Assembly: GCA_000004695.1 (NCBI GenBank)
Contig: CM000151.3
Span: 352,001-416,000, forward strand
Source: Dictyostelium discoideum
Taxonomy: Eukaryota
Length of the DNA stretch: 64,000 nucleotides
Reading direction: 5' to 3'
Part shown: positions 1-64,000 of the stretch, piece after piece
Position numbering within the stretch: the stretch's first letter is position 1
Layout of the letters: the number at the start of each line of letters is the position of its first letter
Position numbers and translations under genes: made by a program
Notes under the pieces: model-generated
The model's input: only the letters and a program-made list of their open reading frames with translations
What the model was told of the DNA's origin: nothing
The model's database searches: none

Positions 1-2690
1 AAATCAATTAAAGAGATTGCTCAATCATTTTGTATATCAATAACTAAATTAAAAAAAGCAGAAATCATTGAAAAGATTAAATCAATAATCAAAAGAAAAA
101 GAGAATATGAAAAAGAACAAAAACAAAAACAAAATGTTAATTCATTTAATAAAATTATTAAATTGACAATTACAGATAATATTGAACCAATTGAAATATT
201 ATTTTGGAAATTATTTAGAAATAAAACAATTTATAAAAAGATATTCTCATTTATGGATAAACAATTCACAATAACATATGATTCAGTTTCATCAATAACA
301 AAACTAATAGATTCGAATCAATTTGGTATAATAAAAGAAAAAGTTATCAGAAATTGTAGATATTTATATTTCAATTCAAATCCATATTCAATTAATCTTA
401 CTCAAGATATGGAATATTTAGTGAAATTATTTTCAACGATTAATCAAGATGAAGATGAAGATGATGATGATGATGATTATTATAGATTCTATAGAAACTT
501 TTTTAAAATAGAGAATGATTATTACAAGTCATCTGGTGCTGTATCATGTGCACTAATTTTATCAAAGAAATTACAAGTTTTCAAATTATTTGTTAATGAA
601 TTCAATTATAAACCAACAAAAACAGATCTTTTGCATTCAATTTTTAATGGATCAAATAAATTCATTAAATATCTATTAGAATTAAATTCACCAAACTCAT
701 TTTTATTATTAGAAAAAGAGTGCACTGAAGTTATCAAAGATTTTAATCATTTCTATACTCATGGACTTGTTCAAAGAAATAGTTTTTACAAAGGATTGTT
801 ATGTTATTTAAATAGTATTGGTAATGATAATTATGATAGAAATCAGTACTTTGAATTATTAATAGATTGCGCTGATGAAGGAAATTATGAAATTAATGAA
901 AAATCAACATTAAAATCATTAATCACCACTGCTAGATTAATTTTAAAATTAAAAACACCGCCACCAGAACCGATAAAAGATGAAAAAGAAGATGAAGAAG
1001 AAAAAGAACTTTCAAAAAAGGTAATCAAACCAATTACAACAATTGATGAAATTGATAACTTTATAAAGAAAATTGATAAAGTTAATTTAAAATCATTATT
1101 AGATGATCCAATCATTTTCAATAATAATGAAATTAAAAATTTTATTAAGAAACTATTGATATTATCTCAACCGATATTTTATATCCTCCTAAGAATGAAG
1201 TTTGTAATTTAATTGAAATAGCATTTAGATTTGGAATTTATGAAATTTTAGAATCATATGTAACAAATAATAGAGAAATAAAGGAATATTTTGAAAGAGT
1301 ATTATCAAGAATCATTAAATATAAATGTAGAGATGATGATTTAAAAGTTTTATTTTCACATTGTTATGATAGAAATAAAAAGATTAAATTCATTGATCAA
1401 ATAGTTGGAAGAAACATTATACAAGCCGAACCTCAATTTCAGAGTTATTTCTTGTATTTACTTGTAATTCATAATGATATAGAGTTGGTAAAATATTATT
1501 CAAATAAAGTTGGTAATCACATACAAATACAGTATACCATATCATTACTTCCACCAACCTATTATATCGAATCAATAGAGACGTTAGAATTTTTATTTTA
1601 CAATCAATGTAATTACTTTAAAGATATTTTTTATAATGATTACATCAGTACATATTATAAAAATTTAGAATTATTAAAACATTTCGAATCATTATTCAAT
1701 AAATCAAAATCATTAAATCAATTAGGTAGTGGTAGTGTCAGTGGTAGTGATGGTAGTGATAGTAGTGATGGTAGTGGTAGTGGTAGTGGTAGTGGTATAC
1801 ATGCTTATAATGGCCTTGTTAGCTTTGTAATTGATGGATACTTTAAAGATAAAAGAAATTATTATTTGACATTTAAAAGAAATAATAATTATTCTGATTT
1901 TGTTAATCACTTTGCTTCAAATGCACAACTCTACTGTAATGATAAATTTCGTTTTGAACTTTTATTCACTACTTCAGATTTATCATTTAAACATTCAATC
2001 AACTTTCAAACATTAAGAAATTTAGTAATTAATGGACATGCTTTTGTGAAGGAGCCAAATAGTCAAACAGAATCTTATTCAAAGGAGCTTTTAAAATTTA
2101 TGGATTGGATATATACAAATTATAATAATGAATTGAAAAATGGTATATTTGGTTTCAAAACACAAAGATATAGATATCATTTACTCATTGCAATTGATAG
2201 CTTTGATTCCAACAACAACAACAACAGTATCGTTAATAAATACTTTAATGGTAATGAAGAAGAGAATGATGTTTATATTCAAAGATTAGGATTATTATTA
2301 AATGATGTCATCCTACTCACTCCATATTTATTTGAAATTAATAATTTGAAATTTTTAAATTGGTTCTTAACAATCATTCAAAAGTATCACAATTCTTCAT
2401 TATTAATTCCTACAGGTACATTTTATTATATTAAAAATATGGTTTTGATATTTGGGGATCATATTATACTTTATTCAAAATTACAAATACTTGAATACAT
2501 TCATCAAAATTTCAATTTCATTTTAAAGAAAGAATCAGATGGTGGAATATTAACTATTAAAGAATTAAAATCTTTTTTATTTTCATCACTTACCAGAGAT
2601 GCAGTTAAAATTTGTAAATTCCTTTTTCAATTCATTACCATTACAAAAAAAGAATTTGAAACATATTCAAATAAAAAATATAATAAATAA
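1..2690 (+). pseudogene. SAP-like-motif family paralog, 5' end outside window, frameshifted
   Basis: Frame 1 is open from nt 1 (KSIKEIAQSFCISITKLKKAEIIEKIKS...) to 1212. The homologous protein continues in frame 3 (IEIAFRFGIYEILESY...) to the stop at 2688-2690. Relative to intact paralog 6067..8898, about 80 nt are missing near 1150-1215, which causes the frame change. The gene has poly-Asn and an SGSGS repeat. Confidence 0.6.
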
Positions 2691-3092
2691 AATAAATATA
2701 ATTAATAATATTAAAAAAAAAAAAAAAAAACGAAATCAGGGAAGTTCCAAACAAAAAATCATATTTCTATTTTTTATTATTGTTTTTAATTCTTTACAAA
2801 CTATCATTTACTAATCGAAATTGATAGATTTGATTTCAATCGCTCCACTTGTGAATGTTGTTACTTACCTCGTGACGAAACTGTTGGACCAAACAGTAGA
2901 CATCATGATGCAATGGTAAATATCTTTGAAACATAATTAAAAACTAAATTATTTTTATCATATTGATTGATTATTATCATTATTATTATTTTTATAATTA
3001 ATTTTTAACCAATGTTCAAATGATTGATTATTATTTGAAATTGTTAATGATATAAAATTATACCACTTTTTTAAAACTAATATATTACATTT

Positions 3093-3134
<42 letters not shown>

Positions 3135-3406
3135 TGCACTTGATCAATATTTTTAATTTTTTTTTATTTCTTGCCCAGTTATTATTTAAAATAAAAAATT
3201 CATCTCGCTTGAGAAATACTATTTTTAATTTTTAATTTTTTCAAGTTACAACTGAAAAATTTAATTAAATTTGGCAATTTCTTATTTTTTAAGTTTTTGT
3301 CGCACTAAAAGAAGTTTTTTCATTTTTTTTTAAATTTTTTTTTAATTTTTTAATTTTTATTTGTTAATTTTTTCATTTTTTCTTTTTTGGACAGTATCAC
3401 ACAACA

Positions 3407-4592
3407 ATGAACAATAATATAGAGAATGATGATAGTATGGATGATGGTGAATTAGAGAAAAAGGATTTAAAATCAATTATAGAGATTGCTCAATCATATA
3501 GTATTTCAACAATTAGTTTAAATAAAGCAGAAATCATTGAAAAGATTAAATCAATAGTTAAAAGAAAAAGAGAATATGAAGAAGAACAAAAACAAAAACA
3601 AAATGTTAATTCATTTAATAAAATTAATAAATTAACAATTACAGATAATATTGAACCTACTGAAATATTATTTTGGAAATTATTTAGAAATATAGTAATT
3701 TATAAAAAGATATTCTCATTTATTGATAATCGATTCTCGTTAACATATGATTCAATGTCATCAATAAATAAATTAATTGATTCAAATCAATTTGGTATAA
3801 TAAAAGAAAAGGTTTATAGAAATTGTAGATATTTACTTTTGAATCCATTTACTATTACTTTAGAAATAGAATATTTATTGAAATTATTTTCAACAATTAA
3901 GAGTTGGTAAAATATTATTCAAATAAACTTGGTAATCACATACAAGCAAATGTTAACATATTATTACTTCCACCAACCTATTATATCGAATCAATAGAGA
4001 TGTTAGAATTTTTATTTTACAATCAATGTTATTACTTTAAAGATATTTTTTATAAGTTCAAAACGAAATTTATCATTACAGTAGAGTTGTGCATTTGAAA
4101 CAAAGTGATTTACAAAATCTGAATAATTCTTATTTCTTTTAAACATTTTGAATCATTATATCCACTGCTTTAGAATTATCATGTAAACATTCAATCAACT
4201 TTCAAACATTAAGAAATTTAGTAATTAATAGACATGCTTTTGTGAAGGAGCCAAATTATCAAACAGTATCTTATTCAAAAGAATTTTTAAAATTTATGGA
4301 TTGGATGTATACAAATTATAATAATGAATTGAAAAATGGTGGTTTCACTGAAGAAATACATCAATATCATTTACTCATTTCGATTGGTAGATTTGATTCC
4401 AACAACAACAATTACAACAACAACAACAACAACGACAGCATTAATAAATACTATAATGGTAACGAAGAAGAGAATGATGTTTATATTCAAAGATTACGAT
4501 TATTATTAAATAATGTTATCCAACTCACTCCTCATCTATTTGAAGTTAATAATTTTAAATTTTTAAATTGGTTATTAACATTCATTATTTAA
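3407..4592 (+). pseudogene. family paralog, internally deleted/fragmented
   Basis: The ATG at 3407 and the N-terminal 167 aa are colinear with paralogs, including the SAP-like motif and ILFWKLFRN. The remainder appears as three out-of-frame pieces (3904..4098, 4242..4592) with large internal deletions. Confidence 0.6.
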
Positions 4593-5521
4593 AAAGCAAA
4601 CATGGAGAACAAATCTTTTTTTTATTCATACTTCTTTTAATAATTTATTATATAATTTAATTATCTTGACAATATTTTCCACCCTGTGTTGTATCATATG
4701 ATTGTCCATTATTATTGCTATCATCAACCAATACACCATCATTTGAGGTTGAGTCACGATAACATTCCTCTATTTGGGTATTTTCTGATTCTTTGATTCT
4801 TTCAATGGTTTGTTGATCACGAGCATCTTGTCTGTTGGAAGAAGCATCTCTATTATTTGGATTACTATTGTTGGTTTCATCTCCTATTCCAAAGATATTT
4901 TGTACGACTTCAGCTCCCTTTTCAAAAACTACGTCTCTTACTAATAATAATTATTATTGTTAAGTTTAATAGTTAATAAATCTAATATTTAATGACTTGG
5001 AATTGAATATTTAATCCCATACTAATACATACTACCCATTTTTATTATTGATGATGATTTTATAGTTTAAATTATTTTGATAGAGGAATAAAATATATAT
5101 TTTTAATTTTAAATGATAAATTAATGAATGAATGTTTTTTTTTTATTTTTAATATTTTTTTTTTTTTTTATAAAATTAATAAAATAAATTTTCTTCGAAC
5201 TAATTATAATAATTAATTCAATTTTCATCACACAAAAGAAATTAACAGTTTGAAAATTTTCAAACGTCAAGTGTGGGTAAAATAAAAAAATACAAACAAG
5301 TAAAACAGATAAAAAAAAACTAACACTACTCAGGAGATATCTCCTGTGTTGTACAGTGTGTGGGGCGATGTTTTTTTTATTTATTTTTTTAATTAAAAAA
5401 AACTATTTGAATACCACAAAACTTAAAAATAAAGAAGCACTTGTGTGATGAATTTATCAGTTTTATGTTCAATTTTTTAGGGTATAAATAAAAATTGTAT
5501 TATGAAGAGTATTACATAAAT

Positions 5522-5567
<46 letters not shown>

Positions 5568-5786
5568 TAAAATTATTAATTAATTTAATTATTTATATAT
5601 TTGAAAAAAAAAACGATGTAATTTTTTAAAAAATTGGATGTTGAAATTGTTGAGGAAACGTTTTCATTGTGACTTATATAATTAGAAAAAAATACTTAGA
5701 TATAATAAAAAATTAAAAAAAAAAATTAAAAAAATATTCTATATTAAATAATAAATTTTTTTGTTATTTATTAATAATAAATTTTA

Positions 5787-5820
<34 letters not shown>

Positions 5821-6066
5821 TAAAAATTCATTTTTTAGAAAGTTATGAGTTTTATTTTGTAGTTCCGATAAAAAAAAAAAAAAAAACATTTGAGACCTGT
5901 CAATTATATTTGTTTTTATTTTTATAATTTATTTATTAAAGCACTAATAAATAAAAATAAAAATAAAATAAATAAAAAATAAAAATAAAATTAATAAAAA
6001 CACTTTTTTTTTTTTTCACATTTTCATTAATTTTTTTTTTTTTTTTTTGTAAGACAGTATTGCACA

Positions 6067-8898
6067 ATGAAAAATAATAATAAAAATAATAATAATAATA
6101 ATTTAGAAAATGAAAATGATATTGATGATAGTGAATTAGAAAAAAAGAGTTTAAAATCAATTAAAGAGATTGCTCAATCATATAGTATATCAACAACCAA
6201 TTTAAAAAAAGCAGAAATAATTGAAAAGATTAAATCAATAGTTAAAAGAAAAAGAGAATATGAAGAAGAACAAGAACAAAAAGAAAATGTTAATTCATTT
6301 AATAAAATTATTAAATTAACAATTACAGATAATATTGAACCCACTGAAATATTATTTTGGAAATTATTTAGAAATAAAGCAATTTATAAAAAGATATTCT
6401 CATTTATGGATAACCAATTCACAATAAGTTATGACTCAATAGATGATATATGTAAATTAGTAAATTCAAATCAAGTCAATTTAATAAGAGAAAAAGTTTA
6501 TAGAAATTGTAGATATTTACACTTCCATCCAAATCAGTATCATAACCATATTGCGGATATTCATTTTTTAGTGAAATTATTTTCAACAATTAAAGAAGAC
6601 GATTATAGATTCTATAGAAACTTTTTTAATGAAGAGAATGATTATTTTAGTTCACCAAATCATATAACACAAGCATCAATTATTTCAAAGAGATTACAAG
6701 TTTTTAAATTATTTGTAAATGAATTCAATTATGAACCAACAAAAAAAGATCTTCTATATTCAATTATTTCAGGTTCAAACAAATTCATTAAATATATATT
6801 AGAATTAAATTCACCAAATTCAGTTTTATTTGATAGAAAAATAGTTGATACTGATTTTAAAGATTTCTATGCTAAAGGATTTGGAAGTAATTATCCTACT
6901 AAAGAAGATAGTTTTTTCAAAGGGTTTTTATGTTTTTTAAATAACATTAACCTTGATGAAAATGATAGAGATCAATATTATAAGTTATTAATTGGTCAAT
7001 CCATTCATAACCCATATTCAGGTTATGGTTTTCAAATTAATGAAAAGTCAACATTAAAATCATTAATCACCACTGCTAGATTAATTTTAAAATTAAAAAC
7101 ACCATCCGCATCATACAAAGTACAATTTAAAGAAGAATGTTTCCCAAAAGTATTAAAAAAAATCGAAGCAGTCGCAACAATTGAAGAGATTGATAATTTC
7201 ATAAAGAAAATTGATAAAGTGAACTTAAAATCATTTTTAGATGATCCTATCAATTTTAATAATAGTGATGATAATAATGAAATTAAAAATTTTATAAAGA
7301 AATTATTAAAATTATATTATTTAAATTTTAGTATTGAACTATCAAATACTTTATACTTTTGTTATTATCATGAAGATTCCAATGATGATTATAAAGTTTT
7401 TCATTTTCATCATTTAATTGAAACTGCATTTAGATTTGGAAATTATGAAATTTTAGAATCATATGAAACAATCAATTGCCTACATTTTTTACCAGGAATT
7501 GGTCAAGATCATAGTAATCAAAATCACGATAGTCATCGTTATAAAGTTTTATTTTCACATTGTTTTAATAAAGGGAAAAAGATTAAATTCATTGATCACA
7601 TAATTCAAAGAACCATTCAACAACCAGAACCTGGATTTCAAATTTATTTCTTGTATATGCTTGTAATTCATAATAATATAGAGTTGGTAAAATATTATTC
7701 AAATAAAGTTGGTAAAAATATACAAGTAGAATCTATTGGAAGATTAACTCCACCAACCTATTATATCGAATCAATAGAGATGTTAGAATATTTATTTTAC
7801 AATCAATGTAATTACTTTAGAGATGTGTTTTTTGATGGCAAAAAAAGTACATTTTATAAAAATTTAGAATTATTAAAACATTTTGAATCATTATTAAATA
7901 AATCAAAATTAGGATGTGGTAGTGGTAATTGTAGTGGTATGCATTCTTATAATGGTCTTGTTAGCTTTATAAAAGGTATGGGCTTTGGAAGTGGTATATA
8001 TGGCTCTTTTGAGTATAAATCAAATAAGAATTATGTAGATTTTGCAAAACACTTTGCTTCAAATCCACAAATTTACAAGGGTTATACATTTGATTACGAG
8101 CATTTGTTTTTATTATTTACTACTCCTGTATCATCATCATCATCATTTTCATCTAAAATTTCAATTAACTTTGAAACTTTAAGAAATTTATTAATTAACG
8201 CATATTCTTTTGGAAGAAGCCCAATCTTTGAAAGATCAAAACCAACACACACACAACACCATTATTCAAGGGAATATTTAAAATTTTTTGATTGGATGTG
8301 TATAAATTATAGTCATGAAATTGGAGATCGAAGTTGTAGATTCTTGTATACAAATGAAGAAAGATATAAATACCATTTACTTATTGCAGTTGATAGAATA
8401 GATCTTGACAAAGATAATTATTATAATGGAGGTAATGATCAAGAGGAAGGAAATATTAGTGTTTATATTGAAAGATTGAATTCCTTAACATATGATGTCA
8501 TATATTTCACCCCATATTTATATGAAATTAATAATTTTAAATTTTTAAATTGGTTTTTAACAATCATTGAAAAGTATCACAATTCCAAATCAACATCATC
8601 TCATGATAAATCTATTATGGAGTCAATGGTTTTCACATTTATGGAATATATTACATTACATTCAAAATTACAAATACTTGAATACATTCATCATAATTTT
8701 CATTTCATTTTAAAGAAACAATCAGATGGTGGAATATTAAATATTGGAGAATTAAAATCTTTTATATTTTCATCACTTAAAAGAGATTCAATTAAAATTT
8801 CTAAATTCCTTTTTCAATTTATTACCATCACTAAAAATGAATTTGGTAAATATTCAAATGAAAAAACAAAATCATATTTTAAAAATATGTTTAAATAA
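6067..8898 (+). CDS. intact member of lineage-specific SAP-like-motif protein family (943 aa)
   Basis: True ATG at 6067. The single long ORF is colinear with the other paralogs: N-terminal LEKKSLKSIKEIAQSYSISTTNLKKAEIIEKIKS, KRKREYEEEQ, ITDNIEPTEILFWKLFRN, and the C-terminal block TPYLYEINNFKFLNWFLTII...GGILNI.ELKSF...FLFQFITITKNEF. The gene is intronless. Confidence 0.75.
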   Translation: MKNNNKNNNNNNLENENDIDDSELEKKSLKSIKEIAQSYSISTTNLKKAEIIEKIKSIVKRKREYEEEQEQKENVNSFNKIIKLTITDNIEPTEILFWKLFRNKAIYKKIFSFMDNQFTISYDSIDDICKLVNSNQVNLIREKVYRNCRYLHFHPNQYHNHIADIHFLVKLFSTIKEDDYRFYRNFFNEENDYFSSPNHITQASIISKRLQVFKLFVNEFNYEPTKKDLLYSIISGSNKFIKYILELNSPNSVLFDRKIVDTDFKDFYAKGFGSNYPTKEDSFFKGFLCFLNNINLDENDRDQYYKLLIGQSIHNPYSGYGFQINEKSTLKSLITTARLILKLKTPSASYKVQFKEECFPKVLKKIEAVATIEEIDNFIKKIDKVNLKSFLDDPINFNNSDDNNEIKNFIKKLLKLYYLNFSIELSNTLYFCYYHEDSNDDYKVFHFHHLIETAFRFGNYEILESYETINCLHFLPGIGQDHSNQNHDSHRYKVLFSHCFNKGKKIKFIDHIIQRTIQQPEPGFQIYFLYMLVIHNNIELVKYYSNKVGKNIQVESIGRLTPPTYYIESIEMLEYLFYNQCNYFRDVFFDGKKSTFYKNLELLKHFESLLNKSKLGCGSGNCSGMHSYNGLVSFIKGMGFGSGIYGSFEYKSNKNYVDFAKHFASNPQIYKGYTFDYEHLFLLFTTPVSSSSSFSSKISINFETLRNLLINAYSFGRSPIFERSKPTHTQHHYSREYLKFFDWMCINYSHEIGDRSCRFLYTNEERYKYHLLIAVDRIDLDKDNYYNGGNDQEEGNISVYIERLNSLTYDVIYFTPYLYEINNFKFLNWFLTIIEKYHNSKSTSSHDKSIMESMVFTFMEYITLHSKLQILEYIHHNFHFILKKQSDGGILNIGELKSFIFSSLKRDSIKISKFLFQFITITKNEFGKYSNEKTKSYFKNMFK

Positions 8899-9018
8899 AT
8901 AAATAATAAATTAAATTACTTTTTTTAAAAAATTGAATTTCTTATTTTGGAAATTGTGATTGAAAATAATTGTTTAATTTTATTTATTTATCTGATTTTA
9001 TTTTATATTTTTTTTTTT

Positions 9019-9240
9019 TTACCACTTCACTATCAGCGCTACCACCACAACTTCAATCAGCGCCGCCACCACTTCTACTATAAGCGCCACCACCACTTCT
9101 ACTATCAGCACTAACACCACAACTTTAATCAACGCTACCACCACAACTTTAATCAGCGCTAACACCACTTCTACTATAAGCGCCACCACCACTTCTACTA
9201 TCAGCACTACTACTTCTATTAGAACTACCACTATAAACAC
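9019..9240. repeat. 24-bp minisatellite (about 9 units: cagcgctaccaccacaacttcaat variants)
   Basis: Direct tandem repetition is visible in the sequence. A plus-strand frame would read (ISATTTSTIS)n. Confidence 0.8.
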
Positions 9241-9761
9241 CCCATTTCTATTATTATACTGCAGTTACTGTCACTGTTATTATCACTGTTGCTATTACTA
9301 TTATATTCAGTAATACGATTCCCAATGCTATTTTAAATAATTCTTTAATGTTATTACCAAAATGATGCTCATAAATTAATGATTTTAATAATTCTCTGAA
9401 TCTTTTTAACCAACATTTTAGTGAAAATGAAAAAAAAAAAATAAAAAAAAATAAAAAAAAAAAAAATAACCACAAGTCAGCAAAATTATAGTGCGTTTTG
9501 AGCAAATTAATCATAAAAAAAAAAATTAAAAAAACTCACCCAAGTCAAACAAAAAAAAAAAAAAAAAAAAAAAAAATAAAAAAAGGGTTTAAACTCGCCA
9601 TAAAATATTAAAAAACTTTCTAAGTTAATTATTATGAATATTTTTTTTTTATTTTAAAAATTTAAAACTATACAATAAAAATATTTTATACTAAAATTTT
9701 TTTGAAAATAAAATAAATTGAATTTTATTTATTTATTTATTTTTATTATTATTATTATTAA

Positions 9762-9810
<49 letters not shown>

Positions 9811-9836
9811 AATAAAAAAGGCAACTAAATGGCCGA

Positions 9837-10700
9837 TTACTCTGAATCAATATCAATTATTGTTGGTGATTCACCAATAATTACACAATCATCATCATCA
9901 TCACTGAATATGATGGATAAGTCATCTCGAAGCTCAATCATCAAGCCTATAAAGCATTTGACCACCTTTTGATCATTTGTTATAAAAGGTGGTATATTAT
10001 TGATGATTGAGTGACACTTTCCCATTTTTGTGAGAATAAATTCTGATGATTCTTTATACTGATCATAGTGAAGTGAAGCGAGGTGATTACTGAATACATG
10101 GATATCGCCACATTTATAACAACTCTTGTTTCTATTTGCATATACTAACTTTGTCATTATACCAATAATATAAACAATTGAGTTAACACATAATAATGTT
10201 TTATCTTCTTTAAGATTGTTAAAATAACCCAACACACTATTGTACTGGTCTACATCTGAGATCAATTTACTCATCATAAATGACCCTTTGGTGCCTTCAG
10301 ATTTTGAAAAAATCGAAGAATCACCACAAAGGCATTTTTTTGTTTGTGATGAGGAGGTTGTTGGGGACATAAATGATGAATGTGATGAAGTTGAGGTAAT
10401 TGTTGTTGTTGAAGAAGAGGATGTAGATATTGATGGTTTGGTTAATGAAGAGGTGGTAAATGTTGTTGTTGTGGTGTTTGTTGTGGGTTTCAAATACTCT
10501 TCATTACTTGATTGGTTGTTTTCAAACAAAAGGTGCATGGAGCCAATATTTACAACTTCAACTTCTTTTTCTTCAATGTTATCTGGTGATAGGATGGCCT
10601 TAAGCTCATCACTGATCTTACCAGCAAAACTTTTTTCACCCACGGTTCTGATTTTATCTATAAAAAAATTAATAAATAAATTTATTATTATTATTATTAC

Positions 10701-10749
<49 letters not shown>

Positions 10750-11197
10750 ATTTATATATAAAATTATATATTTACCAAGTCTCAATCTCTTTTTATCTCT
10801 AATGTCTTTTTCTTCTTTTTCTTTTTCAATTTGTTTATCCAATTTGAATTTGTCCTTGTCCAATTTTAATTTCTCTTTTTCAAGCTTAATTCTAAGCTTT
10901 TCTTGTTGTTCTTGAATTTTTGATTGATTTCTTTTCTCCCTGTCCGAGAAAATTCTTTCGGTCTCTTTTGCTATATATAAAAAAAAATTAATAAATTATT
11001 ATTATAAGTATAATTATCTATATTATAAACAAATTACCTTTTAACATTGTTTTATATTCCTTTGGATGAAAGGAACAACTCAAACAAATTTCATATCCTG
11101 GGCATGGTTGGCATGGTGTAGCACCCCTTCTTTTTTGGCTGGTACAATTGCTATTGAGTTTGTGACATGATTTACAATATAGTTTGGTTGAGTCCAT
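9837..11197 (-). CDS. hypothetical 3-exon gene: Cys-rich N-terminus, coiled-coil, C2H2-like C-terminus
   Basis: Exon 1 is 11197..11038 (ATG at 11197; MDSTKLYCKSCHKLNSNCTSQKRRGATPCQPCPGYEICLSCSFHPKEYKTMLK; GTAATT donor). Exon 2 is about 10961(or 10969)..10776, encoding a K/E-rich coiled-coil (...KLRIKLEKEKLKLDKDKFKLDKQIEKEKEEKDIRDKKRLRL) with a GTAAAT donor. Exon 3 is 10657..9837 (TAA at 9839-9837) and contains CYKCGDIHVFSNHLASLH. The exact intron-1 acceptor and phase are unresolved. The two introns are AT-rich, about 70 and 118 nt. Confidence 0.5.
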
Positions 11198-11835
11198 TAT
11201 AAAATAATGAAAAATGATTTTAAAAAATAATTAATAAATAAAATAAATATGAAAAAAAATAATAGATAAATAAAATATGAGTGAATAAAATAATTAAAGT
11301 TTTAAAAAAAACAATTTAAATACTTAAAATATTTCATTGTAACTGAGTTATCTTTGTTTTGATAAAAGATTTTATTTTTATTTTATTTTATTTTTCTTTT
11401 TTTAATTTAAAAAAAAGTGGGGGAAAATATCTCCAACTGTTTTAAATTTAATTTTTTGAATATGGGGTTAGAATCGGTAATATAAGTAGAGCTGCTCGTG
11501 AAAATGGTTTGACCAGAAATCAACTCAATTATTACCGTAGAGATATCAAAGATAATAGAATTAGACAATCCCATGGCGGCTCCAGATCTCCACGTACATT
11601 TACTACAGAACAGTATGAACTCTTGGTGGCAACTGTGGTAGCAATGGTTAATGTCCGACCTAATCTCACAATGAGGGAGATCGCCCAAGAAATTAACTCA
11701 GATCAAAATAGTATTTTTTATAAAAAGGTCAACAAATCGAGGATATGTTCAATATTCAAAGAATTGAAATGGAATTACCACTCTCCAACCTATAAACAAG
11801 TAAGTAAAAAAGTTTTAATATATTAAATAACTAAC

Positions 11836-11843
11836 TATTTGTT

Positions 11844-11907
<64 letters not shown>
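11836..11907. repeat. poly(T) tract of about 72 nt inside the transposase intron
   Basis: A homopolymer is visible in the sequence. Confidence 0.9.
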
Positions 11908-11908
<1 letters not shown>

Positions 11909-12172
11909 GAAAATAAATACAAAACTGAAAATTTATTAAAATTATTTTATTTTAATACAATAATTTACAATACTGATTGGAAAAACATTTATTTTTTAGA
12001 TGAATGCTCATTTTCTTCTAGAGGTATTATATTTTATTATTTTAGATGAATATAAATATTTATACTAATTTTTTTTTTTTTTTTTTTTTTAAAAATATTT
12101 TTAATTAAATAATTGTCTTTCTTTCCATCCATTCTGAATTCCACTATTAACATTATAAGGTAATTATATAAC

Positions 12173-12285
<113 letters not shown>

Positions 12286-13066
12286 TTAAAAATAATTAAT
12301 TAAAACTAATAAGGTTTTTTATTAGAATTAAGGAGATCTAAAGCTGTTGGACCGATTGGAGAGCCGGTTTATGTTACCAATAGCACCAGCATTTCTGAGA
12401 CCTACAATGGGTTTTTCACCATCAGTTTGGATGATTGTTTGTATAAAATCCGTGATAAAACCAATAATACTGAAGACTTCTTTCAATATGTTAGAGAACT
12501 TTTGGAAAGTGGATTTTGCAAGCCTGGTTCATTATTGGTAATGGACAATGCTCCAATTCACGGTGGTATCGAAGCTTTAAATGCACTATTTGAATTGTTT
12601 AATCAATATTCCGTTCAATTGATATTTCTTCCTTCCTATTCTCCAGAGTTGAATCCCATTGAGCGTTTCTTTGGCTATATCAAGAACCATTTCTACCGAG
12701 AACGTAATTCCCATGGGTCCTTCCTTGATGAGATTATTGACACTATCGATAATTCTCTCATTAAAAACAAAGAACTGTTCATTGGATTTTATCGCCAAAG
12801 CCTAAACTTCTGGTCTGAAAAAAAAAGAAATCAATACCAAAGAAAAAGGTGAAAAAAGAAAAAATAATAAAAAAAAAAAAATAATAAAAAAAAAAAAACA
12901 AATAAAAAAAAAAAAAAAAAAAAAAGTGTTTGATTTGAAAAATTTAAAAAAAAAAATTAAAAAGTGTTTGATTTGGCTAATCCGCACAATAACAAATCTT
13001 CAACCCCTCTCAAAAAAAAAAAAAAAATGAAAATAAAAAAAAAAAGTGAAAATAAAAATAAAAATA

Positions 13067-14283
13067 CCAACCAAAAAAAACAGATCTTTTGCATTCGATT
13101 GTTTCAGGTTCAAATAAATTCATTCAATATATATTAGAATTAAATTCACCGGATGCAGTTTTATTTGAAAATAGTTGATACTGATTTTAAAGATTTCCAT
13201 TCCAGAGGATTTAGTAAAAACTATCCTACAAAAAAAGATCGTTTTTTCAAAGGGTTTTTATGTTATTTAAATACCATTAAAGTTGATGACAATAATAGAT
13301 CAATATTATCAATTATTAATTGGTACATCCATTCGTAATCTATATTTGGATAATTGTTTTGAAATTAATGAAAACTCAACATTAAAAACATTAATCACCA
13401 CTGCTAAATTAATTTTAAAATTAAAAACACCACCATCACAATCATCACCATCTTTAGATTTAAAAGTAAAAGAAAAAGTAGAACAAGAAAAAAAAGAAGA
13501 GGAAGAAGGAAAAAAAGAAAAGGTTTTTCCAAAATTTATAAAAAATATCAAAGCAGTTGAAACAATTGAAGAAATTGATAATTTCATAAAGAAAATTGAC
13601 AAAGTGAACTTAAAATCATTTTTAGATATTCCAATCAACTTCAGTAATAGTGATAATAATGAAATTAAAAATTTTATAAAGAAATTATTAAAATTATATT
13701 TTTCAAATTCTGATACTAAAGTATCAAAAATTTTATATTTCTGTTATTACCATGAAGAATCCAATTATGATTATAAAACTATATTCCCCTCTACTCTTCA
13801 TTTGATTGAAACTGCATTAAGATTTGGAATTTATGAAATTTTAGAACCAAAAAAAACAATGGGGTGTCATAATTTCTTACCAAAAATCGGTCAAGATTCT
13901 AATTATCAATATTATAATAGTCATCGTTATAAATTTTTATTTTCACATTGTTATGATAAAGAGAAAATGATTAAATTCATTGATCGTATAATTCAAAGAA
14001 CCATTCAACAACCTGAACCTGGATTTCAAATTTATTTCTTGTATATGCTTGTAATTCATAATGATATAGAGTTAGTAAAATACTATTCAAATAATGTTGG
14101 TAAACATCTACAAATATATTCTCCTCGGGAAATATTTCCACCAACCTATTATATCGAATCAAAAGAGATGTTAGAATATTTATTTTACAATCAATGTAAT
14201 TACTTTATAGATGTTTATTTTAAATCTTACAAAAGTTCATATTTTAAAAATTTAGAATTATTAAAACATTTCGAATTATTATT
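13067..14283 (+). pseudogene. family paralog, 5' portion (5'-truncated, frameshifted), interrupted by transposon
   Basis: Homology to 6067-paralog coordinates about 6733 onward begins near 13067. There are two overlapping frames (13153..13338 and 13283..14305). Homology ends at ...LELLKHFELLF immediately before the transposon TIR at 14284. Confidence 0.65.
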
Positions 14284-14398
14284 TGTTGTAGGGAATTTTC
14301 CATAAAATTTCACTACAGTAGCGTAGTGAATTTTATTATTTAATTTCACTACAGTAGCGTAGTGAAAAAAAAAAATCACTGACCTTAAATTTTTTTTT
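14284..14398. repeat. left TIR of Tdd-4-like element
   Basis: Reverse complement of 18012..18127, with only about 2 mismatches in the parts compared. Confidence 0.8.
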
Positions 14399-14486
14399 TT
14401 TTCAAAAAACAAATAAAGTTTATTAAATTGAAATTTTATTTTTTGTTTTAATTATTATTTTATTTATTTTTATTATAATTATTGTT

Positions 14487-14526
<40 letters not shown>

Positions 14527-14667
14527 CAATTTTTTTTTTTTAAATTTTTTTCAATTTTTATTTGTTTATTAAATTGTAATTTTATTTTTTGTTTTAATTA
14601 TTATTTTATTTATTATTATTGTTAATTTTTTTTTTTTTTCAATTTTTTTTTTTTTATTTTATTTTTA

Positions 14668-14976
14668 TTAATTTATTTTTATTAACTCCCTGAGTTGTTC
14701 AATTGCTTGATTTACCATATCACTGTAAACACTGCACACAATTGAATTTTTTCTAGCTTTGTTACCTCTGGTGCATTTGATGTTTTTGCATTTTCCTTTG
14801 TATACAAAAAAGTCCAAATATAATTCGTTTTCTATTACAGTTTTTACACAATGTTGGTGAAATTGTTTTGATTTTAATTTTAATGCTTCTAACATCATAT
14901 TTGGATTTTTAACGATTAAAGCATCACCACTATTTACATATAGTACTTTGGCTGCTTTTTCGAGGAATTTAGTCAA
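14668..14976 (-). CDS. small ORF near the transposon 3' end (possible terminal exon or second gene)
   Basis: A 102-aa ORF begins at TTG. An upstream ATG ORF (MIEELIDSIKLLRNLAIEYGNEE) lies in another frame. Confidence 0.3.
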   Translation of the reverse strand: MTKFLEKAAKVLYVNSGDALIVKNPNMMLEALKLKSKQFHQHCVKTVIENELYLDFFVYKGKCKNIKCTRGNKARKNSIVCSVYSDMVNQAIEQLRELIKIN

Positions 14977-15302
14977 ATTTTCCTCTGAATCTAACTATTC
15001 TTCATTGCCATATTCAATGGCTAAATTTCTTAAGAGTTTTATCGAATCTATTAATTCTTCGATCATTCTTTTTTTTTGAAATTTTTTTTTATTTTGTTTT
15101 TTCAATTTTTTTTTTTTATTTTGTTTTTTCAATTTTTTTTAAGTTTTATTTTTTTTTATTTTTTTTTATTTTTTTTAACAAATGTAATTTTTTTTTATTT
15201 TTTTCAATTTTTTTTTTTTTTTAATTTTTAATTTTTTTTTTTTTTTTTAATTTTTTGTGTTGATTTGTGTTTTTTTTGTTTTTTTGATTTGGCCACTTGT
15301 TT

Positions 15303-16289
15303 TTATTTTCTAATTTCCCCATACCCCCTTCTATTAATTGCAACCAAATCAAGTTCTAATTTTTGTGTCCTTGTTAACTTTGTTTTTGCAACTTTTTTTG
15401 AAGGTATCACATTAACGATTTTTCCTATTGATGGTGATTTGGAAGGTGATTTAAATGGTGATTTAAAAGGTGAATTGGAAGGTGATTTAAATGGTGAATT
15501 GGAAGGTGAAATGGATGGTGATTTGGAAGGTGATTTAAATGGTGATTTGGAAGGTGATTTAAATGGTGATTTAAATGGTGAATTGGAAGGTGAAATGGAT
15601 GGTGATTTGAGAGGTGATTTGGATGGTTTAGAATGTGATTTTAAAGGAGGTTTATTAACAATTGGTATCTTATGAGGACGGCCTCTGAGACGTTTAACAG
15701 TTGTTACTATACCACTACCAGATTGTGGTATAGTATACGATGGTATTATTTGCACTTGAGGTATTGGTGGTACTATTTCTTTTAAATTCATATCCTTTCT
15801 CAAACAATTCATTAAATTTGGCGCTGTTGGATTATTATTTAAAAATGGGAGTATTTCTTCTTGTTCCATTTCATTATTGAGTTTGTGTTGAAATGGATTA
15901 TCGTTAATGATAGGTGGAATATTTGATGGATTGTTAAGAGCATCTTCCAAAACCCTAAATGGATCATTTTGTGTTACCAATTGATGCAAGTTGAAATTGG
16001 ATAAATCCTTACCAAGATTTTTAATAAACTGAACCAGAAATTCAATAACTTTCCCATCATTATTTAAATAAAGACCAGAAGTAAAAGAATCAATATCTTT
16101 TTGTATGTTTGGCGATGTTCTAAAAATATCAACTGTTGATTGTTTATAAAGAACCAACTTGTTACCTCCTACAAAACCAGAGTATAAACCTTTTTTTTGA
16201 AGGCTATTGATTCCATCTTCCAAAAATTCAAGTTTATAAAGTTGTTTAGTGTCTTCCTGTATTACCTTATGAATTTTACACAAAATCAA
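15303..16289 (-). CDS. transposon protein C-terminal region with AT-hook and (K/F)SPxK repeats
   Basis: A 328-aa ORF carries RGRPHK (AT-hook) and about 20 SPSKSPFKSP-type repeats. The plus-strand ORF 15265..15675 (GDLEGDLNG) is its antisense. Confidence 0.5.
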   Translation of the reverse strand: MILCKIHKVIQEDTKQLYKLEFLEDGINSLQKKGLYSGFVGGNKLVLYKQSTVDIFRTSPNIQKDIDSFTSGLYLNNDGKVIEFLVQFIKNLGKDLSNFNLHQLVTQNDPFRVLEDALNNPSNIPPIINDNPFQHKLNNEMEQEEILPFLNNNPTAPNLMNCLRKDMNLKEIVPPIPQVQIIPSYTIPQSGSGIVTTVKRLRGRPHKIPIVNKPPLKSHSKPSKSPLKSPSISPSNSPFKSPFKSPSKSPFKSPSKSPSISPSNSPFKSPSNSPFKSPFKSPSKSPSIGKIVNVIPSKKVAKTKLTRTQKLELDLVAINRRGYGEIRK

Positions 16290-16359
16290 TATTTTCTATT
16301 AGAATTAAATATAAAATTTGTTAATTATTACTGTTTCATATATTATTAATCTTTATGTT

Positions 16360-16629
16360 TTAATTACTTACATTATTTTTTTTAATTTCTAGAAAGAGTA
16401 CAGTATCACCAACTTTCAATCCCTTTGGTGGTTTTGAATTCCATTGATTTTGGTAACTTGTGAGATTTTCAAGAATAATAGCTGTTCTTTCTTCTTTTGA
16501 AACATCTGAAACACCAATTGATTGAGAGTCTTGTTCTGATTGAACATTAATAAACAAAGGAACAATACCAACAGCTTGAGATGGTTTCATTTTAATTGTT
16601 CTTGTTTTTGTATTATTGTAATCATACAA
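16360..16629 (-). CDS. transposon integrase exon: C-terminal domain
   Basis: The frame is continuous with upstream exons after a short AT-rich intron. It contains KVGDTVLFLE, an SH3-like integrase C-terminal motif. Confidence 0.45.
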   Translation of the reverse strand: MYDYNNTKTRTIKMKPSQAVGIVPLFINVQSEQDSQSIGVSDVSKEERTAIILENLTSYQNQWNSKPPKGLKVGDTVLFLEIKKNNVSN

Positions 16630-16703
16630 AGCTTGTTTTAATAGTTCAGAAAGAGACCTAGAAGTACCATCAAGAAAACTAAAATTTATTTATAAATGAT
16701 TAA

Positions 16704-17247
16704 TTAATAAACATATCGATAATTTATATTGTTCACAATATCATACTCTTGTTGTTTTAATTTTGAGATCCTCTCCTTGATAGTTCGATTCAATCTTTCT
16801 ACCATACCTTGAGTTGTTGGTGTACGAGGAGCTCCATGTGCTGACTTGGAGCCTGGAAAAAGTTTTAGGAATTCTTTTTGGACTTTGTTTTTAAATTCAC
16901 GTCCATTATCGCAGTGCCATACTTTCACAGGTTTGCCAAAGTACGTGAGAGCCAAAAAATTGTATATGGGAACTGTTCTCTTTGTTGTCAAACATCTAAA
17001 AAATAAATGATAATTAAAATAAAAAAAGAAAACTAATAAATTAATAAATAAAAAATAAATACCTTCCAGTAGCAAATTTTGTAAAAGAATCTATGCATAG
17101 AATAATGTAAACAACATCGGTGTCGTACGGTTGTACAGAGTCATATTGGATAAGATCATCTAGTTTAGTTAGTATCTTTTCATTATCATCATCGTATGTA
17201 ACTTTTTCTTTATGTTCACCTTTAATTGATGTTAAATCATAAACCAA
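16704..17247 (-). CDS. transposon integrase exons: rve catalytic core
   Basis: 17041..17247 reads ...DVVYIILCIDSFTKFATGR (first D). 16704..17075 reads ...VWHCDNGREFKN...HGAPRTPTTQGMVERLNRTIKERI (second D and the E of the DDE). The overlapping ORFs imply an intron of about 30 nt or a frame junction near 17041-17075. Confidence 0.65.
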
Positions 17248-17350
17248 TCTTGAGTATTCCTCGGTATCTACAATTGGAGCAAAATCCTTTGTTATACCTA
17301 TTAATTTATTTAAATTATTAAAAGAGTTTTAATATAAAAGTTACAAAACA

Positions 17351-17596
17351 TCATATAAAAATGATTGATACCAAACCTTTTATTCTATTTCGTTGGCAAA
17401 TGTCACACGTATCTACTGCATCAGATACAAAAGAATACAATCCCATATTATAATATTTAGTCTTGTAGTTCCCATAGGTTGCATCTCTTCCTATATGACC
17501 TTTATGCATTTCTTCCCAGAGTGATACCATTCTATAATCATTAATTACTTCTAAACACACTTCTTTTGATATATTTCTATCTCCGCCACAATTCAT
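17351..17596 (-). CDS. transposon integrase exon: N-terminal HHCC zinc-binding region
   Basis: ATG at 17596. The exon reads ...WEEMHKGHIGRDATYGNYKTKYY...VDTCDICQRNRIKG (H-x3-H...C-x2-C). Confidence 0.6.
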   Translation of the reverse strand: MNCGGDRNISKEVCLEVINDYRMVSLWEEMHKGHIGRDATYGNYKTKYYNMGLYSFVSDAVDTCDICQRNRIKGLVSIIFI

Positions 17597-17815
17597 GACT
17601 TTTTTTTCAATTCTAAATAATTTTTCTTTTCTGTTTCTGTTTTTTATTGGTCAGAATTTAAAAAATGATTGTGTTATTGTAAGGAAAAATATTTACTCAT
17701 CATGTAAAAATTTATAATTTTTATGTTTAGTATTTTCAAAATTATTATCTTCAATAAATTTTAAATAATTTATAATTTCATTTATTTTATCTTGTTTCAT
17801 TTTGGGAAAATGAAA

Positions 17816-17850
<35 letters not shown>

Positions 17851-18011
17851 TGTTGGGGAAAAAAAAAAAAAGTTTTGGCGCAAAAAAAAAAAAAAAAATA
17901 AAATAAAAAAAAAAAAAAATAAAATAAAAAAAAAAAAAAATAAAAAAACTTATATAGAACTAATAATCAAATAAAAGATAATAATTTAATAAACTTTATT
18001 TGTTTTTTGAA

Positions 18012-18127
18012 AAAAAAAAAATTTAGGGTCAGTGATTTTTTTTTTTCACTACGCTACTGTAGTGAAATTAAATAATAAAATTCACTACGCTACTGTAGTG
18101 AAATTTTATTGAAAATTCCCTACAACA
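18012..18127. repeat. right TIR of Tdd-4-like element
   Basis: See the left TIR. Confidence 0.8.
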
Positions 18128-19153
18128 TTATTGGATATATCAAAATCAGTAAATCAATTGGGTGATAGTTGTGGTGGTAGTATTGGTATTTGTAGTGGTA
18201 GAGGTATTCATTCTTCTAATGGTCTTGTTAGCTTAATAAAAGGTATAACCTTTGGAATTGGTAGTAATGATTTTTTCGACTTTAAAAGAAATAAGAATTA
18301 TGCAGATTTTGCAAAACACTTTGCTTCAAATCCACAAATTTACAATAGTGATAAATTAGATCACAATGAATTGTTTTTATTATTCACTACTGCTGTATCA
18401 TCATCATCATCATCATTTTCATCTAAAATTCCAATTCACTTTGAAACATTAAGAAATTTATTAATTAATGCAAAAGCTTTTGGAAGAAAACCAATCATTG
18501 AAAGAACAAAACCAACACCCATACAATGCCATTATTCAAAAGAATATTTAAAATTTTTGGATTGGATGTATATAAATTATAATAATGGAATTGAAGATCA
18601 AGATCAATTCTTAGGTATGATTAAAGAAAGATATAAACACCATTTACTTATTACAATTGATAGATTAAATCTTAACAATAACAATTATTTTGATGGTAAT
18701 GAAGAAGGAGATACAATTTATATTGAAAGATTAGGTTTCTTAACAAATGATGTCATACGTTTCACCCCATATTTATATGAAATTAATAATTTTAAATTTT
18801 TAAATTGGTTTTTAACAATCATTCAAAAACATCACAATTCTATGCCAACAACCGAACATCATATTTTATGTATTAAAGAAATGATTTACACATTTATGGA
18901 ATATATTATATCAAATTCAAAATTAGAAATACTTGAATACATTCATCAAAATTTTCATTTCATTTTAAATAAAAAATCAAATGGTGGAATATTAAATATT
19001 AAAGATTTGAAATCTTTTTTAATTTCATCACTTAATAGAGGTTCAATTAAAATTTCTAAATTCCTTTTTCAATTCATTACCATCACTAAAAATGAATTTG
19101 AAAAAAATTTAAATGAAAAAACAAAATCTTATTTTAAAAATATGTTAGAATAA
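18128..19153 (+). pseudogene. family paralog, 3' portion downstream of transposon insertion
   Basis: It resumes at the TSD copy and is colinear with the C-terminal third of the paralogs (...GLVSLIKG...FASNPQIY...TPYLYEINNFKFLNWFLTII...), ending at the stop at 19151-19153. Confidence 0.7.
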
Positions 19154-19321
19154 ATAAAAATAAATAGTACTTTAAAAAAAAAAAAAAAAGGGAAGATTTA
19201 TCATAGACTTTTATTATTTTTTTAATATTAAAATTTTATTATTTTTTTAAAAAAATACTGTAATATAATAATAAAAATAAACATTTTTTGAATAAAAAAA
19301 AAAAAAATAAAAAAATAAAAA

Positions 19322-19430
19322 AAATCAAATCGAATCAAATCAAATCAAATCAAATCAAATCAAATCAAATCAAATCGAATCAAATCAAATCAAACCAAAC
19401 CAAATCAAACCAAATTAAATACAATTAAAT
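19322..19430. repeat. (AAATC)n microsatellite of about 20 units
   Basis: caaatcaaatcaaatc... is visible in the sequence. Confidence 0.9.
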
Positions 19431-19441
19431 CAATTTAAATT

Positions 19442-19485
<44 letters not shown>

Positions 19486-19699
19486 TCACATTGGGATACC
19501 AGAGTTTCTTTTTAAATTTACTTCAATGATAAAAATGAATTTGAAAAATTAAACTTTTTAAATAAATTTAATTATAATAATATTATAAAAAAAAAACAAA
19601 CAAGTTTTAATATTATTTAAAAAAAAAAAAAAAAATATTTTCACAAAAATAAACTTTTTTTTTCTTATTTATTTATTTCAACAAAATAATATACACTTC

Positions 19700-20239
19700 A
19701 TATAAATGAAACCAGTAAAATTGTTATTAAGAAACATAGTATTTGAAATATTGCTTAAAAATTTTTGCATTCTTGTTTTTTGATTTTTAGTAACGGATAT
19801 TAAATCATATACAACTAATAAAGAAACCTATTATAATATATTTAATTAAAAACAATTATAAGTTTTTTTTTTTTATTTATTTTTTTTATTTATTTATTTT
19901 TTTTTTTATTTATTTTTTTTTTTTTTTTTTTTTTCTTTAATTTTTTTTAAAAAGACATAAAAATAGTCAATGAAGATTTAAAATGAGATTCATAATCACA
20001 ACAATAATAGTTTTTTAATATAATTTAAAGGTGGATAGTATTGTGGAAGAATAGATTTGGGTGGTGGTTGTATATTTGGTGAATATTGTGTGGCTACAAT
20101 TGGTTTAACTTGAGACGAAAATGTTTGGTCATAGTGTGAATCAAATTTTTCAAGTGGAGGAGTATATGTTGTATTTATTTACATTGTTCGAGTAAATATT
20201 ATTATTAATATTATTACTATTATTATTATTATTATTATA

Positions 20240-20290
<51 letters not shown>
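19700..20290 (-). pseudogene. degenerate third copy of small tail-anchored protein gene (see 23531..23858)
   Basis: DNA homology to both exons of the 23.5-kb and 24.9-kb copies. There is no ATG, and the tail exon frame (LLKIKKQECKNF*) is broken. Confidence 0.5.
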
Positions 20291-20298
<8 letters not shown>

Positions 20299-20544
20299 TA
20301 TTATCTTTTGGGTAAAAAAAAAATAAAAAAAAAAAAAAAAAAAAAAATTTTATTGTGCTTATTATTAAATTTAAATGATATAATATAATTTAATTATCTT
20401 TATATTTAATCCATGGATTTAAAATAAAGATAATTAAAATATGCAATTGATTTTATAAAACATAATACGAAAGTAATAAAAAGAAATTTGGTTATTTTTT
20501 ATTTTTTTTGGCGATATTTTAGCTGACAACAATTTTGTTTTAAA

Positions 20545-20576
<32 letters not shown>

Positions 20577-20742
20577 TGGCATGGGACTTATGTCTGCCAA
20601 AATTACCATATTAATTTCAGCAGCCATATTAATTTTGGCATGGGACTAATGTCTGCCAAAATTACCGTATTAATTCCAGCAGTCATATTAATTTCAGCAT
20701 GTACATAGCAGCCAAAATTAATATGGTAATTTTGGCATAGAA
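20577..20742. repeat. GC-richer foldback/MITE-like element (two direct 60-bp units plus inverted 20-mer)
   Basis: Units at 20577-20636 and 20637-20696 share tggcatgggact(t/a)atgtctgccaaaattacc.tattaatt. An exact 20-nt inverted repeat ccaaaattaccatattaatt (20596-20615) pairs with aattaatatggtaattttgg (20716-20735). The element is flanked by poly(T) and poly(A). Confidence 0.6.
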
Positions 20743-21066
20743 AAAAAAAAGTCAAAGTCATTTAATTAATAATCATCTCAAATATAAACAAAATTTTAGT
20801 ACTAAAATTATTATTATTATTATTTTTATTATAATAATTATAATAATAAAAAAAAAAAAAAAAAAATTTTCATATTATTTTATTTATATCTTTTATTTAT
20901 TTTTATCTTTTTATTTTTATTATTAATTTTATAATTTATTTTCATTTCTTTTTTTTTAGTTGATATATATTTTTTTATTATTCATTTATGTCCACAGCTC
21001 ACAAAAAAAAAAATTAAAATAAAAAAAAATAAAATAAAAAAAAAAAAAAAAAATAATTTTTTTTTT

Positions 21067-21739
21067 TTAATTATTGGCTCTTCTACTAACTCTTTTGTTA
21101 CTAACAGATGAAGTTTCGTTTGAAAATCTTTTGGTGAAAAAATCAGCATCAGATTGTAATTGATTAGCTCTTTTTTTACCCGTTTTGTTTTTGTTTGATT
21201 GAGTTGTGATTCCACCATTATTGGAAGTTGTTGCAGCTTCATGTGTTGATCTAACTTCGGTGGTAGAGTGCTCGATTGCTTTTTCAACTAGGTCATCTTT
21301 TGATTTTCTTTTGGTTATTTCGATATCCCTTTGCAATTTATTTTTACTTGAGAGTTTGGTGGCCTCTATTCTAGAAGTAGGCTCAGTATTGTAATAAGCT
21401 TTTATAATAGCAGAATGATTATCTGCTTTATAATGATTACTGATGTGCTGTTGACACTGGTTTTGATTAATCATATGAGAGACCATCTTCATCTTTGTTA
21501 AGCCTAACCTTCTCTATAATCTTCACTAAGTCTTTTGAATTTTTGGGTACCAATTTTTTCTTTTTATCTTTATCAATATAAAACACTTCTTTAATAGTTG
21601 CCGTACCATATTCTACATTCTCAACAACATACTGTTTATCCAAAATGTTTTTCCAATAGCTTATATTTGGTCCACTCAATTTGGTATTATGAAATTTATA
21701 ATCTATTTTAAATTTTACATCTTCATCATATTTTTTCAA
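21067..21739 (-). CDS. hypothetical protein gene (two overlapping frames; start unresolved)
   Basis: ORF 21467..21739 begins at TTG with no in-frame ATG. ORF 21067..21492 begins at a true ATG and overlaps the first by 26 nt in another frame. This may be a frameshift, an unrecognised intron, or a pseudogene. The region is lysine/serine-rich. Confidence 0.35.
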
Positions 21740-22199
21740 AAGTTTTTTTAATTTATTATTATTATTTTTTTCAATTTCTGTTGCAGATTATTTAATTTAT
21801 TGTTTCACTGTAGACCATTTTTTGGAACGAAAACTTTAAAAAAATAAAAAAAAAAATACTTTTTAATTTTTTTAATTTTTTTTTTTATATTTTTTTTTTT
21901 TATATTTTTTTTTTTTATATTTTTTTTTTTTAAATTTTTTTTTTTTAATTTTTATTATTGGTATGGTAATTAAAAATCTTATTTTTACTATTTTTTGAAA
22001 GTTAAAAATAAAAAAAATAAAAAAATATGGAAGAATAAAAACAAAAATTAAAACAAAAACAAAAACAAAAACAAACAAAAACAAAAAAAAAATATTTTTG
22101 AGCTATTAATTTAACAAATTCACTAAATAATTTATTTTTATCGAATTTAAATATTAATGAATATAATTGTAATTTAAAAATATTATTTATAATTAAATT

Positions 22200-22560
22200 A
22201 AATATGAATTTTAATTGTTCGGCACTACTTAAATTAATTTTATAATGTCTAATTCATGTTAATGGTGATGAAACTATATTATCAAATAAATATTGATTAA
22301 TTGAAATTGTTTCATAATAATATGATTTCAAGTTATTTTTACAATCATCAATGTATAAACAATGAAATCACTATCATATAAATATAAATGTTTAATTGAT
22401 TTATTTTTAATAAATTTAAAAAAGTATTGATACTAAATAAACCATAACAATCAAATTCAATTCTTTCAATTGATGTATTTAATTCTGAAAATAATGGTTT
22501 AAATTAATTTGAAATGTTTTCTTTAGTTTCATTAATTTCCTTTATATTATACCTGGATCT
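22200..22560. repeat. interspersed repeat 'R' (about 350 bp)
   Basis: The left half recurs at 58890..58990 (ataatgtctaatt.atgttaatggtga.gaaa.tatatt.tcaaataaatattgattaattg). The right half recurs at 60100..60250 (caattgatgtatttaatt.tgaaaataatggtttaaa.taatttgaaa). Confidence 0.6.
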
Positions 22561-23040
22561 TCTTCTTCACTATCATCACTTTCTTCCAAGATATCATAAA
22601 TACTACCAGTTTCTCCATTACTCAAGGATGATATTTTAACATTTTTTAAAGATTTACTTGAAATCAATGAATTGATCATTTTTTTTAATTCTGATTTCAT
22701 ATTCTTGAATATTAATTGGGCAAAGTCTAACTCTTTTCCTTCTGATACACCAAATAATATATTATTTAATTCAATAGGAAATTTAATTGAATGTAAATTT
22801 TAAAATTGACCAATTTTCATTTGATTTCCTGGTTCGGCAATTTGAGCTATATTCAATCTATTTTTAATTTTAATTGATTCAATATGTTGACCTGCCATAT
22901 CTGGGTTAAACATTGGAGTTAGATTTACATGTGTTGGGGAACCACAAGCTACATCAGATCCATCATAAATTAAATTTTTACATTTATAAAATTTTAATAT
23001 TTTTAATGTATTTTTATCATGTATCATTTCAGAATTAAAA
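22560..23040 (-). CDS. hypothetical gene or pseudogene 3' region (acidic/Ser-rich C-terminus), paralog fragment at 60260..60345
   Basis: ORF 22800..23027 and a second frame encode ...KKMINSLISSKSLKNVKISSLSNGETGSIYDILEESDDSEEEDPG. A homologous C-terminal exon (..EMMNSLISSKSLK...GSDDYCDDEKK*) lies on the minus strand at 60260-60420. Confidence 0.35.
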
Positions 23041-23530
23041 CCAAATATTAATAAATTATTAAATTGAAATCCTTTTTTATATAGAATTATTAAAAAAAAT
23101 AAAAAATAAAAAATAAAAAATAAAAAAAAATAAAAAAATAAAATTAAAAAATAAAATTAAAAAATAAAATAAATTAATGAATGTTTTATTTTATTTTACA
23201 TATAACAATAAATTTTTTTTTTATTTTTTTTTTTAATTAGTCAAAGGCTTTTAAAAAAAAAAAAAAAAAATTAAATAAAAAATTTGATTAATAACTATAT
23301 GTTGATGAAGCTCCTGCAGAAGAAATAATTAATATTAAAAACAAAACCATGGAAATAATAAACAAAACAATTGAAGCAGTGGCTAGAGTTTTTGCATTCT
23401 TGTTTTTTGATTTTAAGTATCTGATATTAATTAACCATATACAAGAAAAAAAGAAACCTTTTATAAATGTATTAAATTATAATAATAATTAGTAGTTTTT
23501 TTTTTTTTTTTTTTTTTATAAAAGACATAC

Positions 23531-23858
23531 CAATAATAAAAATAATTAATGAAGAATTAAAATGAGACTCATCATCATCAGCACTAATAGTTTTATTTAC
23601 ATTTGGAGGTGGATAGTATTGTGGAGATTGAAGAACAATTTTTGGTGGTTGCGTTTCTAATGAATATTGTGCGGCTATAATAGGTTTGATTTGTGGTGAA
23701 AATGTTTGGTCATAGTGTGAATCTAATTTTTTTTCAATTTGAGGAGTATATGTTGTATTTACATTGTTAAAGTAAATATTATCATTAATATTATTATTTA
23801 AATTTTGGTTATGAGATGAAGAATTTTCTTCATTTAATTGAATATAATCTGTTCCCAT
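23531..23858 (-). CDS. small Pro/Asn-rich protein, exon 1 (paralog A); putative tail-anchor exon downstream at about 23288..23392
   Basis: ATG at 23858 starts MGTDYIQLNEENSS...PPKIVLQSPQYYPPPN...DDDESHFNSSLIIFIIG, followed by a GTATGT donor at 23530. The downstream exon encodes YLKSKNKNAKTLATASIVLFIISMVLFLILIISSAGASSTYSY* (TM helix), but the splice phase to it is not resolved. Confidence 0.5.
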
Positions 23859-24349
23859 TTTAATTGATTAAGCAGGAAATTAAAATTTAAAATTTAAATA
23901 AAAATTTTAGATTGGAAAATTAAAAAAACAACGTAGCACTTTTTTTCTAGTAGTCTAGAAAAAAAAAAAAAAAAGAAAAAAAAATTTAAATTAAAAACAA
24001 TTTTTTTTTAAAAAGACAAATTTGCAGGTTCTTTGATTTTTGAGAAAAAAAATTTTATTCAATCAGTTCCTTAATAAAAAAAAAAAAAAAAAAAATTAAT
24101 TAATTTTTTTAATTTTTTTTAATTTTTTTTATTTTATGGCGATAATAAGAATGACGATTCAAAAAATTAGAAATTTTTTTTTTTTTTAAGAAAAAATGAT
24201 TGATGGGAATGAAACATTTAAAAAAAAAAAAAAAACGAAAGATAGTTTTTTTTTTTTTTTTTAATTTTTTTTTGGCTGATATTTTGTTTTCCAAGAATAT
24301 TGTAATAAAGATACGATTTTTAAAAGTTGATAAATTAATAAAAAAAAAA

Positions 24350-24500
24350 AAAATGGATAGAGATAAAAATAATAATAATAAAATTAATAATAATTTTTTG
24401 AAAAATAAAAATGAAACTTTTATCGAAGAAAACAATGAATAGAAAAAAGGATTTGTAATCAAATAAAGAGATTTAAATAAATTTTATAATATGCCAACAA
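24350..24500 (+). pseudogene. decayed 5' fragment of a family paralog
   Basis: ATGGATAGAGATAAAAAT (MDRDKN, the family start also at 37391 and 49343) is followed by ...FLKNKNETFIEENNE and a stop-ridden remnant of the SAP-like motif. Confidence 0.45.
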
Positions 24501-24941
24501 CTAATTAAAAATATCATTGTTGTAAAAATAAATAAATAAATAAATATATAAAAAATAATAATGAGATTAATAAAAGTTTTTTTTTTTAATTTTTTTTTTT
24601 AATGATTAATTTATTTTAAGAAGATTAATTTTTTTAATGATTAGTTTATTTTAAGAAGAACTTTTTTTTTTCTAATTTATTTTTTAATTAAAAAAAAAAG
24701 GATTTTATGAAGCTGAAATAATTATAAAGAAACCCAAAATTATGGAAATTACAAACAAAACAATTGAAGCAGTGGCCAAAGCTTTTGCATTCTTGTTATT
24801 TGATTTTAAGTAACGGATGTTAATTAACCATATACAACTAACAAAGAAACCTTTTCATAAACATATAAAATAAAAATAATTACTATTATTAGTTTTTTCT
24901 TTTTTCTTTTTTATTTATTTTTTTTTTTATAAAAGACATAC

Positions 24942-25284
24942 CAAGAATAAAAATAATCAATGAAGAATTAAAATGAGATTCATCATCATCAACACTAATA
25001 GTTATAATAGCATTTGGAGGTGGATAGTATTGTGGAGATTGAAGAACAATTTTTGGTGGTTGTTGTATTTCTTGTGAATATTGTGTGACTACAATTGGTA
25101 TACCTTGGGATGAAAATGTTTGGTGATGGTGTGAATCTAATTTTTCAATTTGAGGAGTATATGTTGTATTTACATTGTTTAAGTAAATATTATCATTTCT
25201 ATTATTATTATTATTATTATTATTTAAATTTTGGTTGTGGAATGAAGAATTTTCTTCATTCAATTGAATATAATCAGTTCCCAT
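24942..25284 (-). CDS. small Pro/Asn-rich protein, exon 1 (paralog B); putative tail-anchor exon at about 24720..24830
   Basis: ATG at 25284 starts MGTDYIQLNEENSSFHNQNLNNNNNNN...PPKIVLQSPQYYPPPN...SLIIFILG, followed by a GTATGT donor. The tail exon encodes YLKSNNKNAKALATASIVLFVISIILGFFIIISAS*. Confidence 0.5.
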
Positions 25285-25545
25285 TTTTTATTGAATTTGG
25301 TGAGTAAATAAAATTAAAAAATTAAATAGAAACTTTTACAAATTAAAAAAAAAAAACAAATTTAAAAAAAAAAAAAAAAAAAATTAAATTAAAAAACAAT
25401 TTTTTTAAAAAGGCAGTTCTTTGGTTTTTGAGAAATTCTGATCGATTTATTTATTAGAATAACACAGGTTGGTGGTAACACAAAAAATTGAAAATTTTTT
25501 TTTTTTTTTTTTTTAATCGATTTATAAAATATGGGTGTATTTTTC

Positions 25546-25657
25546 TTGAGAGATTATCATCATTAATTCATTATGTGTTAACCGACTCACTCCATTTTCA
25601 TATGAAATTAATTTTTTTAATTTTTAAATTGGTTTTTGACAAAGATTAAAAATATTC
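25546..25657 (+). pseudogene. 112-bp fragment of a family paralog (TPYLYEVNNFKFLNWFLTKIKNI region)
   Basis: About 85% identity to 40015..40130 of the 37413 paralog. It abuts the 3' end of TRE3 copy 2. Confidence 0.6.
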
Positions 25658-25671
25658 TTTTTTCATTCAAA

Positions 25672-28080
25672 GGTTTTTTTTTTTTTTTTGATATAAATAA
25701 ACTATTGTAGTATAAAATTAGTATGTTATTTTTATTTATTTATTTTAGGTTTTTTAGTTTTTGTGAATTTAAAATGGTATGTTATTTTAGATTAGGTAAT
25801 TAATAATTAATTGGTGGTGTAATTGTTGGAATTGGTTCATTTGTGTTTATGCTCCATTCTTTTTTAAATTTTTTGATGGTTTCGGACCATTGGGTTTCTT
25901 TTTGAGTTTTTATGAGGTTGTTTTTAATTGAGTATTGGTTAAAGTTTGATAATGTTCTTGAATATTCCAATCTTATTAGCTTGTGCCATTTTGATTTTAA
26001 TATATCATAATCTAGTGTTGTGTTGTTTATTTGGTTGTTCCAATTATCAATTGATTGAGTTATATTGATGTCAAATAATGATTTGAATAACCATATCCAT
26101 ATTTGGTGAATAACTAATGAGATTATGTTCCAATATGCATGTGTTCTGACTAGATCAAGATTTGTGTTTATATAATTCCAGTTGAACCTGTATTTTTTAT
26201 ATTGTGCGTTTTCTGCAAAATGAAAATTAATATTGATAGTTGGATCTGGTTTAAATGCTTTGTTGTTTGTTTGTGGTTTATAAATGAGTGTGTATAATTT
26301 TGTTGTTTGGTTTTTTGTTAGTGACCAGTTTTTGTTTCCATTGCAATTTTTATATATAAAATATTTTAATTTGTCGTGGTTTATGAAGTAGATTGTGTGC
26401 TGACAATTGAAAAACAAATGACCATAGGGATCATTATTCATTTCATTGTTGCAAATGGGGCAAACTTTGTTGAGTAGATGATTAATCGGAAGACATCTAG
26501 CATGGAATCTTTGCATTGTATCACGGCCTTTTGGATCTTTTAGCTTTTGAATTTTGACAAATAGTTGGTCGTATGTGTATTTCCATAATAGTTGTATTGA
26601 TTGTTGGTGCGAAGTAAGAAGTAGATCTGAATATTTCTTTCCAATATAGTCTTTTGATTTACATTGATGATTGTTGAGTATTGTCGAGTAGATTTCTTTG
26701 AGTGTTGGTGGTAGTGAAATATTATTTGTTGTTAATGTTTGAGAGGTTTGGTTTTTTATTAATATTGGTTAAAGGGTTTGAACTTTATCTTTTAGATGTC
26801 CAATTTGAGTTGCATAGTTTTCCCATTCTTTTTTTATTTTTATAAGGTATGGAGAAGAGATTGATTTGTTAATAATTTGATCCATCCAACTTATCATGTA
26901 TATTGAATTGTTTGCAGATTTATGCATTTGTAAAAATCTGTTGTATATCCAAATCTTTTGAGCAACTTGTCGTAATTGTATATTCCACATACCCCAACCA
27001 CCTTCTTTTAATGGTTTTAATGATCTATCATAACACATCAAAGGTATTTTTGCACGTGAATGGATGGTTGATGTGTTATTTTCAATGGAATTGGTATTGA
27101 GAGTTGGTGATTCAGAATTTGCGGGAGAATTCATAAACCATGAGATTAATTTATTAATTTGAATTTCTTCATCTTTTGTAAATTCTTCAAGGTATGATAA
27201 ATATGTTATTGGTGATAGTGAGTAGGTGTTTATGATGGTTGTTTTTGTTTTTAATGTTGTGCCACTAGTTTTCCATAGTACTAATGATTTGATCAGTGTT
27301 TTCATTGTTTCTGGTAATTTCCTATGTAAACCATTATGATTAAAGAAATAGCCAATGAACTCTTTCTGATTGATCTTTTTTGGTTATTGGAATTCTTTTT
27401 GATTGTGGAATGTTGTTTATTATGTGTTTATCAGTGATTTTGTGGTGGTTGATTTCTATTATTGCACTTTTGTCAAAATTTAATGATGATGATGTTGAAG
27501 CGCAGAAATTATTTGAAATGTTTGATTGATTGTTGTTGTTGTTCGTAGGTGATGTTGTATGTTGTAGAGTCGTCTGCAAATTGGGTAAATTTAATTTTAA
27601 TTTGTGGTAATCCAATTATTGTATTGTCTGCATTTATTGTTCTTGCTAATATTTCAATTACAATTACAAATAGAGTGGCTGAGATTGGGTCACCTTGTTT
27701 TACACCTCTTTTAATATCGAATTTTCTGGTCGTTTTACCATTAATTGAAATTTTTGCTTGTGGAGTCAGATAATAGCTTGTGGATTAAATTTATTAATTT
27801 TATTGGTATACCAATATGAATTAATGTTCTTTTAATACTATCGTGAGAGATAGAATCAAATGCTTTGAAGAAGTCAAATAGTGTGATGATACCAGGGAGG
27901 TTTTTAGATTTGAGGTAGTTGATTAATTCATTGATGTTGATGATGTTGTCTATGATGAATCTGTGGGGTACGAAACCAGTTTGGTTGATGTTGATGATCT
28001 GACTACAGTGAGAATTGGTTTAACTTGGTTTAAATGATTAATGTAGAATGCATTTGTAACGTGCATTCTACATAAACATA
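25672..28080 (-). mobile_element. 5'-truncated TRE3-type non-LTR retrotransposon (copy 2)
   Basis: Minus-strand ORFs 25800..26516 (CCHC: FHARCLPINHLLNKVCPICNNEMNNDPYGHLFFNC) and 26769..27305 are colinear with the C-terminal part of copy-1 ORF2. An RT fragment lies at 27330..28020. A T17 run at 25672-25688 is its likely poly(A) tail (plus-strand poly(T)). Confidence 0.6.
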
Positions 28081-28084
28081 AGAA

Positions 28085-28735
28085 AAGATGGATATTATCA
28101 CCTGGTACTGCAAATGACCATGAAGCAATCAATATTATCAATCATTTAATAACTAATCACAATAACACATCAATCAATCAATTCCCAAACTGGTCAAAAG
28201 TAAAATCAAAAATTATTAAAACTCTAAAAAACTATCAATATAACAAAGACAAACAAACTCAACGTGCAAAACAAATACTATTAGAAAAAGCAGCAAAATT
28301 CAAACATCTTGAAGAACAATGCATCGCTGAATACAACATTATATGTAACAAAAACAAATTACATCAAAACCACACAAACATATTAAAAAACATATAAATG
28401 GAGAAATACCTAGCAAGTATCTATCAGCAATACTAAACAAAAGATCAAAAGATGCAAAAATTGCATCAATCTAATATGGTAACATCATTACATCCGACCC
28501 CGACCAAATTGAAAATGCGTTTGTTGAATTCTACACAAATCTATATAGCTTACAAATATGTTGTCCAATTACTCACCAGCTCATGCTAAACACATGGCCC
28601 ATCATAAAAAATGAATATTGGAATGGTTTAGACTCACCATTTATACAAGATGAAGTTGAAGCTGCAATTAAAACCTGTAACCCCAACAAATCACCCGATA
28701 CAGTTGAAATCTCCTGCGATAATAGATACATGTTG
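28085..28735 (+). mobile_element. inverted TRE3 ORF2 fragment (EN-RT linker region), frameshifted
   Basis: The plus-strand translation ...IENAFVEFYTNLYSLQ...NEYWNGLDSPFIQDEVEAAIKTCNPNKSPDTVEIS matches copy-1 ORF2 ...IEEEYVKYYSNLYDYKEDDPLSHYEMLENW...EILEVIKQLNPHKSPGPDGIP. The junction with the minus-strand RT fragment carries a 10-bp hairpin (gtagaatgca/tgcattctac, 28046-28074). Confidence 0.5.
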
Positions 28736-28739
28736 GGAT

Positions 28740-29017
28740 TGGTTTGGTATTGGGTTTGTTGAGTGGTTGTGGAGAAGTGTTTGTAGTGAAGTTGCATATG
28801 AATTCTTTTTGATGGTATTATTTGATGCTGGTGCGTAAATTCCAAGAATACCAATTGGTAATTGATTTGGAAATATAACGTTTGCTAAAATAACTCTACC
28901 ATCAATTGTTGATATGTGTTTGAGTTTGAGTGTGTTTGGGTTATGGTTAATGATGATTACACCATTTCCTCGTTTGGTGACAGAGATGATGTGATCGGGA
29001 AAATCATGTTTAAGTTG

Positions 29018-29020
<3 letters not shown>
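28740..29020 (-). mobile_element. TRE3 endonuclease-domain fragment
   Basis: The minus-strand translation ...IDGRVILANVIFPNQLPIGILGIYAPA matches copy-1 EN ...IEGRLIISDILIKDTTTRILAIYAPA. Confidence 0.5.
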
Positions 29021-29095
<75 letters not shown>

Positions 29096-29549
29096 TGGAT
29101 TAACAAGATTGATATATGTCCATCTGTGTTAATACGAGTTTTATTTAATATTTATTTAAAGGCTTATCGTTTAAGCTGAAGGGTTATTTTAATCATATGA
29201 ATTGATCAAAAGATATAATATTTGGGAGAGATGATTCTGGAATACAATAGTAATTAGCTGTTGTTTTTCTTAGCTTGATCGTTGAAGTGAGAAGGATCTT
29301 AGGATCTTTGAAGTTATTATGGTCTTTTGCAGATAAGTTTTTCAGATCTTTTGCTTTTTTGATGTATTCTAGAGTGGCCAATTTGTGCCATTTCTTTAGA
29401 AGGGAGCTGTATGATAGTGATTCATCTGTTAAAGGATCTTTACTGTATATTTGATTGCAAATTCAAATTCAAATGTTGTGGAGGATAAGGGCCATTAAGT
29501 TTCTATATGCGAATGATCTGGTTAGATCATAGTCTATTGCTTTATATTT

Positions 29550-30278
29550 TCATTCAAAGTATTCTTTGTGGAATCTGTGGTTGGCGTAATCTGCATTCAC
29601 TTCTTGATCTTTTTTGGCTGTCGGTGATAATTTTGGAGTTATTCTATTAATGAAATTGTTATTTTGCCTAATTCTTGTATGGTGCCAGTTTTTACCTTTG
29701 CCTGTGGTAATATAGATGAAATTTTTGAGTTTATTTATTTTTATGAATTGTTTTGTTTTCTTACATGAGAAGAACAGGTGGCCGTATGGGTCTTTGCTCA
29801 TATCTTCTTTGCAGAGTGGGCATTGTTTGTTGTGAAGGTAGTTTATTGGAAGGCATCTGGCATGGAATCTAAATATTGTGTCTCTTGTTTTAGGGTCTTT
29901 TATCTTCAGTATGTTGTTGAAGAGTTGATTATAGCTGTAGCCTCTTAAGTTTAGAGATGATTGGAATTCCGTTTTAGGGATGGTTGGATTTTGGTCTTGA
30001 ATTGTTGTATACCATTCTGCCAGTGAAAGTGGTTGTCCATTTTCGTTTTTTATGGATGTGAGATTATTGTTGAAGATTGCTTTTGTGATTCTTATTTTGT
30101 TCCATTCGTCTAAGTTTTCTTTTAGGTATCTGGATGTGAATTTGTTTTTTTGGATCTGATATTCCCAGCTTTTGTCATAGCTAAAAGTAGGGGGCTGGAA
30201 CATTTGGAATATAGAATTGAGACAACTGGCGCAGAAACTTTGGATCATAAACCAGTTCATCCTAGCACTAGAAACCAA
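29550..30278 (-). CDS. TRE3 ORF2 C-terminal continuation (CCHC zinc finger), separated from the main ORF by a stop or frameshift
   Basis: It contains FRFHARCLPINYLHNKQCPLCKEDMSKDPYGHLFFSC. In copy 2 the homologous region is contiguous with the upstream ORF, so copy 1 probably carries an inactivating mutation or a sequencing error near 30279-30296. Confidence 0.6.
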   Translation of the reverse strand: MVSSARMNWFMIQSFCASCLNSIFQMFQPPTFSYDKSWEYQIQKNKFTSRYLKENLDEWNKIRITKAIFNNNLTSIKNENGQPLSLAEWYTTIQDQNPTIPKTEFQSSLNLRGYSYNQLFNNILKIKDPKTRDTIFRFHARCLPINYLHNKQCPLCKEDMSKDPYGHLFFSCKKTKQFIKINKLKNFIYITTGKGKNWHHTRIRQNNNFINRITPKLSPTAKKDQEVNADYANHRFHKEYFE

Positions 30279-30296
30279 ACAAACAAACTCATCTCA

Positions 30297-32873
30297 TCAC
30301 AGAATAACTTGAAATCCACTAGCATTTTTGTTGTTTGGTGCCGATAAAAACCATTCGACTAATTTATTGATTTGGTTTAATTCCTCTTCCTTAAAGTTCT
30401 CTACATATGAATAGTAGGTTAATTTAGAGAGTGCGAATGCTTTGAGGATGTTGGTTTTGGTTTTGATTGTTGAGTCAGTGGTTTTCCATAGTACTAAGGA
30501 TGATCTTATTGTGTTTAATATTTCTGGCATTTTTCTTGTTATCCCTTTACCTGTGAAGAAGTATCCCAAGTATCTTTCTGGATTTGTAGATATTGGAATT
30601 CTTTGGTTGGTATTGTCTGGGTTGCCTATAAGAATTGATGAAGATTTGTCGATGTTTAGTTTTGAGGAAGTGGCTTTGCAAAATGAATTGAAGTGTTGTA
30701 GTACTAATTCAAGTTGTTGAGAGTCTGGGACCATTGAAGCCGAGTCGTCTGCAAAGCTTTGGAATTTCTCTCTGTGGTTGCTGTTGTTTAGAGGAAGGCC
30801 AGTAATTCGATCATCTTGTAAAATTTTTCTAGCTAAAGCCTCTATTACAAGGACGAACAGTGTGGGTGATAGTGGATCTCCTTGTTTAACTCCTCTTTTG
30901 ATCTCAAAGGGTATAGTAGTTCTACCATTAATTTCAATTCTTGCTTCAGATTTGGTGAGTAGATTCATTATCAGGTTGATTATATTGGTTGGAATGTTGA
31001 TGTGTTGTAGTGATCTAAGTATTGAACCGTGTGAGATCGAGTCAAAAGCTTTTTCGAAATCATATAGTGTAATTATTCCGTTAATTCTTTTATCATTACA
31101 ATAGTTGATTAATTCGTTCATTGATATGATATTATCTATAATGAATCTGCCTGGTACGAAACCTTTTTGATTGTGGTTGATCACTTTCGTTAGTATTGGG
31201 ATTATTCTATTGTTTATTAGCTTTGAGTGGATTTTATATATACAGTTAGCCAGTGTAATTGGTCTTCTGTTTTTGATTAGTTCGGGGTCTCCCTTTTTAG
31301 GTATCGTGATAATGAGGCCTTCTTTGTAATTTTTGCTAATTAGATGAGGATTTCTTAGAGTGTCGTTGAATGCTGAGGCCAGTATTGGAGCTAGTTTTTC
31401 TTTGTGTGTTATGTAGAATAAGTTTGGAATTCCATCTGGACCTGGAGATTTGTGTGGGTTCAGTTGTTTTATTACTTCTAGGATTTCTTGTGAGGTGAAT
31501 TCATTTTCAAGGTTGTCCCATGTTGAGTCCCTGGTCACTGTCCAATTTTCCAACATTTCGTAATGAGATAGTGGGTCATCTTCTTTGTAGTCATAAAGAT
31601 TTGAGTAATATTTTACGTATTCTTCTTCGATCAATTCCTGTTTGTTAATTGTTCTACCTTGTGCATCTTTTACTGCGTTGATGGTGAAATCATTGTGTCT
31701 TTTCTTGATTCTCGCGGAGATGTACTTGAGTGAGGTTTCTTCGCAATAGTTGTTCAATTCTTGTTTAAGTTGTTCTTCTCTTTTTTTAGATTCATTTATT
31801 GCTGAAAGGGTTGCGAAGGCTTGGTCTTTAAATTCTGTCTCTAGTAGGGAGATTAGATTTTTGATGTTTGCCTTATTGTTGTAGTCGTTTTGTTTTTGAA
31901 ATTCGGTGTATAGTTGTTTTATTTTGTTTAGTAAGCTGTTGAGTTGAGAGAAGGAAATAGAGTTATGGTTGGATGACAGCTCCCTTGAATAATCGTTAAG
32001 TAGGAAGTCTATTTTCTTAAGCATTATGCTTGAGAGGATTGAGGATTTTTTTAATCTCCATCTGCGCTTGTTCATCTGTATGTTGGGTAGAGTGAAAGTG
32101 GTTGATAGGAAGTTGTGATCTGATAGAGGTATGTCGTTAATTTTTGGGGGGATTAGGTTCCTTAAGTATAATTGGCTGTAGTTGATTAAGCTATTGTTAA
32201 GGTATATTCTGTCTAGTCTCCTTTCCAAGATTCTTGTGAGGTTATTGTTTGTGTTGTGTATCGTTCTTGAGAAGGTGGGTCTTTTATTTAGTTGGTCCAT
32301 ATCCATTAGGTTATTTGAAATTCTGATGGCTTCGATTACTGTGGCCATCTCATCTGGGGATTGTGTTGTCAGGTTGCCTTGGTCATCATTTGATGTGTGA
32401 TTGTCATTGAAGTCTAAACAGTTGAAGTCGCCTGCTATGATGTCGATGTTTTTATTAGGGTTAGACGTTAGGTTGTGGTATTGGTTGTTGAAGTGTTTAT
32501 TTAGTGTTGATGCTAGTGTTTTTCTTTTATCAGGTTGGGCCGGGGCGTATATGGCCAAGATTCTCGTTGTGGTATCTTTTATTAGAATGTCTGATATTAT
32601 TAGTCTACCTTCTATTATGAATATTGGTGAGAGTTTTATGTTTTGGTTGTTGTGGTTTAGTATTCCTATTCCGTTGCCTCTGTTGGTTGCGCTAATGATG
32701 GAGCCAGGAAATAGCTGGTGTGCTTGTGTTGCGTCGGCGTTGAGTTCATTGACTATGGTTAGTGCCAATGAGTTTGGGGGGGATTGGGATTTGATAAAGT
32801 CTGTTTTGTTTTTGAAGGAGGTGTCAGTACCCCAACCTCTGACATTCCATTGGTTGATTTTGATTACTACCAT
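30297..32873 (-). CDS. TRE3 ORF2 (endonuclease + reverse transcriptase), main part
   Basis: The 858-aa ORF begins MVVIKINQWNVRGWG (APE-type EN). RT motifs are ...PKKGDPELIKNRRPITLANCIYKI... and ...FADDSASM.... The minus-strand ATG at 32873 overlaps the end of ORF1. Confidence 0.8.
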   Translation of the reverse strand: MVVIKINQWNVRGWGTDTSFKNKTDFIKSQSPPNSLALTIVNELNADATQAHQLFPGSIISATNRGNGIGILNHNNQNIKLSPIFIIEGRLIISDILIKDTTTRILAIYAPAQPDKRKTLASTLNKHFNNQYHNLTSNPNKNIDIIAGDFNCLDFNDNHTSNDDQGNLTTQSPDEMATVIEAIRISNNLMDMDQLNKRPTFSRTIHNTNNNLTRILERRLDRIYLNNSLINYSQLYLRNLIPPKINDIPLSDHNFLSTTFTLPNIQMNKRRWRLKKSSILSSIMLKKIDFLLNDYSRELSSNHNSISFSQLNSLLNKIKQLYTEFQKQNDYNNKANIKNLISLLETEFKDQAFATLSAINESKKREEQLKQELNNYCEETSLKYISARIKKRHNDFTINAVKDAQGRTINKQELIEEEYVKYYSNLYDYKEDDPLSHYEMLENWTVTRDSTWDNLENEFTSQEILEVIKQLNPHKSPGPDGIPNLFYITHKEKLAPILASAFNDTLRNPHLISKNYKEGLIITIPKKGDPELIKNRRPITLANCIYKIHSKLINNRIIPILTKVINHNQKGFVPGRFIIDNIISMNELINYCNDKRINGIITLYDFEKAFDSISHGSILRSLQHINIPTNIINLIMNLLTKSEARIEINGRTTIPFEIKRGVKQGDPLSPTLFVLVIEALARKILQDDRITGLPLNNSNHREKFQSFADDSASMVPDSQQLELVLQHFNSFCKATSSKLNIDKSSSILIGNPDNTNQRIPISTNPERYLGYFFTGKGITRKMPEILNTIRSSLVLWKTTDSTIKTKTNILKAFALSKLTYYSYVENFKEEELNQINKLVEWFLSAPNNKNASGFQVIL

Positions 32874-34116
32874 TATGAGATGATATCGATCTCCTCTTGG
32901 GAGTCGTATAGCTGCGGTTTGGATGGTGAAGGGTAGATACTCTCTATGAAGCTCTCAATGATTCCTTTCCTTTCTTTATTGACAGGTGTCTTAGGGGTGG
33001 ATGGGATGTAAGGGTTGCTTCTGTTTATTGTTGGTGAGAGTTGGGTGACCTCGTTGTTTGAGTGGATTTCCTCGTTCTTGCGTTTATGTGATGGAGGGAT
33101 GTTTGGTGTCTTCTCTCTGTTTTCCGAGGATGAATGGATGTTAGTGCTCGTTTTGTTGGTATTGTCTTTTTGGATGGCGTTGGATGTTGTGGTAGTGGTT
33201 GTGGTGGGTTTGACAGATTGAGATTCTGCTTGGTTTTTGGGGGGAAGAGGTTGAGAGGACTTTTTTGATTGGGCTTTTTTCTCTTGGGTTGATTGTTTAT
33301 CAGACTGATTGTTTGCTGGGTCATTTGTTTGTTGTTGTGGTTTTGGTTGAGAGGATTTGATTGCTATCCTGTTTTGGGTGTTGGGAGGATCATCTGTCAT
33401 CTCATCTTCTAATGGTTCTTCCGTGTTGTTTGACTCTACTTTCTTATTTTTCTTTTGTGAGGAGTAGGTTTTGGTGGCCGTTCTGATGGTAAAGTTGGCG
33501 ATTTCTGTATTGTGTTGGCCAGATTTCATTTGATCGCCTATTTTGCATTCTATTAGACCGAATACTAGGAGGTGGTAGGTGGAGTATGTAGTATGGTATA
33601 TTGCATAGGGTATTTCTTCTGCAAAGGCAGTTTTGATGAGGGCGTCCACTATTCCTGCCTTTTCTTTTGGAATTCTTACTCTTCCTGTGAGGACGTGGTA
33701 GTCTCTACTGGAGGTGATGAAAGTTCCCAATTTGCTTCTATCTCTAATGATATTTAGGAGAGATTGTCGTTTTTAATCATCAGGTGTATCATTTTTCTAG
33801 TTCCTTTGCCTATGTATATCTTGTCGATTGGGATATCGTAGTTTGAGAGTGTTTTTCTCATTTCTTCTAACCCCATGAGATCCATTTTGGGGAATTCGAG
33901 TGTAATTGGGTAGAATCCGTTGTTTTTCTCGTAGGTTGAGAGCGCAGTCATGTTCAATATGGTCTCGCAGTATTTGGAGATGTCTTTGAGGCCTATTGAT
34001 AATTTGGGGTAGGTCTCCTTTATCTCTGCTGTTTTTGTGGAGAATTCCTTAATGAAGTTCTCTGATGCCTCGTCCATATGGGGGGCCATTTTAGCCGCGT
34101 CTGCGTAGGAATTCAT
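32873..34116 (-). CDS. TRE3 ORF1 (two frames: 33754..34116 and 32873..33730)
   Basis: ATG at 34116 starts MNSYADAAKMAPHMDEASENFIKEF... There is a frame change near 33730-33754, after which the basic, Thr/Gln/Pro-rich ORF1 continues to 32873. Confidence 0.55.
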
Positions 34117-34365
34117 CTCGATGGGATTCCTTTGAATCGGCGATTTGGTAAGTTAGATCTGTAGATCGTGGTGGATTGGTGATTTTTTTTGAAAGATTGG
34201 TTAAAATTGACCGAGATTAAGGATAGAAAAGGATGAATTACTTTTCACGTGTATCTTGTATCCTCTTGATCGCGGTACGGTTTTTTTTTCTCTTTTTATT
34301 GAAGTAACATTTTTCACGTGTATCTTGTATCCTCTTGATCGCGGTACGGTTTTTTTTTTAAGTTT

Positions 34366-34397
<32 letters not shown>

Positions 34398-34412
34398 CAG
34401 CAACTTAAAAAG

Positions 34413-34486
34413 TATTCAGAGCGGGAATCGAACCCACGACCTAATCCGTGTTAAGGATTCGTGATAACCGACTACACCATCCGAAC
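34413..34486 (-). tRNA. tRNA-Val (anticodon AAC)
   Basis: The minus-strand sequence is GTTCGGATGGTGTAGTCGGTTATCACGAATCCTTAACACGGATTAGGTCGTGGGTTCGATTCCCGCTCTGAATA. It forms a cloverleaf with a 7-bp acceptor stem (two G-U pairs), a TTAACAC anticodon loop (AAC), AGGTC in the variable region, and a GGGTTCGATTCCC T-arm. A T5 Pol III terminator follows immediately (CTTTTT). It closely resembles eukaryotic tRNA-Val(AAC). Confidence 0.85.
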
Positions 34487-34514
34487 TAATCTATAAAAAT
34501 TATTTTTAAACCGT

Positions 34515-34782
34515 TGTAATAAAGCTTGTTAGCTTTATAAATATATATAATTAATAATTATATAATTGAATAATACTTTGTTATCTTTATTTAATATTAA
34601 TTTATATTTATAATATTCAATATTGTTTATAAAATTATTCTTTAGTATTTATATTATTTATAATGAGTTGACAGTATTATTATTATTATTATTATTATAT
34701 TATTTAAATGTGTGTCAACTATAATTAGTAATGTAATATGCATATTTAATATCTATTAATTTTATAGAGTAACTTTATTACA
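34515..34782. repeat. 3' LTR (relative to the minus-strand element)
   Basis: Identical to 36887..37154. Confidence 0.85.
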
Positions 34783-35379
34783 TATCCCCCCCTTTTAGTT
34801 GAAAAAAATTTTTCAATCTTTTAATATAAAACACATCATGATTTTTAATATTATCCAATACTAATTTGAATTTTAAATCGCTAACTCTCTCATGTACTTT
34901 GAAAAGACCTTCCCAAGATTTATTGAGCTTTACTGGACCAACAGTGGATTGTAAATAGACATAATCTCCTACTTGAATATTTGAACGAGAAACTTTTTTA
35001 TTAATTTGTGATAATTGGTCTTTACCAAGATTATCCTTAATGAGACAAGGACGTTTGAGGTTATTATTTACAATTTGGGCGAAATTATGAGCAAAATCTA
35101 ATCTTGATAAATTTGTACATGGATTTCTTATTAATGGTTGAATTGAGGTTATTTGTGATTTAATTATTGAATTCTCTGTTTGATTTAATGATATTGATTT
35201 TAATGGTAAATTTGATGTTATTGGTGAATCTATTGGTTCTTGGAATAAGAATTCTGGAATATCGTAATCTATTGGTAGTTGTTCTTCAATAGTTGGATAC
35301 GATTTGATTGATAGTATATGATGAGAATTAAAATTTTCAATTAAATGATCAGTATCTGTTAATAATTCTGATTTTGATG

Positions 35380-35410
<31 letters not shown>

Positions 35411-36705
35411 TGAATAATCAGATACTGTTTTAAATATAGTTTGTATACATGGTTGGGTTTCTTTAGATATTAATTTGGTACCAACATTGAATTCAAGATT
35501 CTTAATGATCATTTCTTTAAAATCAATGACTAAATTTAATCCAATTATTGTATCAATGCCAAATATACAATCAATTGATGTATCATTATCTTTAACAACA
35601 TTAACTTTAACTCTAGCGAATGCTTTACCTAATTTAATTGTTGTGTTACTTATTCCAATGATTTTGATTTCATTATTTGATGCTGATTTAACAGAATATT
35701 GTTTATTTTCAATCTTTAATTTTAACTTTTTAGCAATACTTTCCCAAACAATAGTAAGTGATGAACCAGTATCAATCAAACCTCTAACATTTTTATTATT
35801 TATTAATAAAGCTGCATTCATACTATCTATTCCAATTGAATTAATTGTACTATTATTAACCATTGTAATTGCATTAGTGCTATGATTATTATATGATTGT
35901 TTATTCTCATTATAATTATTCTTTTTATCTTTAGACCAACACTCTTGAATTACATGACCTTTCTTTTTGCAATATTTACAAAATTTTGTGATTGAATTTA
36001 CTTGATTTTGTGGTGCTTTATAAGGGGATGATTGTGGTGACATTTGTGGTGATCGATTATAATATTGATTTTTAAAAATTGGTGTTGAAATTTCTTCAGA
36101 TTCAATTGATTGTTGTTCGTTTTGAGATGTAACATATTGAGGGGATGTTGCAGAATAACCAGAACCCGAACCTAGATATCTTTGATTACCAAATTCTTGC
36201 AACGTCTTTGCAACTAATTGACCAGTGTACATTGATCTACCTTTGATACGAATTGAACCATCTTCACAAGACTTTGCAATATCTATTGCTCTTTTTAATG
36301 ATTTTGGTGCACATTTTGTAATTTCAATACCCAATTCAGTACCAACAGCTGAATAAAACAATTGTATTTTAAACTTTTCTGAAATATCAACTGCTGAACA
36401 TTTTGATAGAAATTTACCAATTAATATATCTAATGTATTGTATTTATATTCTCCCAACTTTGTTAATTCTGTTAAATCATCACTATCACCAATATCAAAA
36501 GCATCTTTAAGATCTTCAATTATCTCCATTGCTGTTAAGTCTGTATCCAATGTTGCGGCATATTCCAATGCATTGTTTCTTAGTTTTCTAATAATATCAG
36601 CTTTCGATATTTCCTCGCCATGAATTAGTAAGAGTAAGTGTTTGAATTTACGAAATGATAAACCTTTTCCATCACCCGAAAAAATTACGTTTTCATTATT
36701 ACTCA

Positions 36706-36706
<1 letters not shown>
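34778..36706 (-). CDS. LTR-element polyprotein remnant: Gag (CCHC) - aspartic protease - integrase C-terminal region
   Basis: ATG at 36706. It contains the CCHC knuckle CKYCKKKGHVIQEC and the protease motif LIDTGSSLTIVW. The C-terminal ...VGDYVYLQ...KLNKSWEGLFKVHERVSDLKFKLVLDNIKNHDVFYIKRLK resembles the Ty3/gypsy integrase C-terminus (GPF/Y...VFHVS.LK). No RT, RNase H or IN core lies between them. Confidence 0.7.
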
Positions 36707-36776
<70 letters not shown>

Positions 36777-36886
36777 TATTAAATTAAATTTAATCTAATG
36801 TAAAATTTTAATTGATTGAATAATTTGATAACTTTATATTTATAGTATATTTTTTTTTTTTTTTTTTGAAAGACGATGTCGCCAAA

Positions 36887-37154
36887 TGTAATAAAGCTTG
36901 TTAGCTTTATAAATATATATAATTAATAATTATATAATTGAATAATACTTTGTTATCTTTATTTAATATTAATTTATATTTATAATATTCAATATTGTTT
37001 ATAAAATTATTCTTTAGTATTTATATTATTTATAATGAGTTGACAGTATTATTATTATTATTATTATTATATTATTTAAATGTGTGTCAACTATAATTAG
37101 TAATGTAATATGCATATTTAATATCTATTAATTTTATAGAGTAACTTTATTACA
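36887..37154. repeat. 5' LTR (relative to the minus-strand element)
   Basis: Identical to 34515..34782. Confidence 0.85.
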
Positions 37155-37412
37155 CCGTAATAATTATTAAAAATAGTTTAAAAGAATCATCCAAGTTGGC
37201 ACTTTTTTGTAATTACAAAAATTATATATGGGGACTCATATAAAATAATATGAACAATTTTGAAAAGTGCACTTAGATAGTTTTTATAATAACTAAATTT
37301 TTTTTTTTTTTTTTTGAGATATTTCATTATTTCCGAAATAATTTTTAAAATAAATTTTTTTTTTTTTTTTTCTTTTTTAAAAAAAAAACAATGGATAGAG
37401 ATAAAAATTATA

Positions 37413-40448
<3,036 letters not shown>

Positions 40449-40645
40449 TAATAATAGTTACTGAAAAAAAAAAAAAAAAAAAAAAAAAATTTATCTTTTT
40501 ATTTAAATAGGCGAACAACAAATTAAAAATAAATTTATCATTGATGTAATAATAAATAAATAATTAAATGAATTAATAAATAAATTAATAAATTAATAAA
40601 TAAATAAATAAAATAATTGTGTTTCTCTTGTGGTTAGTTCTACTA

Positions 40646-40700
<55 letters not shown>

Positions 40701-41192
40701 TTAAAAAAGTTTAAAACCTAAAAAAAGTTGAGAGTATATAAATAAATAAATAAATAAAAAAATAAATAAAAAAATAAATAAATAAATAAAAAAAATAAAA
40801 AATAAATAAATAAAAAAATAAATAAAAAAATAAATAAAAATAAAAAATAAAAAGGATATTAACTTTTTTTATTTTAGAAAATTGACGACGTGAAACATTG
40901 TTGAAAAAAAAAAAAAAAAATGAAAATCTAATTTAAAAATTTTTATCAATAATTATTTGCATTTTCCCAACACTCTCAAAACAGGTTCTACAAATAAATC
41001 CTCATTCTTTCTCGTTTTTTATTAAAATTAATTTTTTTTTTTGAATTTAATTAAATTTTTTTGTTAATTTTTGCAACATTAAGGAAACCAACGTTTTTAA
41101 AAAAATTTTTCAAAAAAAAAAACTTGAAAAAATAAAAAAAAAATATTAAATAAAGCAAAAAATTTTTTTTTTAATCACCATTGTAAAAAACA

Positions 41193-44354
<3,162 letters not shown>

Positions 44355-44819
44355 CTAATTTTTAAATAAATTTAATAAATAATAATAAATAATTGTTTTT
44401 TAAAATTATGATAATTTATTATAAATTGATACAAAATAGAATAACCTTTGGCATTGTAATTTATTGGATAATAGTTTGAGTTCTATAGAATTGTAATATT
44501 TGTACTATTTGATTTACCAAATTGTTGAACTTATGACTTTGAAAATTTGATACTCAATATCCTCAGATATATAATCTGATTTTCTAGCTTTTAATCTTTT
44601 TCTTTATATTTTTTTAAATTTTTTTTTTTTTTTAAAATTTTTTTAGTTTTTGATTGATTATTATCATTATTAAATAATTTATATAAATTAAATATTAAAT
44701 GATTAATTTTTTTTTTTTTTTTTAACAAAACCTCGGAACTTAAGAAATTTGCCGAGTTTCACATATGACCCTTTTTTTTTTTTTTTTTTTTTGATTTTTT
44801 TTTTTGTCAATTTGTTTTT

Positions 44820-44850
<31 letters not shown>

Positions 44851-44913
44851 TTTTGATTTTTTTTTGATTTTTTTTTTTGTAGGAAATAAAGATTTTCTTA
44901 ATTTATTTCCAAA

Positions 44914-47967
<3,054 letters not shown>

Positions 47968-48124
47968 AAAATTAGGACTACACTTTCAATTTGATAAATA
48001 AAAATAAAAATAAAAATTTATGTTTTAATTTAAATAGGTTAACAGTGAATTATAAAATAAATAATTTAATAAATAAACAATTGTTTCATCAAATTGGTTT
48101 CTTTATTATTAATCACTCAAAAAT

Positions 48125-48159
<35 letters not shown>

Positions 48160-48179
48160 TAAATTTTATTTATTTTAGT

Positions 48180-49260
48180 TTTGGTGAATGAGTTTAAACC
48201 AAATTTGTGAGAAACTGTTTCAAATGGAAAGTCTTCTGATTGATTAACTTGTTTATGGTGATATGGAATAACCATTTGAACACAATATGATCTTTTAATG
48301 CATATTTAACATTTTCAACTGTAGCAGTATCGTTGCAATCTTAGTTTCATTTGATGTAATAACATGGCACCTTGTAACAATTGTTCACCTGATTCTTCTT
48401 TACCATTATTATTCTTATTGGTCAAGCATATATTAATATATAGGTTCCATTGCCACCAGTTGTTGAAGTTGTGATGGTTTGTGATAAGTTGGAACACCTC
48501 TTAAGAAAAATGGAATGTTTGCCATACCCATTTCTCTTTGATTGCATTTGGCCATCTTTGTTTTCATCATTGAATAAAATGAATCTATTCCATTTACATG
48601 TTGTAGTTTGCGTTATTGGTGGGAGTTTTGTTCTTGTGTTTGTGCTACTAGTAGTTGTTATGTGATGAGTGTTGTTGTTGTTGTAGATGAGATGTTATTG
48701 AAATAGTTTAAGGAATTGGCTGGTTTGTATTTGTCTATTGGAATATCAGCTTCAACACAATAATCACTTGGTGCTGCAACATATTCGAATTGATATTTAC
48801 CATCTGCTCTCGATTTGGTATTTCATTTCCATATTTATCAGTTAATCGTAATATCTGATAATGATGGTGAATTATCAGTACGTTTGCCAGTGTTAAACGA
48901 ATCTAACCAAACATTATCACCAACATTGTATGAGTCATAAATTCAAACAATATTTGACATCTGATTGGAATGGAGAGTCTTCTGATTGTTTATTACGTAG
49001 TGAAATAACCATTTGAACACAATATGATTCTGGTACTTTATCTTTTAATGCGTATTTACCATTTCATCTGTAACAGAATATCGCTGCGATCTTTGTTCCA
49101 TATGATGATGATGATGATGTAATAACAACATGAACACACCTGATTTTAACAGTTCATATGATTCTTCTTTACAATTGTTTTTCGTATCGACCATTTGGTT
49201 GTTGTTGTTGTTTCTAATACACTATCATTTGAAACGAGTAATGATAACTCTACACCTGGT
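48180..49260. other. GC-elevated segment with internal degenerate direct repeat of about 0.75 kb; possible minus-strand gene remnants
   Basis: 48180-48340 and 48960-49100 share ..agtcttctgattg...aataaccatttgaacacaatatgat...ttttaatgc.tattta.... Composition is clearly less AT-rich than the surroundings. Only short minus-strand ORFs are present (for example 48315..48497). Confidence 0.35.
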
Positions 49261-49332
49261 AAGAATTGATTATTTTAATATTTAATTTTTTTTTTTATTT
49301 TTTTTAAATTTTTTTTTTTTTTAAGCACCGAA

Positions 49333-51240
49333 ATGGATAGAGATAAAAAATAAAAATATGGAAAATAATAATAATAATTTAGAAGATATTGAAACATTTA
49401 TTGACGAGAGTAATGAAATATTATTTTGGAAATTATTTAGAAATAATAATAATAATTTTGAAGATAATGAAACATGTATTTACGAGAATAATAATGAAAT
49501 ATTATTTTGGAAATTATTTAGAAACATAGTAATTTATAAAAAGATATTCTCATTTATGGATAGTCGATTCTCAATTAATTATGATTCAATGTCATCAATA
49601 TCAAATCTTATAAACAATAATCATTTCAATATAATAAAAGAAAAAGTATATAGAAATTGTAGATATTTACACTATACTTCAAATAATTGTAAAATAGAAC
49701 CTTCTTTGTTATTTGTTAAATTATTTTCAAATATTAAAGATGATGATTATAGATTATATAGAAACTTTTTAAATAGTGATAATTGCTATTATGATTCACA
49801 TTCAACTATATCAAAAGCATTAATTTTATCAAAGAAATTAGAAATAAATAAATTATATATAAATGAATTCGATTATAAACCAACAGAAACAGATCTTTTT
49901 TATTCAATTATAATAGGTTCAAATAAATTCATTAAATATATATTAGAAAATTAGGATATAAAAAATTAATAATCGATATATATAAATCATATTATTATCC
50001 AATTGAAAAAATTAAAATTTTCAAAGGATTGTTATGTTTTTTTAATATCATTGATGATCATAGTTATGAAGGTTATGAAAAGAATCATCATCAAATAGCA
50101 ATAGATGACCTCGTTTATTCTTTTACTAATAATCCATATGCTATCGATAAAGATCCTGGTTTTAATGAAACTCAACATTGAAAACATTAATCTCAATTTG
50201 TAAATTAATATTATTATTAAAGAAATCAATTGACAATGAAATAACATTGATAAAAGATGGTTATGATGATGATGATGATGGTGGTGATGATAATAATGAT
50301 AAAAAAAAATTAAGAAAATCATTTAAATCAATTCCAATAACAATAACCATTCAAGAAATTGATAATTTCATTATTGAAAAAATAGATAAGCAAACTTTAA
50401 AATCAATATTAGATAGTCCAATAAATTATAATAATAATAGTAATATAGAAGTTAAATGTTTTATTAAGAAGTTATTAGATTTATATCATTCAGTATTTCA
50501 ATATATACAAATAGATTTATATTTATGTTAATATGATTATGATGATGGCGTTTTAGATTACAATGATATTGTGAGTAATAAATATAAAGTTGCTTTTAAA
50601 TTTGGTAATTTCCAATTGTTACAAGGTGAGGATTTAGTTACTATCAATTATTACCAAACAAGTCTGTTAATTTTACCCATAATCCTCATTGGCAGAATGA
50701 CCCATTAAAAGAGAATTTTATAGTTTTATTCTCACATTGTTTTGATCAAAAGAAAAAGATTAAATTTATTGATCAATTGATTGAAATAAATACAAAAAAT
50801 CCAGATCCCAATTTTCAAAATCATTTCTTTTATATGCTTATAATGCATGGTGACATTGAATTATTAAAATACTTTTCAAATAAAGTTGGTACAACTTCAT
50901 TTTGTTTTTCCTTCATATGATTATATTATACCACCAACCTATTATATAGAATCAATAGAGATATTAGATTATTTATTTTATAATCATAGAGATTATTTAA
51001 TAGATCTGCAATTTCCAAATGGTTATTGCACATATTATAAAAGTTTACAATTATTACAACACTTTGAATCATTATTAGTTCAATATAAATCAGACAATCC
51101 ATCCATCATTGAATTTTGATTTCGTTTTCAAGGAGTCAGATGGTGGAATATTAACTTCTGACACTGAAACTGAAGTTAGAGAATTTCTTTCTGAATTTAT
51201 TACACTCCCAAAAAAATGAATTATGGCTCTATTCAAATGA
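49333..51240 (+). pseudogene. decayed family paralog (multiple stops and frameshifts, large internal deletion)
   Basis: The family start ATGGATAGAGATAAAAAA at 49343 is followed immediately by a stop. Fragments 49358..49954, 50178..50531 and 50886..51119 are colinear with paralogs but lie in different frames. The C-terminal region is deleted between the NPSIIE and ESDGGIL blocks. Confidence 0.7.
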
Positions 51241-51903
51241 AAGATTAAAATATTTTTTTAAAGATAACTTAAAATAATAATAATAATAATATTTAGAAAA
51301 AAGATAGAATAAAAAAATAAAGAATTTATGTTTTAATAAATGAAAAAAAAAATAAAAAATAAAAAATAAAAAATAAATAAAAAATTGTTTTTATGAAATA
51401 CAACTATAAATTTAATTGACCAAAAATTAGAATAAATGAAAAAAATAAAATAAAATAAAAATAATCGTTGTAATATAATTGTGTAAATAATAACAATTAT
51501 GTTTTAGAAAAAACTATTTTTATATTAAGATATTACTATACATAAAAATAGATAATATTATTTTAAAGAGAAAAAAAAAAAAATAAAAAAAAATAACAGT
51601 AATGATAACATTCATAGTGCAGTATCAAGATATTTGTATCAATTCAAAAAAAAAAAAAGATAATAAAAAAAAAAAAAAAAAAAAATGCCACGCTGGTTGA
51701 CCCGCCAAAATAAAAAGAAAATATCTTTTTTTTCGAAATCCTATTTTTAAAAAAAAAAAAAATAAAAAACAAATTAAAAAAGATTACACCACAAAAAATA
51801 TTTAAAAAATAAAATAAAAAAAAAAACAAAAATAAGAATTAATATTTTATTTTTATTTTTATATTATTTTTTTAATTACCTACTATTTTTTATTTGTATA
51901 AAA

Positions 51904-51934
51904 ATGAGTAACAACAGTAATAGTAATAATAGTA

Positions 51935-51991
<57 letters not shown>

Positions 51992-54636
51992 TAGTAATAA
52001 ATGAGGATGAAGATGGCAATGAATTAGAGAAAAAGGATTTAAAATCAGTTAAAGAGATTGCTCAATCATATGGTCTATCAACAAACAAATTAAATAAATT
52101 AGAAATCATTGAAAAGATTAAATCAGTTAAAAGAAAAAGAGATTATGAAGAAAAAGAAAATGTTAATTCGTTTAATAAAATTATTAAATTAACAATTACA
52201 GATAATATTGAACCTTCTGAAATACTATTTTGGAAATTATTTAGAAACATAGTAATTTATAAAAAGATATTCTCGTTTATGGATAAACGATTCTCAATTA
52301 ATTATGATTCAATGTCATCAATATCAAATCTTATAAACAATAATCAATTCAATATATTAAAAGAAAAAGTTTATAGAAATTGTAGATATTTACATTTAAC
52401 AACTCACGATTTGTATGATAAAATTAATGATATTTCTTGTTTGGTGAAACTATTTTCAAATATTAAAGATGACTATCAATTCTATAGAAACTTTTTTAAT
52501 AGTGATAATGGTCGTTATCTTTTAGCGACAAACATATCAACAGCATTAATTATATCAAAGAATTTAGAGATTTATAAATTATATATAACTGAATTCAATT
52601 ATGAGCCAACAGAAACAGATCTTATTTATTCAATTATAATAGGTTCACAAAAATTCATTAAATATATATTAGAATTAAATTCATCAAAATCATCGAAATC
52701 ACCATTTTATAATATTAATATTCAAAAATTTTATTTAAATGAATCATCATATTTTAATTTTCAAAAAGATAAAATATTTAAAGGATTACTATTTTATTTA
52801 AATAATAATAGTAAACAAGTATTTACAATAGATAATCTTTATGAATTTATTATTTATAGAAACGATAATGGATATGAAATTAATGAAAAATCAACATTAA
52901 AAACATTAATCACAATTTGTAAATTAATTTTAAAATTATATCCATCACCAACTATTGAAACAAAAACAAGCGAATTATTTAAATCGGTTCCAGATATTCA
53001 AGAAATTAATGGTTTTATTATTGAAAAAATGATTGATAAACAAATTTTAAAATCAAAATTAGATAATCCAATTTATTATAATAATAATAATAATAATAAC
53101 ATTGAAATTAAAAAGTTTATAATTAAATTATTAAATTTATATTATAAAACATTTATATATATACCAACAATTTTATATTTATGTTATTATGATTATGATG
53201 ATAATGAAAATTATCATTACTATTTCAAGCAATTTAATACTGACAAGGATGAACTGGAAATTGCATTTAGATTTGGAGATTTTAAAATTTTAGAACCTCG
53301 TGAAACTATTGATTATAAGAATATTTTACCAAGAGAATATAATTTCTGGGAAAAAGAGAATCATATAGTTTTATTCTCACATTGTTTTAATAAAGAGAAA
53401 AAGATTAAATTCATTGATCAATTGATTGAAAGAAATAATCAAAAGCCAGAATTGAATTTCGAAAATATTGTCTTCAATATGATTGTAATGAATGATGATA
53501 TTGAATTATTAAAATACTTTTCAAATAAAATTGGTTCAATTCTACCAGTCTATATTAATATTTCTGATTTTTCAATTTCTCCAACCTTTTTAATAGAATC
53601 AATTGAAATGTTGGACTATTTATTTAACAATCATAGAAAATACTTTATTGATAGAGAACTTATAAATAATTATAGTACATTTTTTAAAAATGTACAATTA
53701 TTACAACACTTTGAATCGTTATTATCAAAATTTAAACTTGACAATCCGTCGATCATTGAAAAGGATCCAATTCCTTTTATAAAAACTATAGATTTTAGTA
53801 GTATTTTATATTATAAAAAATACAAAGACTTTCTTAATTTTGCAAAACACTTTGCTACAAATTCACTATACAATAATGATGAATTAGATCGTATACAATT
53901 ATTAATATTATTAACTGATGCTGAATTATCATCTAAACAAATGGTCAACACAGAAACACTTGGAAATTTATTAATTTTTCCACACCACAAATCAAATCTA
54001 ATAGATCAAAGATCAAATAAACCATATTCAAAAGAATTTTTAAAATTAATTGAATGGTTATTTAATAACTACAATCATTTAATTGAAAAGGGTGGTCATC
54101 TATATCACAATAAAAAACACCATTACCATCTTCTTATTACACTAGATAGATTAGATCTCAACAACAACAACAACTATTGTTATAATAATATTGAAAAAAT
54201 TACTTACCTAATGGATATAGTAAATAATTCAACACCATTTTTATATGAAGCCAATAATTTTAAATTTTTAAATTGGTTTTTAACAATGATTGAAGATTAT
54301 CATTTTTCATCCAATTCAACAAATAATGATGAAAAATTAAAAATTAAAGCTTTAACAAAATCATTTCTTAACTATATTGTAGGCAATTCAAAATTACAAA
54401 TACTTGAATATGTTCATCAAAACTTTGGTTTCATTTTAAAAAAAGATTCAAATGGTGGAATATTACCAATTAAAGAATTAAAAGAATTCTTAATTTTATC
54501 AATTGGTTCATATTCAAATTTTAGTTCAATTAAAATTTCAGAATTTCTTTTTCAATTTATTACAATATCAAAAAGTGAATTTGAAAAGAAATCAAATAGA
54601 ATATCAAAACTAATCTTTGCAAATAAATTTAATTAA
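51904..54636 (+). CDS. intact family paralog (910 aa)
   Basis: ATG at 51904 starts MSNNSNSNNSSNNNN..., followed by the SAP-like motif and conserved blocks. It is the shortest intact member. Confidence 0.75.
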
Positions 54637-54654
54637 AAGAAATAATATCTATTG

Positions 54655-54689
<35 letters not shown>

Positions 54690-54700
54690 TTTTTTTCTCC

Positions 54701-54826
<126 letters not shown>

Positions 54827-54924
54827 CAATAGATATTATTTCTTTAAAGAAAAAACATAATAAATTTTGTAAGAATTTTCAAAGTAATAATTATTTCTTG
54901 TAACACTTTTATTATTTTAAATTT

Positions 54925-55452
54925 TCAAACATTTGAATGAGGATTATCAATTTCATACCATGCTTCTTCATTATTATCGTCATCTTTAAACATTTCAATA
55001 AATTTCAAACCTGATTTCTCTAATACTTTTCTTGAAGCTATATGATCTTTGTCAGCAAATGCACATATCTTTTCAATTTTTAAAATATTGAAACCATAAT
55101 TTATAAAGAATTGAGTTGCCTCTGTAGCATACCCTTTACCCCAATATCTCTTAATAAATCTATAACCAATATCATAATATGACTGACGACCATTAATATT
55201 ATTTTCAATTTTTAAACCTGCCCAACCAATAAATTCATTGGTTTCTTTTATTATTACTGCCATACGACCTATTCCATTAAGTTTATATTGATTTTGTATA
55301 CCTTTGATTGCAGCTCTACATTGATCGATATTAGTAACTGCACTTTTTAAATATTGATGAACTTCTTGGTCTGAATCTAATTCAAATAGATTTTCATCAT
55401 CATTGCTTTCTAACTCTCTAAAATAAAGACGTTGGCTTTCTAGTTTCGCCAT
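54925..55452 (-). CDS. GNAT-family N-acetyltransferase (RimJ/RimL-like), intronless, 175 aa
   Basis: True ATG at 55452. Motifs are ...IGWAGLKI...GYRFIKRYWGKGYATEA...FADKDHIASRKVLEKSGLKF (acetyl-CoA-binding Q/RxxGxG/A-like). Confidence 0.7.
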   Translation of the reverse strand: MAKLESQRLYFRELESNDDENLFELDSDQEVHQYLKSAVTNIDQCRAAIKGIQNQYKLNGIGRMAVIIKETNEFIGWAGLKIENNINGRQSYYDIGYRFIKRYWGKGYATEATQFFINYGFNILKIEKICAFADKDHIASRKVLEKSGLKFIEMFKDDDNNEEAWYEIDNPHSNV

Positions 55453-55589
55453 TTTATGTTTGATGATTGCGCAATCATTACTGAAAATAAAAAAAAAAAA
55501 AAAAAAAAAAAATAATTAATAAAAAAAAAAAATTAAAAAAAAAAAAATTGATTTGATATTTTTTTTTTTATTTTTTTTTTATTTTTTTA

Positions 55590-56520
55590 AATATACTCTT
55601 TCTTTTATATCAACCAAAAATTTAATTCAATTTTCTTAAAACTAATTCCATCGATATTAATATTTAATAAAAAAAAAAAAAATTTAAAAAATGAAAATAA
55701 TTCTTTTCGTTTATTTTTTCATTTTGTTCACAATAAATTATAAATTAATAATAATAATTATTATTTTTTTTTTTTTATTTTATTTTTTTTTTTTTTTTTT
55801 TTTTTAGAAACACACATATACTTGGTTAGATATTTTTTTTTTTTTTTAAAAAAAATTACTAGGGGTAATGATATATGAAAAAATAAAAAATGATTAAATA
55901 TTAATTTTGACCAATCAAAACAATAATTGCAATGATAAACTTTTAAATTTTAATTGGTTGGATGAAATCAATTTTTAAAGACGACCAACTCGTCAGTTTT
56001 TTTTTTTTTTTTTTTTTTTTTCATGAAATCTCGAGATATTAATTCTACAGTTCTTTGAATTCGCTAGAAGATATTATTTTTTTTCCTAAATACCTATCAT
56101 TTGCTTTCTTTTTCTTTTTCTTTTCTTTTTTTTATTTATTTTTATTTTTTTTTTTATTTTTATTTTTTATTTTAATTTTTTATTTACTTTAAAATAAAAA
56201 TTTTAAAATTATTTTTATATTTTTTATTCCTGTGTAGAAATTATAATTCTAAAAATGTATTATAAAATTTTACTTATATTTGCATTATTAATTTTTGTTA
56301 ATATTAATTTTGCTTCTTCTGAATTTAAAAAAAATGGTAATAATTATTTGAAACAATTAAAATATTAAATATATAAACGATTTGCTTTACTGATATTATT
56401 TTTATTTTAAATTTTTTTTTTTTTTTTTTCTTAAAATTAGAAACTGAATCTGCGACTTTAAAATCATTATATGCTAGTTATTTAATGCAAAATAACAATA
56501 ATACTAATTATAATAATACC

Positions 56521-56578
<58 letters not shown>

Positions 56579-56738
56579 GTAATAATACTAATATTTATAA
56601 TGATTCAGTAACAAAGAATAAATGTAAAAATAAGAATGAATTGACAGTTGGTATAATTGGTGGTGGTATTGCAGGTCTTTATGCTGGTATGTAATTTATT
56701 AATGATTATTATAAAATAATTTTTTGAAGGTATTAACC

Positions 56739-56770
<32 letters not shown>

Positions 56771-58750
56771 GTATGATTTTCGATGATTTAGGTATTGATT
56801 ATACAATCTTAGAAGCCAATAAGGAAAGAGTTGGTGGAAGAGTTTATACTCATAAATTTGATGATCATAAATATTCATATACTGATCTCGGTGCTATGCG
56901 TATTCCATTAACGCCATTAATGGATAGAATTGTATCAAACCAAAATTATTCATTATTTAGTAAATTGGCAAAAGGTGGATATCAAATTCCAACTGTACCA
57001 TTTTTAATGAGTGTTAATAATGAAATTAGTTATTATAATGGTATTAGAGTTTTAAAAGGTTCCCCAGTTTTAAATCCATCCGATCCATTTAATTATAGTG
57101 ATTCAAATAATGGTGGTCCAGGAAAAGGTATTCCAGACGAGTATGCAAATCGTACAGTTGACTCTTTAATTCTCCCAGTATTTTATCAATTCATTTACAA
57201 TTTAACAGTTGATTTTGATAATGGTTTTAAACAAATGTTAAAATATGATAGCTATTCTGCAAGAGATTATTTAAAAACATTCCATAATTATCCAAATTCA
57301 GTTGTGAGTATTTAAAAAAAAAAATTAAATTTATTAAAATATATAAATATTAAATTATATTATTTTTTTTATTTATTATTAGATTGATTATATTGAAAAT
57401 TTATCAACAAATACTGGAAGATTAGATCAATCATCTATTACTGAATTATTAATGAGTGTTTTTGATTTTAGTGGAGAAAAATTCGTTTGTGTTGAAGGTG
57501 GTACAGGTCTTATTGTTAAATCAATGAGTCAAATTATAAAGAAAAAAGTTGAAATGGGTAGTTTTGTTACTAAAATTTCAAAATCATATGATAAAAAGAA
57601 TAATGAAATCGATGGATTAAATGTTGAAGTAGTAAGAGATTCAAACTTTGGTGGTAGTGATACTGAAATATTGAAATTTAAACATGTAATTAGTACTACA
57701 ACTTTACCAGCATTACAAAGAATTGATACAAGTGATTTGAAATTACCATTGAAATTAAAGGTTGCAATTCGTTCACTTAAATACACTGGTGCTATTAAAC
57801 TTGCAATTAACTTTAAATATCGTTGGTGGGAAGATAGTGAATTTATGAGTGGTAAACCAATTAGAGGTGGTTCTTCAAATACCGATCTTTTACTTCGTCA
57901 AGTTGTTTATCCATCATATGGTATCAATAATGGTACAAAAGGTGTTAGCGGAGTTTTATTAGCAAGTTATAGTGGTGGTTTGGAATCAATCAGAGTAAGT
58001 TGTGAATAACATTATTATGTTTAAAATAATTAATATTAATTTTTCTTAAATTTTATAGATTAGTAGTATGATTGGTAAAAAAGATAAAGAAAGAAAACTT
58101 TTAAATATAGTTTTAAGAGATCTTGCTGAAATCCATAATGTTGATTTAAAGAAATTAAAAAATTTATATAAAGATCATTTCTTCCAAAGTTGGGATAATG
58201 ATGAATTTGTAAGTATTAAATTTTAATAAATATTTATTTTATTTTTGAAAATATTAATAAATTTTAATTTTATTTTAAAAAAAAAAAACAAATATTAGTC
58301 ATCAGGTGCTTTTGCATTATTTTCAATATCTCAATATACTGAACTTTTCCCAAGTACTGGACAATCACATGTTGATGGTAGATTCCATTTATCAGGTGAA
58401 TTAACCTCGGTTCATCATGCATGGATGATTGGTGGACTTAATAGTGCATATAGATCAGTTGATTTAATTTTAAAGAATGAAGGATTTGAAGATTTACGTA
58501 TCAAATTAAGAAATAATTGGGGCACTATTGAGCAAGCTGAATATCCATCATTAGATTGGTATAAATACGACTCTGATATTAATCATTATAATATTCAAGG
58601 AAAATCAATTGAAAAATTATATTAAATAAATCAAAAAATTACCTATATATTGCTAGTTTATTTTCATTCTCATTTTAAGTTTATTTTATTTATTTATTTA
58701 TTTTTATTAGAGGAATTCCTCTTTTCTTCTTAGAAATTAATTAAATTTGG

Positions 58751-58790
<40 letters not shown>

Positions 58791-59344
58791 TTTAATTGGT
58801 GATTATGTATTTTTTAAAATTTTTTGGAAGTTAAAATTAAATTTAATTTCTTTTAAATTAAAAATATAATTTAAAATTAAATTAAATATTGATTTTAATT
58901 CATCTAATTCTTTAATTATAATTTTATAATGTCTAATTGATGTTAATGGTGAAGAAAATATATTTTCAAATAAATATTGATTAATTGTGTAACAAGATCT
59001 CAAAAACATCTTGTTAATACTAATATTTATTTAATTTCATGAAATGTTCTAAACAGAACATTTAAAAATAACTATTAATATTGAATTAATAATTCAATAT
59101 TAATTATTACTAATTTAATTTATTTTAATAAATTGTTTCATTTTATATAATAAACTCACTAAACACAACTAAATAATAATTCAAAAAAATAAATAATAAT
59201 AATTTAGAATATAGTTTTGTTTCAACATTTTATTATAACACATACAATTCAGAAAATAATAATAATTTATTTTACTGTTTTGTTTAAAGGGGTTTTCTCC
59301 CGTTGTAATAAAATTTAATTAATTTTAAATTAAATTTAATTTTC

Positions 59345-59379
<35 letters not shown>

Positions 59380-60407
59380 TTTCACAAAAAGGTTTTCATA
59401 ATAGATATTAGATACCAGATATTAAAAATGTCACACAAAATCACCATATAAAATAATAATATAAATTTAAAAATAATTTAATTAAAAAGAAAATAATAAT
59501 TAATTAGAATAAAATTAAAATAATATAATTTTGCAGTTTAAATCGGATCTAACCCTATAGGCTGAGGTTGGAGTAGTTAACAGATTTGAGTTCGCTCAAA
59601 TCTGAGGACTATAAAAAGAAACTAGGTTTCTAATTCAACCTCAGTAATAAATATATACAAATAATAAAATCACGATAGGGCTACGGTCATCACTTAAATA
59701 TATGTGTACATTTATTTCTTAAAATAATTATTTTATTAAATAATTTATTTTAAAAGGATGTCAACTAATAATAATAATAACAACAATAATAATAATGAAG
59801 ATATTGATAATGATGAATCTCAACAACAGGATAATGAGGAACAACAACTTCAACAACCACAGGTATCAACATTCAATGAACAGCAATGTCAAATAAGGGA
59901 ACAGCAGGAAAAACTAACACTGATGACACTGACCACCAGTTGTTACAAATTGAAATTCGTTCGTAATGTAATTCATCATTATTATTTGAAGAGGTACTAT
60001 ATTCAATGGATATATTCATTGGTAGTGGTGGTGGTCGATGTTGTTTATTATATGAATAAAAAATAAAATCGCTATAAGTTAAATGTAAATACTTAATTGA
60101 TTTATTATTTAATAAATTTGAAAATGAATTAATATTAAATAAACCATGGCAGTCTAATTTTGTTATTTCAATTGATGTATTTAATTATGAAAATAATGGT
60201 TTAAAATAATTTGAAAACATTTCTTTACTTTGATTTATGGTCTTAATTTAATTTTTATTTTTTTTCATCATCACAGTAATCATCCGAACCATATGCACTA
60301 TCACTATGTTGTCTATAATAATGATTGTTAATCAAATCTTCTATTCTAATGTTATATTTAAAATTTTTAAAGATTTACTTGAAATTAATGAATTCATCAT
60401 TTCTTTT

Positions 60408-60438
<31 letters not shown>

Positions 60439-60454
60439 TTTTTTTTTTTTTAAA
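55590..60454. repeat. tandem segmental duplication unit A (about 4.9 kb; unit B = 60455..beyond window end)
   Basis: Upstream flank, gene and downstream flank of the amine-oxidase locus all recur with a 4.87-5.14 kb offset. Unit B carries an extra insertion of about 410 bp at 60709-61120. Confidence 0.65.
56255..58625 (+). CDS. flavin-containing amine oxidase (LAAO/MAO-like), copy A, 6 exons, signal peptide
   Basis: The exons are 56255..56336 (MYYKILLIFALLIFVNINFASS signal), 56441..56686 (poly-Asn; GIIGGGIAGLYAG FAD Rossmann motif), 56771..57303 (ILEANKERVGGRVYTH), 57383..57994, 58059..58208 and 58299..58625 (SGELTSVHHAWMIGGLNSAYRSV). The donors are GTAATA, GTATGT, GTGAGT, GTAAGT and GTAAGT. 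The phases are consistent (1,1,0,0,0). Confidence 0.75.
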
Positions 60455-61394
60455 TAAACTTTTTTTATATCAAATTTAATAATTTAATTCAAATTTTCTT
60501 AAAACTAATACCAATTTTAATATTTATAAAAAAAAAAAAAAAAAAAACTAAAAAAAAAGAAAATTCTTTTCATTTATTAAAAATTTTTTATTTTGTTCAC
60601 AAGAAATTAATAATTATTTATATTATTTTATTTTTTTATTTTTTTATTTTTTTTTTTTAGAAACACACATATGCTTGATTAGATTTTTTTTTAAAATTAC
60701 TAGGGGTAATTGTTGAACATTAACACAATAATTTAAATAAATGATTTATTAGTTTAAAATACTCATGTTTTATCAGAATCTTGTAATAGAAAAATAAAAT
60801 TAAATTAAATAAATAAATATATAAATAAAAATAAAGTAATAAGTTGATGTTATCGACAATATCTATAATTTATTATGAATGTTTTTTTATAGTTGAAAAT
60901 TTTTACTTTTTATATTTGAGATTTAAAAATATTTTTATGAGTTTTTCAATCCACATTAAAAACTCACCACGTCGCTTTTTCCCACCTAGGTGAGAAAAGT
61001 CTAATTATATAAACATAAATTATTTTAGTTTGCGAGCGAGATTGTATTCTAATTTAATATCTTGATAAAACATAATTTTATTGTAACAATTTAATTATTA
61101 CATAATTATATTACAACAGGTAATGATATGAAAAAATGACCACTCGAAACGATAAATTAAATGGTTGGATGAAATCAATTTTAAAAGACGACCAACTTGT
61201 CAGTTTTTTTTTTTTTAATATTATGAAATCTCCAGATATTATTTCTACAGTTCTTTGAATTAATTAGAAGATTTTTTTTTTTCTATCATTTGATTCTTTT
61301 TCTTTTCTTTTTTTTATTTATTATTATTTTACTTTAAAAATTTTAAAATTATTTTTATATTTTTTATTCCTGTATAGGAATTATTATTCTAAAA

Positions 61395-63679
61395 ATGTAT
61401 AAAAAAATTTTACTTATATTTGCATTATTTATTTTAGTTAATATTAATTTTGCTTCTTCTGAATTTAAAAAAAATGGTATTAAATATTTGAAACAATAAA
61501 AATATTATATATAAAACGATTCAATTTACTGATATTATTTTTATTTTAAATTTTTTTTTTTTTAAAAATTAGAAACTGAATCTGCAAATTTAAAATCGTT
61601 ATATGCTAGTTATTTAATGAAAAATAACAATAATACTAAATATAATAATAATGATAATAGTAATAATACTAATATTTATAATGATTCAGTAACAAAGAAT
61701 AAAAGTAAAAATAAGAATGAATTGACAGTTGGTATCATTGGTGGTGGTATTGCAGGTCTATATGCTGGTATGTTATTTATTAAAAGTATGATTATTATAA
61801 AATTATTTTTTGAAGGTGTTGACTTTTTTTTTTTTTTTTTTTTTTAAATCAAGGTATGATTTTCGATGATTTAGGTATTGATTATACAATCTTAGAAGCC
61901 AATAAGGAAAGAGTTGGTGGAAGAGTTTATACTCATAAATTTGATGATCATAAATATTCATATACTGATCTCGGTGCTATGCGTATTCCATTAACGCCAT
62001 TAATGGATAGAATTGTATCAAACCAAAATTATTCATTATTTAGTAAATTGGCAAAAGGTGGATATCAAATTCCAACTGTACCATTTTTAATTAGTGTTAA
62101 TAATGAAATTAGTTATTATAATGGTATTAGAGTTTTAAAAGGTTCCCCAGTTTTAAATCCATCCGATCCATTTAATTATAGTGATTCAAATAATGGTGGT
62201 CCAGGAAAAGGTATTCCAGACGAGTATGCAAATCGTACAGTTGATTCTTTAATTCTCCCAGTATTTTATCAATTCATTAACAATTTAACAGTTGATTTTT
62301 ATAATGGTTTTAAACAAATGTTAAAATATGATAGCTATTCTGCAAGAGATTATTTAAAAACATTCCATAATTATCCAAATTCAGTTGTGAGTATTTAAAA
62401 AAAATTTAATTTAAAAAAATATATTTATATTAATATTTTTTATTATTAGATTGAATATATTGAAAATTTATCAACAATTAGTGGAAGATTAGATCAAACA
62501 TCTATCACTGAATTATTAATGAGTGTTTTTGATTTTAGTGGAGAAAAATTCGTTTGTGTTGAAGGTGGTACAGGTCTTATTGTTAAATCAATGAGTCAAA
62601 TTATAAAGAAAAAAGTTGAAATGGGTAGTTTTGTTACTAAAATTTCAAAATCATTTGATAAAAAGAATAATGAAATCGATGGATTAAATGTTGAAGTAGT
62701 AAGAGATTCAAACTTTGGTGGTAGTGATACTGAAATATTGAAATTTAAACATGTAATTAGTACTACAACTTTACCAGCATTACAAAGAATTGATACAAGT
62801 GATTTGAAATTACCATTGAAATTAAAGGTTGCAATTCGTTCACTCAAATACACTGGTGCTATTAAACTTGCAATTAACTTTAAATATCGTTGGTGGGAAG
62901 ATAGTGAATTTATGAGTGGTAAACCAATTAGAGGTGGTTCTTCAAATACCGATCTTTTACTTCGTCAAGTTGTTTATCCATCATATGGTATCAATAATGG
63001 TACAAAAGGTGTCAGCGGAGTTTTATTAGCAAGTTATAGTGGTGGTTTGGAATCAATCAGAGTAAGTTGTAAATAACATTGATTAAGTTTAAAATAATTT
63101 AATATTAATCAAATTAATTTTTCTTAAATTTTATAGATTAGTAGTATGATTGGTAAAAAAGATAAAGAAAGAAAACTTTTAAATATAGTTTTAAGAGATC
63201 TTGCTGAAATCCATAATGTTGATTTAAAGAAATTAAAAAATTTATATAAAGATCATTTCTTCCAAAGTTGGGATAATGATGAATTTGTAAGTATTAAATT
63301 TTAATAAATATTTATTTTATTTTTGAAAATATTAATAAATTTTATTTTTATTTTAAAAAAAAAAAACAAATATTAGTCATCAGGTGCTTTTGCATTATTT
63401 TCAACATCTCAATATACTGAACTTTTCCCAAGTACTGGACAATCACATGTTGATGGTAGATTCCATTTATCAGGTGAATTAACCTCGGTTCATCATGCAT
63501 GGATGATTGGTGGACTTAATAGTGCATATAGATCAGTTGATTTAATTTTAAAGAATGAAGGATTTGAAGATTTACGTATCAAATTAAGAAATAATTGGGG
63601 TACTATTGAACAAGCTGAATATCCATCATTAGATTGGTATAAATACGACTCTGATATTAATCATTATAAATTATATTAA
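61395..63679 (+). CDS. flavin-containing amine oxidase, copy B (tandem duplicate), 6 exons
   Basis: The exons are 61395..61476, 61573..61767, 61854..62386, 62450..63061, 63137..63286 and 63377..63679. Copy B is more than 97% identical to copy A in exons 3-6. Exon 2 has a shorter Asn tract, and exon 6 lacks 24 nt (NIQGKSIE) in frame before the stop. Confidence 0.7.
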
Positions 63680-64000
63680 ATAAATCAAAAAATTACCTAT
63701 ATATTGCTCGTATATTTTAAGTTTATTTTATTTATTTATTTATTAAAGGAATTTTATTTTTCTTTTCTTCATAGCAATTAAATAAATTTATTAAAACTAC
63801 AAAAGTTATATAGAAAATAAAAAAATAAAAGTAAAAAAAAAGAGGCGACAAACCCAGCGCCGCATAAAATTACTTTTCACCACTTTAATGCTGAAATTTT
63901 TACATCCATGTGTTTTTTTTTTTTTTTTATTATCGAAGAAATTTATTTATAGTAATAAAATAAATTCGGATTATTATTTAATTGGTGAGTATGTATTTTT

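Follow-up and report, generated by a model that had tools for sequence, protein, structure and literature searches.

The window analysed here, a stretch of 64 kb from Dictyostelium discoideum, contains a DNA transposon inserted in a copy of a family gene. The features of the element and of its surroundings are listed in window coordinates:

13069–14283, plus strand: 5′ part of the interrupted family-gene copy, frame open from 13283
14279–14283: left copy of the target-site duplication, TTATT, present once in empty-site homologues
14284–18127, minus strand (that of the transposase gene): complete element, assigned below to Tdd-4, 3844 bp, termini TGTTG...CAACA
14284–14429, plus strand: terminal inverted repeat of 146 nt flanking the gene on its 3′ side, from the arm alignment
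14308–14330, plus strand: 23-nt palindromic motif, copy 1, with 8-bp arms and a 6-nt spacer
14344–14366, plus strand: 23-nt palindromic motif, copy 2, from the motif search
14668–14994, minus strand: Tdd-4-specific open reading frame of 108 codons, in the same frame after the TAG of the next feature
14995–15066, minus strand: short open reading frame MIEELIDSIKLLRNLAIEYGNEE ending in TAG, last exon of the AX4 model DDB_G0292352
15303–16295, minus strand: transposase exon 6 (gene model), stop codon at 15305–15303
15617–15426, minus strand: 16 tandem SPxx repeats in exon 6, residues 612–675 of the translation
15686–15675, minus strand: AT-hook RGRP in exon 6, from the translation
16372–16678, minus strand: transposase exon 5, from homologue alignment and the TDD4 block
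16747–16995, minus strand: transposase exon 4 (gene model, structure matches), D229 at 16910–16908 and E266 at 16799–16797
17063–17297, minus strand: transposase exon 3 (gene model, TDD4 block), first catalytic Asp D142 at 17238–17236
17377–17636, minus strand: transposase exon 2 (gene model), HHCC residues H79/H82/C112/C115 at 17506–17396
17697–17800, minus strand: transposase exon 1, ATG at 17800, junction backed by the Tdd-5-like homologue P0005
17983–18127, minus strand: terminal inverted repeat of 145 nt flanking the gene on its 5′ side, from the arm alignment
18045–18067, minus strand: 23-nt palindromic motif, copy 3, from the motif search
18081–18103, minus strand: 23-nt palindromic motif, copy 4, from the motif search
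18128–18132: right copy of the target-site duplication, TTATT, from the junction sequence
18133–19153, plus strand: remainder of the interrupted family-gene copy (3′ part), DDB_G0271156 in the AX4 annotation

The size of the element and the 5-bp duplication at both junctions agree with a preliminary description of this DNA. The window sequence gives ...TTCGAATTA TTATT|TGTTGTAGGG at the left junction and CCCTACAACA|TTATT GGATATATC at the right one; at the base composition of the window, chance would produce such a 5-nt match of the flanks, taken by itself, with a probability of about 0.0036. Deletion of the element together with one TTATT fuses the reading frames 13283–14283 and 18133–19153 into one open frame of 674 codons, and the pre-insertion allele can thus be reconstructed, as had been proposed. 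Homologues with an uninterrupted site carry a single ATTATT. Three paralogues in the window (1549–1825, 7749–7996 and 50931–51102) read GAATCATTATT, and two homologues in strain GCA_054859385.1 also cross the site uninterrupted, the closer one reading CGAATTATTATTGGA; the alignments of these two to both flanks overlap by the duplicated bases. The restored frame bears out an insertion into a family gene, but not into an otherwise intact one: homology in the 5′ part of the host copy begins abruptly at 13069 and is frameshifted near 13169 and 13299. The family is arranged in tandem, and the host is a member of it that was already damaged. A search for the ends of a neighbouring Tc1-like fragment returned only repeats made of A/T runs.

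The arms of the element align over 145/146 nt with two mismatches and one single-T indel (98% identity). This alignment ends sharply, and a looser similarity of 81% extends to about 243 nt through A/T runs. The inverted repeats are thus long, as first noted, but the length of about 115 bp given for them was an underestimate. The same two end-specific mismatches are present in copies of other strains, showing that they are a feature of the family rather than decay of the window copy. Each arm carries two copies of the palindrome TTTCACTACAGTAGCGTAGTGAA, in line with the duplication reported earlier. These four occurrences are the only ones in the 64-kb window, and no match was obtained in 100 shuffles of the sequence. 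By analogy, the palindromes are putative transposase-binding sites.

The transposase gene is encoded on the minus strand in six exons separated by five GT-AG introns of 60–79 nt, and specifies a protein of 715 residues. The junctions of introns 2–4 are confirmed by the published TDD4 protein block, while introns 1 and 5 are supported by homologue alignment. An HHCC plus DDE integrase spread over several short-intron exons had been predicted, with an AT-hook and SP-repeat tail, and all these elements are found, the catalytic triad being D142/D229/E266. Profile searches of the spliced protein corroborated one of the two domains anticipated and left the other just short: Integrase_H2C2 scored 32.1 bits against a Pfam cut-off of 25.5, whereas rve (26.6 bits) and also rve_3 (22.7 bits) fell just under their gathering thresholds, because about 35 residues are inserted between the first catalytic Asp and the next strand. 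Integrase domains are the only Pfam matches in the element, and an Rfam search of the element gave no match. Among solved structures, only catalytic cores of retroviral integrases were matched, with D229 and E266 aligned. [quoted passage not shown]

Downstream of the integrase, the AX4 annotation of DDB_G0292352 uses a GT-AG intron at 15324–15068 to reach the short reading frame that ends in TAG. This in-frame TAG is kept in every copy examined. The downstream frame has no counterpart in the Tdd-5-like copy L005 or the Tdd-like copy L006, and its sole match in locus L004 lies inside a nested, internally deleted Tdd-4. It has no Pfam match. A word-indexed search returned Tdd-4-derived gene models only, and the extra matches of an exhaustive HMMER search were limited to chimeric models and two translated tandem repeats, which we judged spurious; no homologue was found outside D. 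discoideum Tdd-4 copies. Its single-sequence AlphaFold prediction, with a pLDDT of 42, gave no usable structure, and Tdd-4 copies are too similar among themselves to show selection on it. The frame of about 400 nt at 15066–14668 on the minus strand is a doubtful candidate for an accessory protein peculiar to Tdd-4 or for an extension made by read-through.

Tdd-4 is catalogued in Repbase and dictyBase and is the founding member of the Ginger2/TDD group. The element was first described by Wells in 1999, reportedly with terminal inverted repeats of 145 bp, six introns, the sixth of them a non-canonical AT-AA intron with alternative splicing around the SPxx region, and 15 SPxx units in the protein. 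Tdd-5 of D. discoideum (AF298206) was reportedly described by Gloeckner et al. in 2001. The element in the window shares with published Tdd-4 the 3.8-kb size, TG..CA ends, 145-nt repeats, 5-bp duplication, multi-exon HHCC plus DDE gene and SPxx tail; no substantive difference was seen, the SPxx units numbering 16 here against the 15 reported, and five introns being located against six.

The protein encoded in the window is identical at 256 of 256 positions to the residues of TDD4 (XP_629668) printed in Bao et al. 2010 (Additional file 1, PMC2836005). Table 2 of the same paper places the reference TDD-4 copy at AAFI02000006.1(356458-352615), on the minus strand with a span of 3844 bp, and gives its inverted repeats as 260 bp; TDD elements are described there as having 5-bp duplications and TGTNR termini (Bao et al. 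2010, PMC2836005). Of the genes flanking the element in the window, one has 100% identity to the AX4 protein DDB_G0271438 and the other 99% to DDB_G0271156. Since these flanks match AX4 and the span and strand are the same, the window copy is probably the reference copy itself. The TGTTG end fits TGTNR, and an H2C2 plus DDE transposase without GPY/F and YPYY motifs is what characterizes the Ginger2/TDD group. The feature is almost certainly a full-length copy of Tdd-4, a D. discoideum DNA transposon of this group, as the preliminary description had recognized. We found no evidence that contradicts the identification, in which the comparison with the original Tdd-4 rests on the protein block of Bao et al. 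and on the features that Wells reportedly described. This copy was already known, and its presence in the window adds little.

Membership of the sister family Tdd-5, or of a new Tdd-like family, would account for several of the same features. In Tdd-5 the architecture and the 5-bp duplication are the same, the size is similar and the terminal 17 nt are nearly identical (TGTTCTAGGGAATTTTT in L004). The zinc-finger and DDE block decides against it: complete identity to TDD4 contrasts with 53.5% identity to TDD5 (the AF298206 transposase) over 254 aligned residues, and overall identity to the Tdd-5-type proteins P0004 and P0005 reaches only 43%. Assignment to Tdd-5 is refuted on this ground, and a different family as a whole is highly improbable. 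The ends of the Tdd-5-like copy L005 also differ in their internal repeat, and nothing in L005 corresponds to the frame that follows the integrase in Tdd-4. Even less credible is a remnant of an LTR retrotransposon of the Skipper/DGLT-A type, with its integrase surviving between chance inverted repeats, although the integrase is of the retroviral/Ty3 type and so A/T-rich a genome has many weak inverted repeats. The ends form inverted repeats with 98% identity over 145 nt, and they contain non-A/T palindromes absent from the shuffles; no reading frames for reverse transcriptase, RNase H, gag or protease were found within the element; and other copies at other sites are bounded by the same ends, each with its own 5-bp duplication.

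Assigned to Tdd-4, the element can be compared with more distant systems. Animal Ginger2 elements share with it TGTNR termini, H2C2 plus DDE, lack of GPY/F or YPYY and A/T-rich targets, but make 4-bp duplications where Tdd-4 and Tdd-5 make 5-bp ones (PMC2836005). The Tdd-4 transposase is related to retroviral and Ty3/Gypsy integrases. Both have a zinc finger ahead of the DDE core, and both go with TG..CA ends and a short duplication of fixed length; the cores of RSV, HIV-1, HTLV-2 and PFV integrases align with the second Asp and the Glu of the Tdd-4 enzyme. The Tdd-4 enzyme differs from these integrases by the insertion after the first Asp and by a C-terminus in which the AT-hook and SPxx repeats take the place of a GPY/F module or chromodomain. 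In contrast to retroviral and Ty3 elements, Tdd-4 lacks both reverse transcriptase and long terminal direct repeats, and thus moves as DNA.

The 5-bp duplications of other copies are TCATC (L002), ATATA (the internally deleted Tdd-4 of L004) and CCTTT (the Tdd-5 of L004). A Tdd-4 copy in another strain is 99.9–100% identical over 2.5 kb of unique sequence. The comparison with other copies proposed earlier thus yields near-identical elements at different sites in different strains, which argues, on sequence grounds, that the family moved recently. The window copy has an open reading frame, five canonical introns and two intact ends that match those of other copies, in keeping with the earlier view that it is structurally complete. 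It may nevertheless be immobile, silenced or disabled by a defect not visible in the sequence, a possibility that we regard as real, if the less probable one: activity cannot be read from sequence, so that complete need not mean active, and residue 314 is Lys in the window copy and Thr in three other copies. Tdd-4 transcripts rise 25-fold only on removal of the retinoblastoma orthologue rblA (PMC3386910), which points to repression in normal cells. The intact structure and the signs of recent movement in the family speak against immobility. A literature search on thug-S and DDT-A elements found nothing relevant.

If the Tdd-4 transposase acts like retroviral integrases and other DDE transposases, it would bind the ends of the element, probably at the paired 23-nt palindromes, expose a 3′-OH at the terminal CA and link the two ends to the target at phosphates with a 5-bp stagger. 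Gap repair would then produce the TTATT duplication. In this instance the insertion interrupted a tandem-family member that is also 5′-truncated and frameshifted.

With its ends, duplication, exon map, catalytic residues and empty site defined, the window copy is a clean annotated example of Tdd-4, usable as a positive control. To our knowledge, the enzyme of the Tdd-4 family is the closest cut-and-paste relative of retroviral integrases, and it is through this kinship that the family keeps its general interest.

The Tdd-4 element is bounded by two copies of TTATT, and its coordinates, size and junctions agree with those in the preliminary description.

Tdd-4 element and its flanks (window positions)
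14284-18127, Tdd-4 element, 3844 bp
14279-14283 and 18128-18132, target-site duplication TTATT

The left junction reads ...TTCGAATTA TTATT followed by TGTTGTAGGG of the element, and the right junction CCCTACAACA followed by TTATT GGATATATC. The inverted repeats align across 145/146 nt with 2 mismatches and 1 single-T indel and diverge abruptly beyond; alignment of the ends thus sets their length at 145 bp instead of the ~115 bp first proposed. A looser similarity of 81% extends to about 243 nt via A/T runs. Copies at two other loci show the same 145-nt limit and the same two end-specific differences, which identifies these differences as family features and not decay. As previously noted, the palindromic motif TTTCACTACAGTAGCGTAGTGAA (8-bp arms, 6-nt spacer) is duplicated in each arm, its two copies lying 36 nt apart; it occurs 4 times in the window and in 0/100 shuffles.

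G+C content is 19-26% across most of the window, and at this base composition a 5-nt flank match would arise by chance with a probability of about 0.0036. The duplication is moreover backed by three independent lines: the restored frame, paralogues in the window and homologues in L001, a comparison locus of strain GCA_054859385.1. Deletion of the element and one TTATT joins ORF 13283-14283 to ORF 18133-19153 in one open frame of 674 codons. Three paralogues in the window cross the insertion site unbroken, reading GAATCATTATT. The site is also crossed in L001 by two genes of 89-90% nucleotide identity, called homologues since strict orthology is not assignable in a fast-evolving tandem array. 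The closer one reads CGAATTATTATTGGA; aligned to the two flanks of the insertion, the L001 homologues give matches whose overlap consists of precisely the duplicated bases. The empty site is therefore seen in both paralogues and homologues, which bears out the TTATT duplication; the uninterrupted site, which the preliminary description had put forward as a way to refute the call, thus upholds it.

Precise insertion into a family gene, as originally described, holds for the junctions and the restored frame, but the host copy is 5'-truncated and frameshifted besides. Its homology to full-length relatives begins abruptly at 13069, so that their first ~215 codons are missing, and the frame is shifted twice, near 13169 and near 13299. 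Because of these defects (13069-13300), the host copy reads as pseudogene-like independently of the Tdd-4 insertion. Directly upstream, 11509-12852 (+) holds Tc1/mariner-IS630-type transposase fragments, including an ORF at 12427-12852 that matches Pfam DDE_3 (56 bits); the ends of this element were sought among the A/T runs of the window and not found.

The interrupted gene belongs to a large, fast-diverging tandem array, and at least 8 further paralogues or fragments lie within the same 64 kb.

Paralogues and fragments of the interrupted gene (window positions)
841-2660
3871-4586
6067-8895
37431-40439
41403-44363
45100-47961
49484-51113
51994-54633

The family comprises ~900-aa proteins, labelled 'Rho termination factor N-terminal domain' in some sources and otherwise uncharacterised. 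The gene at 6067-8895 is 100% identical to the AX4 protein DDB_G0271438, and that at 18143-19150 is 99% identical to DDB_G0271156, which marks the window as AX4 chromosomal DNA or DNA indistinguishable from it.

Elsewhere in the window, a block of 30-40% G+C (26000-34486) contains a non-LTR retrotransposon whose ORF at 30297-32873 (-) matches RVT_1 (118 bits). A tRNA-Val(AAC) gene, 34412-34486 (-), has this retrotransposon on its downstream side, as would be expected for a TRE3-type element that targets tRNA genes. Just beyond this tRNA gene, a 642-aa ORF (34778-36706, minus strand; Asp_protease_2, 42.9 bits) is either a host gene or retroelement-derived.

The transposase gene consists of 6 minus-strand exons running from the ATG at 17800 to the stop at 15303, separated by 5 GT-AG introns of 60, 79, 67, 68 and 76 nt, and its predicted product has 715 aa. 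Alternative splice-site choices exist; the chosen set yields the published TDD4 protein sequence at introns 2, 3 and 4, and at introns 1 and 5 it agrees with Tdd-5-type homologues.

Motifs of the predicted protein (residues)
H79, H82, C112, C115, HHCC finger
D142, D229, E266, catalytic triad
589-592, AT-hook core RGRP
612-675, 16 consecutive SPxx units

The HHCC and DDE integrase spread over several short-intron exons, and its AT-hook/SPKK tail, are thus as announced; GPY/F and YPYY motifs were sought in the 715-aa protein and none was found. In the profile check suggested earlier, Pfam Integrase_H2C2 scored above its cut-off (32.1 bits); rve (26.6 bits), like rve_3 (22.7 bits), fell just under its own, owing to an insertion of ~35 aa that follows the first Asp and occurs in Tdd-5 too. 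All solved-structure matches were retroviral integrase catalytic cores, on whose catalytic Asp and Glu D229 and E266 align.

Past the integrase stop and short of the 3' repeat, a further ORF occupies 15066-14668 (-). It reads MIEELIDS...GNEE, TAG, then 108 codons, and its first 23 codons form the last exon in the AX4 annotation. The ORF and its in-frame TAG are kept in all Tdd-4 copies examined. None of the Tdd-5-like and Tdd-like elements examined has this ORF, a homologue search found none outside Tdd-4, and no usable structure model was obtained.

Direct evidence covers the ends, gene and duplication; the rest of the mechanism is modelled on established DDE integrases and transposases. The transposase would bind the element ends, where the paired palindromes are obvious candidate sites, and would expose a 3'-OH at the terminal CA. 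It would then transfer both strands to target phosphates with a 5-bp stagger, and repair of the resulting gaps would yield TTATT twice. Tdd-4 may move by excision (cut and paste) or may only integrate.

Near-identical copies at different sites, found in the comparison proposed earlier, point to recent activity in this family. Across 2.5 kb of unique sequence the copy at L002 (strain GCA_054883475.1) is 99.9-100% identical, and its duplication is TCATC. At L004, an internally deleted Tdd-4 (7300-9041, duplication ATATA), in which element positions 1-1281 are joined to 3354-3844, is nested in a Tdd-5 (3200-11000, duplication CCTTT). The same locus holds another partial Tdd-4 end (232-528), in which the 23-nt motif occurs three times, and L003 a 3'-truncated relative, 89.5% identical. 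A published RNA-seq study (PMC3386910) reports 19 Tdd-4 units in AX4, with 25-fold derepression when rblA is lacking. The L002 copy also holds, strikingly for one 3.8-kb element, three insertions of a ~757-bp element (3112-3867, 5299-6056 and 7108-7867). These are mutually 98.5-100% identical, with inverted ends CACAGCAAAGAAAAA...TTTTTTCTTCGCTGTG; the element resembles a miniature non-autonomous transposon and does not occur in the window.

Identification as Tdd-4 was borne out against the zinc-finger and DDE block printed for TDD4 (XP_629668) and TDD5 (AF298206) in Additional file 1 of Bao, Kapitonov and Jurka 2010 (PMC2836005): the window protein is identical to TDD4 at 256/256 residues and 53.5% identical to TDD5. 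It has Lys314 like published TDD4, whereas three other Tdd-4 copies have Thr. TDD elements are described there as having 5-bp duplications and TGTNR termini, and Table 2 places the reference TDD-4 at AAFI02000006.1(356458-352615), where it spans 3844 bp of the minus strand. The observation is thus confirmed and its interpretation supported; as this transposon is already known and the window copy is probably the catalogued reference copy, the finding is of low interest.

Follow-up and report, generated by a model that had tools for sequence, protein, structure and literature searches.

A retrotransposon insertion cuts a gene in two and leaves both halves in place, and studies of L1 have shown that non-LTR insertions are sometimes accompanied by deletions at the target. 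L1-type 3' transduction yields the order element, internal poly(A) tract, foreign sequence, and unprocessed pseudogene fragments at the edges of gene arrays are short, frameshifted and promoterless while keeping the orientation of the array and the level of divergence seen among its members. The elements that concern us here belong to two Dictyostelium retrotransposon types that integrate next to tRNA genes. As described in a review (PMC5006619), TRE3 of D. discoideum combines endonuclease, reverse transcriptase and a Cys/His-rich C-terminus in its ORF2, has a poly(A) end, and integrates some 100 bp downstream of a tRNA gene, pointing the same way as that gene, and DGLT-A has its primer-binding site 2 bp from the left LTR and integrates 13-33 bp upstream of a tRNA gene.

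In the 64-kb stretch of D. discoideum DNA analysed here (the window; GC ~22%), a short fragment of a gene from a local family lies beside a pair of TRE3 copies, x and y (Table 1). These copies resemble the TRE3 elements covered in PMC5006619 in the domains of their ORF2, in their poly(A) ends, in lying downstream of a tRNA gene in its direction, and in having the younger full-length copy nearer the tRNA; they depart from that type in that copy x has an internal inverted segment, and the fragment is not part of TRE3. The fragment itself has all the above-mentioned features of unprocessed array-edge relics, but unlike them it retains only ~42 internal codons and is absent at the same site in two other strains, so that its origin in situ is no more than likely. 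With L1-type 3' transduction the locus shares the order of the parts and the absence of the block from other strains; it differs from it in a would-be terminal tail of only T5, in that neither a target-site duplication nor, in the ~150 kb of loci compared, a source locus was found, and in a foreign piece that is much older than the element. A further comparison is available within the window, where paralog D of the same family also has a transposon next to family sequence, but D retains both halves around a 3.8-kb element with 243-nt inverted ends, whereas the fragment starting at 25545 lacks both.

The window carries a cluster of plus-strand genes for proteins of ~900-1050 aa, here termed paralogs A to I. 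The sole Pfam signal in this family is a weak N-terminal match of the Rho_N/SAP-like type, and its relatives in the databases are Dictyostelium hypothetical proteins only (e.g. AX4 DDB_G0271438 and DDB_G0271166), with the qualification that the search, made with E as query, gave 21 matches dominated by low-complexity words and with neither E nor its orthologues among them. The halves of paralog D, at 13358-14287 and 18278-19141, lie on either side of a DDE transposon, and this retention of both halves is the signature of true insertional disruption.

Table 1. Features of the window that bear on the fragment (positions are those of the window)
Feature	Position	Strand	Remarks
Paralog A	1-2669	+	
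Paralog B (fragment)	3419-4586	+	
Paralog C	6067-8898	+	
Paralog D (split)	13080-14287 and 18278-19153	+	
DDE transposon in paralog D	14284-18127		3.8 kb; 243-nt inverted repeats 14284-14526 and 17885-18127
5' relic of family gene	24340-24480	+	Promoter-proximal region and first ~40 codons; ATG 24353
Small membrane-protein gene, copy 3	24705-25284	-	Intact, two exons, 162 aa, ACTFIT_002130; sits between both relics
Left flank	25436-25539		Upstream region of the small gene; includes T20 25495-25514
T5 at left junction	25540-25544		No homology to G or F; between strain-conserved left flank and fragment
Family-gene pseudogene fragment	25545-25670	+	Codons ~865-907 of E; three frameshifting indels, one in-frame stop
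A16 poly(A) tail of TRE3 copy x	25674-25689	-	T16 on + strand
TRE3 copy x	25690-29006	-	Copy 2 of the first-pass annotation; 5'-truncated, internally scrambled
A72 poly(A) tail of TRE3 copy y	29019-29090	-	T72 on + strand; meets 5' end of copy x
TRE3 copy y	29091-34349	-	Apparently full-length: ORF1, ORF2; repeated 5' modules 34232-34350
tRNA-Val(AAC)	34412-34486	-	Target of TRE3 and DGLT-A
DGLT-A LTR retrotransposon	34515-37154	-	Internally deleted; 28 bp upstream of tRNA-Val gene
Paralog E	37413-40448	+	'Paralog 37413' of the first-pass annotation; fragment counterpart 40005-40134
Paralog F	41193-44354	+	
Paralog G	44914-47967	+	Closest relative of fragment; fragment counterpart 47602-47722
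Paralog H (fragment)	49496-51113	+	
Paralog I	51904-54636	+	

The homology of the fragment was established by a blastn search of 25400-25760 against the window and by Smith-Waterman alignments. The former matched eight paralogs, all in register and on a single strand; the latter gave 85.4% identity to G over 123 columns (25545-25666) and 82.0% to E over 133 columns (25539-25670), both on the plus strand, with a second alignment to E reaching 83.5% over 121 columns. Paralog F matches 25520-25653 at 80% and paralogs A-D match at ~75%, again on the plus strand, so that the identity to E, F and G amounts to 80-85% at the DNA level over 110-133 bp. A first-pass annotation had reported a relic about 85% identical to E at 25546-25657, subject to its not dissolving into AT-rich background on proper alignment. 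The relic withstands this comparison, as its alignment score of 144 was reached by none of 200 dinucleotide shuffles (mean 34.8, sd 4.4, max 52; z-score ~25), and the matched part is indeed the ...LERLSSLI..TPFLYEVNNFKFLNWFLTKIKN... coding region named there. The reported span was likewise a genuine match; its limits need to be widened to 25545-25670, and the closest paralog in the window is G (85%) rather than E (82-83%).

This homologous stretch is an internal piece, with ~2.6 kb of the coding sequence lacking on its 5' side and ~310 bp on its 3' side; it retains only ~42 internal codons of a ~1010-aa protein, with ~96% of the gene gone. What remains is translated in three different frames (LERLSSLIHYV / LTPFSYEINFFNF* / LNWFLTKIKNI), leaving no intact ORF or functional gene, and the annotation of GCA_054883475.1, with contig JBTAPE010000001.1 and locus tags ACTFIT_, has no gene model at the site. 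On these sequence grounds we regard the fragment as a true piece of a ~1000-aa family gene and as a pseudogene. That it is a processed, retro-copied pseudogene can be dismissed, for the run that follows it is a sense-strand T16 that belongs to the minus-strand TRE3. Its age is indicated by the identities across the same ~125-bp region, which are 85.5% between the fragment and G, 81-83% between it and E, and 80.6-81.5% between it and F, as compared to 85.5% for E-G, 84.8% for F-G and 82.3% for E-F. The fragment is thus as distant from each of the three as they are from each other, which marks it as a separate lineage and eliminates a recent filler copy of E, F or G. Judged by these values, it represents a fourth lineage within the E/F/G clade, one that would be as old as the array's own duplications.

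To the right of the fragment, the first-pass annotation had placed it directly next to a T17 tail of TRE3. The adjacency is real, but the run is a T16 (25674-25689), and the three bases 'AGG' separate it from the end of the fragment. The element behind this tail, copy x, can be aligned to ORF2 of copy y, of which it retains three pieces: aa 55-153 at 29002-28697 on the minus strand, aa 362-477 at 28361-28696 in inverted, plus-strand orientation, and aa 562 to the end at 28004-26313, again on the minus strand. Its identity to other copies is 96.7-98.3% at the DNA and 97-98% at the protein level. Copy y gives a strong Pfam match to RVT_1 (E 4.9e-34) and one to Exo_endo_phos that is below the Pfam gathering cut-off (E 0.0014), and the C-terminal ORF of copy x holds a CPIC...H...C motif; across both copies ORF2 hence has an endonuclease, a reverse transcriptase and a zinc-finger-like C-terminus. 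The AX4 homologues are named only 'hypothetical protein'. A 13-mer, TTTTCATTCAAAG, is common to 25660-25672 and 29547-29559, probably by chance.

The 3' end of the element can be fixed by comparison with two further copies in the same genome (L008 5591-7221 and L009 5826-6768), which match the window up to 25674-25676, end alike at ...ATACTACAATAGTTTATTTATATC followed by A14 and A18, respectively, and then run into unrelated DNA. The canonical 3' end of this TRE3 family, as seen in these two other copies, is therefore ...TTTATTTATATC + A(n), and since they end there, the fragment is flanking DNA and not element. The dinucleotide 'CC' directly follows the A-tail in the window as well as in L008, in agreement with an ordinary integration junction where the fragment ends on the right. 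These two copies, too, each have a tRNA gene just upstream of them: tRNA-Val(TAC), 40 bp away, for one and tRNA-Gly(GCC) for the other. In the window, the A72 and A16 tails, the position of the pair downstream of tRNA-Val(AAC), with the 5' end of copy y ~62 bp from it, and their orientation with the tRNA reproduce this placement. As the pair sits at the canonical TRE3 site, the tRNA gene was the target: the two elements came for tRNA-Val and not for the family gene. Copy x yielded no target-site duplication; for copy y a possible one, 'TTTAAGTTKG' at 29010-29018 and 34357-34366, was read by eye and is of marginal significance. Together with the logic that the newest element lies nearest the tRNA, this suggests that copy x is the older insertion and copy y the more recent one. 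Across the tRNA gene from the pair, the element at 34515-37154 has LTRs of 268 bp that are 100% identical to each other and an exact match to the DGLT-A primer-binding site TGGCGACATCGTCTTTC at 36884-36868 on the minus strand, and agrees with DGLT-A both in this site and in its position upstream of the tRNA gene.

To the left, the fragment joins the upstream (promoter) region of a small membrane-protein gene at 25539/25540, and no transposon is found there. The small gene has three local copies, one of them at 19763-20233; the duplication unit of copy 3 (24524-25435) is 75% identical to that of copy 2 (23134-24047). Beyond copy 3, 1.07 kb upstream of the fragment and on the same strand, lies a second piece of the family, a 5' relic that reads MDRDKNNNN... 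up to a stop after 29 codons. Its closest match is the start of E, with a score of 158 as against 42.5±6.4 for shuffles. Hence, the earlier statement that nothing else of the gene remains holds for its last ~310 bp, of which there is no trace between 19200 and 37400, but needs qualifying in view of this 5' relic of a family gene in the same orientation.

Homologues of the small gene led us to the syntenic loci of two other D. discoideum strains, L002 (GCA_054859385.1) and L003 (GCA_054859355.1), which are ~88-92% identical to the window. In both the order is small-gene copy 2, 5' relic, copy 3, left flank, spacer, tRNA-Val and the orthologue of E. The 5' relic is 90-91% identical to that of the window and is also truncated. 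Synteny is lost after ...atatgggtgt(a), the left flank being conserved as far as this point with 91-94% identity. What follows is an AT-rich spacer before tRNA-Val of 185 bp in L002 and 306 bp in L003, and neither TRE3, DGLT-A nor a paralog is found at the orthologous site in either strain. The prospect of an intact paralog at this position in related strains, raised in the first-pass annotation, is thus not borne out in these two TRE3-free strains, which have only the 185-306 bp of spacer there.

Compared to L002 and L003, the window lacks ~170 bp of spacer and has one additional block (25540 to ~34395), whose distal end is formed by the fragment; the synteny break at 25539/25540 coincides with the left edge of the fragment. 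After 'gggtgt' the three strains have three different sequences, and L003 has a ~62-bp tandem duplication at this point. The spacers show no significant similarity to the fragment, with 356/500 and 34/500 shuffles reaching the observed scores for the two spacers, and against the 3' regions of the paralogs they score no better than shuffles; a residual fragment of the form 'tttttctttga...ttcattat' in these spacers was a match by eye only and was dropped when the shuffle tests proved not significant. The spacer of L002 was not found anywhere in the window. In a further isolate, cf. discoideum L005, a paralog directly follows the same left flank, and tRNA-Val is absent. This paralog was rejected as proof of an intact ancestor of the fragment, being E-like in the diagnostic region at a locus where tRNA-Val is missing; by its sequence it is probably the E orthologue after a deletion of ~600 bp. 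The locus of the D. citrinum homologue of the small gene is not syntenic.

With these observations in hand, we lean towards an origin in situ: the fragment would be an old remnant, formed in place, of a further (fourth) member of the array, which we call X, and TRE3 would later have trimmed or merely abutted it. Several lines of evidence argue for this: 1) the orientation and clade of the fragment match those of the adjacent E/F/G array. 2) The fragment is decayed, with three indels and a stop in ~125 bp, whereas copy x is young. 3) A same-strand, E-like 5' relic lies upstream and was truncated already in the TRE3-free strains, so that the family gene at this place had probably died by the time TRE3 arrived. 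4) The 'CC' after the A-tail looks like an ordinary TRE3 junction. 5) The T5 is all that could serve as the terminal tail of a 3' transduction. X would have been the fourth member of the tandem E/F/G array, standing at its upstream edge in the array's orientation, and older rearrangements, connected with the local duplication of the small membrane-protein gene, would have left only scraps of it, perhaps including its 5' end in the form of the relic upstream. Target-primed reverse transcription would then have placed copy x ~60-65 bp downstream of tRNA-Val, by chance at the right edge of the fragment. Copy y and DGLT-A would have come afterwards, the former between copy x and the tRNA, the latter upstream of the tRNA. 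In this sequence of events the right end of a pre-existing relic would be set, and perhaps was trimmed back, by TRE3, without the element having killed the gene. Against an in-situ origin stand the absence of the fragment from L002 and L003 and the fact that the fragment and both TRE3 copies behave as one block; this origin hence needs a deletion in the lineage of those strains whose starting point is no more than a few bases away from where the fragment begins on the left. The site is clearly unstable, as the three sequences after 'gggtgt' and the tandem duplication in L003 show.

The shared breakpoint would be accounted for at once if the fragment were a passenger that was never part of a gene at this site and came with the TRE3 block, and the inserted block of which it forms exactly the distal end, the ~185-bp spacer seen in L002 and L003, which the window lacks, and the want of any significant trace of the fragment in these strains all speak for this rather doubtful but not implausible alternative. 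It could have been captured in an insertion-linked repair or recombination event that removed the ~170 bp of spacer downstream of the tRNA. Alternatively, read-through from a source TRE3 beside a paralog elsewhere would have given the element, A16, 125 bp of flank and a short tail, a layout that, with T5 and then the target following the foreign sequence, resembles L1-type 3' transduction. That TRE3 itself carried the fragment by such transduction of flanking gene sequence we regard as improbable: the internal A16 is present, but the terminal T5 (25540-25544) measures only 5 nt as against the 14-72 nt of the tails seen here, and no target-site duplication was found. The T20 at 25495-25514 was considered as the terminal tail of a transduced block and discarded, as it and the next 25 bp are conserved in L002 and L003. 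For a passenger in general, the agreement of the fragment with the adjacent array in orientation and clade would be a coincidence; the fragment is far more decayed than the young element, so its source must already have been a decayed pseudogene; and no source locus was found in the ~150 kb of loci compared. In the one review section considered (PMC5006619) there is no report of 3' transduction by TRE elements.

The model of the first-pass annotation, in which an intact paralog stood here and was destroyed by the insertion of copy x, can point to the homology with E that reaches within 3 bp of the TRE3 tail and to the target deletions that non-LTR insertions can bring. We nevertheless consider it very unlikely, and the claim of a second independent transposon hit on the family is likewise not supported: the fragment lacks the two halves that mark the split paralog D, and the TRE3 pair sits at a tRNA site. 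On the side where 2.6 kb of 5' sequence is gone, the fragment borders on the conserved promoter of another gene and on no transposon; in the TRE3-free strains the site holds no paralog; the gap between the fragment and tRNA-Val before TRE3 came to only ~60-65 bp and could not have held the ~310 bp that are gone; and the decay of the fragment is far older than the young element. Moreover, TRE3 targets tRNA genes (PMC5006619), as the two other copies also show, and not this ~1000-aa family. A chance AT-rich similarity, or an origin of the fragment from the TRE3 3' untranslated region, has a practically negligible probability. The former would have to produce the z-score reported above and in-register, one-strand matches to eight paralogs; the latter would require the fragment to be the 3' end of the element, and was set aside because the other copies, ending at ...TATATC + A(n) with A14 and A18 in L008 and L009, have unrelated flanks.

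Taken alone, the remnant favoured here matters little, being an ordinary unannotated pseudogene scrap in a transposon-rich, rearrangement-prone cluster. It does carry a caution, in that adjacency to a transposon is no proof of gene disruption, above all for elements that home to tRNA genes. If, on the other hand, transduction were true, TRE elements could shuffle host gene fragments, and the family gene actually hit by TRE3 would lie elsewhere in the genome; to our knowledge, this would be the first tRNA-gene-targeted Dictyostelium retrotransposon seen to move host coding sequence. The two TRE3-free strains provide a clean empty-site control. Their comparison with the window also shows that the paralog cluster differs strongly among D. 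discoideum isolates, in its TRE3 and DGLT-A insertions, its small-gene copies and the indels of its spacers.

A second relic of the ~1000-aa family lies to the left of the fragment at 25545-25670, between copies 2 and 3 of a small gene for a membrane protein (see table below). Its nearest match is the start of paralog E, the family gene at 37413-40448, and its reading frame opens with an ATG at 24353 and reaches a stop after 29 codons. The relic is also found, at 90-91% identity, in L002 and L003, the syntenic loci of two other D. discoideum assemblies, which have no TRE3 at this site. Relic and fragment may come from one dead gene, of which the relic would be the 5' end.

Comparison of these two loci with 19000-45000 of the window revealed only ~88-92% identity across the cluster, despite the same species label, with the paralog E orthologue ~90.5% identical; transposon content differs as well, as do the spacer indels. 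The pattern points either to unusually high within-species divergence at this gene family or to cryptic species. The site directly 3' of '...atatgggtgt', the end of the conserved left flank, is unstable (L003 9700-9830; L005 8900-9140): L003 carries a ~62-bp tandem duplication there, and in the cf. discoideum locus L005 the flank runs directly into an E-like paralog at its codon ~13. The tRNA-Val is absent at the latter locus.

The small gene has an AX4 relative in DDB_G0271152; locally, copies 2 and 3 appear intact and copy 1 degenerate. When copy 3 is compared with its counterparts in L002 and L003, identity to the window is 97% over the initial 230 bp as against ~78% for the remainder of the unit, a disparity that points to a mosaic or to gene conversion.

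Coordinates of the relic, the small-gene copies and two transposable elements in the window
Feature	Position	Description
Second family-gene relic	24340-24480	upstream sequence and first ~40 codons
Small two-exon gene, ~160-aa membrane protein, three local copies	19763-20233, 23134-24047, 24524-25435	
DNA transposon, 3.8 kb	14284-18127	243-nt inverted ends, 81% complementary; DDE_3 transposase gene
DGLT-A, internally deleted, 2.64 kb	34515-37154	28 bp upstream of tRNA-Val

In TRE3 copy x (25690-29006), the ORF2 segment encoding aa 362-477 is inverted (28361-28696) and sits between normally oriented aa 55-153 and aa 562-end, an arrangement resembling the inversion/deletion products of L1 twin priming. 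TRE3 copy y ends in an uninterrupted T72 tail (29019-29090), its 5' end is separated from tRNA-Val by an odd T10-AAGTTTG-T31 run (34350-34397), and it has a possible target duplication, TTTAAGTTGC / TTTAAGTTTG. One 13-mer, TTTTCATTCAAAG, is found at the junction of the fragment with copy x (25660-25672) and again, without mismatch, within copy y (29547-29559); by a rough estimate, the chance of such sharing is ~3%.

The DGLT-A element has 268-bp LTRs, terminates in TG...CA and shows what looks like a CCGT target duplication, together with an exact match to the published primer-binding site at 36884-36868; it is not present in the L002 or L003 loci. Because both LTRs are 100% identical, their sequences imply a recent insertion, in contrast to a passage in the AX4 literature suggesting that DGLT-A amplification may have ceased (PMC5006619). 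The DNA transposon cuts paralog D cleanly, with both halves of the gene kept; this is the locus that the first-pass annotation had called the Tdd-4 split copy.

Follow-up and report, generated by a model that had tools for sequence, protein, structure and literature searches.

TRE3 elements and related systems

The TRE3 non-LTR retrotransposons of Dictyostelium discoideum (TRE3-A to TRE3-D, L1 clade) contain two ORFs, the second of which encodes an apurinic/apyrimidinic-type endonuclease (EN), a reverse transcriptase (RT) and a C-terminal zinc finger, and they end in a poly(A) tail. TRE3 elements insert 40-150 bp downstream of a tRNA gene and in the same orientation (PMC5911963). Successive elements are known to stack at one tRNA gene. 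The locus described here shares this organization, including the stacking.

Three other systems are relevant for comparison. In the twin priming of human L1, the upstream block is inverted and attached to a 3' part in sense orientation, with breakpoints a few bp apart, and such 5' inversions are reported almost exclusively for human L1 (PMC4245944). In polymerase theta (Pol theta) end joining and in template switching of the FoSTeS/MMBIR type, inverted copies of the adjacent sequence appear at the junctions. Pol theta performs such snap-back synthesis, with tracts described as roughly 8-15 nt long (PMC4912351), and D. discoideum encodes both PolQ (DDB_G0277749) and ligase III (PMC8529158). The third system is the microhomology-mediated joining of LINE 5' ends.

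Organization of the locus

The locus was analyzed within a window of 64,000 nucleotides, the window being the whole stretch of DNA studied. Two TRE3 non-LTR retrotransposons have inserted successively downstream of a tRNA-Val gene, both on the minus strand and thus in the orientation of the tRNA (Table 1). The closest proteins are D. discoideum reverse transcriptases, and both copies show a Cys/His motif (CPLC...H...C) where their C-terminal parts are aligned. The initial annotation had described a nested and rearranged cluster. Rearrangement was borne out in the form of two internal inversions, one per element. Nesting was not: the EN fragment, the inverted piece and the truncated copy turned out to be one element, the internal pieces of which carry no poly(A) or target-site duplication of their own.

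Table 1. Features of the two TRE3 copies and their tRNA target (window coordinates)
Feature	Position	Strand	Reference or remark
Copy 2 poly(A) tail, 16 nt (A16)	25674-25689	minus	
Copy 2 segment C2, RT core to zinc finger and 110-nt 3'UTR	25690-27998	minus	L005 5791-8124
8-nt filler at 192-bp internal deletion	27999-28006	minus	deleted: L005 5599-5790
Copy 2 segment C1	28007-28060	minus	L005 5545-5598
Perfect 12-bp hairpin	28041-28073		arms 28041-28052 / 28062-28073, loop 9; at the strand switch
Copy 2 inverted segment, 625 bp	28072-28696	plus	L005 ~4907-5533; P0071 aa 246-453
Copy 2 segment A, endonuclease part	28697-29017	minus	L005 4345-4665 (98.4% nt identity); P0071 aa 58-164
Downstream copy of the copy 1 11-bp target-site duplication, AGCAACTTAAA	29009-29019	minus	comparison with L004
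Copy 1 poly(A) tail	29020-29090	minus	A71
Copy 1 segment C, C-terminal part (zinc finger) of ORF2 with 102-nt 3'UTR	29091-30178	minus	
Copy 1 inverted segment, 124 bp	30181-30304	plus	reverse complement of L001 8080-8203
Copy 1 segment A, 5'UTR, ORF1 and EN-RT part of ORF2	30305-34289	minus	98.4% identical to L001 4053-8046; Pfam
21-nt filler between partial and complete 5' ends	34290-34310	minus	
Partial second copy of the TRE3-A 5' end, 49 nt	34311-34359	minus	46-nt gap in canonical copy
tRNA 3' flank	34360-34411	minus	remnant inverted repeat 34355-34364 / 34402-34411 around T31 run 34367-34397
tRNA-Val(AAC) gene	34412-34486	minus	ARAGORN; target that drew in the elements

The two copies are only ~68% identical at the DNA level. 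Copy 1 was compared with the canonical copy in L001 and is 98.4% identical to this multicopy element, the ORF2 cluster of which counts 79 members. Copy 2 was compared with L005 (the P0073 locus), with protein coordinates taken from the AX4 protein P0071. With 97-98% identity it matches a second multicopy family, and its ORF2 shows 96-98% amino acid identity to the DDB_G0291958-type ORF2. These comparisons support the earlier proposal that copy 2 would belong to a different TRE3 subfamily from copy 1 (labels being given by likeness and not by a named consensus), and this subfamily is probably TRE3-B. The 3'UTRs of the two copies do differ in sequence, as had been noticed, but that of copy 2 is not the shorter one.

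Copy 1, a full-length TRE3-A type element

The reading of copy 1 as a full-length minus-strand element holds, but its extent had to be revised from 29021-34368 to 29020-34289, followed by the extra 49-nt 5' piece. Its tail, previously given as T50, corresponds to a run of 72 T in the window (29019-29090) and of ~40 in the other assembly. The complete EN-RT ORF that had been predicted was recovered as a frame of 858 aa (30297-32873) with Exo_endo_phos (weak) and RVT_1 domains in Pfam. In the canonical L001 relative, ORF2 (frame 2) is in the -1 frame with respect to ORF1 (frame 0); the layout of copy 1 is the same, apart from a 1-nt deletion at 33768 that shifts the frame of ORF1.

Copy 1 is collinear with the canonical copy with 30181-30304 as the sole exception. 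Here, a 124-bp block is inverted and the 33 bp next to it (L001 8047-8079) are deleted. The inactivation of ORF2 suggested in the initial annotation is thereby supported, but the lesion is not the stop or frameshift before the CCHC domain to which it had been attributed. A nonsense change at 29550 in segment C occurs in the window only.

Copy 2, a 5'-truncated element of the second subfamily

The EN piece, the inverted piece and the original "copy 2" align to consecutive coordinates of the reference (4345-4665, ~4907-5533 inverted, and 5545 to the end of L005) with 97-98% identity. By this alignment, they are consecutive parts of one 5'-truncated element and not a nest of fragments. The plus-strand ORF2 piece and the minus-strand EN piece described earlier do exist, with boundaries that move from 28085-28735 and 28740-29020 to those in Table 1. 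ORF1 is missing owing to the truncation, ~240 bp are missing beside the inverted block, and segment C2 contains several frameshifts and one stop. No target-site duplication of copy 2 was found at the locus.

Order of insertion

The original 5' junction of copy 2 lies ~48 bp from the end of the tRNA-Val gene and the 5' junction of copy 1 ~52 bp from it (~77 bp in L004), so that both copies follow the TRE3 rule of distance and orientation. Copy 2 is the earlier arrival. Copy 1 then inserted exactly at the 5' junction of copy 2, with duplication of 11 bp. In L004, the 11-mer AGCAACTTAAA occurs exactly twice, both times bordering copy 1, and it consists of 2 nt of the flank and the first 9 nt of copy 2.

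The second assembly (GCA_054883475.1) provides additional detail on this junction. Where the window has the T31 run, this assembly has the 47-nt centre of a palindrome. The arms measure 26-31 nt, and the distal one terminates in the 9 nt with which copy 2 begins. The palindrome is confined to one of the two assemblies, and L003/L004 carry an inverted copy, 29-31 nt long, of the tRNA flank. Because AGCAACTTAAA exactly flanks copy 1, the palindrome holding the first 9 nt of copy 2 must be older than copy 1. Its left arm and loop carry a B-box-like motif, GGATCGACTCT, at the position where other loci have the external B box, and the left arm is therefore taken as the native one. By comparison with L007 and L008, the palindrome centre is likewise read as native flank with a B-box-like motif. 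The GC-rich centre has no other occurrence in the window or in the compared loci. It was also considered as an adapter or contaminant, but it is not known to match sequencing adapters.

Every junction of the cluster is carried by the second assembly, with 100% identity over 24763-29058 and with 13 substitutions and no indels in copy 1. An assembly chimera, which the initial annotation had named as a possible refutation, is thus contradicted by a sequence that differs elsewhere (namely in poly(T) length and in the tRNA flank). Those same differences, and the general difficulty of assembling repeats, are what might still be held in favor of a chimera or of independent nested insertions. With the internal pieces consecutive in element coordinates and devoid of poly(A) tails or duplications, however, such an origin is scarcely credible.

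The hairpin at the strand switch

The switch from minus to plus strand in copy 2 coincides with a perfect hairpin, as had been observed, although it measures 12 bp instead of 10 and lies 3-5 nt to the left of where it had been placed. Its fold has a z-score of -5.8. Of the dinucleotide-shuffled versions of the region, 15% likewise contained a perfect short-loop hairpin of 10 bp or more, and by this chance criterion alone the hairpin would argue only weakly for a special origin. The 12-bp hairpin, however, sits precisely on a junction that was defined independently by homology. Its arm 28062-28073 is the reverse complement of 28041-28052 at a distance of 9 nt, i.e. an inverted copy of adjacent sequence, and as a snap-back copy it reproduces positions 10-21 of the element's segment C. 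The filler that separates the inverted block from segment C consists of this arm plus nucleotide 28061. The arm also includes a private T>C variant of copy 2, and the hairpin is absent from the reference copies of the copy 2 family, so it is not shared by the consensus element, the other finding that would have spoken against it. The sequence evidence therefore supports the proposal that the hairpin is a relic of template switching or of a snap-back templated insertion.

At the four internal inversion junctions, microhomology amounts to 0-2 nt (2 nt at the junction of hairpin and inverted block) and fillers of 1-11 nt are found; the 5' junction of copy 2 shows 9 nt. A template could be traced for only one internal filler. 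No template for GTCATAG/CATAG (copy 1), CTGACTAC (copy 2) or the 21-nt 5' filler turned up, either at a distance of up to 600 nt or anywhere else in the window. An apparent 10-nt microhomology at the junction between segment A and the inverted block of copy 2 proved to be an over-extension of the BLAST alignment, the true overlap being 1 nt. The 14-nt near-repeat ACCAAACAA(A)CAAA that flanks the copy 1 junction was considered as a cause of the inversion as well. It offers no explanation, since the canonical element has it in direct orientation.

A shared inversion topology

Both copies display the same topology: a sense segment A, an inverted block B and a sense segment C. The lost sequence lies between A and the low end of B. 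The high end of B nearly meets the beginning of C: in copy 1 they overlap by 3-9 bp, which occur on either side of the inverted segment, and in copy 2, 11 nt (L005 5534-5544) are absent. An internal inversion with an adjacent deletion sets both copies apart from the TRE3 elements sampled elsewhere, as inversions were seen in 0/12 other copies. Internal deletions and one direct internal duplication are common in these copies. The occurrence of two like inversions in neighboring elements remains a coincidence unless there is a local cause, and none was identified at the locus.

The proximity of the two breakpoints (high end of B, start of C) resembles that in L1, where a small deletion or duplication is typical. 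By twin priming, the inverted block and the 3' part would form one insertion into an older copy of the same family. Yet twin priming places the inverted block against the target flank, while in neither copy does it abut target DNA or a duplication. The inversion is internal instead: the block directly follows sense sequence of the same element, which stops only 33 bp (copy 1) or ~240 bp (copy 2) upstream in element coordinates, the sequence between being lost. The 3' remainder of the supposed older copy is also missing beyond the poly(A) tails, which contradicts this model, and 5' inversions are hardly reported outside human L1. Twin priming is thus considered very improbable. A single nested pair of large inversions was also considered and is rejected, as it predicts the wrong neighbors for the inverted blocks.

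The inversions might also have pre-existed in transcribed source elements and have been copied by retrotransposition. Copy 1 is otherwise complete, with poly(A) tail and 11-bp duplication, and defective non-LTR copies can be mobilized in trans. Neither inversion, however, was present in 4 other TRE3-A and 7 other second-subfamily copies, and the snap-back arm holds a variant that is private to copy 2, which makes inheritance from a source element highly unlikely.

Mechanism of the internal lesions

The most likely account of the internal lesions, in which we place moderate confidence, is strand-switching or snap-back synthesis on duplex DNA. A DNA polymerase would have switched strands, be it at a fork that had stalled or broken or in the course of joining two breaks, and one of the junctions would have gained the 12-nt snap-back templated insert in the process. 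The original 5' junction of copy 2, as preserved in the second assembly, would likewise represent a 29-31-nt snap-back of the target flank that was joined via the 9-nt microhomology. This snap-back was probably made during integration of copy 2, whereas the internal inversions are compatible with an origin at integration or later. Such footprints are those expected of Pol theta-type alternative end joining or of short-range template switching.

In addition to the inverted copies of adjacent sequence (12 nt and 29-31 nt), the locus has in common with template-switch mutations the microhomology at switch points (2 nt and 9 nt), small untemplated fillers and several switches within 2.3 kb. It differs from these systems in the scant microhomology at most internal junctions, and the 29-31-nt snap-back is longer than the Pol theta tracts described in PMC4912351. 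The truncated 5' end of copy 2 is also reminiscent of LINE 5'-end joining, with 9 nt common to the element and the target-derived strand. Different from the usual case, that strand is itself a snap-back of the flank, creating a palindrome, and a target-site duplication is lacking for copy 2.

Alternatively, the RT of the element itself could have switched templates during target-primed reverse transcription, with each aberrant integration producing its own inversion, deletion and fillers. The snap-back and microhomology at the copy 2 5' junction probably stem from integration, the extra 49-nt 5' end and 21-nt filler of copy 1 are what template jumping at the 5' end of the RNA typically leaves, and the deletions and the duplication in other copies would fit as well. 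A sense block B in first-strand cDNA, however, requires an antisense template of a region that has not yet been copied, so that a second cDNA or an antisense RNA must be invoked. The absence of inversions from the twelve other copies is a further objection. This route is judged unlikely, though less so than twin priming or inheritance from a source element.

Significance

The preferred strand-switching account can be extended to a broader, rather doubtful proposal: TRE3 integration by tRNA genes, or fork stalling there, might occasionally be resolved by snap-back strand-switching synthesis, giving an undescribed inversion-plus-deletion class distinct from twin priming. If so, the locus would be an amoebozoan example of the natural footprints left when a retrotransposition intermediate is joined in a Pol theta-like manner. 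The 124 nt and 625 nt of antisense TRE3 in a read-through transcript could then also feed RNA interference against active copies.

The significance is otherwise modest and mechanistic. The locus is without evident function, and both elements are dead members of known families. It represents ordinary transposon decay, but its junctions hold unusually clear traces of snap-back copying. They give base-level footprints of the attachment of a 5'-truncated TRE3 and of the scrambling of dead copies, and thereby a small testable lead for LINE 5'-end joining or alternative end joining in Dictyostelium rather than a new biological system.

For annotation, two elements replace what had been read as a "nested cluster" of four fragments, and an apparent point lesion of ORF2 becomes an inversion of the kind that escapes gene callers and readers who go by frame. 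Both elements appear in the second assembly as several hypothetical proteins, having been split by gene callers.

Identity and structure of the two elements

The open reading frames (ORFs) between 25.6 and 34.4 kb have Dictyostelium discoideum reverse transcriptases as their nearest proteins, and the endonuclease and reverse transcriptase domains are found in an 858-aa ORF (30297-32873). Both elements, the full-length copy 1 of TRE3-A type and the 5'-truncated copy 2, share the strand of the tRNA-Val gene and lie downstream of it, 5' ends facing the tRNA. This placement and orientation agree with the published insertion rule for TRE3, namely 40-150 bp downstream of a tRNA gene in the same orientation, often right after the external B box (PMC5911963; PMC5006619). 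Both copies are known element families in a known niche, and both are dead; the interest of the locus is modest and confined to the junction footprints.

Coordinates of the TRE3 segments and adjoining features (amino acid positions refer to the ORF2 protein P0071)
Feature	Window position	Strand	Reference match	Remark
Copy 1 block 1	34289 down to 30303		L001 4053-8046	98.4% identity
Copy 1 block 2, inverted	30304 down to 30181		L001 8203 down to 8080	99.2% identity
Copy 1 block 3	30178 down to 29065		L001 8195-9308	
Copy 2 segment A	29017-28697	minus	aa 58-164, L005 4345-4665	
Copy 2 inverted block B	28072-28696	plus	aa 246-453, L005 about 4907-5533	
Copy 2 11-nt filler	28061-28071			between block B and C1
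Copy 2 segment C1	28060-28007	minus	L005 5545-5598	
Copy 2 8-nt filler	27999-28006		replaces L005 5599-5790	192-bp deletion
Copy 2 segment C2	27998-25674	minus	L005 5791-8124	ends in A16
tRNA-Val(AAC) gene	34412-34486	minus		sole tRNA gene in window
LTR retrotransposon	34515-37154	minus		28 bp upstream of tRNA-Val 5' end

Copy 2 was compared with the full ORF2 protein P0071 (DDB_G0291958, 1275 aa) and with L005, a DNA copy of its family. All of its pieces are 97-98% identical to the reference and follow each other in reference coordinates, and none of the internal pieces has its own poly(A) or duplication. They belong to a single element. The initial annotation was largely right in what it observed. 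It had described a nested cluster, but the consecutive coordinates and the tail-less internal pieces exclude nested insertion. Its separate subfamily for copy 2 is borne out, as the DNA identity to copy 1 is only ~68%; this subfamily is probably TRE3-B.

The alignment of copy 1 to a canonical full-length copy from another locus (L001 4040-9305) results in three blocks. The supposed stop or frameshift ahead of the CCHC domain turned out to be a 124-bp inversion, the second at this locus and previously overlooked. The plus-strand translation of the inverted block, LKVGGWNIWNIELRQLAQKLWIINQFILALETKQTNSSHH, is canonical ORF2 sequence. From copy 1, 33 bp are missing (L001 8047-8079), while 3-9 bp (L001 8195/8198 to 8200/8203) are found on both sides of the inversion; its junctions contain 1-5 nt of filler. 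ORF1 of copy 1 has a 1-nt deletion at 33768, and a nonsense change at 29550 occurs in the window version only.

In the second assembly (GCA_054883475.1), L003 and L004 span window positions 24763-50473. The stretch 24763-29058, with all of copy 2, its hairpin and its inverted block, is 100% identical, and in copy 1 there are 13 substitutions but no indels. The other differences concern the tRNA flank and homopolymer lengths (the copy 1 tail counts 71-72 T in the window vs ~40). As two otherwise differing assemblies have every junction the same, an assembly chimera is unlikely. The 13 substitutions form two patches (29441-29550 and 32682-33239), a pattern suggestive of gene conversion among repeat copies or of mixed repeat reads. 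All five substitutions of the first patch are transitions that only the window has (on the element sense strand, four G>A and one C>T), and a stop codon results from one of them.

Origin of the inverted blocks

The strand switch of copy 2 carries a perfect 12-bp inverted repeat, the arms of which, ATGTAGAATGCA (28041-28052) and TGCATTCTACAT (28062-28073), enclose a 9-nt loop (-11.4 kcal/mol as DNA, z = -5.8). Normal element sequence makes up the left arm and loop, which encode VTNAFY where segment C begins. The reference copies lack the right arm, so that the hairpin is not part of the consensus element. Since this arm also contains the T>C variant of copy 2 itself, it is a snap-back templated insertion. 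It passes into block B via a 2-nt overlap.

Both copies have a common topology, A followed by inverted B and C. In copy 2, a loss of ~240 bp separates A from the low end of B, and the high end of B is 11 bp away from the start of C. Twin priming could be thought to have made the inverted blocks. However, it requires the inverted block to adjoin the target (PMC4245944), whereas here the block adjoins a sense segment of the same element, and the remainder of any host element is not present past the poly(A). Switching by the reverse transcriptase during first-strand synthesis would in turn require an antisense template for a region still uncopied. Strand switching would account directly for the topology if it took place on duplex DNA, which offers both strands. 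The polymerase would jump forward onto the opposite strand, copy backward and return close to its landing point; whatever lay from its departure to where the backward copy ended would be skipped. Snap-back inserts have been described for polymerase theta (PMC4912351), and those seen here match that description. D. discoideum possesses PolQ and ligase III (PMC8529158).

Inversions were found in none of 12 sampled other TRE3 copies, i.e. four of TRE3-A type (L001, L008, L009), seven of copy 2's family (L005, L006, L007, L010, L011) and one of a third family (L002). Deletions and secondary insertions did occur in them, as did one direct internal duplication. The contrast with 2/2 at this locus (Fisher's exact p ~0.01, hand calculation) is overstated, as the locus was chosen for one inversion. 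Individual cases are a 1.1-kb insertion between 12-nt duplications of element sequence (L006 6200-7329), a TRE3-A split by a 1.5-kb insertion (L009 9702-11244) and the 107-nt direct duplication (L010 8976-9082).

The 5' junctions and the tRNA flank

Copy 1 is flanked by its target-site duplication in the second assembly: the 11-mer AGCAACTTAAA is present there exactly two times, directly before the 5' end of copy 1 and directly after its poly(A). It consists of 2 flank nucleotides and the first 9 nt of truncated copy 2; copy 1 was therefore inserted at the 5' junction of copy 2. At the 5' end of copy 1 (34290-34359), the TRE3-A 5' terminus is present an additional time as a 49-nt copy, followed by a 21-nt filler, the template of which could not be traced, and then by the complete 5' end. 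No such arrangement was seen in the full-length copies used for comparison (L001, L008).

Upstream of the 11-mer, the second assembly reads tRNA-AATACTTTTTAAGTTGCTGGGACCTAGACGCAGGAT-CGACTCTGTAGT-ATCCTGCGTCTAGGTCCCAGCAACTTAAA, a perfect palindrome with arms of 26-31 nt (-39 kcal/mol, z = -13.7). Its proximal arm was taken as native because GGATCGACTCT, in this arm and the loop, sits where other loci carry the external B box (GGTTCGAAACC in L008, GGTTCGATTCT in L007). The distal arm would then be a snap-back copy. Its last 9 nt (CAACTTAAA) are identical to the first 9 nt of copy 2. Truncated copy 2 would thus have been joined through 9-nt microhomology once snap-back synthesis on the target had taken place. 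This snap-back must be older than copy 1, and the simplest assumption is that it arose when copy 2 integrated. The window version keeps the outer arms alone, with T31 (34367-34397) for the GC-rich central 47 nt (L003 6950-6997). This conflict may reflect a true strain difference, palindrome deletion or assembly error.

Neighboring features

The LTR retrotransposon beyond the tRNA has a 4-bp duplication (CCGT) and two identical 268-bp LTRs with TG...CA ends. The one ORF in it (642 aa) has no domains other than an aspartyl protease and the SH3-like C-terminal domain of an integrase, so that it is a DGLT-A-like element with an internal deletion. L009 contains a similar ORF of 636 aa.

A tandem gene family encodes proteins of ~1000-1050 aa (37413-40448, 41193-44354 and more copies to about 54 kb, with further stretches at 1-700, 3448-3851 and 6066-6822). 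Its copies share 74-90% nucleotide identity, and no convincing Pfam domain was found in the proteins. Two members flank the tRNA and transposon cluster. A conserved ~120-nt intergenic stretch (e.g. 25545-25666) occurs at least seven times. Just left of the copy 2 poly(A), two paralogous short ORFs, 24889-25284 (131 aa) and 23472-23858 (128 aa), both begin with MGTDYIQLNEENSS and probably represent the first exons of genes that were duplicated.

Follow-up and report, generated by a model that had tools for sequence, protein, structure and literature searches.

Retrotransposons targeting tRNA genes

According to the literature, 61% of the tRNA genes of Dictyostelium discoideum carry a TRE element, and tandem arrangements occur. 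The non-LTR retrotransposon TRE3 inserts 40–150 bp downstream of tRNA genes in their transcriptional orientation, and a genome census of TRE3-A recorded distances of 14–228 bp (PMC5006619 Table 1; PMC5911963). Sequential targeting that produces a “tandem” pattern of TRE3 elements has also been published. On the other side of tRNA genes, the LTR retrotransposon DGLT-A integrates 13–33 bp upstream in either orientation (PMC5006619 Table 1; PMC5911963), with a mode of 13–18 bp that accounts for 18 of 20 copies in AX4 (PMC6101501). AX4 has no known autonomous DGLT-A, and none of the AX4 copies described in the literature is full length.

Two systems in other organisms resemble what we describe below. 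Ty3 of S. cerevisiae, regarded in the literature as a convergent analogue of DGLT-A, is likewise a Ty3/gypsy LTR element that inserts a few tens of base pairs upstream, at the Pol III initiation site. It differs in having separate GAG3 and POL3 frames and in using contacts between integrase and TFIIIB, whereas two-hybrid work suggests that the RNase H and the integrase N-terminal domain of DGLT-A bind the TFIIIC subunit Tfc4. Ty3 generates a duplication of 5 bp, as compared with the 4 bp seen here. BARE-2 of barley is an internally deleted LTR element with an intact, constrained capsid ORF, similar to the element of this study; non-autonomous gag-only or gag-PR elements of its type have kept the cis signals LTR, PBS, and PPT and receive RT and integrase from a related autonomous element. 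The host kingdom and the superfamily context of BARE-2 are different, however, and the AX4 genome has no known autonomous partner, so that mobilization in trans of the element described here is hypothetical.

The tRNA-Val gene and its empty allele

The window, by which we mean the whole 64-kb stretch of DNA that was analyzed, contains a single tRNA gene, a tRNA-Val(AAC) gene on D. discoideum chromosome 2. The arrangement given for it in a preliminary description, with an LTR element upstream and TRE3 downstream, is confirmed, and the presence of both tRNA-directed integration modes at this gene is supported. Two programs call the tRNA that had been claimed at 34413–34486, namely ARAGORN (34412–34486, minus strand) and Rfam (RF00005, 34413–34486, minus strand; 57.9 bits, where the gathering score is 29, E = 1.7e-10). 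One correction concerns the strand, which is minus for the tRNA and for both element types. An A box (34468–34479), a B box with the sequence GGTTCGATTCC (34424–34434), and, 2 nt beyond the 3′ end of the tRNA, a T5 run that forms the Pol III terminator (34407–34411) were read directly from the minus strand, and the gene itself is untouched by the retrotransposon insertions. Upstream, a minus-strand spacer of 28 nt (34487–34514) composed of low-complexity A/T sequence separates it from the LTR element; the last four nucleotides of this spacer (34511–34514) are the proximal copy of the element's target-site duplication (TSD), CCGT on the plus strand.

The syntenic locus of a divergent D. discoideum strain (L010) carries an identical tRNA gene (6095–6169) and neither insertion, with both flanks uninterrupted. 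An empty-site allele of the kind that the preliminary description proposed to look for in other strains thus exists. The empty site which had been reconstructed from the occupied sequence fits the flanks in the window, and its upstream flank also fits the L010 allele if a strain divergence of about 9% is allowed for. Another candidate for the syntenic locus, L011 (P0102), was rejected as a paralogue without a tRNA. A host protein encoded at 41193–44354 had no exact match in the cluster collection.

The upstream LTR element

The LTR pair, a 4-bp duplication, and homology to sibling copies define a short retrotransposon of the DGLT-A family, 2640 bp in length (34515–37154, minus strand). In the sense of the element, the 3′ LTR (34515–34782) adjoins the tRNA side and the 5′ LTR (36887–37154) the distal side; both, on the minus strand, are 268 nt long, 100% identical, and bounded by TGTAAT...ATTACA. 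The LTR boundaries, on whose stability the earlier interpretation had been made to depend, do not shift, and the reported CCGT duplication was recovered at 34511–34514 and 37155–37158 (distal copy; plus-strand sequence, element on the minus strand). Inspection of the minus strand further revealed a primer-binding site, TGGCGACATCGTC (36872–36884), that begins 2 nt past the 5′ LTR (the LTR being followed by TT-TGGCGACATCGTC), and a polypurine tract, AAAAGGGGGGGATA (34783–34796), that immediately precedes the 3′ LTR.

A single ORF of 642 aa (34778–36706, minus strand), which corresponds to the annotated AX4 gene DDB_G0271456, was analyzed by translation, Pfam, and BLASTP against P0098, a DGLT-A polyprotein of 1176 aa. 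It comprises a gag region with a CX2CX4HX4C knuckle, an aspartic protease (PR; aa 301–385), a middle part (aa about 421–530) that is non-homologous in the comparison with P0098, and at its end (aa 531–635) a remnant of the integrase C-terminal GPY/F-SH3 region, right past which the ORF ends, 2–3 codons inside the LTR. Neither Pfam nor BLASTP against P0098 gave a match to RT (RVT), RNase H, or the integrase core (rve), and no Chromo match was obtained with Pfam.

Several of these features are shared with DGLT-A: LTRs close to the published length of 265 bp (PMC5006619) with TG...CA ends and a short TSD, a primer-binding site 2 nt past the 5′ LTR, a polypurine tract that abuts the 3′ LTR at the same place as in the published layout (PMC5006619), and one ORF that opens with gag-PR and has no chromodomain, the trait separating DGLT-A from Skipper. 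Homologues of the element are sibling copies and a longer DGLT-A located in L009. Its gag-PR region is 74% identical (BLASTP) to P0098, a gag-PR-RT-IN polyprotein of the DGLT-A type whose C-terminus is a near match to the published Dd_DGLT-A GPY/F motif, and its LTR is 87% identical to that of this longer element. Solo LTRs of DGLT-A formerly went under the name H3R. The window copy differs from DGLT-A in its length (2.64 kb versus a consensus of 5054 bp), in the reduction of the expected single ORF GAG-PR-RT-RNH-IN to gag, PR, and the integrase C-terminus, and in the C-terminal segment, which is a diverged variant. In the sibling L006, the LTRs (99.6% identity) and the protease and middle region (almost identical) agree with those of the window copy, and the divergence of the C-terminal segment therefore makes the latter a mosaic relative to L006. 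The attribution to DGLT-A, which is very probable, concerns family likeness and not completeness: the element is a deletion derivative that retains gag, protease, and the C-terminal end of the integrase, not an autonomous member of the family.

Alignments of such short elements to a longer DGLT-A have coinciding endpoints in three subfamilies separated by dS values of about 0.15–0.7, the deletion endpoints agreeing within 1 nt on the 3′ side and within about 40 nt on the 5′ side. Each of the five copies examined has kept an intact ORF of 632–642 aa, with a dN/dS of about 0.2 in gag and protease and of about 1.3 in the stretch replacing RT. The two LTRs within a copy are identical in both copies measured directly, and the insertion at tRNA-Val is polymorphic. 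The mosaic structure suggests recombination. The window element belongs to an old family whose members have the deletion endpoints in common and have kept the ORF intact.

Counting one copy of the duplication, 28 nt (34487–34514) lie between the LTR edge and tRNA position +1, exactly as the preliminary description had it. This distance, like that of the downstream element, is inside the published integration window. It is nevertheless a real outlier, beyond both the 13–18 bp mode and the 10–14 bp at which five further members of the LTR family lie in the fetched loci (14, 14, 12, 14, and 10 bp from the tRNA 5′ end); these copies occur in both orientations beside tRNA-Ile, tRNA-Leu (three genes), and tRNA-Ala, and 4-bp duplications could be read for the four short ones among them. 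The targeting geometry of the window insertion is therefore atypical. Element orientation was dismissed as the cause of the offset, since distances of 10 and 14 bp are also found among copies whose 3′ LTR is beside the tRNA.

The downstream TRE3 elements

The element nearest to the tRNA on its downstream side is a non-LTR retrotransposon of the TRE3-A type (formerly Tdd-3) in the orientation of the tRNA (29019–34358, minus strand), identified by Pfam, the ORF map, and comparison with a copy in L004. Its 5′ end can be placed at 34358, the start of an A10 run, or at 34349 (CCGTACC...), and its distance in the window is 54 bp from the tRNA 3′ end and 49 bp from the T5 terminator. A 5′ UTR, ORF1, ORF2, a 3′ UTR, and an A72 tail (29019–29090) follow in this order. 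ORF1 (ATG at 34116) is frameshifted and interrupted by a stop at 33754. ORF2 (32954→29550) encodes, from N to C, APE (Exo_endo_phos, 1.4e-3) and RT (RVT_1, 4.9e-34), as well as a zinc finger, for which a C-x2-C...H-x4-C motif was read in the sequence at about 29.8 kb. This frame is split because of a 124-bp micro-inversion with a 33-bp deletion (30181–30304, minus strand) that is also present in L001, another assembly of the locus, and that renders the copy defective.

The 11-bp TSD of the element, AGCAACTTAAA, has its 3′ copy at 29009–29019 (minus strand); the 5′ copy is intact in L001, and the window keeps only eight nucleotides of it, AACTTAAA (34357–34364). A further peculiarity of the window copy is a 69-bp duplication at its 5′ end (34290–34358, minus strand), in which A10 and the element's first 39 nt are combined with a unique 21-mer, ATGTTACTTCAATAAAAAGAG; the L004 copy has a single module. 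The preliminary description had TRE3-type elements beginning about 45–125 bp past the terminator. A TRE3 does begin at 49 bp, but the supposed separate start at 125 bp is the second copy of the 69-bp duplication within the same element. Two tandem TRE3-A insertions behind the repeated 48-nt module were rejected as well: what follows the poly(A) does not continue a TRE3-A, and the TSD brackets both modules.

The L004 copy, to which the window copy is 98% identical, measures 5228 bp without its tail, as compared with a TRE3-A consensus of 5229 bp (PMC5006619), and lies 67 bp past a tRNA-Thr gene and 34 bp past an external B box, with a duplication of 15–16 bp. TRE3-A is the most numerous TRE3, and one protein cluster has 79 member sequences; a look-up of P0009, an AX4 TRE3 protein, returned no gene on record. 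Two ORFs, the APE, RT, and zinc-finger equipment of ORF2, the poly(A) tail, a TSD of variable length, and a location about 50–70 bp past a tRNA gene whose orientation it shares, stacked in tandem on an older TRE3, are all as in TRE3-A, and the assignment to this type is based on length, copy number, and position rather than on a named reference.

The TRE3 cluster described earlier comprises two elements rather than several, the second being an older, 5′-truncated TRE3 of a different subfamily (29008→25674, minus strand), recognized from sequence, self-hits, and tblastn. With about 68% nucleotide identity to the proximal copy (67–69% in self-hits) and more degradation, it consists of an APE fragment (29002→28697), an inverted middle, and a segment from RT to the end (28004→25690) with an A16 tail. 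The inverted segment (28060–28696, plus strand) was detected by tblastn on the opposite strand, where homology covers 28361–28702 only, its lower bound at 28060 being set by eye from the strand switch. No TSD was found for this element, and the TRE3-A duplication flanks the proximal element only.

The spacer between the tRNA and TRE3-A differs between assemblies. Where the window has an A31 run (34367–34397) and CA (together 34365–34397, minus strand), L001 has a stretch of 50 nt that is the inner part of a palindrome and holds the native tRNA 3′ flank, including the B-box-like motif GGATCGACTCT, in agreement with the empty allele. The window spacer is thus probably not the true native sequence, and the downstream distance becomes 54 bp in the window versus 70 bp in L001. 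Apart from this spacer, the two assemblies differ by 13 SNPs, all inside TRE3-A, while the host DNA around the locus is 100% or nearly 100% identical. Since the native flank with its B-box-like motif, present in the newer assembly, is missing from the window, analyses of TRE3 distances relative to external B boxes would be misled at this locus.

Alternative explanations

If the juxtaposition were passive, through random insertion or because the tRNA was carried along with a block of repeats by segmental duplication or repeat assembly, one would point to the difficulty of assembling TE-rich regions and to the SNPs and the deviating spacer by which the two assemblies differ. The host flanks, however, are virtually the same in both assemblies, each of the two elements has clean target-site duplications, the empty allele shows the same tRNA between the same flanks, and five more copies of the LTR family sit 10–14 bp from other tRNA genes. 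Moreover, all retroelement sequence found in the region examined in detail (about 23.8–42 kb) abuts the tRNA-Val gene, and no further copies of the LTR and TRE3-A sequences were found anywhere in the 64-kb window. Chance is not credible as the cause of the juxtaposition, and a passive origin, to which we give hardly any probability, is effectively refuted by the empty allele together with the replicated positions.

The identity of the LTR element and its distance from the tRNA could also be read differently. Its integrase C-terminal segment has no more than 47% identity to a canonical DGLT-A polyprotein and deviates from the published GPY/F motif, and the regions underlying the family phylogeny (RT, RNase H, and the integrase core) are absent; it might thus belong to Skipper-2 (formerly DGLT-P), for example, or to a new family. 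This is highly improbable in view of the gag-PR and LTR identities to P0098 and the longer element, the position of the primer-binding site, the lack of a chromodomain match, and sibling L006, which combines near-identical LTRs with the exact published Dd_DGLT-A GPY/F motif; furthermore, the element lies upstream of the tRNA, whereas Skipper-2 is found downstream according to the literature. As to the distance, indels are frequent in low-complexity A/T spacers, and with all other copies examined at 10–14 bp, the 28 bp could be secondary, the spacer having grown by insertion or expansion after integration. The empty allele, however, contains the homologous tetranucleotide CCGA at positions −27 to −30. 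The distance between target and tRNA was thus as large as this even before the element integrated, and a later expansion is very unlikely.

Order of insertions

We consider it very probable that the tRNA-Val gene was struck independently by two classes of retrotransposons that recognize the Pol III transcription complex, in three insertions. Upstream, the DGLT-A-family element would have entered the tetranucleotide spanning −25 to −28, thereby duplicating these 4 bp. Because it has no RT, RNase H, or integrase core, it must use such enzymes in trans, and their supply to the 2.6-kb element is deduced from this lack; with no autonomous DGLT-A known in AX4, the helper is hypothetical. Contact with Tfc4 may be the targeting mechanism at tRNA-Val as well, in keeping with the literature. 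Downstream, the older TRE3 would have inserted just past the B-box-like motif of the native 3′ flank, presumably leaving behind its 5′ truncation and rearranged junctions. TRE3-A would then have inserted between the tRNA and the older TRE3, in the orientation of the tRNA and with the 11-bp duplication. That TRE3-A arrived later follows from its duplication, which flanks the proximal element only, and from the different and more degraded subfamily of the other TRE3, which is now distal because TRE3-A landed nearer to the tRNA.

Significance for tRNA-targeted retrotransposons

The biology of tRNA-targeted DGLT-A and TRE3 insertion, including tandems, has already been published, and the locus adds no new principle to it. 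As a genuine outlier at −28, the window copy is a natural test case for the Tfc4-tethering distance model. Among the DGLT-A copies of D. discoideum, described only as “incomplete”, there appears to be a conserved lineage with just gag and protease, and this raises the question of what mobilizes it. Tentatively, and with more doubt than confidence, we suggest that the LTR element is no dead deletion remnant but belongs to a selectively maintained, old non-autonomous gag-protease lineage of DGLT-A that went on transposing with borrowed RT and integrase at a time for which no autonomous copy is known in the AX4 lineage. If this were true, the site at 28 bp could reflect a heterologous or variant integrase. 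With its occupied and empty alleles, both duplications, and an order of events that is readable from the sequence, the locus can serve as an example for teaching and assays, and it is a clean textbook case of how tRNA genes act as safe harbors for retrotransposons in the gene-dense Dictyostelium genome.

The tRNA-Val(AAC) locus

The tRNA-Val(AAC) gene that the preliminary description placed between an LTR element and a TRE3 cluster is called on the minus strand by both the Rfam tRNA model (34413-34486; 57.9 bits, gathering score 29) and ARAGORN (34412-34486). It is the sole tRNA in the 64-kb window, its A box and B box (GGTTCGATTCC) are intact, and a T5 terminator starts 2 nt past its 3' end. 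The same locus is found in GCA_054883475.1, an assembly of the same lineage (L001, L003), whose host DNA is identical or nearly identical to that of the window. Over ~22 kb, window and L001 differ by 13 SNPs that all lie in the TRE3-A-type copy (window 29051-34364), with one more mismatch in 12 kb of the remainder; this confinement suggests that repeats gave rise to a consensus or polishing error in one of the assemblies. Further differences between the two assemblies concern homopolymer lengths and a stretch of the tRNA-TRE3 spacer, which measures 33 nt in the window and 50 nt in GCA_054883475.1. Genes of ~1000 aa form a tandem family in the window as well (37413-40448, 41193-44354 and about 44.9-47.9 kb, with more copies around 0-7 kb and around 49-54 kb). 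These genes share 75-85% nucleotide identity with each other, contain long AAT/Asn repeats and are ~91% identical to orthologues in strain GCA_054859355.1; relatives are named 'Rho termination factor N-terminal domain-containing' in the sources.

The upstream LTR element

The upstream element (34515-37154) is bounded by two 100% identical LTRs of 268 nt each on the minus strand (34515-34782 and 36887-37154; termini TGTAAT...ATTACA) and flanked by the target-site duplication CCGT (34511-34514 and 37155-37158), so that both its edges and its 4-bp duplication are as first described. Being encoded on the minus strand, it has the same direction as the tRNA, and its 3' LTR adjoins the gene, ending 28 nt short of tRNA position +1. 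The primer-binding site (TGGCGACATCGTC) begins 2 nt past the 5' LTR and the polypurine tract directly abuts the 3' LTR, a layout that matches the one published for DGLT-A (PMC5006619). The single 642-aa ORF, identical to DDB_G0271456 (XP_645785) of D. discoideum AX4, contains a gag-type zinc knuckle and an aspartic protease (Pfam, 8e-11), and its extreme C-terminus weakly matches the Tf2-type integrase SH3 domain; a Pfam search of the translation returned no domain between protease and SH3 match. The 1176-aa polyprotein P0098, encoded in a different D. discoideum strain, comprises gag-PR-RT-IN. The ORF aligns to it over residues 1-420 with 74% identity, and residues 531-635 match the final 114 residues of P0098 at 47%; relative to P0098, the window element lacks the RT and the integrase core.

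DGLT-A inserts 13-33 bp upstream of tRNA genes, with a mean of 15 bp (PMC5006619, PMC6101501). The distance of 28 bp therefore lies inside the known range, yet it is an outlier, since 18 of 20 published copies are found at 13-18 bp (PMC6101501). The other five copies compared here (L002, L006, L007, L008 and L009) are located 10-14 bp from their tRNAs. In L010, the syntenic empty allele, the homologous tetranucleotide occupies -27 to -30, and the offset is therefore original.

A short DGLT-A form

The 2.64-kb architecture recurs in four further copies, each with one intact ORF of 632-636 aa, a 4-bp duplication and a position adjoining the 5' end of a tRNA. In two of them the 5' LTR is proximal to the tRNA: L002 (9569-12165), 14 bp from tRNA-Ile(AAT) with the duplication TTTC, and L007 (5509-8180), 12 bp from tRNA-Leu(CAA) with TCCG. 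The 3' LTR is proximal in L006 (5562-8179; tRNA-Leu(TAA), 14 bp, CTAA) and L008 (5513-8179; tRNA-Leu(AAG), 14 bp, CATA). The longer element L009, which encodes P0098, spans 4247 bp; 10 bp separate it from the 5' end of tRNA-Ala(AGC). According to the cluster listing, at least five AX4 genes are of the short type (DDB_G0271456, DDB_G0279931, DDB_G0276009, DDB_G0277283 and the partial DDB_G0287455).

Three short subfamilies (window/L002, L006 and L007/L008) lose homology to L009 at the same place: their 5' sides stop at 7371, 7371 and 7412, and homology resumes at 9232, 9232 and 9233, respectively. Because the endpoints are common to all three, they point to one old deletion, rather than recurrent ones, from which the short form would derive. 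Between the window copy and L007, dS is 0.67 overall and dN/dS amounts to 0.18 in gag, 0.24 in the protease, 1.33 in the stretch replacing the RT and 0.50 in the integrase C-terminal remnant (all Nei-Gojobori). Relative to L006, in which dS to the window copy is ~0.02 for the protease and middle region, 0.16 for gag and 0.57 for the C-terminal part, the window copy appears to be a recombinant mosaic. L006 carries the exact published GPY/F motif of Dd_DGLT-A (IQTGDFVYLHTPYSQTSIGP...GPFKVQEK), the integrase C-terminal motif. None of the nine non-solo DGLT-A copies in AX4 is full length according to published data, and the family may be inactive. Judged from its sequences, the short form looks like a maintained non-autonomous lineage and not like a set of random wrecks; we found no description of such a conserved lineage in the literature, the 2001 primary description being outside the scope of this search.

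The downstream TRE3 elements

Read outward from the tRNA, the minus strand consists of C, TTTTT, AAGTTGCTG, an A31 run, CAAACTT, A10 and CCGTACCGCG..., where a non-LTR element begins that extends to an A72 tail at 29090-29019. Its ORF1 has an ATG at 34116, ORF2 matches an endonuclease weakly and an RT strongly (Pfam, 4.9e-34), and at ~29.8 kb a Cys/His motif can be made out. The element is 98% identical to a comparison copy at L004, which lies 67 bp past tRNA-Thr(AGT) and 34 bp beyond the external B box GGTTCGAAACC, has a 15-16-bp flanking duplication and measures 5228 bp without its tail; the published TRE3-A consensus is 5229 bp (PMC5006619). In the window the proximal element starts 54 bp past the tRNA-Val end, which fits published TRE3 placement. 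Both copies of its target duplication AGCAACTTAAA are complete in L001; the window retains the 3' copy in full and 8 nt of the 5' copy.

TRE3 starts had been proposed at 45-125 bp. TRE3 does lie downstream, but the second start at ~125 bp had to be discarded, as it is a 69-bp duplication within the proximal element (34290-34358), made up of the first 39 nt of the element and a 21-mer (ATGTTACTTCAATAAAAAGAG), at its 5' end. Donor-locus read-through and template switching are both possibilities for its origin; the 21-mer has no other occurrence in the window or the fetched loci. The TRE3-A-type copy in the window is defective in three ways, namely by this 5' duplication, a split ORF1 and an ORF2 broken, in comparison with the L004 and L002 copies, by a 124-bp micro-inversion (30181-30304) and a 33-bp deletion. 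The inversion and the deletion are present in both assemblies of the locus.

Past the A72 tail follows a second TRE3 (25674-29008) with ~68% nucleotide identity to the proximal one. It comprises an endonuclease fragment (29002-28697, minus strand), an opposite-strand segment (28060-28696, plus strand; tblastn homology 28361-28702, lower bound ~28060 set by eye) with deletions at its flanks, and the part from the RT to the end (28004-25690, minus strand) with an A16 tail. An inverted segment joined to a 3' part is the layout of the 'twin priming' products of L1 elements, which the distal TRE3 resembles. As the TRE3-A duplication brackets the proximal element only, TRE3-A came second and now sits between the tRNA and the older element; such sequential targeting of one tRNA is described in the literature. 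Just past the distal TRE3, two small adjacent minus-strand genes (24889-25284 and about 23860) with nearly the same start (MGTDYIQLNEENSS...) are a local tandem duplication.

The empty allele and the tRNA-TRE3 junction

An empty site, as reconstructed in the preliminary description, exists in another strain: in L010 (GCA_054859355.1) the sequence on either side of the gene runs collinear with the window at ~91% identity, the tRNA-Val(AAC) is identical and both insertions are missing. The upstream flank of L010, TAATCGATAAAAATTATTTTTTTTAACCGAAAATGATTTT, is the uninterrupted counterpart of the LTR target. The downstream flank of L010 (ACTTTTAAGTTGTCGAGGAACATAGACGCAGGATCGATTCTCG...) is homologous to the L001 sequence past the tRNA. 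Most of it has no counterpart in the window, where the A31 run takes the place of ~45 nt including a B-box-like GGATCGACTCT. The assemblies disagree here, with the A31 run at window 34365-34397 versus a GC-rich stretch at L001 12310-12359 that forms a perfect palindrome (AAGTTGCTGGGACCTAGACGCAGGAT, CGACTCTGTAGT, ATCCTGCGTCTAGGTCCCAGCAACTT). According to L010, left arm and loop of the palindrome represent the native tRNA 3' flank with its B-box-like sequence. In L001 a perfect inverted copy of this flank (12339-12364) comes next and reaches up to the TRE3-A duplication; the arms are about 26-31 nt long including the terminator, and the right arm duplicates, in inverted orientation, the 3' flank of the tRNA itself, terminator included. 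The inverted copy is missing from the L010 empty allele and therefore arose in the AX4 lineage; we infer that it formed at the 5' junction made by the first TRE3 to insert. The position of the right arm, at the point where the older TRE3 met its target, suggests that the insertion of this element involved a fold-back event. The A31 spacer of the window probably stems from an error in the reference assembly or from secondary change, and downstream distances measured in the window have to be read with this caveat.

Dual tRNA-directed integration is thus confirmed as an observation and supported as an interpretation. The phenomenon, both element families, the distance windows, tandem stacking and the rules of orientation have all been published, and the ORF of this copy is annotated as a gene in AX4; the finding itself is therefore not new. 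Worth specialist attention are the genuine outlier at -28, the palindromic junction, the disagreement of the two assemblies, and the apparently conserved lineage of DGLT-A that has only gag and protease.

Follow-up and report, generated by a model that had tools for sequence, protein, structure and literature searches.

What is the 2.6-kb element that adjoins a tRNA gene in this stretch of Dictyostelium DNA, and how did its single long ORF come to lie between two LTRs with Gag and protease at one end and part of an integrase (IN) at the other? An earlier note, made from the DNA letters, had described a non-autonomous LTR retrotransposon that had lost its polymerase. Judged from its sequence, the element is a cut-down copy of a known Dictyostelium retrotransposon, DGLT-A. 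Very probably, it belongs to an old, amplified, non-autonomous DGLT-A subfamily that was mobilised with enzymes provided in trans. Below, the window denotes the whole 64-kb stretch of DNA that was analysed.

The element is 2640 bp long and carries a single minus-strand ORF between its LTRs. Its ends and its insertion site are as follows.

37155-37158, minus strand: target-site duplication ACGG, upstream copy (4 bp), flanking the element
36887-37154, minus strand: 5' LTR, 268 bp, TG...CA, a perfect direct repeat with 34515-34782
36868-36884, minus strand: primer-binding site (PBS) TGGCGACATCGTCTTTC, 2 nt past the 5' LTR
34783-34796, minus strand: polypurine tract (PPT) AAAAGGGGGGGATA, abutting the 3' LTR and conserved in short and full-length copies
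34515-34782, minus strand: 3' LTR, 268 bp, whose first 5 nt (TGTAA) provide the TAA stop codon of the ORF
34511-34514, minus strand: target-site duplication ACGG, downstream copy (4 bp), flanking the element
34412-34486, minus strand: tRNA-Val(AAC) gene (ARAGORN), the integration target, in the same orientation as the element

The two LTRs are identical at 268 of 268 positions. Read on the minus strand, they start with TGTAATAAAG and end with TTATTACA, i.e. TGTAAT...TTACA; the published LTR length of DGLT-A is 265 bp (PMC5006619). The string and the position of the PBS match exactly those published for D. discoideum DGLT-A (PMC5006619), and the PBS core TGGCGACATCG is conserved across all lineages, the autonomous copy L006 included. 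The two identical LTRs, the intact PBS and the PPT reported earlier were all found in place. The element lies upstream of the tRNA gene, with 28 bp between the 3' LTR and the 5' end of the gene, and DGLT-A is known to integrate at a distance of 13-33 bp on the upstream side of tRNA genes (PMC5006619). A perfect 268-bp repeat combined with a 642-codon ORF is far beyond chance in this DNA.

The ORF and its parts are located as follows.

34778-36706, minus strand: single ORF of 642 aa with an ATG start, comprising Gag, protease (PR), linker and IN C-terminal domain
35837-36706, minus strand: Gag region, aa 1-290, including the zinc knuckle
35939-35980, minus strand: CX2CX4HX4C zinc knuckle CKYCKKKGHVIQEC, aa 243-256
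35552-35806, minus strand: retropepsin-type aspartic protease, aa 301-385 (Pfam Asp_protease_2, E 8.4e-11; gag-asp_proteas, E 9.7e-10)
35762-35773, minus strand: protease active site DTGS, aa 312-315, within LIDTGSS, aa 310-316
35117-35434, minus strand: degenerate linker, aa ~425-530, from BLASTP blocks and DNA blocks
34781-35116, minus strand: remnant of the IN C-terminal domain (INc), aa 531-642, a GPY/F or SH3-like module

The ORF is identical to the AX4 gene DDB_G0271456 and to P0148. Its 642 residues, the CCHC knuckle of Gag, the DTGS protease and, in the C-terminal part, the string VGDYVYL...WEGLFKV...VFYIKRLK all stand where the earlier reading had placed them. The first 283 aa are nearly identical to the DGLT-A polyprotein, and both Pfam matches of the protease exceed their cutoffs. 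The sequence contributed by the linker and the tail includes SNIQVGDYVYLQSTVGPVK.

Aligned with the published 1437-aa DGLT-A polyprotein (Q9GQ51), the ORF falls into three collinear blocks: Gag and protease (residues 1-465, 85% identity), a remnant of the spacer between RNaseH and IN (about 885-927), and the IN C-terminal domain (1323-1436). Three collinear protein blocks are also seen against both P0157 and P0006, and three DNA blocks against L006, a full-length copy of 5055 bp. Two internal deletions of ~1.2 kb each separate the blocks, with DGLT-A residues ~466-878 and ~928-1322 missing. The first deletion takes out the RT core and RNaseH, and with the second went the greater part of the RNaseH-IN spacer, along with the zinc-finger/N-terminal domain and the DDE catalytic core of IN. 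The proposed loss of the RT/RNaseH/IN core is therefore real, but it took two deletions instead of the single one implied; one deletion joining the protease directly to the IN tail is ruled out by the three collinear blocks. Nor does the protease run directly into the integrase tail, as had been supposed, since ~105 residues of degenerate linker intervene. This linker, about 105-110 aa long, is composed in order of the first ~40 aa of RT as a remnant, junction 1, the RNaseH tail with part of the RNaseH-IN spacer, and junction 2; its aa 466-512 match DGLT-A ~879-927 (RNaseH tail and RNaseH-IN spacer).

Could the missing enzymes be encoded nearby? A tblastn search with the full-length DGLT-A polyprotein found no RT, RNaseH or IN core in the six frames of the 64-kb window, where it matched only Gag-PR at 36706-35435 and the IN tail at 35116-34802. 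The element's remaining five frames are crowded with stop codons. An RT or IN hidden in another frame is ruled out by these two results, and the statement that the element has no polymerase holds in every frame. The Pfam domains RVT_1, RT_RNaseH, Integrase_H2C2 and rve, all present in P0006, are absent from the ORF. With RT, RNaseH, the IN zinc finger and the DDE core absent in six frames, the comparison identifies the element as a deletion derivative of DGLT-A and not as an autonomous member. An origin from spliced RNA, i.e. as a retrocopy of a subgenomic mRNA, was also considered and rejected, because the acceptor of junction 2 has no AG. The acceptor side in L006 reads TAT TCA/AAT TCA (the slash marks the junction), and a TC(C/A)AAT microhomology is found instead.

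Is the C-terminal segment truly derived from an integrase? The C-terminal 105 aa align with residues 1323-1436 of the published DGLT-A polyprotein at 50% identity (E 9e-25), as well as with P0157 1323-1436 and P0006 1309-1422, downstream of rve (1138-1234). A profile of the tail segment matches residues 1349-1445 of Ty3 IN in PDB 7q5b (E 7e-9). The assignment of this segment to an integrase C-terminus is borne out by the DGLT-A alignment and the Ty3 profile match. The Pfam score of SH3_Tf2-1 on the tail (23.1 bits, E 8.3e-5) is below its cutoff of 30, and Integrase_p58_C reaches 27.5 bits on a sibling short form, P0153, for a cutoff of 27. The AlphaFold2 model of the tail has four strands and low confidence (mean pLDDT 52); with this model, Foldseek found nothing at E <= 0.001 in the PDB, giving only weak matches to Tudor/SH3-type folds and to PFV or Ty3 integrase (E ~0.1-0.3). 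As the alignments indicate, the single ORF is an in-frame fusion of Gag-protease to the C-terminal (GPY/F, SH3-like) module of an integrase.

The module is altered in several ways. It has a 5-aa deletion, together with a 6-codon extension, in which the reading frame passes the original stop and continues into the LTR. The conserved G-P-Y/F motif is absent from the tail of the window copy, being degenerate as W-E-G-L-F here and as W-A-D-P-I in the L004 type, and a sibling short copy, L003, retains G-P-F/Y. At least in part of the published GPY/F alignment (Fig. S1 of PMC5006619), the dictyostelid elements have G-P-F/Y. The window ORF gave no chromo match in Pfam at E <= 1, and DGLT-A is defined by the absence of a chromodomain (PMC5006619).

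The same architecture recurs elsewhere. Five short-form loci were examined, namely the window element, L001, L003, L004 and L005; copies were located by protein searches, by which intact ORFs are favoured, and all five have intact ORFs of 632-642 aa within 2594-2671 bp. Each of the five lies 12-28 bp from a different tRNA gene, with sibling short copies 12-14 bp from tRNA-Ile and tRNA-Leu genes. The 4-bp duplications differ at all five loci (ACGG for the window; TTTC, CTAA, TCCG and CATA for the other four), and the LTR pairs are 100%, 100%, 100%, 98.5% and 98.9% identical. The window element, L001 and L003 align with one another collinearly, at 92-97% identity. Frameshifts or truncations affect some copies (DDB_G0276009, P0154, L008). 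At least five gene models of AX4 have the short-form architecture, and the nine non-solo DGLT-A insertions of AX4 are all described as not full-length (PMC5006619). The idea that the element might belong to an amplified non-autonomous subfamily is supported by this 2.6-kb architecture at five tRNA genes, each with a different duplication.

Where would the missing enzymes have come from? Full-length polyproteins of 1421-1455 aa, with the same PBS and PPT, are present in related genomes. Among these copies, L006 from 'D. cf. discoideum' encodes a 1423-aa polyprotein in 5055 bp and has the same PBS core and PPT, and in its LTRs it is 87% identical to those of the window element. Full-length DGLT-A is reported to be absent from AX4 (PMC5006619, PMC5633606). 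For the copies with identical LTRs, AX4 itself therefore offers no reported source of RT and IN, and the AX4 short copies are probably stranded now, since the literature reports no intact helper. We infer trans-mobilisation of the short form from these genomic footprints. The mutation rate of Dictyostelium is probably low and, if so, identical 268-bp LTRs are no proof of the recent activity that had been read from them.

We propose that the short form descends from a full-length element of ~5.05 kb, from which two internal segments of ~1.2 kb each were lost, probably through template switching or through illegitimate recombination between short homologous stretches. Genomic RNA of the derivative would be driven by the 5' LTR, as is standard in the biology of LTR retrotransposons, and translated to Gag-PR-linker-INc, from which the protease would free Gag for the building of particles. 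An autonomous DGLT-A with common PBS, PPT and LTR ends would give RT/RNaseH and integrase in trans. The RNaseH and the IN N-terminal domain of this helper would then tether the preintegration complex to the TFIIIC subunit Tfc4, which would place insertions, flanked by 4-bp duplications, 12-28 bp upstream of tRNA genes. Two likely reasons can be given for the open frame: the translated C-terminus may still be weakly important, or an early stop codon would leave the RNA with a long 3' UTR and make it less stable. As biology, the mobilisation in trans of an internally deleted LTR element is of a well-known kind.

Which parts of the fusion protein are maintained by selection? Between lineages, dN/dS is 0.18-0.23 for Gag, 0.22-0.24 for the protease, ~1.4 for the linker and 0.45-0.55 for INc, estimates over ~95 codons having wide intervals with upper bounds of 0.92-1.14. 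The linker has no stops and every indel in it is in frame; ~18.5 stop-creating substitutions would be expected in the linker and ~7.1 in INc, against zero stops found. The off-frames of the last 216 codons contain 19 and 30 stops. Between short forms and autonomous copies, INc identity is only 51-55%, while autonomous copies are 91-96% identical to one another. These values argue that Gag and protease are under purifying selection, and that the integrase tail is under relaxed constraint though its frame stays open. The tail is probably not needed as a part of an integrase. Strong purifying selection on it is not supported, its dN/dS being ~0.5 with an upper bound close to 1 and its divergence far beyond that of autonomous tails. 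Some of the divergence of INc may date from a time before recombination, when the segment resided in other elements.

It had been suggested that a Gag-PR-IN(C) protein could retain a targeting or chromatin-binding function. In published two-hybrid assays, Tfc4 was bound by RNaseH and by the N-terminal domain of IN, and not by the IN C-terminal domain (PMC6101501). Because Tfc4 binding thus lies elsewhere, and because the ORF has no chromodomain and its tail shows GLF, a 5-aa deletion and relaxed constraint, such a role of the tail is unlikely.

Could the short form then be a partner rather than a parasite of its helper? It would have been kept for supplying extra Gag-PR, and its tail would dock protein or RNA into the particle or intasome of the helper. 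Purifying selection on Gag and protease in anciently diverged lineages, a linker and tail whose frame is open against expectation, and a dN/dS of INc that, at ~0.5, is marginally below 1 are all in line with this. DGLT-A, moreover, has a single Gag-Pol ORF without a frameshift, and so a Gag:Pol ratio of 1:1; in Drosophila copia, extra Gag-PR is obtained from a spliced gag-protease RNA. However, a parasite that needs particles of its own would show the purifying selection on Gag-PR equally. The INc identity to autonomous copies, barely above one half, and the independent loss of the invariant GPF (to GLF in the window type and to DPI in the L004 type) speak against this account, and AX4 retains short forms without a helper. 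We consider this account of why the short form was kept to be quite unlikely. The broader proposal that short DGLT-A is a long-lived, selected supplier of Gag-PR, whose in-frame tail couples protein or RNA to the helper particle or intasome, is in our opinion unlikely. If it were true, the short form of AX4 would have outlived the autonomous helper and may have helped to extinguish it.

Did the short form arise once, or repeatedly? In every lineage, junction 2 (..IQPxxxxP./NSLxLDF) occupies one and the same residue position, with the preceding ~35 aa alignable, and it is shared by a short-form lineage that is only 76% identical in DNA. Junction 1 (DKEF/DVLCNALS) is contiguous in the genomic DNA of a decayed copy in 'D. 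cf. discoideum', and the region around it varies between lineages, for which we assume secondary deletions. The earlier note had considered the event possibly recurrent, and short copies could indeed have been generated over and over from full-length elements at a hotspot such as the repeats of the RNaseH-IN spacer. This spacer does contain repeats (of TIQP type), junction 2 has the TC(C/A)AAT microhomology, the region of junction 1 is not alike between lineages, and the full-length subfamily nearest to the L004 type in Gag-PR (79%) is a different one, P0158. Repeated deletion is nevertheless hard to reconcile with a junction 2 that lies at one residue and is preceded by alignable residues in every lineage, or with the collinearity of the window element, L001 and L003. 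The last of the supporting points has another explanation: dS between the window element and L003 is 0.02 in protease and linker and 0.6 in INc, a mosaic that indicates recombination among lineages, and such recombination would make segments resemble different full-length subfamilies. Recurrence is therefore very unlikely. Since junction 2 and the ~35 aa upstream of it are shared at 76% DNA identity, the evidence points to a short form that arose once, as an old deletion derivative, and was then amplified.

Alternatively, the window element might be a one-off dead relic, in which a full-length DGLT-A was inserted, its middle was lost locally, and the fusion ORF is an accident that was never mobilised as such. 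LTR elements commonly suffer internal deletions, and the literature calls all nine non-solo AX4 copies simply not full-length (PMC5006619). Yet the same structure, collinear over 2.6 kb, is present at four other loci, each with its own tRNA gene and duplication, the LTRs of the window element are identical, and its junction 2 sequence recurs in the lineage at 76% DNA identity, so a local origin is highly improbable. A Gag-protease co-opted by the amoeba as a host gene, in the manner of Ddi1 or the PEG10/Arc-type genes, is almost certainly the wrong explanation: the ORF is intact with Gag-PR under purifying selection, and AX4 annotation has it as a hypothetical 'Peptidase A2 domain-containing protein', but it is multi-copy, each copy having LTRs, PBS, PPT and target duplication at a different tRNA gene, some copies have frameshifts or truncations, and no single conserved syntenic locus is evident.

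We thus return to an old, trans-mobilised DGLT-A subfamily as the preferred reading. The literature treats the AX4 copies as just 'not full-length' and infers a dead family, and the original description (Glockner et al. 2001) may already note the short form. By the present comparison, of the nine non-solo copies in AX4 at least five constitute one structured non-autonomous subfamily, with intact ORFs, identical or near-identical LTRs and a diverged sister lineage in other isolates. About five AX4 genes now called 'hypothetical Peptidase A2' can get a clear annotation. The short element is also a natural minimal DGLT-A vector, with LTRs, PBS, PPT and Gag-PR in 2.6 kb, and could be used in complementation to find which parts of Pol are needed in trans for tRNA-gene targeting.

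How does the element compare with known systems? With DGLT-A it shares LTRs of ~265-268 bp with TG..CA ends, an identical PBS 2 nt past the left LTR, a PPT next to the right LTR, a position 13-33 bp upstream of a tRNA gene, and a Gag-PR that is 85% identical over residues 1-465. Unlike DGLT-A, it is 2640 bp long instead of 5054 bp and is without the RT core, RNaseH, the IN N-terminal domain and the DDE core; its IN tail is 50% identical, has GLF in place of GPF, lacks 5 aa and reads through the original stop into the LTR.

Plant TR-GAG elements and the GAG/PROT families with decayed POL (PMC13570524, PMC8704663) resemble it in being flanked by LTRs and in having a gag (with or without protease) ORF without RT or IN. 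They too form subfamilies and share sequence with an autonomous partner, and this class, which retains Gag or protease, is called 'semi-autonomous' (PMC13570524, PMC8704663). In contrast to the plant class, the window element is amoebozoan and tRNA-gene-targeted, its one ORF extends through a linker into the IN C-terminal domain, and its partner is a single-ORF Gag-Pol element. In D. purpureum, Dp_DGLT-A.4 and Dp_DGLT-A.5 have ~30 copies each and no full-length copy (PMC5006619, Table 1); by description, they are reported without any ORF, whereas the window element has an intact ORF of 642 aa.

Ty3 of Saccharomyces cerevisiae belongs to the same Ty3/gypsy lineage, has a homologous IN C-terminal module and inserts ~15 bp upstream of tRNA genes. 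It differs in being autonomous, in having a +1 frameshift between GAG3 and POL3, and in targeting through contacts of IN with TFIIIB, whereas DGLT-A is targeted by RNaseH and the IN N-terminal domain binding Tfc4 (PMC6101501). For studies of tRNA-gene targeting, DGLT-A is the amoeba counterpart of yeast Ty3.

The reading frame lies on the minus strand of AT-rich D. discoideum DNA, between two identical repeats and close to the sole tRNA gene that ARAGORN finds in the entire window:

34778–36706, minus strand: ORF of 642 codons (translation)
34515–34782 and 36887–37154, minus strand: LTR pair, a 268-bp direct repeat with 268/268 positions identical
34412–34486, minus strand: tRNA-Val(AAC)

In minus-strand orientation the element spans 2640 bp, with LTRs that start TGTAATAAAG and finish TTATTACA and a 4-bp target duplication, ACGG, at both flanks. 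The primer-binding site (PBS), TGGCGACATCGTCTTTC, is located 2 nt past the 5′ LTR; the polypurine tract (PPT), AAAAGGGGGGGATA, adjoins the 3′ LTR, and the stop codon falls in the initial 5 nt of that LTR. The translation contains a CX2CX4HX4C knuckle (aa 243–256) and DTGS (aa 312–315), and Pfam reports a retropepsin at aa 301–385 (E 8.4e-11) and a sub-threshold match to a Tf2-type integrase SH3 at aa 593–634. The earlier note described the ORF, LTRs, knuckle and DTGS accurately. AX4 gene DDB_G0271456, whose annotation reads 'hypothetical protein / Peptidase A2 domain-containing', has the identical ORF. The DGLT-A consensus is 5054 bp long, with LTRs of 265 bp and one 1437-aa Gag-Pol ORF, and inserts 13–33 bp upstream of tRNA genes (PMC5006619). 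The PBS of the window element matches the published D. discoideum one exactly in string and position, and the 28 bp between the tRNA gene and the 3′ LTR falls within the published range (PMC5006619); PBS and PPT are intact, as claimed. The window element is a deletion derivative of the known DGLT-A family.

A HMMER search with the ORF over 1.84 billion representatives gave a 1423-aa full-length relative, P0006, and a second protein search gave the published 1437-aa polyprotein, P0157 (UniRef Q9GQ51). The proposed mapping of breakpoints against full-length DGLT-A pol yielded three collinear blocks in BLASTP against P0157, and the same three with P0006.

Collinear blocks (BLASTP against P0157) and Pfam map of P0006
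Block 1: window aa 1–457 = P0157 1–465, 85% identity
Block 2: window aa 474–512 = P0157 885–927, 50%
Block 3: window aa 531–635 = P0157 1323–1436, 50%, E 9e-25
P0006, N-terminal half: protease (PR) 290–375; RVT_1 475–632; RT_RNaseH 695–818
P0006, C-terminal half: Integrase_H2C2 1062–1121; rve 1138–1234; SH3_Tf2-1/Integrase_p58_C 1362–1420

In DNA, element positions 1651–1815, 1856–2021 and 2012–2100 correspond to 4170–4360, 5613–5778 and 6997–7084 of L006, a full-length 5055-bp copy from 'D. cf. discoideum'. The blocks and the Pfam map together show that RT, RNaseH, the zinc finger of the integrase (IN) and its DDE core were lost via two separate deletions of ~1.2 kb each. What is kept is Gag, PR and the first ~40 residues past it, then the RNaseH tail with the start of the RNaseH–IN spacer, and then almost exactly the IN C-terminal domain, 1314–1437 as defined by Kling et al. 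(PMC6101501). The loss of the core therefore stands, but the protease does not run directly into the integrase tail, as a remnant lies between the two deletions. That the tail is an integrase C-terminus holds, since it aligns to P0157 1323–1436 and a six-sequence tail profile matches Ty3 integrase residues 1349–1445 (PDB 7q5b, E 7e-9); its AlphaFold2 model is of low confidence (mean pLDDT 52) and gave no significant fold matches. In tblastn with the whole polyprotein, no RT, RNaseH or IN core was found in any of six frames of the 64-kb window, in agreement with the note's expectation of no RT in another frame, and the other reading frames of the element are full of stops.

Homologous proteins of 612–642 aa share this architecture, and four of their loci (L001, L003, L004 and L005) were retrieved for DNA comparison. 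From end to end, the window element is collinear with L001 (97% identity) and L003 (92%), and it is 76% identical to L004 and L005, the most diverged middle part excepted; short copies total 2594–2671 bp. Each sibling has an intact ORF of 632–636 aa and is located 12–14 bp from a different tRNA gene (Ile-AAU, Leu-UAA, Leu-CAA, Leu-AAG), with 4-bp duplications that all differ (TTTC, CTAA, TCCG, CATA) and LTR pairs 100% identical in L001 and L003 and 98.5–98.9% in L004 and L005. At these loci the short form was inserted independently each time by integrase, and the suggested search for an amplified non-autonomous subfamily was thus positive: the same architecture recurs at further tRNA loci, each with its own duplication. 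AX4 is reported to hold twenty DGLT-A insertions, with solo LTRs numbering eleven in the text and five in Table 1 of the same paper; no full-length copy is among the other nine (PMC5006619). Cluster membership gives at least five short-form gene models in AX4 (DDB_G0271456, G0279931, G0277283, G0276009 with a frameshifted tail, and the partial G0287455), so that short forms account for five or more of the nine insertions that are not solo LTRs; further members occur in other isolates. Two DGLT-A-related gene models, P0005 (D. dimigraforme, 414 aa) and P0007 (277 aa), are Gag-PR-only or Gag-only, and may represent additional non-autonomous forms or else fragments.

How did the short form arise? 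The IN tail begins at one identical residue in all lineages (..|NSL.LDF), and the ~35 residues upstream of it can still be aligned when the window type is compared with the L004 type, to which it is 76% identical. In L008, a 5′-truncated, decayed copy from 'Dictyostelium cf. discoideum', junction 1 is contiguous in genomic DNA (..YPSDKEF|DVLCNALS..) with the RT N-terminus abutting the ADALSR end of RNaseH; more was lost here, in frame, in the window and L004 lineages. The comparison points to one origin, and these observations leave the earlier suggestion of recurrent deletion unsupported. At junction 2, directly before the tail, the L006 donor CCA TCC AAT|GTT and acceptor TAT TCA AAT|TCA have a common TC(C/A)AAT microhomology, and AG is absent from the acceptor. 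Splicing is tentatively argued against by this acceptor, and illegitimate recombination or template switching is favoured, likewise tentatively, L006 not being the actual ancestor.

Between the window element and L003, PR and linker (the degenerate stretch between PR and tail) are near-identical (dS 0.02), whereas the tails are highly different (dS about 0.6, dN about 0.3), so the lineages are mosaics. The L003 tail matches the published consensus at 100% identity, and autonomous copies have tails with 91–96% identity among themselves; the window-type tail has 51–55% identity to these and 39% to the L004 type. The G-P-F/Y motif occurs in every dictyostelid element within a section of the published alignment (Fig. 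S1 of PMC5006619); its position reads GLF in the window element and DPI in L004. The window-type tail also lacks five residues (HTPYS), and an A7T4 to A5T7 change just 5′ of the stop causes a six-codon read-through into the LTR.

Between lineages, dN/dS (Nei-Gojobori) is 0.18–0.23 for Gag, 0.22–0.24 for PR, about 1.4 for the linker, where the alignment is uncertain, and 0.45–0.55 for the tail (bootstrap interval about 0.2 to 0.9–1.1), with 0.24 for the autonomous-type tails of L003 and L006. Neither linker nor tail has gained a stop, against about 18.5 and 7.1 stop-creating substitutions respectively expected from the observed divergence, although copies from protein searches are biased to intact ORFs. 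Indel events, six in the linker and three in the tail, all preserve the frame, while the two off-frames contain 19 and 30 stops across 216 codons. We take these results to mean that Gag-PR is strongly constrained, the linker sequence unconstrained and the tail sequence weakly constrained, with the whole frame clearly under selection to stay open. The frame may be kept because the tail has a weak role as protein, because this 3′ region acts in cis as RNA, or because a long 3′ UTR is avoided.

With the PBS, PPT and LTR ends of the family but no RT/RNaseH/integrase core, the short form would be reverse-transcribed and integrated by the enzymes of an autonomous DGLT-A. Related genomes encode full-length polyproteins of 1421–1455 aa, in elements that share the PBS core and PPT. 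The footprints of short copies (4-bp duplications, 12–28 bp upstream of tRNA genes, in either orientation) match those of normal DGLT-A integration. Of the recent mobilisation in trans put forward earlier, the need for helper enzymes and the fitting footprints speak for the trans part. Identical LTRs mean little change since insertion, but given a low mutation rate in Dictyostelium they would not prove recent activity. AX4 is reported to have no full-length DGLT-A (PMC5006619, PMC5633606), and therefore its short forms are probably now stranded. The PBS core TGGCGACATCG (window 36868–36884) is kept in L001, L003, L004, L005 and the autonomous L006, even in lineages with just 76% overall identity; neither a tRNA nor any other D. 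discoideum genomic sequence is known to complement it (PMC5006619). The retained tail was also proposed to serve in targeting or chromatin binding. This is unlikely, because in two-hybrid and pull-down assays Tfc4 is bound by the DGLT-A RNaseH and IN N-terminal domain, where tRNA-gene recognition is placed, with no binding detected for the IN catalytic and C-terminal domains (PMC6101501), and because DGLT-A lacks a chromodomain (PMC5006619).

Downstream of the same tRNA-Val gene is a TRE3-kind non-LTR retrotransposon, and five paralogous ORFs (910–1053 aa, mutual identity 41–59%) are found in the window:

29550–34116, minus strand: TRE3-kind element
34116..33754 and 33730..32873, minus strand: TRE ORF1-like frames
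32873..30297, minus strand: TRE ORF2, 858 aa, weak endonuclease match, RVT_1 E 4.9e-34
34242–34289 and 34311–34358: perfect 48-nt direct repeat between tRNA-Val and TRE ORF1
34365–34397: run of 33 A (minus strand) directly after tRNA-Val
6067–8898, 37314–40448, 41193–44354, 44914–47967 and 51904–54636, plus strand: paralogous ORFs

The tRNA gene is thus flanked by DGLT-A upstream and TRE downstream, an arrangement typical for D. discoideum. The repeat and A-run region may be a duplicated TRE 5′-UTR module or the remnant of an earlier insertion. The paralogues are a clustered gene family, inside which the DGLT-A/tRNA/TRE island is located; Pfam offers no more than a sub-threshold Rho_N/SAP-like motif, close to the start of the protein from the 37314 ORF.

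The L006 element (2406–7659) has its ORF in two frames at the PR/RT boundary (2989–4263 and 4188–7367), the frameshift being bridged by an intron in the gene model; an inverted partial LTR adjoins its 5′ LTR, and no tRNA gene is found in the 10-kb locus, about 2.6 kb on each side of the element. A second DGLT-A-like family of about 1356–1360 aa (P0160, ACTFIR; P0159, D. citrinum) shares about 40% identity with DGLT-A in Gag-PR and 56–59% in the IN tail, the best-conserved part, and coexists with L004-type short forms in one isolate.

An internally deleted DGLT-A is unsurprising in principle. In the literature consulted, the original 2001 description not among it, we did not find the AX4 partial copies treated as one conserved subfamily with Gag, PR and the IN C-terminus. 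The short element helps with annotation and offers a natural minimal DGLT-A vector. For D. purpureum, the DGLT-A-like elements Dp_DGLT-A.4 and Dp_DGLT-A.5 are listed as ORF-less (PMC5006619), unlike the short form, which works like the plant TR-GAG elements and the GAG/PROT families with decayed POL remnants (PMC8704663, PMC13570524).

Follow-up and report, generated by a model that had tools for sequence, protein, structure and literature searches.

The closest described counterparts of the sequences considered here are mobile elements of Dictyostelium and L-amino-acid oxidases. The Dictyostelium Ty3/gypsy retrotransposons include Skipper-1, whose LTR is 390 bp long, and DGLT-A (formerly 'H3R'), whose LTR is about 268 bp long, and D. 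discoideum has 10 solo LTRs of Skipper-1 and 11 of DGLT-A (PMC5006619). Gypsy LTRs and Ginger elements have TGTNR termini, and Tdd-4/5 elements generate 5-bp target duplications (PMC2836005). The termini of the Ginger superfamily resemble the ends of Gypsy LTRs, with TGTNR documented for Ginger1 (PMC2836005).

The locus we investigated lies on chromosome 2 of the Dictyostelium discoideum AX4 lineage; the window, to which positions refer unless another locus is named, is the whole stretch of 64,000 nucleotides that was analysed. It contains two tandem units of ~3.9 kb each, the second of which continues past the window end, and each unit carries one six-exon flavin amine-oxidase gene (copies A and B, Table 1). 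A first-pass annotation had claimed a tandem duplication and suggested a global alignment of A against B; self-BLAST and the global alignment both reveal two collinear copies with indels, which match at 96.5% between A 56535-58595 and B 61615-63672, and the homology as a whole extends from 55561 (A) and 60426 (B) to about 58745 and 63787, respectively. The copies lie in direct orientation, and what they share reaches from the 5' intergenic region across the gene and its 3' flank into the 3' part of a neighbouring gene, gene S. The junction between the end of unit 1 and the start of unit 2 can be identified, and the fragment of a neighbouring gene that had been described as cut there is indeed truncated at about 60407-60426. 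The single-copy order acetyltransferase (-), oxidase (+), gene S (-) is found in ACTFIY, ACTFIZ and the main ACTFIR locus, and these other isolates show that this order, with a putatively secreted L-amino-acid-oxidase-like flavoenzyme in the middle, is the ancestral one. In the AX4 lineage a segment reaching from ~95 bp upstream of the acetyltransferase ATG, across the oxidase gene and into the interior of gene S was duplicated head to tail, and the resulting order is oxidase A, truncated S', oxidase B and intact S. The junction may have formed from microhomology, through either unequal exchange or a replication-template switch.

Beyond the general caution of the first-pass annotation, nothing favors the idea that the duplication is an assembly artefact, be it a repeat that was collapsed or expanded or a pair of haplotypes. 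We consider this exceedingly improbable because A and B are separated by 28 substitutions in exons, by many indels and by two private insertions that are not alike, because GCA_054883475.1, an independent assembly, shows this arrangement at 99.66% identity, and because the AX4 reference gene set (DDB_G0271470/74/76/78) has an order matching the window. The AX4 proteins from the spacer and from both sides are exact matches; the reference proteome includes the ORF of the spacer, along with copy B and the genes on either side. D. discoideum is haploid, which also speaks against an artefact. We place a probability of roughly 0.78 on the explanation as a whole, which combines the tandem duplication with private insertions and indels, integrase-type elements and gene conversion.

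Table 1. Coordinates of the features at the oxidase locus (window positions unless L001, a locus of the ACTFIT assembly, is given).
Feature	Position	Strand	Description
Duplication unit 1	55566..60407	+	5' intergenic block, copy A of the oxidase and 3' part of neighbour gene S, with el960
Duplication unit 2	60426..64000	+	Runs off the window; per ACTFIT assembly reaches S position L001 13373, inside intact gene S
Duplication junction	60407..60426	.	S' interior joined to start of 5' intergenic block, inside a T-run; from three-way comparison
Oxidase copy A	56255..58625	+	649 aa from 6 exons; N-terminus resembles a signal peptide; Pfam Amino_oxidase PF01593
Copy A exons	56255-56336, 56441-56686, 56771-57303, 57383-57994, 58059-58208, 58299-58625	+	
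Oxidase copy B	61395..63679	+	6 exons, 624 aa
Copy B exons	61395-61476, 61573-61767, 61854-62386, 62450-63061, 63137-63286, 63377-63679	+	
AAT (Asn) repeat, copy A	56508..56560	+	~51 extra nt; longer than in every other allele compared
NIQGKSIE (24 nt) in A	58590..58613	+	Deleted in B between 63667 and 63668
el408	60711..61118	+	408 bp, 271 bp upstream of copy B ATG; termini TGTTG...CAACA; 18% GC
GGTAAT target-site duplication, left copy	60705..60710	.	6 bp, borders el408
GGTAAT target-site duplication, right copy	61119..61124	.	6 bp, borders el408
GGTAAT empty target site in copy A	55863..55868	.	Single; equivalent to the el408 site in B
el960	58988..59947	+	960 bp; 8-bp inverted termini TGTAACAA/TTGTTACA; 5-bp duplication AATTG (58983-58987, 59948-59952)
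S' relic, distal piece	58800..58987	-	3' end including stop region of DDB_G0271478 paralogue; 96% identical to L001 12782-12918
S' relic, proximal piece	59948..60407	-	Cut at duplication junction; 85% identical to L001 12914-13373
Gene S = DDB_G0271478	L001 12584-14533	-	Intact, 649 aa; downstream of copy B (ACTFIT assembly)

Both oxidase copies have six exons, as had been proposed; they are intact ORFs with GT..AG introns, and dN/dS between them is about 0.45. The copy B protein is exactly KAM9951439.1 (ACTFIT_002118) and has the residues of AX4 DDB_G0271476, except that the 630-aa AX4 model contains an additional six residues, LFIKSM, where exons 2 and 3 meet, which apparently represent retained intron sequence. 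The protein matches PF01593 over residues 104-599 (E = 3e-35) as well as PF13450, and its N-terminal FAD-binding motif GxGxxG reads GGGIAG. The closest solved structures to copy B are L-lysine alpha-oxidase (E = 5e-69 across residues 80-595 of the Dictyostelium protein) and fungal LAAO4 (5e-64); the snake-venom L-amino-acid oxidases match at ~1e-27. The homology to the Trichoderma viride L-lysine alpha-oxidase and to the fungal and vertebrate L-amino-acid oxidases (PDB 7c3i, 3x0v, 9enh, 1f8r) is full-length; PF01593 and the GGGIAG dinucleotide-binding motif are shared with these enzymes, and the Dictyostelium N-terminus is hydrophobic and signal-like. We regard the product as a putative secreted L-amino-acid-oxidase-like flavoenzyme; however, it is just ~30% identical to its L-amino-acid-oxidase relatives in the databases, and it differs from these enzymes in that an Asn-rich insert specific to Dictyostelium follows the signal peptide.

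The two copies differ at the C-terminus and in the Asn tract, as the first-pass annotation had noticed: copy B lacks the 24 nt encoding NIQGKSIE, and its Asn tract is 51 nt shorter than that of A. The polarity of these differences was read from seven other D. discoideum-group alleles, with D. firmibasis as outgroup. Because A, all other alleles compared and D. firmibasis keep the 24 nt, copy B has lost them; copy A, for its part, has an expanded Asn tract. Both changes, the loss of 24 nt from B and the growth of the AAT repeat in A, followed the duplication.

The most conspicuous difference upstream of the genes is the additional GGTAAT-bounded segment of ~410 bp that had been reported in copy B. 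This segment, el408, is 408 bp long, and GGTAAT is single in A. The termini TGTTG and CAACA (60711-60715 and 61114-61118) form a perfect 5-bp inverted repeat exactly at the GGTAAT borders; by our own calculation, the chance that the last five bases complement the first five is ~6e-4 at the base composition of el408. An uninterrupted GGGG(T/C)AAT with no trace of the 408 bp is present in ACTFIW copy a, in the main and far ACTFIR copies, in ACTFIY, in ACTFIZ and in D. firmibasis, and the equivalent site in ACTFIW copy b falls within a deletion. Since the site is uninterrupted wherever it is present in these alleles and the outgroup, the segment is an insertion in B and not a loss from A. The alternative offered earlier, that A is a deletion allele from which an ancestral 408 bp was removed by recombination between the two GGTAAT repeats, has in its favor that microhomology-mediated deletion also leaves a segment flanked by a 6-bp direct repeat, but the uninterrupted sites and the perfect inverted termini right at the repeat borders leave it with almost no likelihood. 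The insertion of el408 upstream of the B start codon occurred after the duplication and created the 6-bp target-site duplication. From the identical proteins and the ACTFIT assembly we infer that el408 is present in AX4.

The target-site duplication and the inverted termini agree with the earlier description of this segment as a small insertion element. The further suggestion of a MITE is not supported in that form, because inverted repeats of ~10 bp or more, as expected for a classical MITE, are absent: no inverted repeats were found in el408 beyond the terminal 5 bp (local score 32, as against 22.7 +/- 4.1 for shuffles, 12 of 300 of which score as well). Nor is the core palindrome-rich in any significant sense, since it folds no better than shuffles (z = -1.0). 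BLASTN and nhmmer searches of the window and 11 other loci returned AT-rich noise only, and no second copy was found in these ~270 kb (the 64-kb window and ~210 kb of D. discoideum-group loci), which amount to <1% of the genome. Because a second copy was not found in these ~270 kb, the case for the mobility of el408 is a structural one. Exact-pattern scans gave no match in metagenome contigs (two patterns) or viral contigs, and neither exact look-up nor homology search matched the only ORF inside el408. We also compared el408 with the LTRs of two known retrotransposons, after locating the Skipper genes with the RNase H and integrase sequences that accompany PMC5006619. The Skipper-1 LTR was placed after the polypurine tract at one (L008, from 12657) of the two centromeric loci examined, and the DGLT-A LTR is at 34515-34782 in the window; el408 resembles neither of them beyond AT-rich background.

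A second insertion, el960, was overlooked in the first-pass annotation. It splits the S' fragment in the spacer, for which the intact gene S provides the empty site. Another member of the same family (1163 bp, L010 9164-10326) lies on a different contig and aligns end to end at 90-93% identity, with AGTTT as its target duplication, so that two copies at unrelated loci have the same ends and different target duplications. El960, a member of a multi-copy family, inserted into S' after the duplication and generated its 5-bp duplication at that time. A strong hairpin is present at 59560-59645 (z = -7.3). When scored for inverted repeats, neither el960 nor the 1163-bp copy does better than shuffles. 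The start of the ORF DDB_G0271474 lies within el960, and DDB_G0271474 is probably not a real gene, as its ORF runs from inside a transposable element into a pseudogene fragment. A further TGTAACAA...TTGTTACA pair at L010 14389-14847 proved to be coding sequence, and el408 and el960 have no similarity to each other beyond AT-rich stretches. No tRNA or Rfam family was detected in 58.7-61.4 kb, and literature searches with the element sequences retrieved only unrelated primers. With respect to a link to thug-S, none of the published miRNAs maps to either element, and a single one maps elsewhere, at window position 20606, with one mismatch.

From the TGT..ACA-type termini and short target duplications we infer that a retroviral-type DDE integrase or transposase generated the el408 and el960 insertions. 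They would then be either solo LTRs or non-autonomous elements that depend on enzymes acting in trans, such as integrases of the Tdd/Ginger2 type or of LTR elements, and not MITEs of the classical kind, which have long inverted repeats. One could instead assume that el408 is not transposable at all and represents a one-off templated or filler insertion, in which DNA was captured at a staggered break and the inverted pentamer is a coincidence. This would agree with the lack of other copies in the window, the ~210 kb of D. discoideum-group loci and the metagenome and viral collections, with the lack of long inverted repeats and of homology to the Skipper-1 or DGLT-A LTRs, and with an internal 'palindrome' that is not significant. 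Against it stand the exact 6-bp duplication together with termini that fit the TGTNR integrase consensus (PMC2836005), and the multi-copy el960, with similar ends and a target duplication, only 750 bp away; moreover, the sample searched is <1% of the genome. We consider the filler explanation quite unlikely and favor an integrase-type origin.

The age of the duplication is less straightforward. The gene bodies of A and B differ by 0.8-1.6%, which agrees with the earlier description of the duplication as recent; the 5' flanks, however, differ by 13-19%, a figure inflated to some degree by the AT-richness of the aligned flanks and their tendency to indels. The earlier description of exons and introns as nearly identical overstates the match, as exons differ by 1.5% and introns by 6.3%, with 8 additional indels. 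In the gene-body tree A and B form a clade with 100% bootstrap support, whereas in the upstream tree they are not sisters and B groups with the ACTFIW and ACTFIR alleles (75% bootstrap). Intron 3 of B, too, is nearer to the ACTFIW and ACTFIR alleles than to A. Because the bodies are ~99% identical while the 5' flanks have diverged and are not sisters, gene conversion is the most likely process to have homogenised the coding region.

Alternatively, the duplication may simply be recent, with no gene conversion, and the flank divergence may reflect fast evolution of slippage-prone AT-rich sequence, poor alignability and, once el408 had inserted, a relaxed constraint on the promoter of B. In agreement with this, the proximal upstream region of B forms a long branch relative to all alleles, many of the flank differences are homopolymer indels, and homopolymers also account for most of the differences between two nearly identical assemblies. 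However, the divergence of the flanks is about 10-15x that of the exons between A and B, compared to about 3x between strains, and the conflicting placement of B in the two trees and the affinity of its intron 3 also speak against it. We consider a simply recent origin less likely than not and retain gene conversion as the preferred reading.

Extra oxidase copies with different boundaries occur in three of the five D. discoideum-group isolates, and these differently bounded duplications make the oxidase a candidate copy-number-variable gene. A more ambitious reading, which we think unlikely, is that el408 and perhaps el960 belong to undescribed short integrase-mobilised families recently active in the AX4/NC4 lineage (uncatalogued solo LTRs or elements mobilised in trans), and that the oxidase locus is a recurrent copy-number hotspot. 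If the hotspot reading were true, it could reflect selection on a hydrogen-peroxide-producing enzyme with an antimicrobial or kin-interaction role. The value of the locus lies mostly in annotation: it provides, in the reference genome of a model organism, a clean and fully polarised tandem duplication into which two small mobile elements later inserted and which was further altered by an indel at the C-terminus, by repeat slippage and probably by gene conversion. It also adds an oxidase gene, copy A, upstream of B. The el408 insertion in the promoter region offers a natural test for differing regulation of A and B.

Compared with known elements, el408 resembles Ty3/gypsy solo LTRs in its TG...CA ends with the short inverted repeat TGTTG/CAACA (TGTNR), in a target duplication of the 4-6 bp class, with the site unoccupied in those relatives that retain it, in its LTR-like size and in being non-coding. 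In contrast to solo LTRs, its 408 bp correspond to no listed D. discoideum LTR length (390 and 208; 268 for DGLT-A here), and a full-length parent was not found in the loci searched. El408 is also like MITEs and the poorly described short Dictyostelium DNA elements 'thug' and 'DDT-S' (thug and DDT being likened by description) in that it is small, non-coding, AT-rich and located beside a gene with a target-site duplication, but it departs from MITEs in the length of its inverted repeats, and in the sample searched it is known from a single copy. At 6 bp, its target duplication is longer than the 5 bp reported for Tdd-4/5 and the 4 bp at the DGLT-A copy in the window. El960, with its own TGTAACAA ends, is like Tdd-4/5 (Ginger2/TDD cut-and-paste elements) in having a duplication of exactly 5 bp at both of its sites, and its mobilisation in trans by a Tdd-4/5-type transposase is plausible by this analogy; however, Tdd-4/5, compared by description only, have inverted repeats of 260-297 bp, as opposed to 8 bp in el960 and 5 bp in el408. 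With one genome per strain, the oxidase copies themselves, as fully supported sisters in their gene bodies and not in their flanks, behave like tandem duplicates under concerted evolution. The duplication and the later mobile-element insertions are ordinary genome evolution and not a new kind of system.

Two oxidase genes, copies A and B, lie in direct repeat at an offset of ~5.07-5.14 kb in the self-comparison of the window, which has a GC content of ~20% and contains poly-Asn tracts. Identity is 96.5% between 56535-58595 (A) and 61615-63672 (B), and weaker blocks of similarity extend upstream to 55561/60426; global alignment of the two copies carries the homology downstream to ~58745/63787. 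The label "amine oxidase", given in the first-pass annotation, holds at the superfamily level (Pfam Amino_oxidase PF01593, E = 3e-35; FAD-binding motif GGGIAG). The domain, the nearest solved structures (Trichoderma L-lysine alpha-oxidase, 5e-69, then fungal L-amino-acid oxidase), and an N-terminus (MYYKILLIFALLIFVNINFASS) that by eye looks like a signal peptide together give the more precise description of a secreted L-amino-acid-oxidase-like enzyme. Both reading frames are intact; they differ at 18 non-synonymous and 10 synonymous positions, which corresponds to a dN/dS of 0.45.

Features of the oxidase locus and its surroundings (window coordinates)
Feature	Position	Strand	Remarks
TRE3-type non-LTR endonuclease/RT ORF	30297-32873	minus	
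TRE3-type ORF1	32873-33730	minus	
Intronless family members (examples)	37314-40448; 41251-; 44924-; 51904-54636		
Acetyltransferase upstream of A	54925-55452	minus	exact DDB_G0271470
Oxidase copy A	56255-58625		intact six-exon ORF, 649 aa, canonical GT..AG introns
S' stop region	~58800-58850		from alignment
S' piece	58851-58987		96% identity to S
960-bp insert	58988-59947		
S' piece	59948-60407		85% identity to S
408-bp insert	60711-61118		408 bp
Oxidase copy B	61395-63679		intact six-exon ORF, 624 aa, canonical GT..AG introns

The copy B protein is identical to KAM9951439.1 (ACTFIT_002118) from D. discoideum assembly GCA_054883475.1. The AX4 model DDB_G0271476 has the residues of copy B plus six (LFIKSM) at the exon 2/3 junction, giving 630 aa; these six are apparently retained intron 2 sequence (61760-61780), and the 624-aa splice form agrees with all other strains. 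Downstream of B, the next gene falls in one cluster with DDB_G0271478. Over 12.6 kb, only 5 SNPs and 6 homopolymer indels separate the window from the ACTFIT assembly. The protein matches and this near-identity place the locus on AX4-lineage chromosome 2. The gene IDs of the oxidase locus are not mentioned in the literature searched.

Directly after B, in the ACTFIT locus (L001), which runs on beyond the window end, lies an intact intronless 649-aa gene on the minus strand, here called S. Comparison with S reveals two pieces of a paralogue, S', in the spacer between A and B, so that the duplicated unit takes in the 3' ~790 bp of S; the unit comprises the 5' intergenic region, the oxidase and this part of S, ~3.9 kb when later insertions are left out. 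At 60407-60426 the interior of S' (...CATTTCTTTT) meets the 5' intergenic block, which opens with T-rich sequence, and the junction shows microhomology inside the T-run. The boundaries first placed at 55590 and 60455, with a truncated gene at the junction, were essentially right. The tandem duplication itself is real and not an assembly artefact, since two independent assemblies or annotations carry the same structure.

Orthologous loci from D. firmibasis and from four further isolates of the D. discoideum group gave the polarity of the differences between A and B. The 408-bp segment upstream of the B start codon could have been either an insertion in B or a deletion from A. GGGG(T/C)AAT is uninterrupted in every allele that retains the site (ACTFIW a, ACTFIR main and far, ACTFIY, ACTFIZ and D. 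firmibasis), and ACTFIW b has a deletion spanning it. The empty site in the other alleles and in D. firmibasis contradicts the idea of A as a deletion allele and identifies the segment as an insertion in B. Similarly, the absence of NIQGKSIE from B is a derived deletion in that copy, as all alleles including D. firmibasis keep the 24 nucleotides (AATATTCAAGGAAAATCAATTGAA). The Asn tract is, as reported, shorter in B; because the tract in A exceeds that of every other allele, the difference reflects an expansion in A.

The duplication had been described as recent, which is only partly borne out. Counting substitutions, A and B diverge by 1.5% in exons and 6.3% in introns overall (1% in intron 5 and 11% in intron 3), against 13-19% in the 5' flanks and 15% in the 3' flank. 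The ratio of flank to exon divergence is ~10-15x between A and B, compared with ~3x between strains. The neighbor-joining tree of the gene body groups A with B at 100% bootstrap, whereas in the upstream tree B joins the ACTFIW/ACTFIR alleles (75%) and A falls outside this group. These data are best read as a duplication that either is older or arose between diverged haplotypes, with gene conversion having since homogenized its coding region. A less likely alternative is that AT-rich flanks decay fast and align poorly.

Other strains differ in copy number. ACTFIY and ACTFIZ have a single oxidase copy; ACTFIW carries a tandem duplication with other boundaries, comprising acetyltransferase, oxidase and part of S (L003 8685-16264); and ACTFIR has an extra inverted partial copy ~32 kb away (L005), which is closer to the ACTFIY allele than to the allele at the ACTFIR main locus. 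In the tree, copies within a strain do not form orthologous pairs across strains. The duplications would then be either independent or heavily remodeled, and the five genomes hint that the oxidase locus is a copy-number hotspot. Between oxidase and S, the ACTFIR main locus also has a ~0.9-kb insertion with GC-rich inverted repeats (L004 ~12330-13480; e.g., GGGCTGTACTCAA...TTGAGTACAGCCC); it is missing in other strains and may represent another small mobile element. A short GC-rich segment that separates the B stop codon from that of S (63842-63869; GAGGCGACAAACCCAGCGCCGCATAAAA) is found only in AX4-lineage sequence, and is absent downstream of A and from other strains.

The sequence at 60260-60345, taken earlier for the 3' exon of a different gene, is indeed truncated at the junction; the S' fragment is, in addition, split by an insert that had gone unnoticed. 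The two S' pieces are contiguous in intact S (...GATTAATTGAAATTC...) and separated by 960 bp in the spacer. This insert starts with TGTAACAAG and ends with GTTGTTACA; its termini are inverted over 8 bp, and AATTG at each flank marks a target duplication of 5 bp. An ORF starting inside it, used as query, led to a related protein on another contig, where a 1163-bp copy (L010 9164-10326; GCA_054883475.1 CM142509.1) matches from first base to last at 90-93% identity and carries its own 5-bp duplication, AGTTT. This end-to-end copy with its own duplication shows that the insert belongs to a genuine mobile family. The second copy sits within an array of zf-B_box/FNIP-repeat genes, with an integrase-domain (rve) gene at the start of the locus. 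The 960-bp insert has no long inverted repeats. It contains a compound hairpin at 59560-59645 (GGCUGAGGUUGGAGUAGUU...CAGAUUUGAG-UUCG-CUCAAAUCUG...CAACCUCAGU), much more strongly structured than shuffled sequence (z = -7.3), for which we found no match in Rfam or among published miRNAs. The spacer ORF, an exact match to DDB_G0271474 (ACTFIT_002117; 102 aa, 59757-60065), begins in the insert and runs out into the pseudogenic remnant S'; in all probability this is no real gene but an artefact of annotation.

Elsewhere in the window, positions 1-54700 hold a large intronless gene family (~900-1050 aa, many repeats at 75-89% identity), to which the 910-aa gene adjoining the acetyltransferase belongs. 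An internally deleted DGLT-A retrotransposon lies 29 bp upstream of a minus-strand tRNA-Val(AAC) gene (34412-34486; together 34412-37154). Its 268-bp LTRs (34515-34782 and 36887-37154; ends TGTAATAAAG...CTTTATTACA) are 100% identical, the target duplication is CCGT (4 bp), the ORF is DDB_G0271456, and 2 bp separate the LTR from the primer-binding site published for DGLT-A. Downstream of the tRNA gene, an island of 30-40% GC (~26000-34400) holds the TRE3-type ORFs and further fragments, and is a typical tRNA-targeted transposon nest. Positions 20606-20630 (and 20669) match miRNA_can_D3-5p/3p, a published miRNA of D. discoideum, with one mismatch; a "D3" small RNA has been tied to the multi-copy thug-S element (PMC4894637).

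The 408-bp insert had been proposed to be a small insertion element, perhaps a MITE, with a palindrome-rich core. That core folds no better than shuffles (z = -1.0), and no significant inverted repeat extends beyond the terminal 5 bp (score 32 versus 22.7 +/- 4.1; equalled in 12/300 shuffles), so that a MITE is not demonstrated. The insertion itself stands: B reads GGGGTAAT|TGTTGAAC...TTACAACA|GGTAATGATATG where A has GGGGTAATGATAT. The target site is duplicated exactly, over 6 bp, and the inverted termini TGTTG/CAACA are perfect for 5 bp, a terminal complement expected by chance at ~6e-4 given the base composition (our calculation). Further copies were found neither in the window and the fetched loci nor in metagenome and viral collections. 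Two candidate solo LTRs were compared. Skipper-1 RNase H and integrase sequences (PMC5006619 supplement) led to Skipper genes in D. discoideum assemblies and to two centromeric loci, in one of which the LTR directly follows the polypurine tract (L008 from 12657, start TGTTAGAGACTC); the insert has no homology to this LTR, nor to the window's DGLT-A LTR. By its ends and target site, it is an insertion with integrase-type hallmarks. Gypsy LTRs and Ginger elements have termini of the form TGTNR (PMC2836005), with which those of the insert agree. Every component described here is of a known kind, within a reference genome.

What the first reader, a model, noticed from the sequence alone, without database searches (positions are those of the whole stretch)
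59545..59690. GC-richer structured island between the duplicated units - candidate small ncRNA
In a >80% AT context, 59545-59690 has much higher GC and nested complementarity. A perfect 8-bp hairpin with a UUCG loop (gatttgagTTCGctcaaatc, 59583-59602) sits inside a 9/10-bp helix (gctgaggttg...caacctcagt, 59561-59570/59636-59645). These are enclosed by ccctatag/cgataggg. CUGA (D-box-like) motifs occur twice. No ORF is present. This resembles a compact structured RNA more than neutral intergenic sequence.
Basis: seen in the sequence. Interest (0 to 1): 0.55.

Follow-up and report, generated by a model that had tools for sequence, protein, structure and literature searches.

The report
Folded RNA domain inside solo LTR
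The GC-richer, strongly folding island is real, but it is an internal part of a leftover long terminal repeat (solo LTR) of a Ty3/gypsy-type retrotransposon in Dictyostelium discoideum, not a free-standing small RNA gene.

Summary
Window 59544-59691 is 36% GC in a 10-19% GC context. It folds into a nested three-way-junction structure (-46.4 kcal/mol, z about -6).

The interpretation needs revising. The island lies inside a 960-bp insertion (58988-59947) with 5'-TGTAACAA...TTGTTACA-3' termini and a 5-bp target-site duplication (AATTG). A paralogous spacer provides the empty site.

Other copies in D. discoideum and D. cf. discoideum have their own 5-bp duplications. In some copies the unit is followed by a TGG primer-binding site and a gag-like ORF. 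One copy (L017) continues with RT, RNase H and integrase. So the insertion is a solo LTR of about 1.0-1.2 kb whose gag start codon lies inside the LTR. The island sits 70-210 nt upstream of that ATG.

The fold recurs in all 8 distinct copies found (92.6% of pair cells keep pairing). It favours the sense strand in the six complete copies. One subfamily lacks the central "UUCG" hairpin, and that hairpin's loop is not conserved.

There is no Rfam match and no DUSE promoter motif. The island is most likely a cis-acting leader/R-region RNA structure of the retroelement, and here it is a relic. Interest is modest. The LTR family does not match the catalogued D. discoideum LTR families by length.

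The parts
58988..59947 (+). Solo LTR (960 bp; a deleted copy of a ~1.16-1.2-kb LTR) of a Ty3/gypsy-type retrotransposon.
   Evidence: It is an insertion relative to the paralogous spacer. Other copies are L013 9164-10326, L014 3715-4911, L017 9266-10338 and L018 6157-7188. LTR-PBS-gag is seen in L015. LTR-PBS-gag-RT-RNaseH-IN is seen in L017.
58983..58987 (.). Left copy of the 5-bp target-site duplication, AATTG.
   Evidence: The empty site GATTAATTGAAATTCG is in the paralogous spacer (L001 1151-1155).
59948..59952 (.). Right copy of the 5-bp target-site duplication, AATTG.
58988..58995 (+). Left LTR terminus TGTAACAA (TG...; fits the TGTNR pattern). It is the inverted repeat of the right terminus.
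   Evidence: The TGTNR pattern of Gypsy LTR termini is described in PMC2836005.
59940..59947 (+). Right LTR terminus TTGTTACA (...CA).
   Evidence: In L015 and L017 this terminus is followed directly by TGGTAGCTTCTC, a primer-binding site.
59544..59691 (+).
   Evidence: RNAfold z = -5.96. The covariance model built from the copies matches here at 173 bits, and matches 8 other instances. 92.6% of pair cells are kept across 8 distinct copies.
59546..59558 (+). Helix 1, 5' strand (GATCTA.CCCTAT). It pairs with 59675-59688.
   Evidence: 94.5% of cells are paired across copies.
59675..59688 (+). Helix 1, 3' strand (ATAGGG.TA.GGTC).
59561..59572 (+). Helix 2, 5' strand (GCTGAGGTTGGA). It pairs with 59634-59645.
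59634..59645 (+). Helix 2, 3' strand (TTCAACCTCAGT).
59573..59612 (+). Helices 3 and 4: GTAGTT/GACTAT closing the perfect 10-bp palindromic hairpin CAGATTTGAG-TTCG-CTCAAATCTG (59581-59604).
   Evidence: The loop varies TTCG/TCTG/CGAA. The stem is replaced by GCAGATCT/AGATCTGC in D. cf. discoideum copies and is absent in L017 and L018a.
59617..59631 (+). Helix 5: hairpin AGAAAC-TAG-GTTTCT.
59663..59669 (+). AATAAAA in the unpaired linker, invariant in all 8 copies. It is a candidate polyadenylation signal (inference only).
   Evidence: It appears in the list of invariant columns of alignment A3.
59758..59947 (+). LTR-borne start of the gag ORF (MSTNNN...). In this copy an internal deletion disrupts it. 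It is annotated as part of DDB_G0271474 (59758-60066).
   Evidence: The same ORF continues into gag in P0011, P0006 and P0013.

Best explanation
The island is an internal domain of a long terminal repeat. The window comes from Dictyostelium discoideum AX4 chromosome 2.

Shown: positions 58988-59947 are a solo LTR of a Ty3/gypsy-type retrotransposon. Its LTRs are about 1.0-1.2 kb long and contain the gag start codon. The solo LTR is left over from an integrase-mediated insertion, and the internal part was presumably lost by LTR-LTR recombination. The island (59544-59691) lies on the sense strand, 70-210 nt upstream of the gag ATG.

Inferred: the island is transcribed as part of the element's genomic RNA. 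It would be in the 5' leader/R region, or in U3 at the RNA's 3' end. It acts in cis as a folded RNA. The fold has an outer helix that clamps a three-way junction, plus a palindromic hairpin.

Candidate roles, by analogy with retroviral and Ty leaders, are RNA dimerisation or packaging, strand transfer during reverse transcription, or control of the invariant AAUAAA that sits in its unpaired linker.

A specific, unproven model is that the island is the R region. Transcription would start near 59545 and polyadenylation would occur just after 59688.

At this locus the element is a dead relic, so the island probably does nothing for the host.
For: The insertion:
- The 960-bp block is absent from the paralogous spacer. 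The junction is a 5-bp duplication, AATTG.
- The termini TGTAACAA...TTGTTACA are an 8-bp inverted repeat of TG...CA type.

Independent copies with their own 5-bp duplications:
- L013, AGTTT.
- L014A, CATAT.
- L018a, inferred from a 5-bp overlap at an empty-site paralogue.
- L017, TTTTT.

Retroelement body:
- In L015 and L017 the LTR end is followed at once by TGGTAGCTTCTC.
- The ORF that starts in the LTR continues into gag-like proteins P0011, P0006 and P0013.
- L017 carries zf-CCHC, RVT_1, RT_RNaseH, Integrase_H2C2 and rve in that order. It also has a 97%-identical partial 3' LTR.

The fold:
- z-scores are -4.5 to -8.3 in the seven copies folded, z-scored independently; they include copies only 65-75% identical.
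- The covariance model finds 9 instances (8 distinct) and nothing else in 195 kb.
- 92.6% of pair cells form standard pairs, against 35-41% when the partners are slid.
- 8 pairs change on one side only while keeping pairing, mostly through G.U.
- L016 has matching deletions on both strands of helix 1, which leave a continuous 9-bp helix.
- In the six complete copies the sense strand folds 4-21 kcal/mol better than the antisense strand. It uses 3-7 G.U pairs.
Against: - No transcript data were available. The transcription start, the poly(A) site, and therefore whether the island is in U3, R or U5, are not determined.
- Among the four D. discoideum copies, 43 of 46 pairs never vary and none shows a compensatory change.
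- Paired positions vary at the same rate as the rest of the LTR (3/92 against 22/528). Conservation among close copies therefore reflects recent common ancestry only.
- The five 'both-sides-changed' pairs all lie in a perfect palindrome and depend on a one-base register shift in the alignment. Perfect palindromes can also be kept by DNA-level processes, and the loop inversion TTCG to CGAA in L014B shows such processes operate here.
- The L017/L018a subfamily lacks the central hairpin, and L017 is the copy attached to the RT/IN-bearing element. That hairpin is therefore dispensable.
- In those two reduced copies the antisense strand folds slightly better.
- The alignment used for the final counts was fitted to the model's structure.
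Confidence: 0.6

Rival explanations
1. The island is a DNA-level promoter or enhancer module in the U3 part of the LTR. Under this reading the palindromes are binding sites for dimeric transcription factors that drive the gag transcript starting downstream. The predicted RNA fold would be a by-product.
For: - The island lies 70-210 bp upstream of the gag ATG.
- Between the island and the ATG there are TATA-like and T-rich stretches (59699-59755), which could be a core promoter (this is inference).
- GC-richer blocks in AT-rich Dictyostelium upstream regions are typically regulatory (own knowledge).
- The most conserved blocks, GATCTAACCCTATCGGCTGAG and CGATAGGG, are conserved as sequence, not only as pairs.
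- The palindromic hairpin is dispensable in one subfamily.
Against: - Long-range nested complementarity is not what transcription-factor sites need. The helix 2 arms are 61 nt apart and the helix 1 arms about 116 nt apart.
- The fold uses 3-7 G.U pairs, and the sense strand folds 4-21 kcal/mol better in the six complete copies.
- One-sided changes repeatedly fall on G.U-compatible alternatives.
- L016 has coordinated deletions on both strands of helix 1.
Confidence: 0.22
2. The island is an independently transcribed small ncRNA gene. It would either be carried as a passenger in the LTR or have been taken over by the host at this locus.
For: - The fold is strong and compact and conserved across LTR copies.
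- Other D. discoideum repeats are known to carry small-RNA loci. Thug-S carries miRNAs (PMC4894637 and PMC6161686). A mir-7131 hairpin was found in L013.
Against: - No Rfam family matches, even at E up to 10.
- There is no DUSE motif within 8 kb. DUSE lies about 60 nt upstream of many D. discoideum ncRNA genes (PMC7919456).
- No T-run terminator follows the island directly.
- The minus-strand GUGAUGA C-box-like motif is not conserved in other copies.
- The helices are 6-12 bp, too short and too branched for a Dicer substrate.
- Every instance found sits at the same position inside an LTR.
Confidence: 0.08
3. The island is a functionless by-product. Nested palindromes would have arisen and been kept by DNA replication or repair processes (hairpin template switching, small inversions) in an AT-rich repeat, with no role as RNA or as a protein-binding site.
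For: - The central hairpin is a perfect palindrome in every copy that has it, although its sequence differs between lineages.
- One copy has an exact loop inversion.
- The LTR contains other palindromes: 58990-59016, 59041-59066 and 59069-59109.
- Stems are no more conserved than the LTR background among close copies.
Against: - The outer helices are not simple palindromes. They are long-range, contain G.U pairs and favour one strand.
- The architecture persists across copies only 65-75% identical and through indels.
- The island keeps 36-39% GC in a very AT-rich LTR in both lineages.
Confidence: 0.1

Closest known systems
Ty3/gypsy (Metaviridae) LTR retrotransposons of dictyostelids: Skipper-1, Skipper-2 (DGLT-P) and DGLT-A
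   Same: - TG...CA (TGTNR) termini and a 5-bp target-site duplication.
- A TGG primer-binding site directly after the 5' LTR.
- gag with a CCHC zinc knuckle, then RT, RNase H and integrase (H2C2 + rve).
- No chromodomain was detected, as in DGLT-A.
- Solo LTRs are frequent.
   Different: - The LTR is about 1.0-1.2 kb. The catalogued lengths are 390 bp (Dd Skipper-1), 208 bp (Dd Skipper-2) and 265 bp (Dd DGLT-A) (PMC5006619 Table 1).
- The gag start codon and about 110 codons lie inside the LTR.
- No tRNA gene lies within 10 kb of any copy. Dd DGLT-A sits 13-33 bp upstream of tRNA genes and Skipper-2 sits downstream of them.
- Skipper-1 has a polypyrimidine tract in place of a TGG primer-binding site.
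Structured 5' leaders and R regions of retroviruses and LTR retrotransposons: HIV-1 TAR and poly(A) hairpins, MoMLV Psi palindromes, the Ty1 leader with gag starting in the LTR
   Same: - A compact multi-helix RNA domain upstream of gag in the LTR or leader.
- A palindromic hairpin.
- An AAUAAA embedded in the structured region.
- For Ty1, the gag ATG lies inside the LTR.

These comparisons rest on own knowledge of those systems.
   Different: - There is no sequence or Rfam similarity.
- The transcript ends are unknown here, so assigning the island to R or to the leader is inference.
- The central hairpin is dispensable in one subfamily.
Ginger2/Tdd DNA transposons of D. discoideum (Tdd-4, Tdd-5)
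   Same: A 5-bp target-site duplication and TGTNR termini (PMC2836005). This was my first working hypothesis.
   Different: - The metazoan Ginger2 elements described in the paper have 50-180-bp terminal inverted repeats. Here the repeat is only 8 bp.
- The unit is followed by a primer-binding site plus gag-RT-RNaseH-IN and occurs as a direct terminal repeat.
DUSE-driven small ncRNAs of Dictyostelium (Class I RNAs, snRNAs, snoRNAs)
   Same: A GC-richer, structured island in AT-rich non-coding DNA, which is how such genes stand out.
   Different: - No DUSE motif.
- No Rfam match.
- Every instance is at a fixed position inside an LTR.

Membership tests
LTR of a Ty3/gypsy LTR retrotransposon | 5'-TG...CA-3' termini with a short terminal inverted repeat (TGTNR pattern). 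| tested here: met
   TGTAACAA...TTGTTACA is found in the window, L013 and L017. L014A has a 6-bp deletion just inside the terminus, and L018a reads TGTAAGAA. The pattern is described in PMC2836005.
LTR of a Ty3/gypsy LTR retrotransposon | A 4-6-bp target-site duplication that differs at each insertion. | tested here: met
   The duplications are AATTG (window, with an empty site in a paralogue), AGTTT (L013), CATAT (L014A) and TTTTT (L017). L018a shows a 5-bp overlap at an empty-site paralogue.
LTR of a Ty3/gypsy LTR retrotransposon | A primer-binding site beginning with TGG immediately downstream of the 5' LTR. | tested here: met
   ...GTTGTTACA|TGGTAGCTTCTC in L015 and ...TTTGTTACA|TGGTAGCTTCTC in L017.
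LTR of a Ty3/gypsy LTR retrotransposon | An internal region encoding gag, RT, RNase H and integrase, in that order. | tested here: met
   In L017 the order is gag (P0013), zf-CCHC, RVT_1, RT_RNaseH, Integrase_H2C2 + rve.
LTR of a Ty3/gypsy LTR retrotransposon | Two direct LTR copies flanking the internal region, with a polypurine tract before the 3' LTR. | tested here: inconclusive
   The L017 3' LTR is only the last 342 bp (97% identical). It is fused directly to the end of the integrase ORF, and no polypurine tract is visible. This looks like a deletion in a degenerate copy. No intact full-length element was recovered.
Catalogued D. discoideum LTR families (Skipper-1, Skipper-2/DGLT-P, DGLT-A) | LTR length of 390, 208 or 265 bp. 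tRNA-gene association for DGLT-A and Skipper-2. A polypyrimidine tract in place of a primer-binding site for Skipper-1. | tested here: not met
   The LTRs here are 960-1197 bp. No tRNA gene lies within 10 kb. The primer-binding site is a canonical TGG. Reference values come from PMC5006619. Sequence comparison with the published consensus elements was not possible.
Ginger2/Tdd DNA transposon (non-autonomous) | Long terminal inverted repeats (50-180 bp in the metazoan Ginger2 elements of PMC2836005) and no reverse-transcriptase-bearing relatives. | tested here: not met
   Only 8 bp of terminal inverted repeat is present. The unit is attached to a primer-binding site and gag-RT-RNaseH-IN.
Dictyostelium DUSE-dependent small ncRNA gene | A DUSE motif about 60 nt upstream of the transcription start. 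| tested here: not met
   WCCCAYAA occurs only at 10481 and 50675 in the window. The role of DUSE is described in PMC7919456. The consensus string I searched for comes from my own memory of Hinas et al. 2006.
Any Rfam 15 family (snoRNA, snRNA, ribozymes, miRNA including mir-7131) | A covariance-model match at the gathering score. | tested here: not met
   There is no hit in the island at the gathering score or at E up to 10. mir-7131 matches elsewhere, at L013 3804-3892.
Box C/D snoRNA | Conserved C box (RUGAUGA) and D box (CUGA) brought together by a terminal stem. | tested here: not met
   The only C-box-like motif is GUGAUGA on the minus strand at 59687-59693. It is UUAAUGA or UUGAUGA in the other copies. 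No Rfam C/D family matched inside the island; the only weak C/D match (sR24, E 8.2) lies outside it at 59857-59899.

The most novel reading that the evidence does not exclude
The island may be the R region, or 5' leader domain, of a so far uncatalogued Ty3/gypsy family of the D. discoideum species group. The family has unusually long LTRs (about 1.1 kb) that contain the first ~110 codons of gag. Under this reading the roughly 145-nt fold would start at the transcription start. It would hold an invariant AAUAAA in its open linker and would end at the poly(A) site. A single clamp-like RNA domain would then define both transcript ends and serve strand transfer or dimerisation.
Probability: 0.25. 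Interest if true: 0.45.

Novelty: new member of a known kind. Interest (0 to 1): 0.3.

Why it matters
For the genome scan, this removes a plausible-looking ncRNA candidate. It also shows that GC-richer structured islands in Dictyostelium intergenic DNA can be retroelement relics.

It indicates that the annotated gene DDB_G0271474 is a chimeric reading of an LTR-borne gag start, not a host gene.

For mobile-element biology it points to an LTR family that is not in the published table of D. discoideum LTR elements. That family has long LTRs, a gag start inside the LTR and a conserved folded domain. A specialist could map transcript ends onto it and test how an amoebozoan retroelement organises its leader.

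Tried and rejected
1. Rfam. I scanned the whole window at gathering score, and the island and a full LTR copy at E up to 10. Nothing relevant matched.

2. Exact 20-mer scans.
- JGI metagenomes gave 11 loci. The four I inspected are 44-59% GC with unrelated flanks, so they are chance matches. The other seven, on the minus strand, were not inspected.
- Viral contigs gave none.

3. Non-autonomous Tdd/Ginger2 DNA transposon. I held this hypothesis after finding the 5-bp duplication and TGTNR termini. I rejected it because of the 8-bp terminal inverted repeat and the primer-binding site, gag and pol.

4. Thug-S, the miRNA-bearing repeat. I rejected it because the mir-7131 hairpin lies in a different element. 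None of the miRNA sequences I could read match.

5. Pol III A/B-box or tRNA-like reading of GAGTTCGCTC. I rejected it because the loop is not conserved and ARAGORN finds nothing.

6. Hammerhead reading of CUGAGGA...GAAAC, examined by eye. I rejected it because no stem II lies between the motifs and there is no Rfam hit.

7. Box C/D reading on the minus strand. I rejected it because the C box is not conserved.

8. DUSE promoter. It is absent.

9. Literature.
- Glockner 2001, Wells 1999, Avesson 2012 and Larsson 2008 are not held.
- A full-text search for island sequence strings and for the two gene identifiers found nothing.
- One literature search on 'thug-S/DDT-S' returned mostly pesticide papers.

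Full report
**1. The observation**

The window is AT-rich Dictyostelium DNA. The ORF at 59758-60066 is identical to DDB_G0271474 of D. discoideum AX4, on an 8.48-Mb contig, which is the size of chromosome 2.

- The central hairpin is a perfect 10-bp stem (59581-59590 / 59595-59604) with a TTCG loop.
- It stacks on a 6-bp helix (59573-59578 / 59607-59612).
- A second hairpin lies at 59617-59631.
- Both sit inside a 12-bp helix (59561-59572 / 59634-59645).
- An outer helix (59546-59558 / 59675-59688) closes the whole after a 29-nt unpaired linker.

GC is 0.29 in 150-nt windows, against 0.11-0.19 in the adjacent non-coding windows on either side. It is 0.36 over 59544-59691.

RNAfold gives -46.4 kcal/mol for the + strand, with z = -5.96 and no shuffle as good. 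The - strand gives -40.7 kcal/mol (z = -4.7).

The island occurs once in the window. It lies between two copies of a ~5.08-kb tandem duplication carrying amine-oxidase genes.

**2. No match to a known RNA family**

Rfam 15 finds only a tRNA-Val elsewhere in the window. It finds nothing in the island even at E up to 10.

No DUSE-like motif (WCCCAYAA; the consensus is from my own knowledge) lies within 8 kb. DUSE sits about 60 nt upstream of many D. discoideum ncRNA genes (PMC7919456).

**3. The island is inside an insertion**

A second D. discoideum assembly (L001, GCA_054883475.1) is 99.45% identical over window 58700-60700. It extends past the window's end into the spacer that follows amine-oxidase copy 2.

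That paralogous spacer aligns with window 58746-58987 and 59948-60407 as one contiguous stretch. The two alignments share the 5 bases AATTG.

Window 58988-59947 (960 bp) is therefore an insertion flanked by a 5-bp target-site duplication. It starts TGTAACAAG and ends GTTGTTACA, an 8-bp inverted repeat of TG...CA type. It has no longer terminal inverted repeat.

**4. It is a repeated element, and an LTR**

The ORF that starts in the insertion (ATG 59758, MSTNNN...) led to further copies:
- L013 9164-10326 (1163 bp), duplication AGTTT.
- L014 3715-4911 (1197 bp), duplication CATAT.
- L014 9441-10166, a 5'-truncated and rearranged copy.

In the intact copies the ORF runs out of the right end without a stop codon.

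A search of protein representatives found proteins in which the same N-terminus continues into a longer gag-like sequence. These include AX4 DDB_G0294302. In L015 the DNA reads ...CAGTTGTTACA|TGGTAGCTTCTC, a TGG primer-binding site directly after the repeat's end.

In Dictyostelium cf. discoideum (L017) the arrangement is as follows:
- A 1073-bp copy (9266-10338) is followed by the same primer-binding site.
- Then come gag (P0013, starting MSTNNNN inside the repeat) and a CCHC knuckle.
- Then come RVT_1, RT_RNaseH and Integrase_H2C2 + rve.
- A 97%-identical partial 3' copy ends the element. The whole is flanked by TTTTT.

A further solo copy (L018 6157-7188) interrupts another repeat. An empty-site paralogue of that repeat shows a 5-bp overlap.

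The insertion in the window is thus a solo LTR of a Ty3/gypsy-type retrotransposon. My earlier idea of a Tdd/Ginger2 DNA transposon fitted the 5-bp duplication and TGTNR termini (PMC2836005), but these findings rule it out.

The LTR length of 1.0-1.2 kb does not fit the catalogued D. discoideum families (PMC5006619):
- Skipper-1, 390 bp.
- Skipper-2, 208 bp.
- DGLT-A, 265 bp.

No copy lies near a tRNA gene. I could not compare sequences with the published consensus elements or with Repbase. 'Uncatalogued' is therefore a provisional statement.

**5. The island within the LTR**

The island lies on the sense strand, 70-210 nt upstream of the gag ATG.

Among the four D. discoideum copies it is nearly invariant:
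- 43 of 46 pairs never vary and none is compensatory.
- Paired positions vary at the LTR's background rate (3/92 against 22/528). Unpaired island positions vary more (9/48).
- The hairpin loop reads TTCG, TCTG or CGAA, the last being an exact inversion. The UUCG tetraloop is therefore not a conserved feature.

More diverged copies from D. cf. discoideum are 65-75% identical and more informative:
- L018b and L016 keep the whole architecture.
- In them the central hairpin has a different perfect palindrome (GCAGATCT / AGATCTGC), and helix 5 has a shifted register.
- Several one-sided changes toggle between G.U and Watson-Crick pairs.
- L016 has matching deletions on both strands of helix 1, which leave a continuous 9-bp helix.
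- L017 and L018a keep helices 1 and 5 and the base of helix 2, but lack the central hairpin.

The seven copies folded (L017 was not extracted by that script and got no z-score) each fold with z between -4.5 and -8.3.

I built a covariance model from six copies. It finds 9 instances (8 distinct) in 195 kb and nothing else. On its alignment:
- 92.6% of pair cells form standard pairs, against 35-41% for slid partners.
- 8 pairs vary on one side only.
- 5 pairs change on both sides. All five lie in the palindrome, and they depend on a one-base register shift. I give them little weight.

The alignment is fitted to the model, and the copies are related, so these numbers are supportive rather than decisive.

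In the six complete copies the sense strand folds 4-21 kcal/mol better than the antisense strand and uses 3-7 G.U pairs. This argues for a sense-strand RNA (or single-stranded DNA) structure rather than a double-stranded DNA feature.

**6. How it most likely works**

Shown: the island is a conserved, strand-biased folded domain of an LTR, upstream of an LTR-borne gag start.

Inferred: it is part of the element's genomic RNA and acts in cis.

The linker between helices 2 and 1 carries AATAAAA (59663-59669), which is invariant in all eight copies. TATA-like sequence lies about 20 nt upstream of helix 1.

One concrete model is that the island is the R region. Transcription would start near 59545 and the poly(A) site would lie just after 59688. 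Helix 1 would then pair the two ends of R. This resembles retroviral R-region hairpins and the Ty1 arrangement with gag starting in the LTR (own knowledge). I put about 0.25-0.3 on this specific model.

The main rival is a U3 promoter module. Minor rivals are a passenger ncRNA gene and functionless DNA-level palindromes. At this locus the LTR is a relic with a ~200-bp deletion in the gag start.

**7. Verdict**

- The ncRNA-gene interpretation is only partly supported.
- The feature is a new member of a known kind: a structured cis-domain of an LTR retrotransposon.
- Interest is modest. The by-products are a probably uncatalogued LTR family and a mis-annotated gene (DDB_G0271474).

Noticed in passing
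window 59758-60066: The annotated AX4 gene DDB_G0271474 (102 aa, 'hypothetical protein') is a chimeric ORF. It consists of the LTR-borne gag start (59758-59947, frame-altered by a ~200-bp deletion relative to other copies) read through the LTR end into flanking DNA. It is probably not a host gene. The other assembly calls a different 111-aa chimera at the same place.
   Followed up: yes
window 56254-58624 and 61385-63669; L001 1151-1155: There is a tandem ~5.08-kb duplication of flavin amine-oxidase genes. The paired blocks compared are 86-99% identical (97-99% across the gene body). The LTR is in only one of the two paralogous spacers, so the insertion post-dates the duplication.
   Followed up: partly
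L017 9266-15252; L015 10104-11329; L018 6157-7188 and 9531-10291: This appears to be an uncatalogued Ty3/gypsy family in D. discoideum and D. cf. discoideum. It has 1.0-1.2-kb LTRs, a gag ATG inside the LTR, the primer-binding site TGGTAGCTTCTC (the first 7 nt match the 3' end typical of initiator tRNA-Met, from own knowledge), no chromodomain and no tRNA-gene association. In D. discoideum only solo LTRs and fragments were seen.
   Followed up: partly
L014 9753-9756 versus window 59591-59594: The loop of the 10-bp palindromic hairpin is CGAA in copy L014B. That is the exact reverse complement of TTCG in the window copy, so a small hairpin-loop inversion has occurred. Copy L014A has TCTG.
   Followed up: yes
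L013 3804-3892: A mir-7131 (RF03716) precursor hairpin scores above gathering on both strands (96 and 91 bits). It lies in a different repeat about 5 kb from the L013 LTR copy. It may be the multicopy thug-S miRNA locus mentioned in PMC4894637 and PMC6161686.
   Followed up: no
window 59345-59373: A run of 29 A residues lies inside the LTR. It is about 29-39 nt in the other copies. Next to it is the block TTTAAAGGGGTTTTCTCCCGTTG (59283-59305). Together they make up the most conserved internal part of the LTR between the two lineages (80-85% identity).
   Followed up: partly
window 58990-59016, 59041-59066, 59069-59109: Three further palindromes lie in the left part of the LTR. One is at the very terminus: TAACAAGAT...ATCTTGTTA.
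   Followed up: no
window ~60255-60400 (- strand): A coding-like stretch on the minus strand reads ...EDLINNHYYRQHSDSAYGSDDYCDDE.... It is 84% conserved in the paralogous spacer, but neither annotation seen here calls it as a gene.
   Followed up: no
protein P0005 (source locus not retrievable): This 320-aa predicted protein joins a tyrosine-recombinase C-terminus (weak Phage_integrase match, DIRS-like) to a homologue of the LTR gag N-terminus. It is probably a nested-transposon chimera.
   Followed up: no
L018 5781-6156 + 7189-7300 versus L018 9000-9483: The solo LTR L018a interrupts another repeated sequence. An uninterrupted paralogue of that repeat lies 2 kb away and gives a second empty-site confirmation with a 5-bp overlap.
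   Followed up: partly
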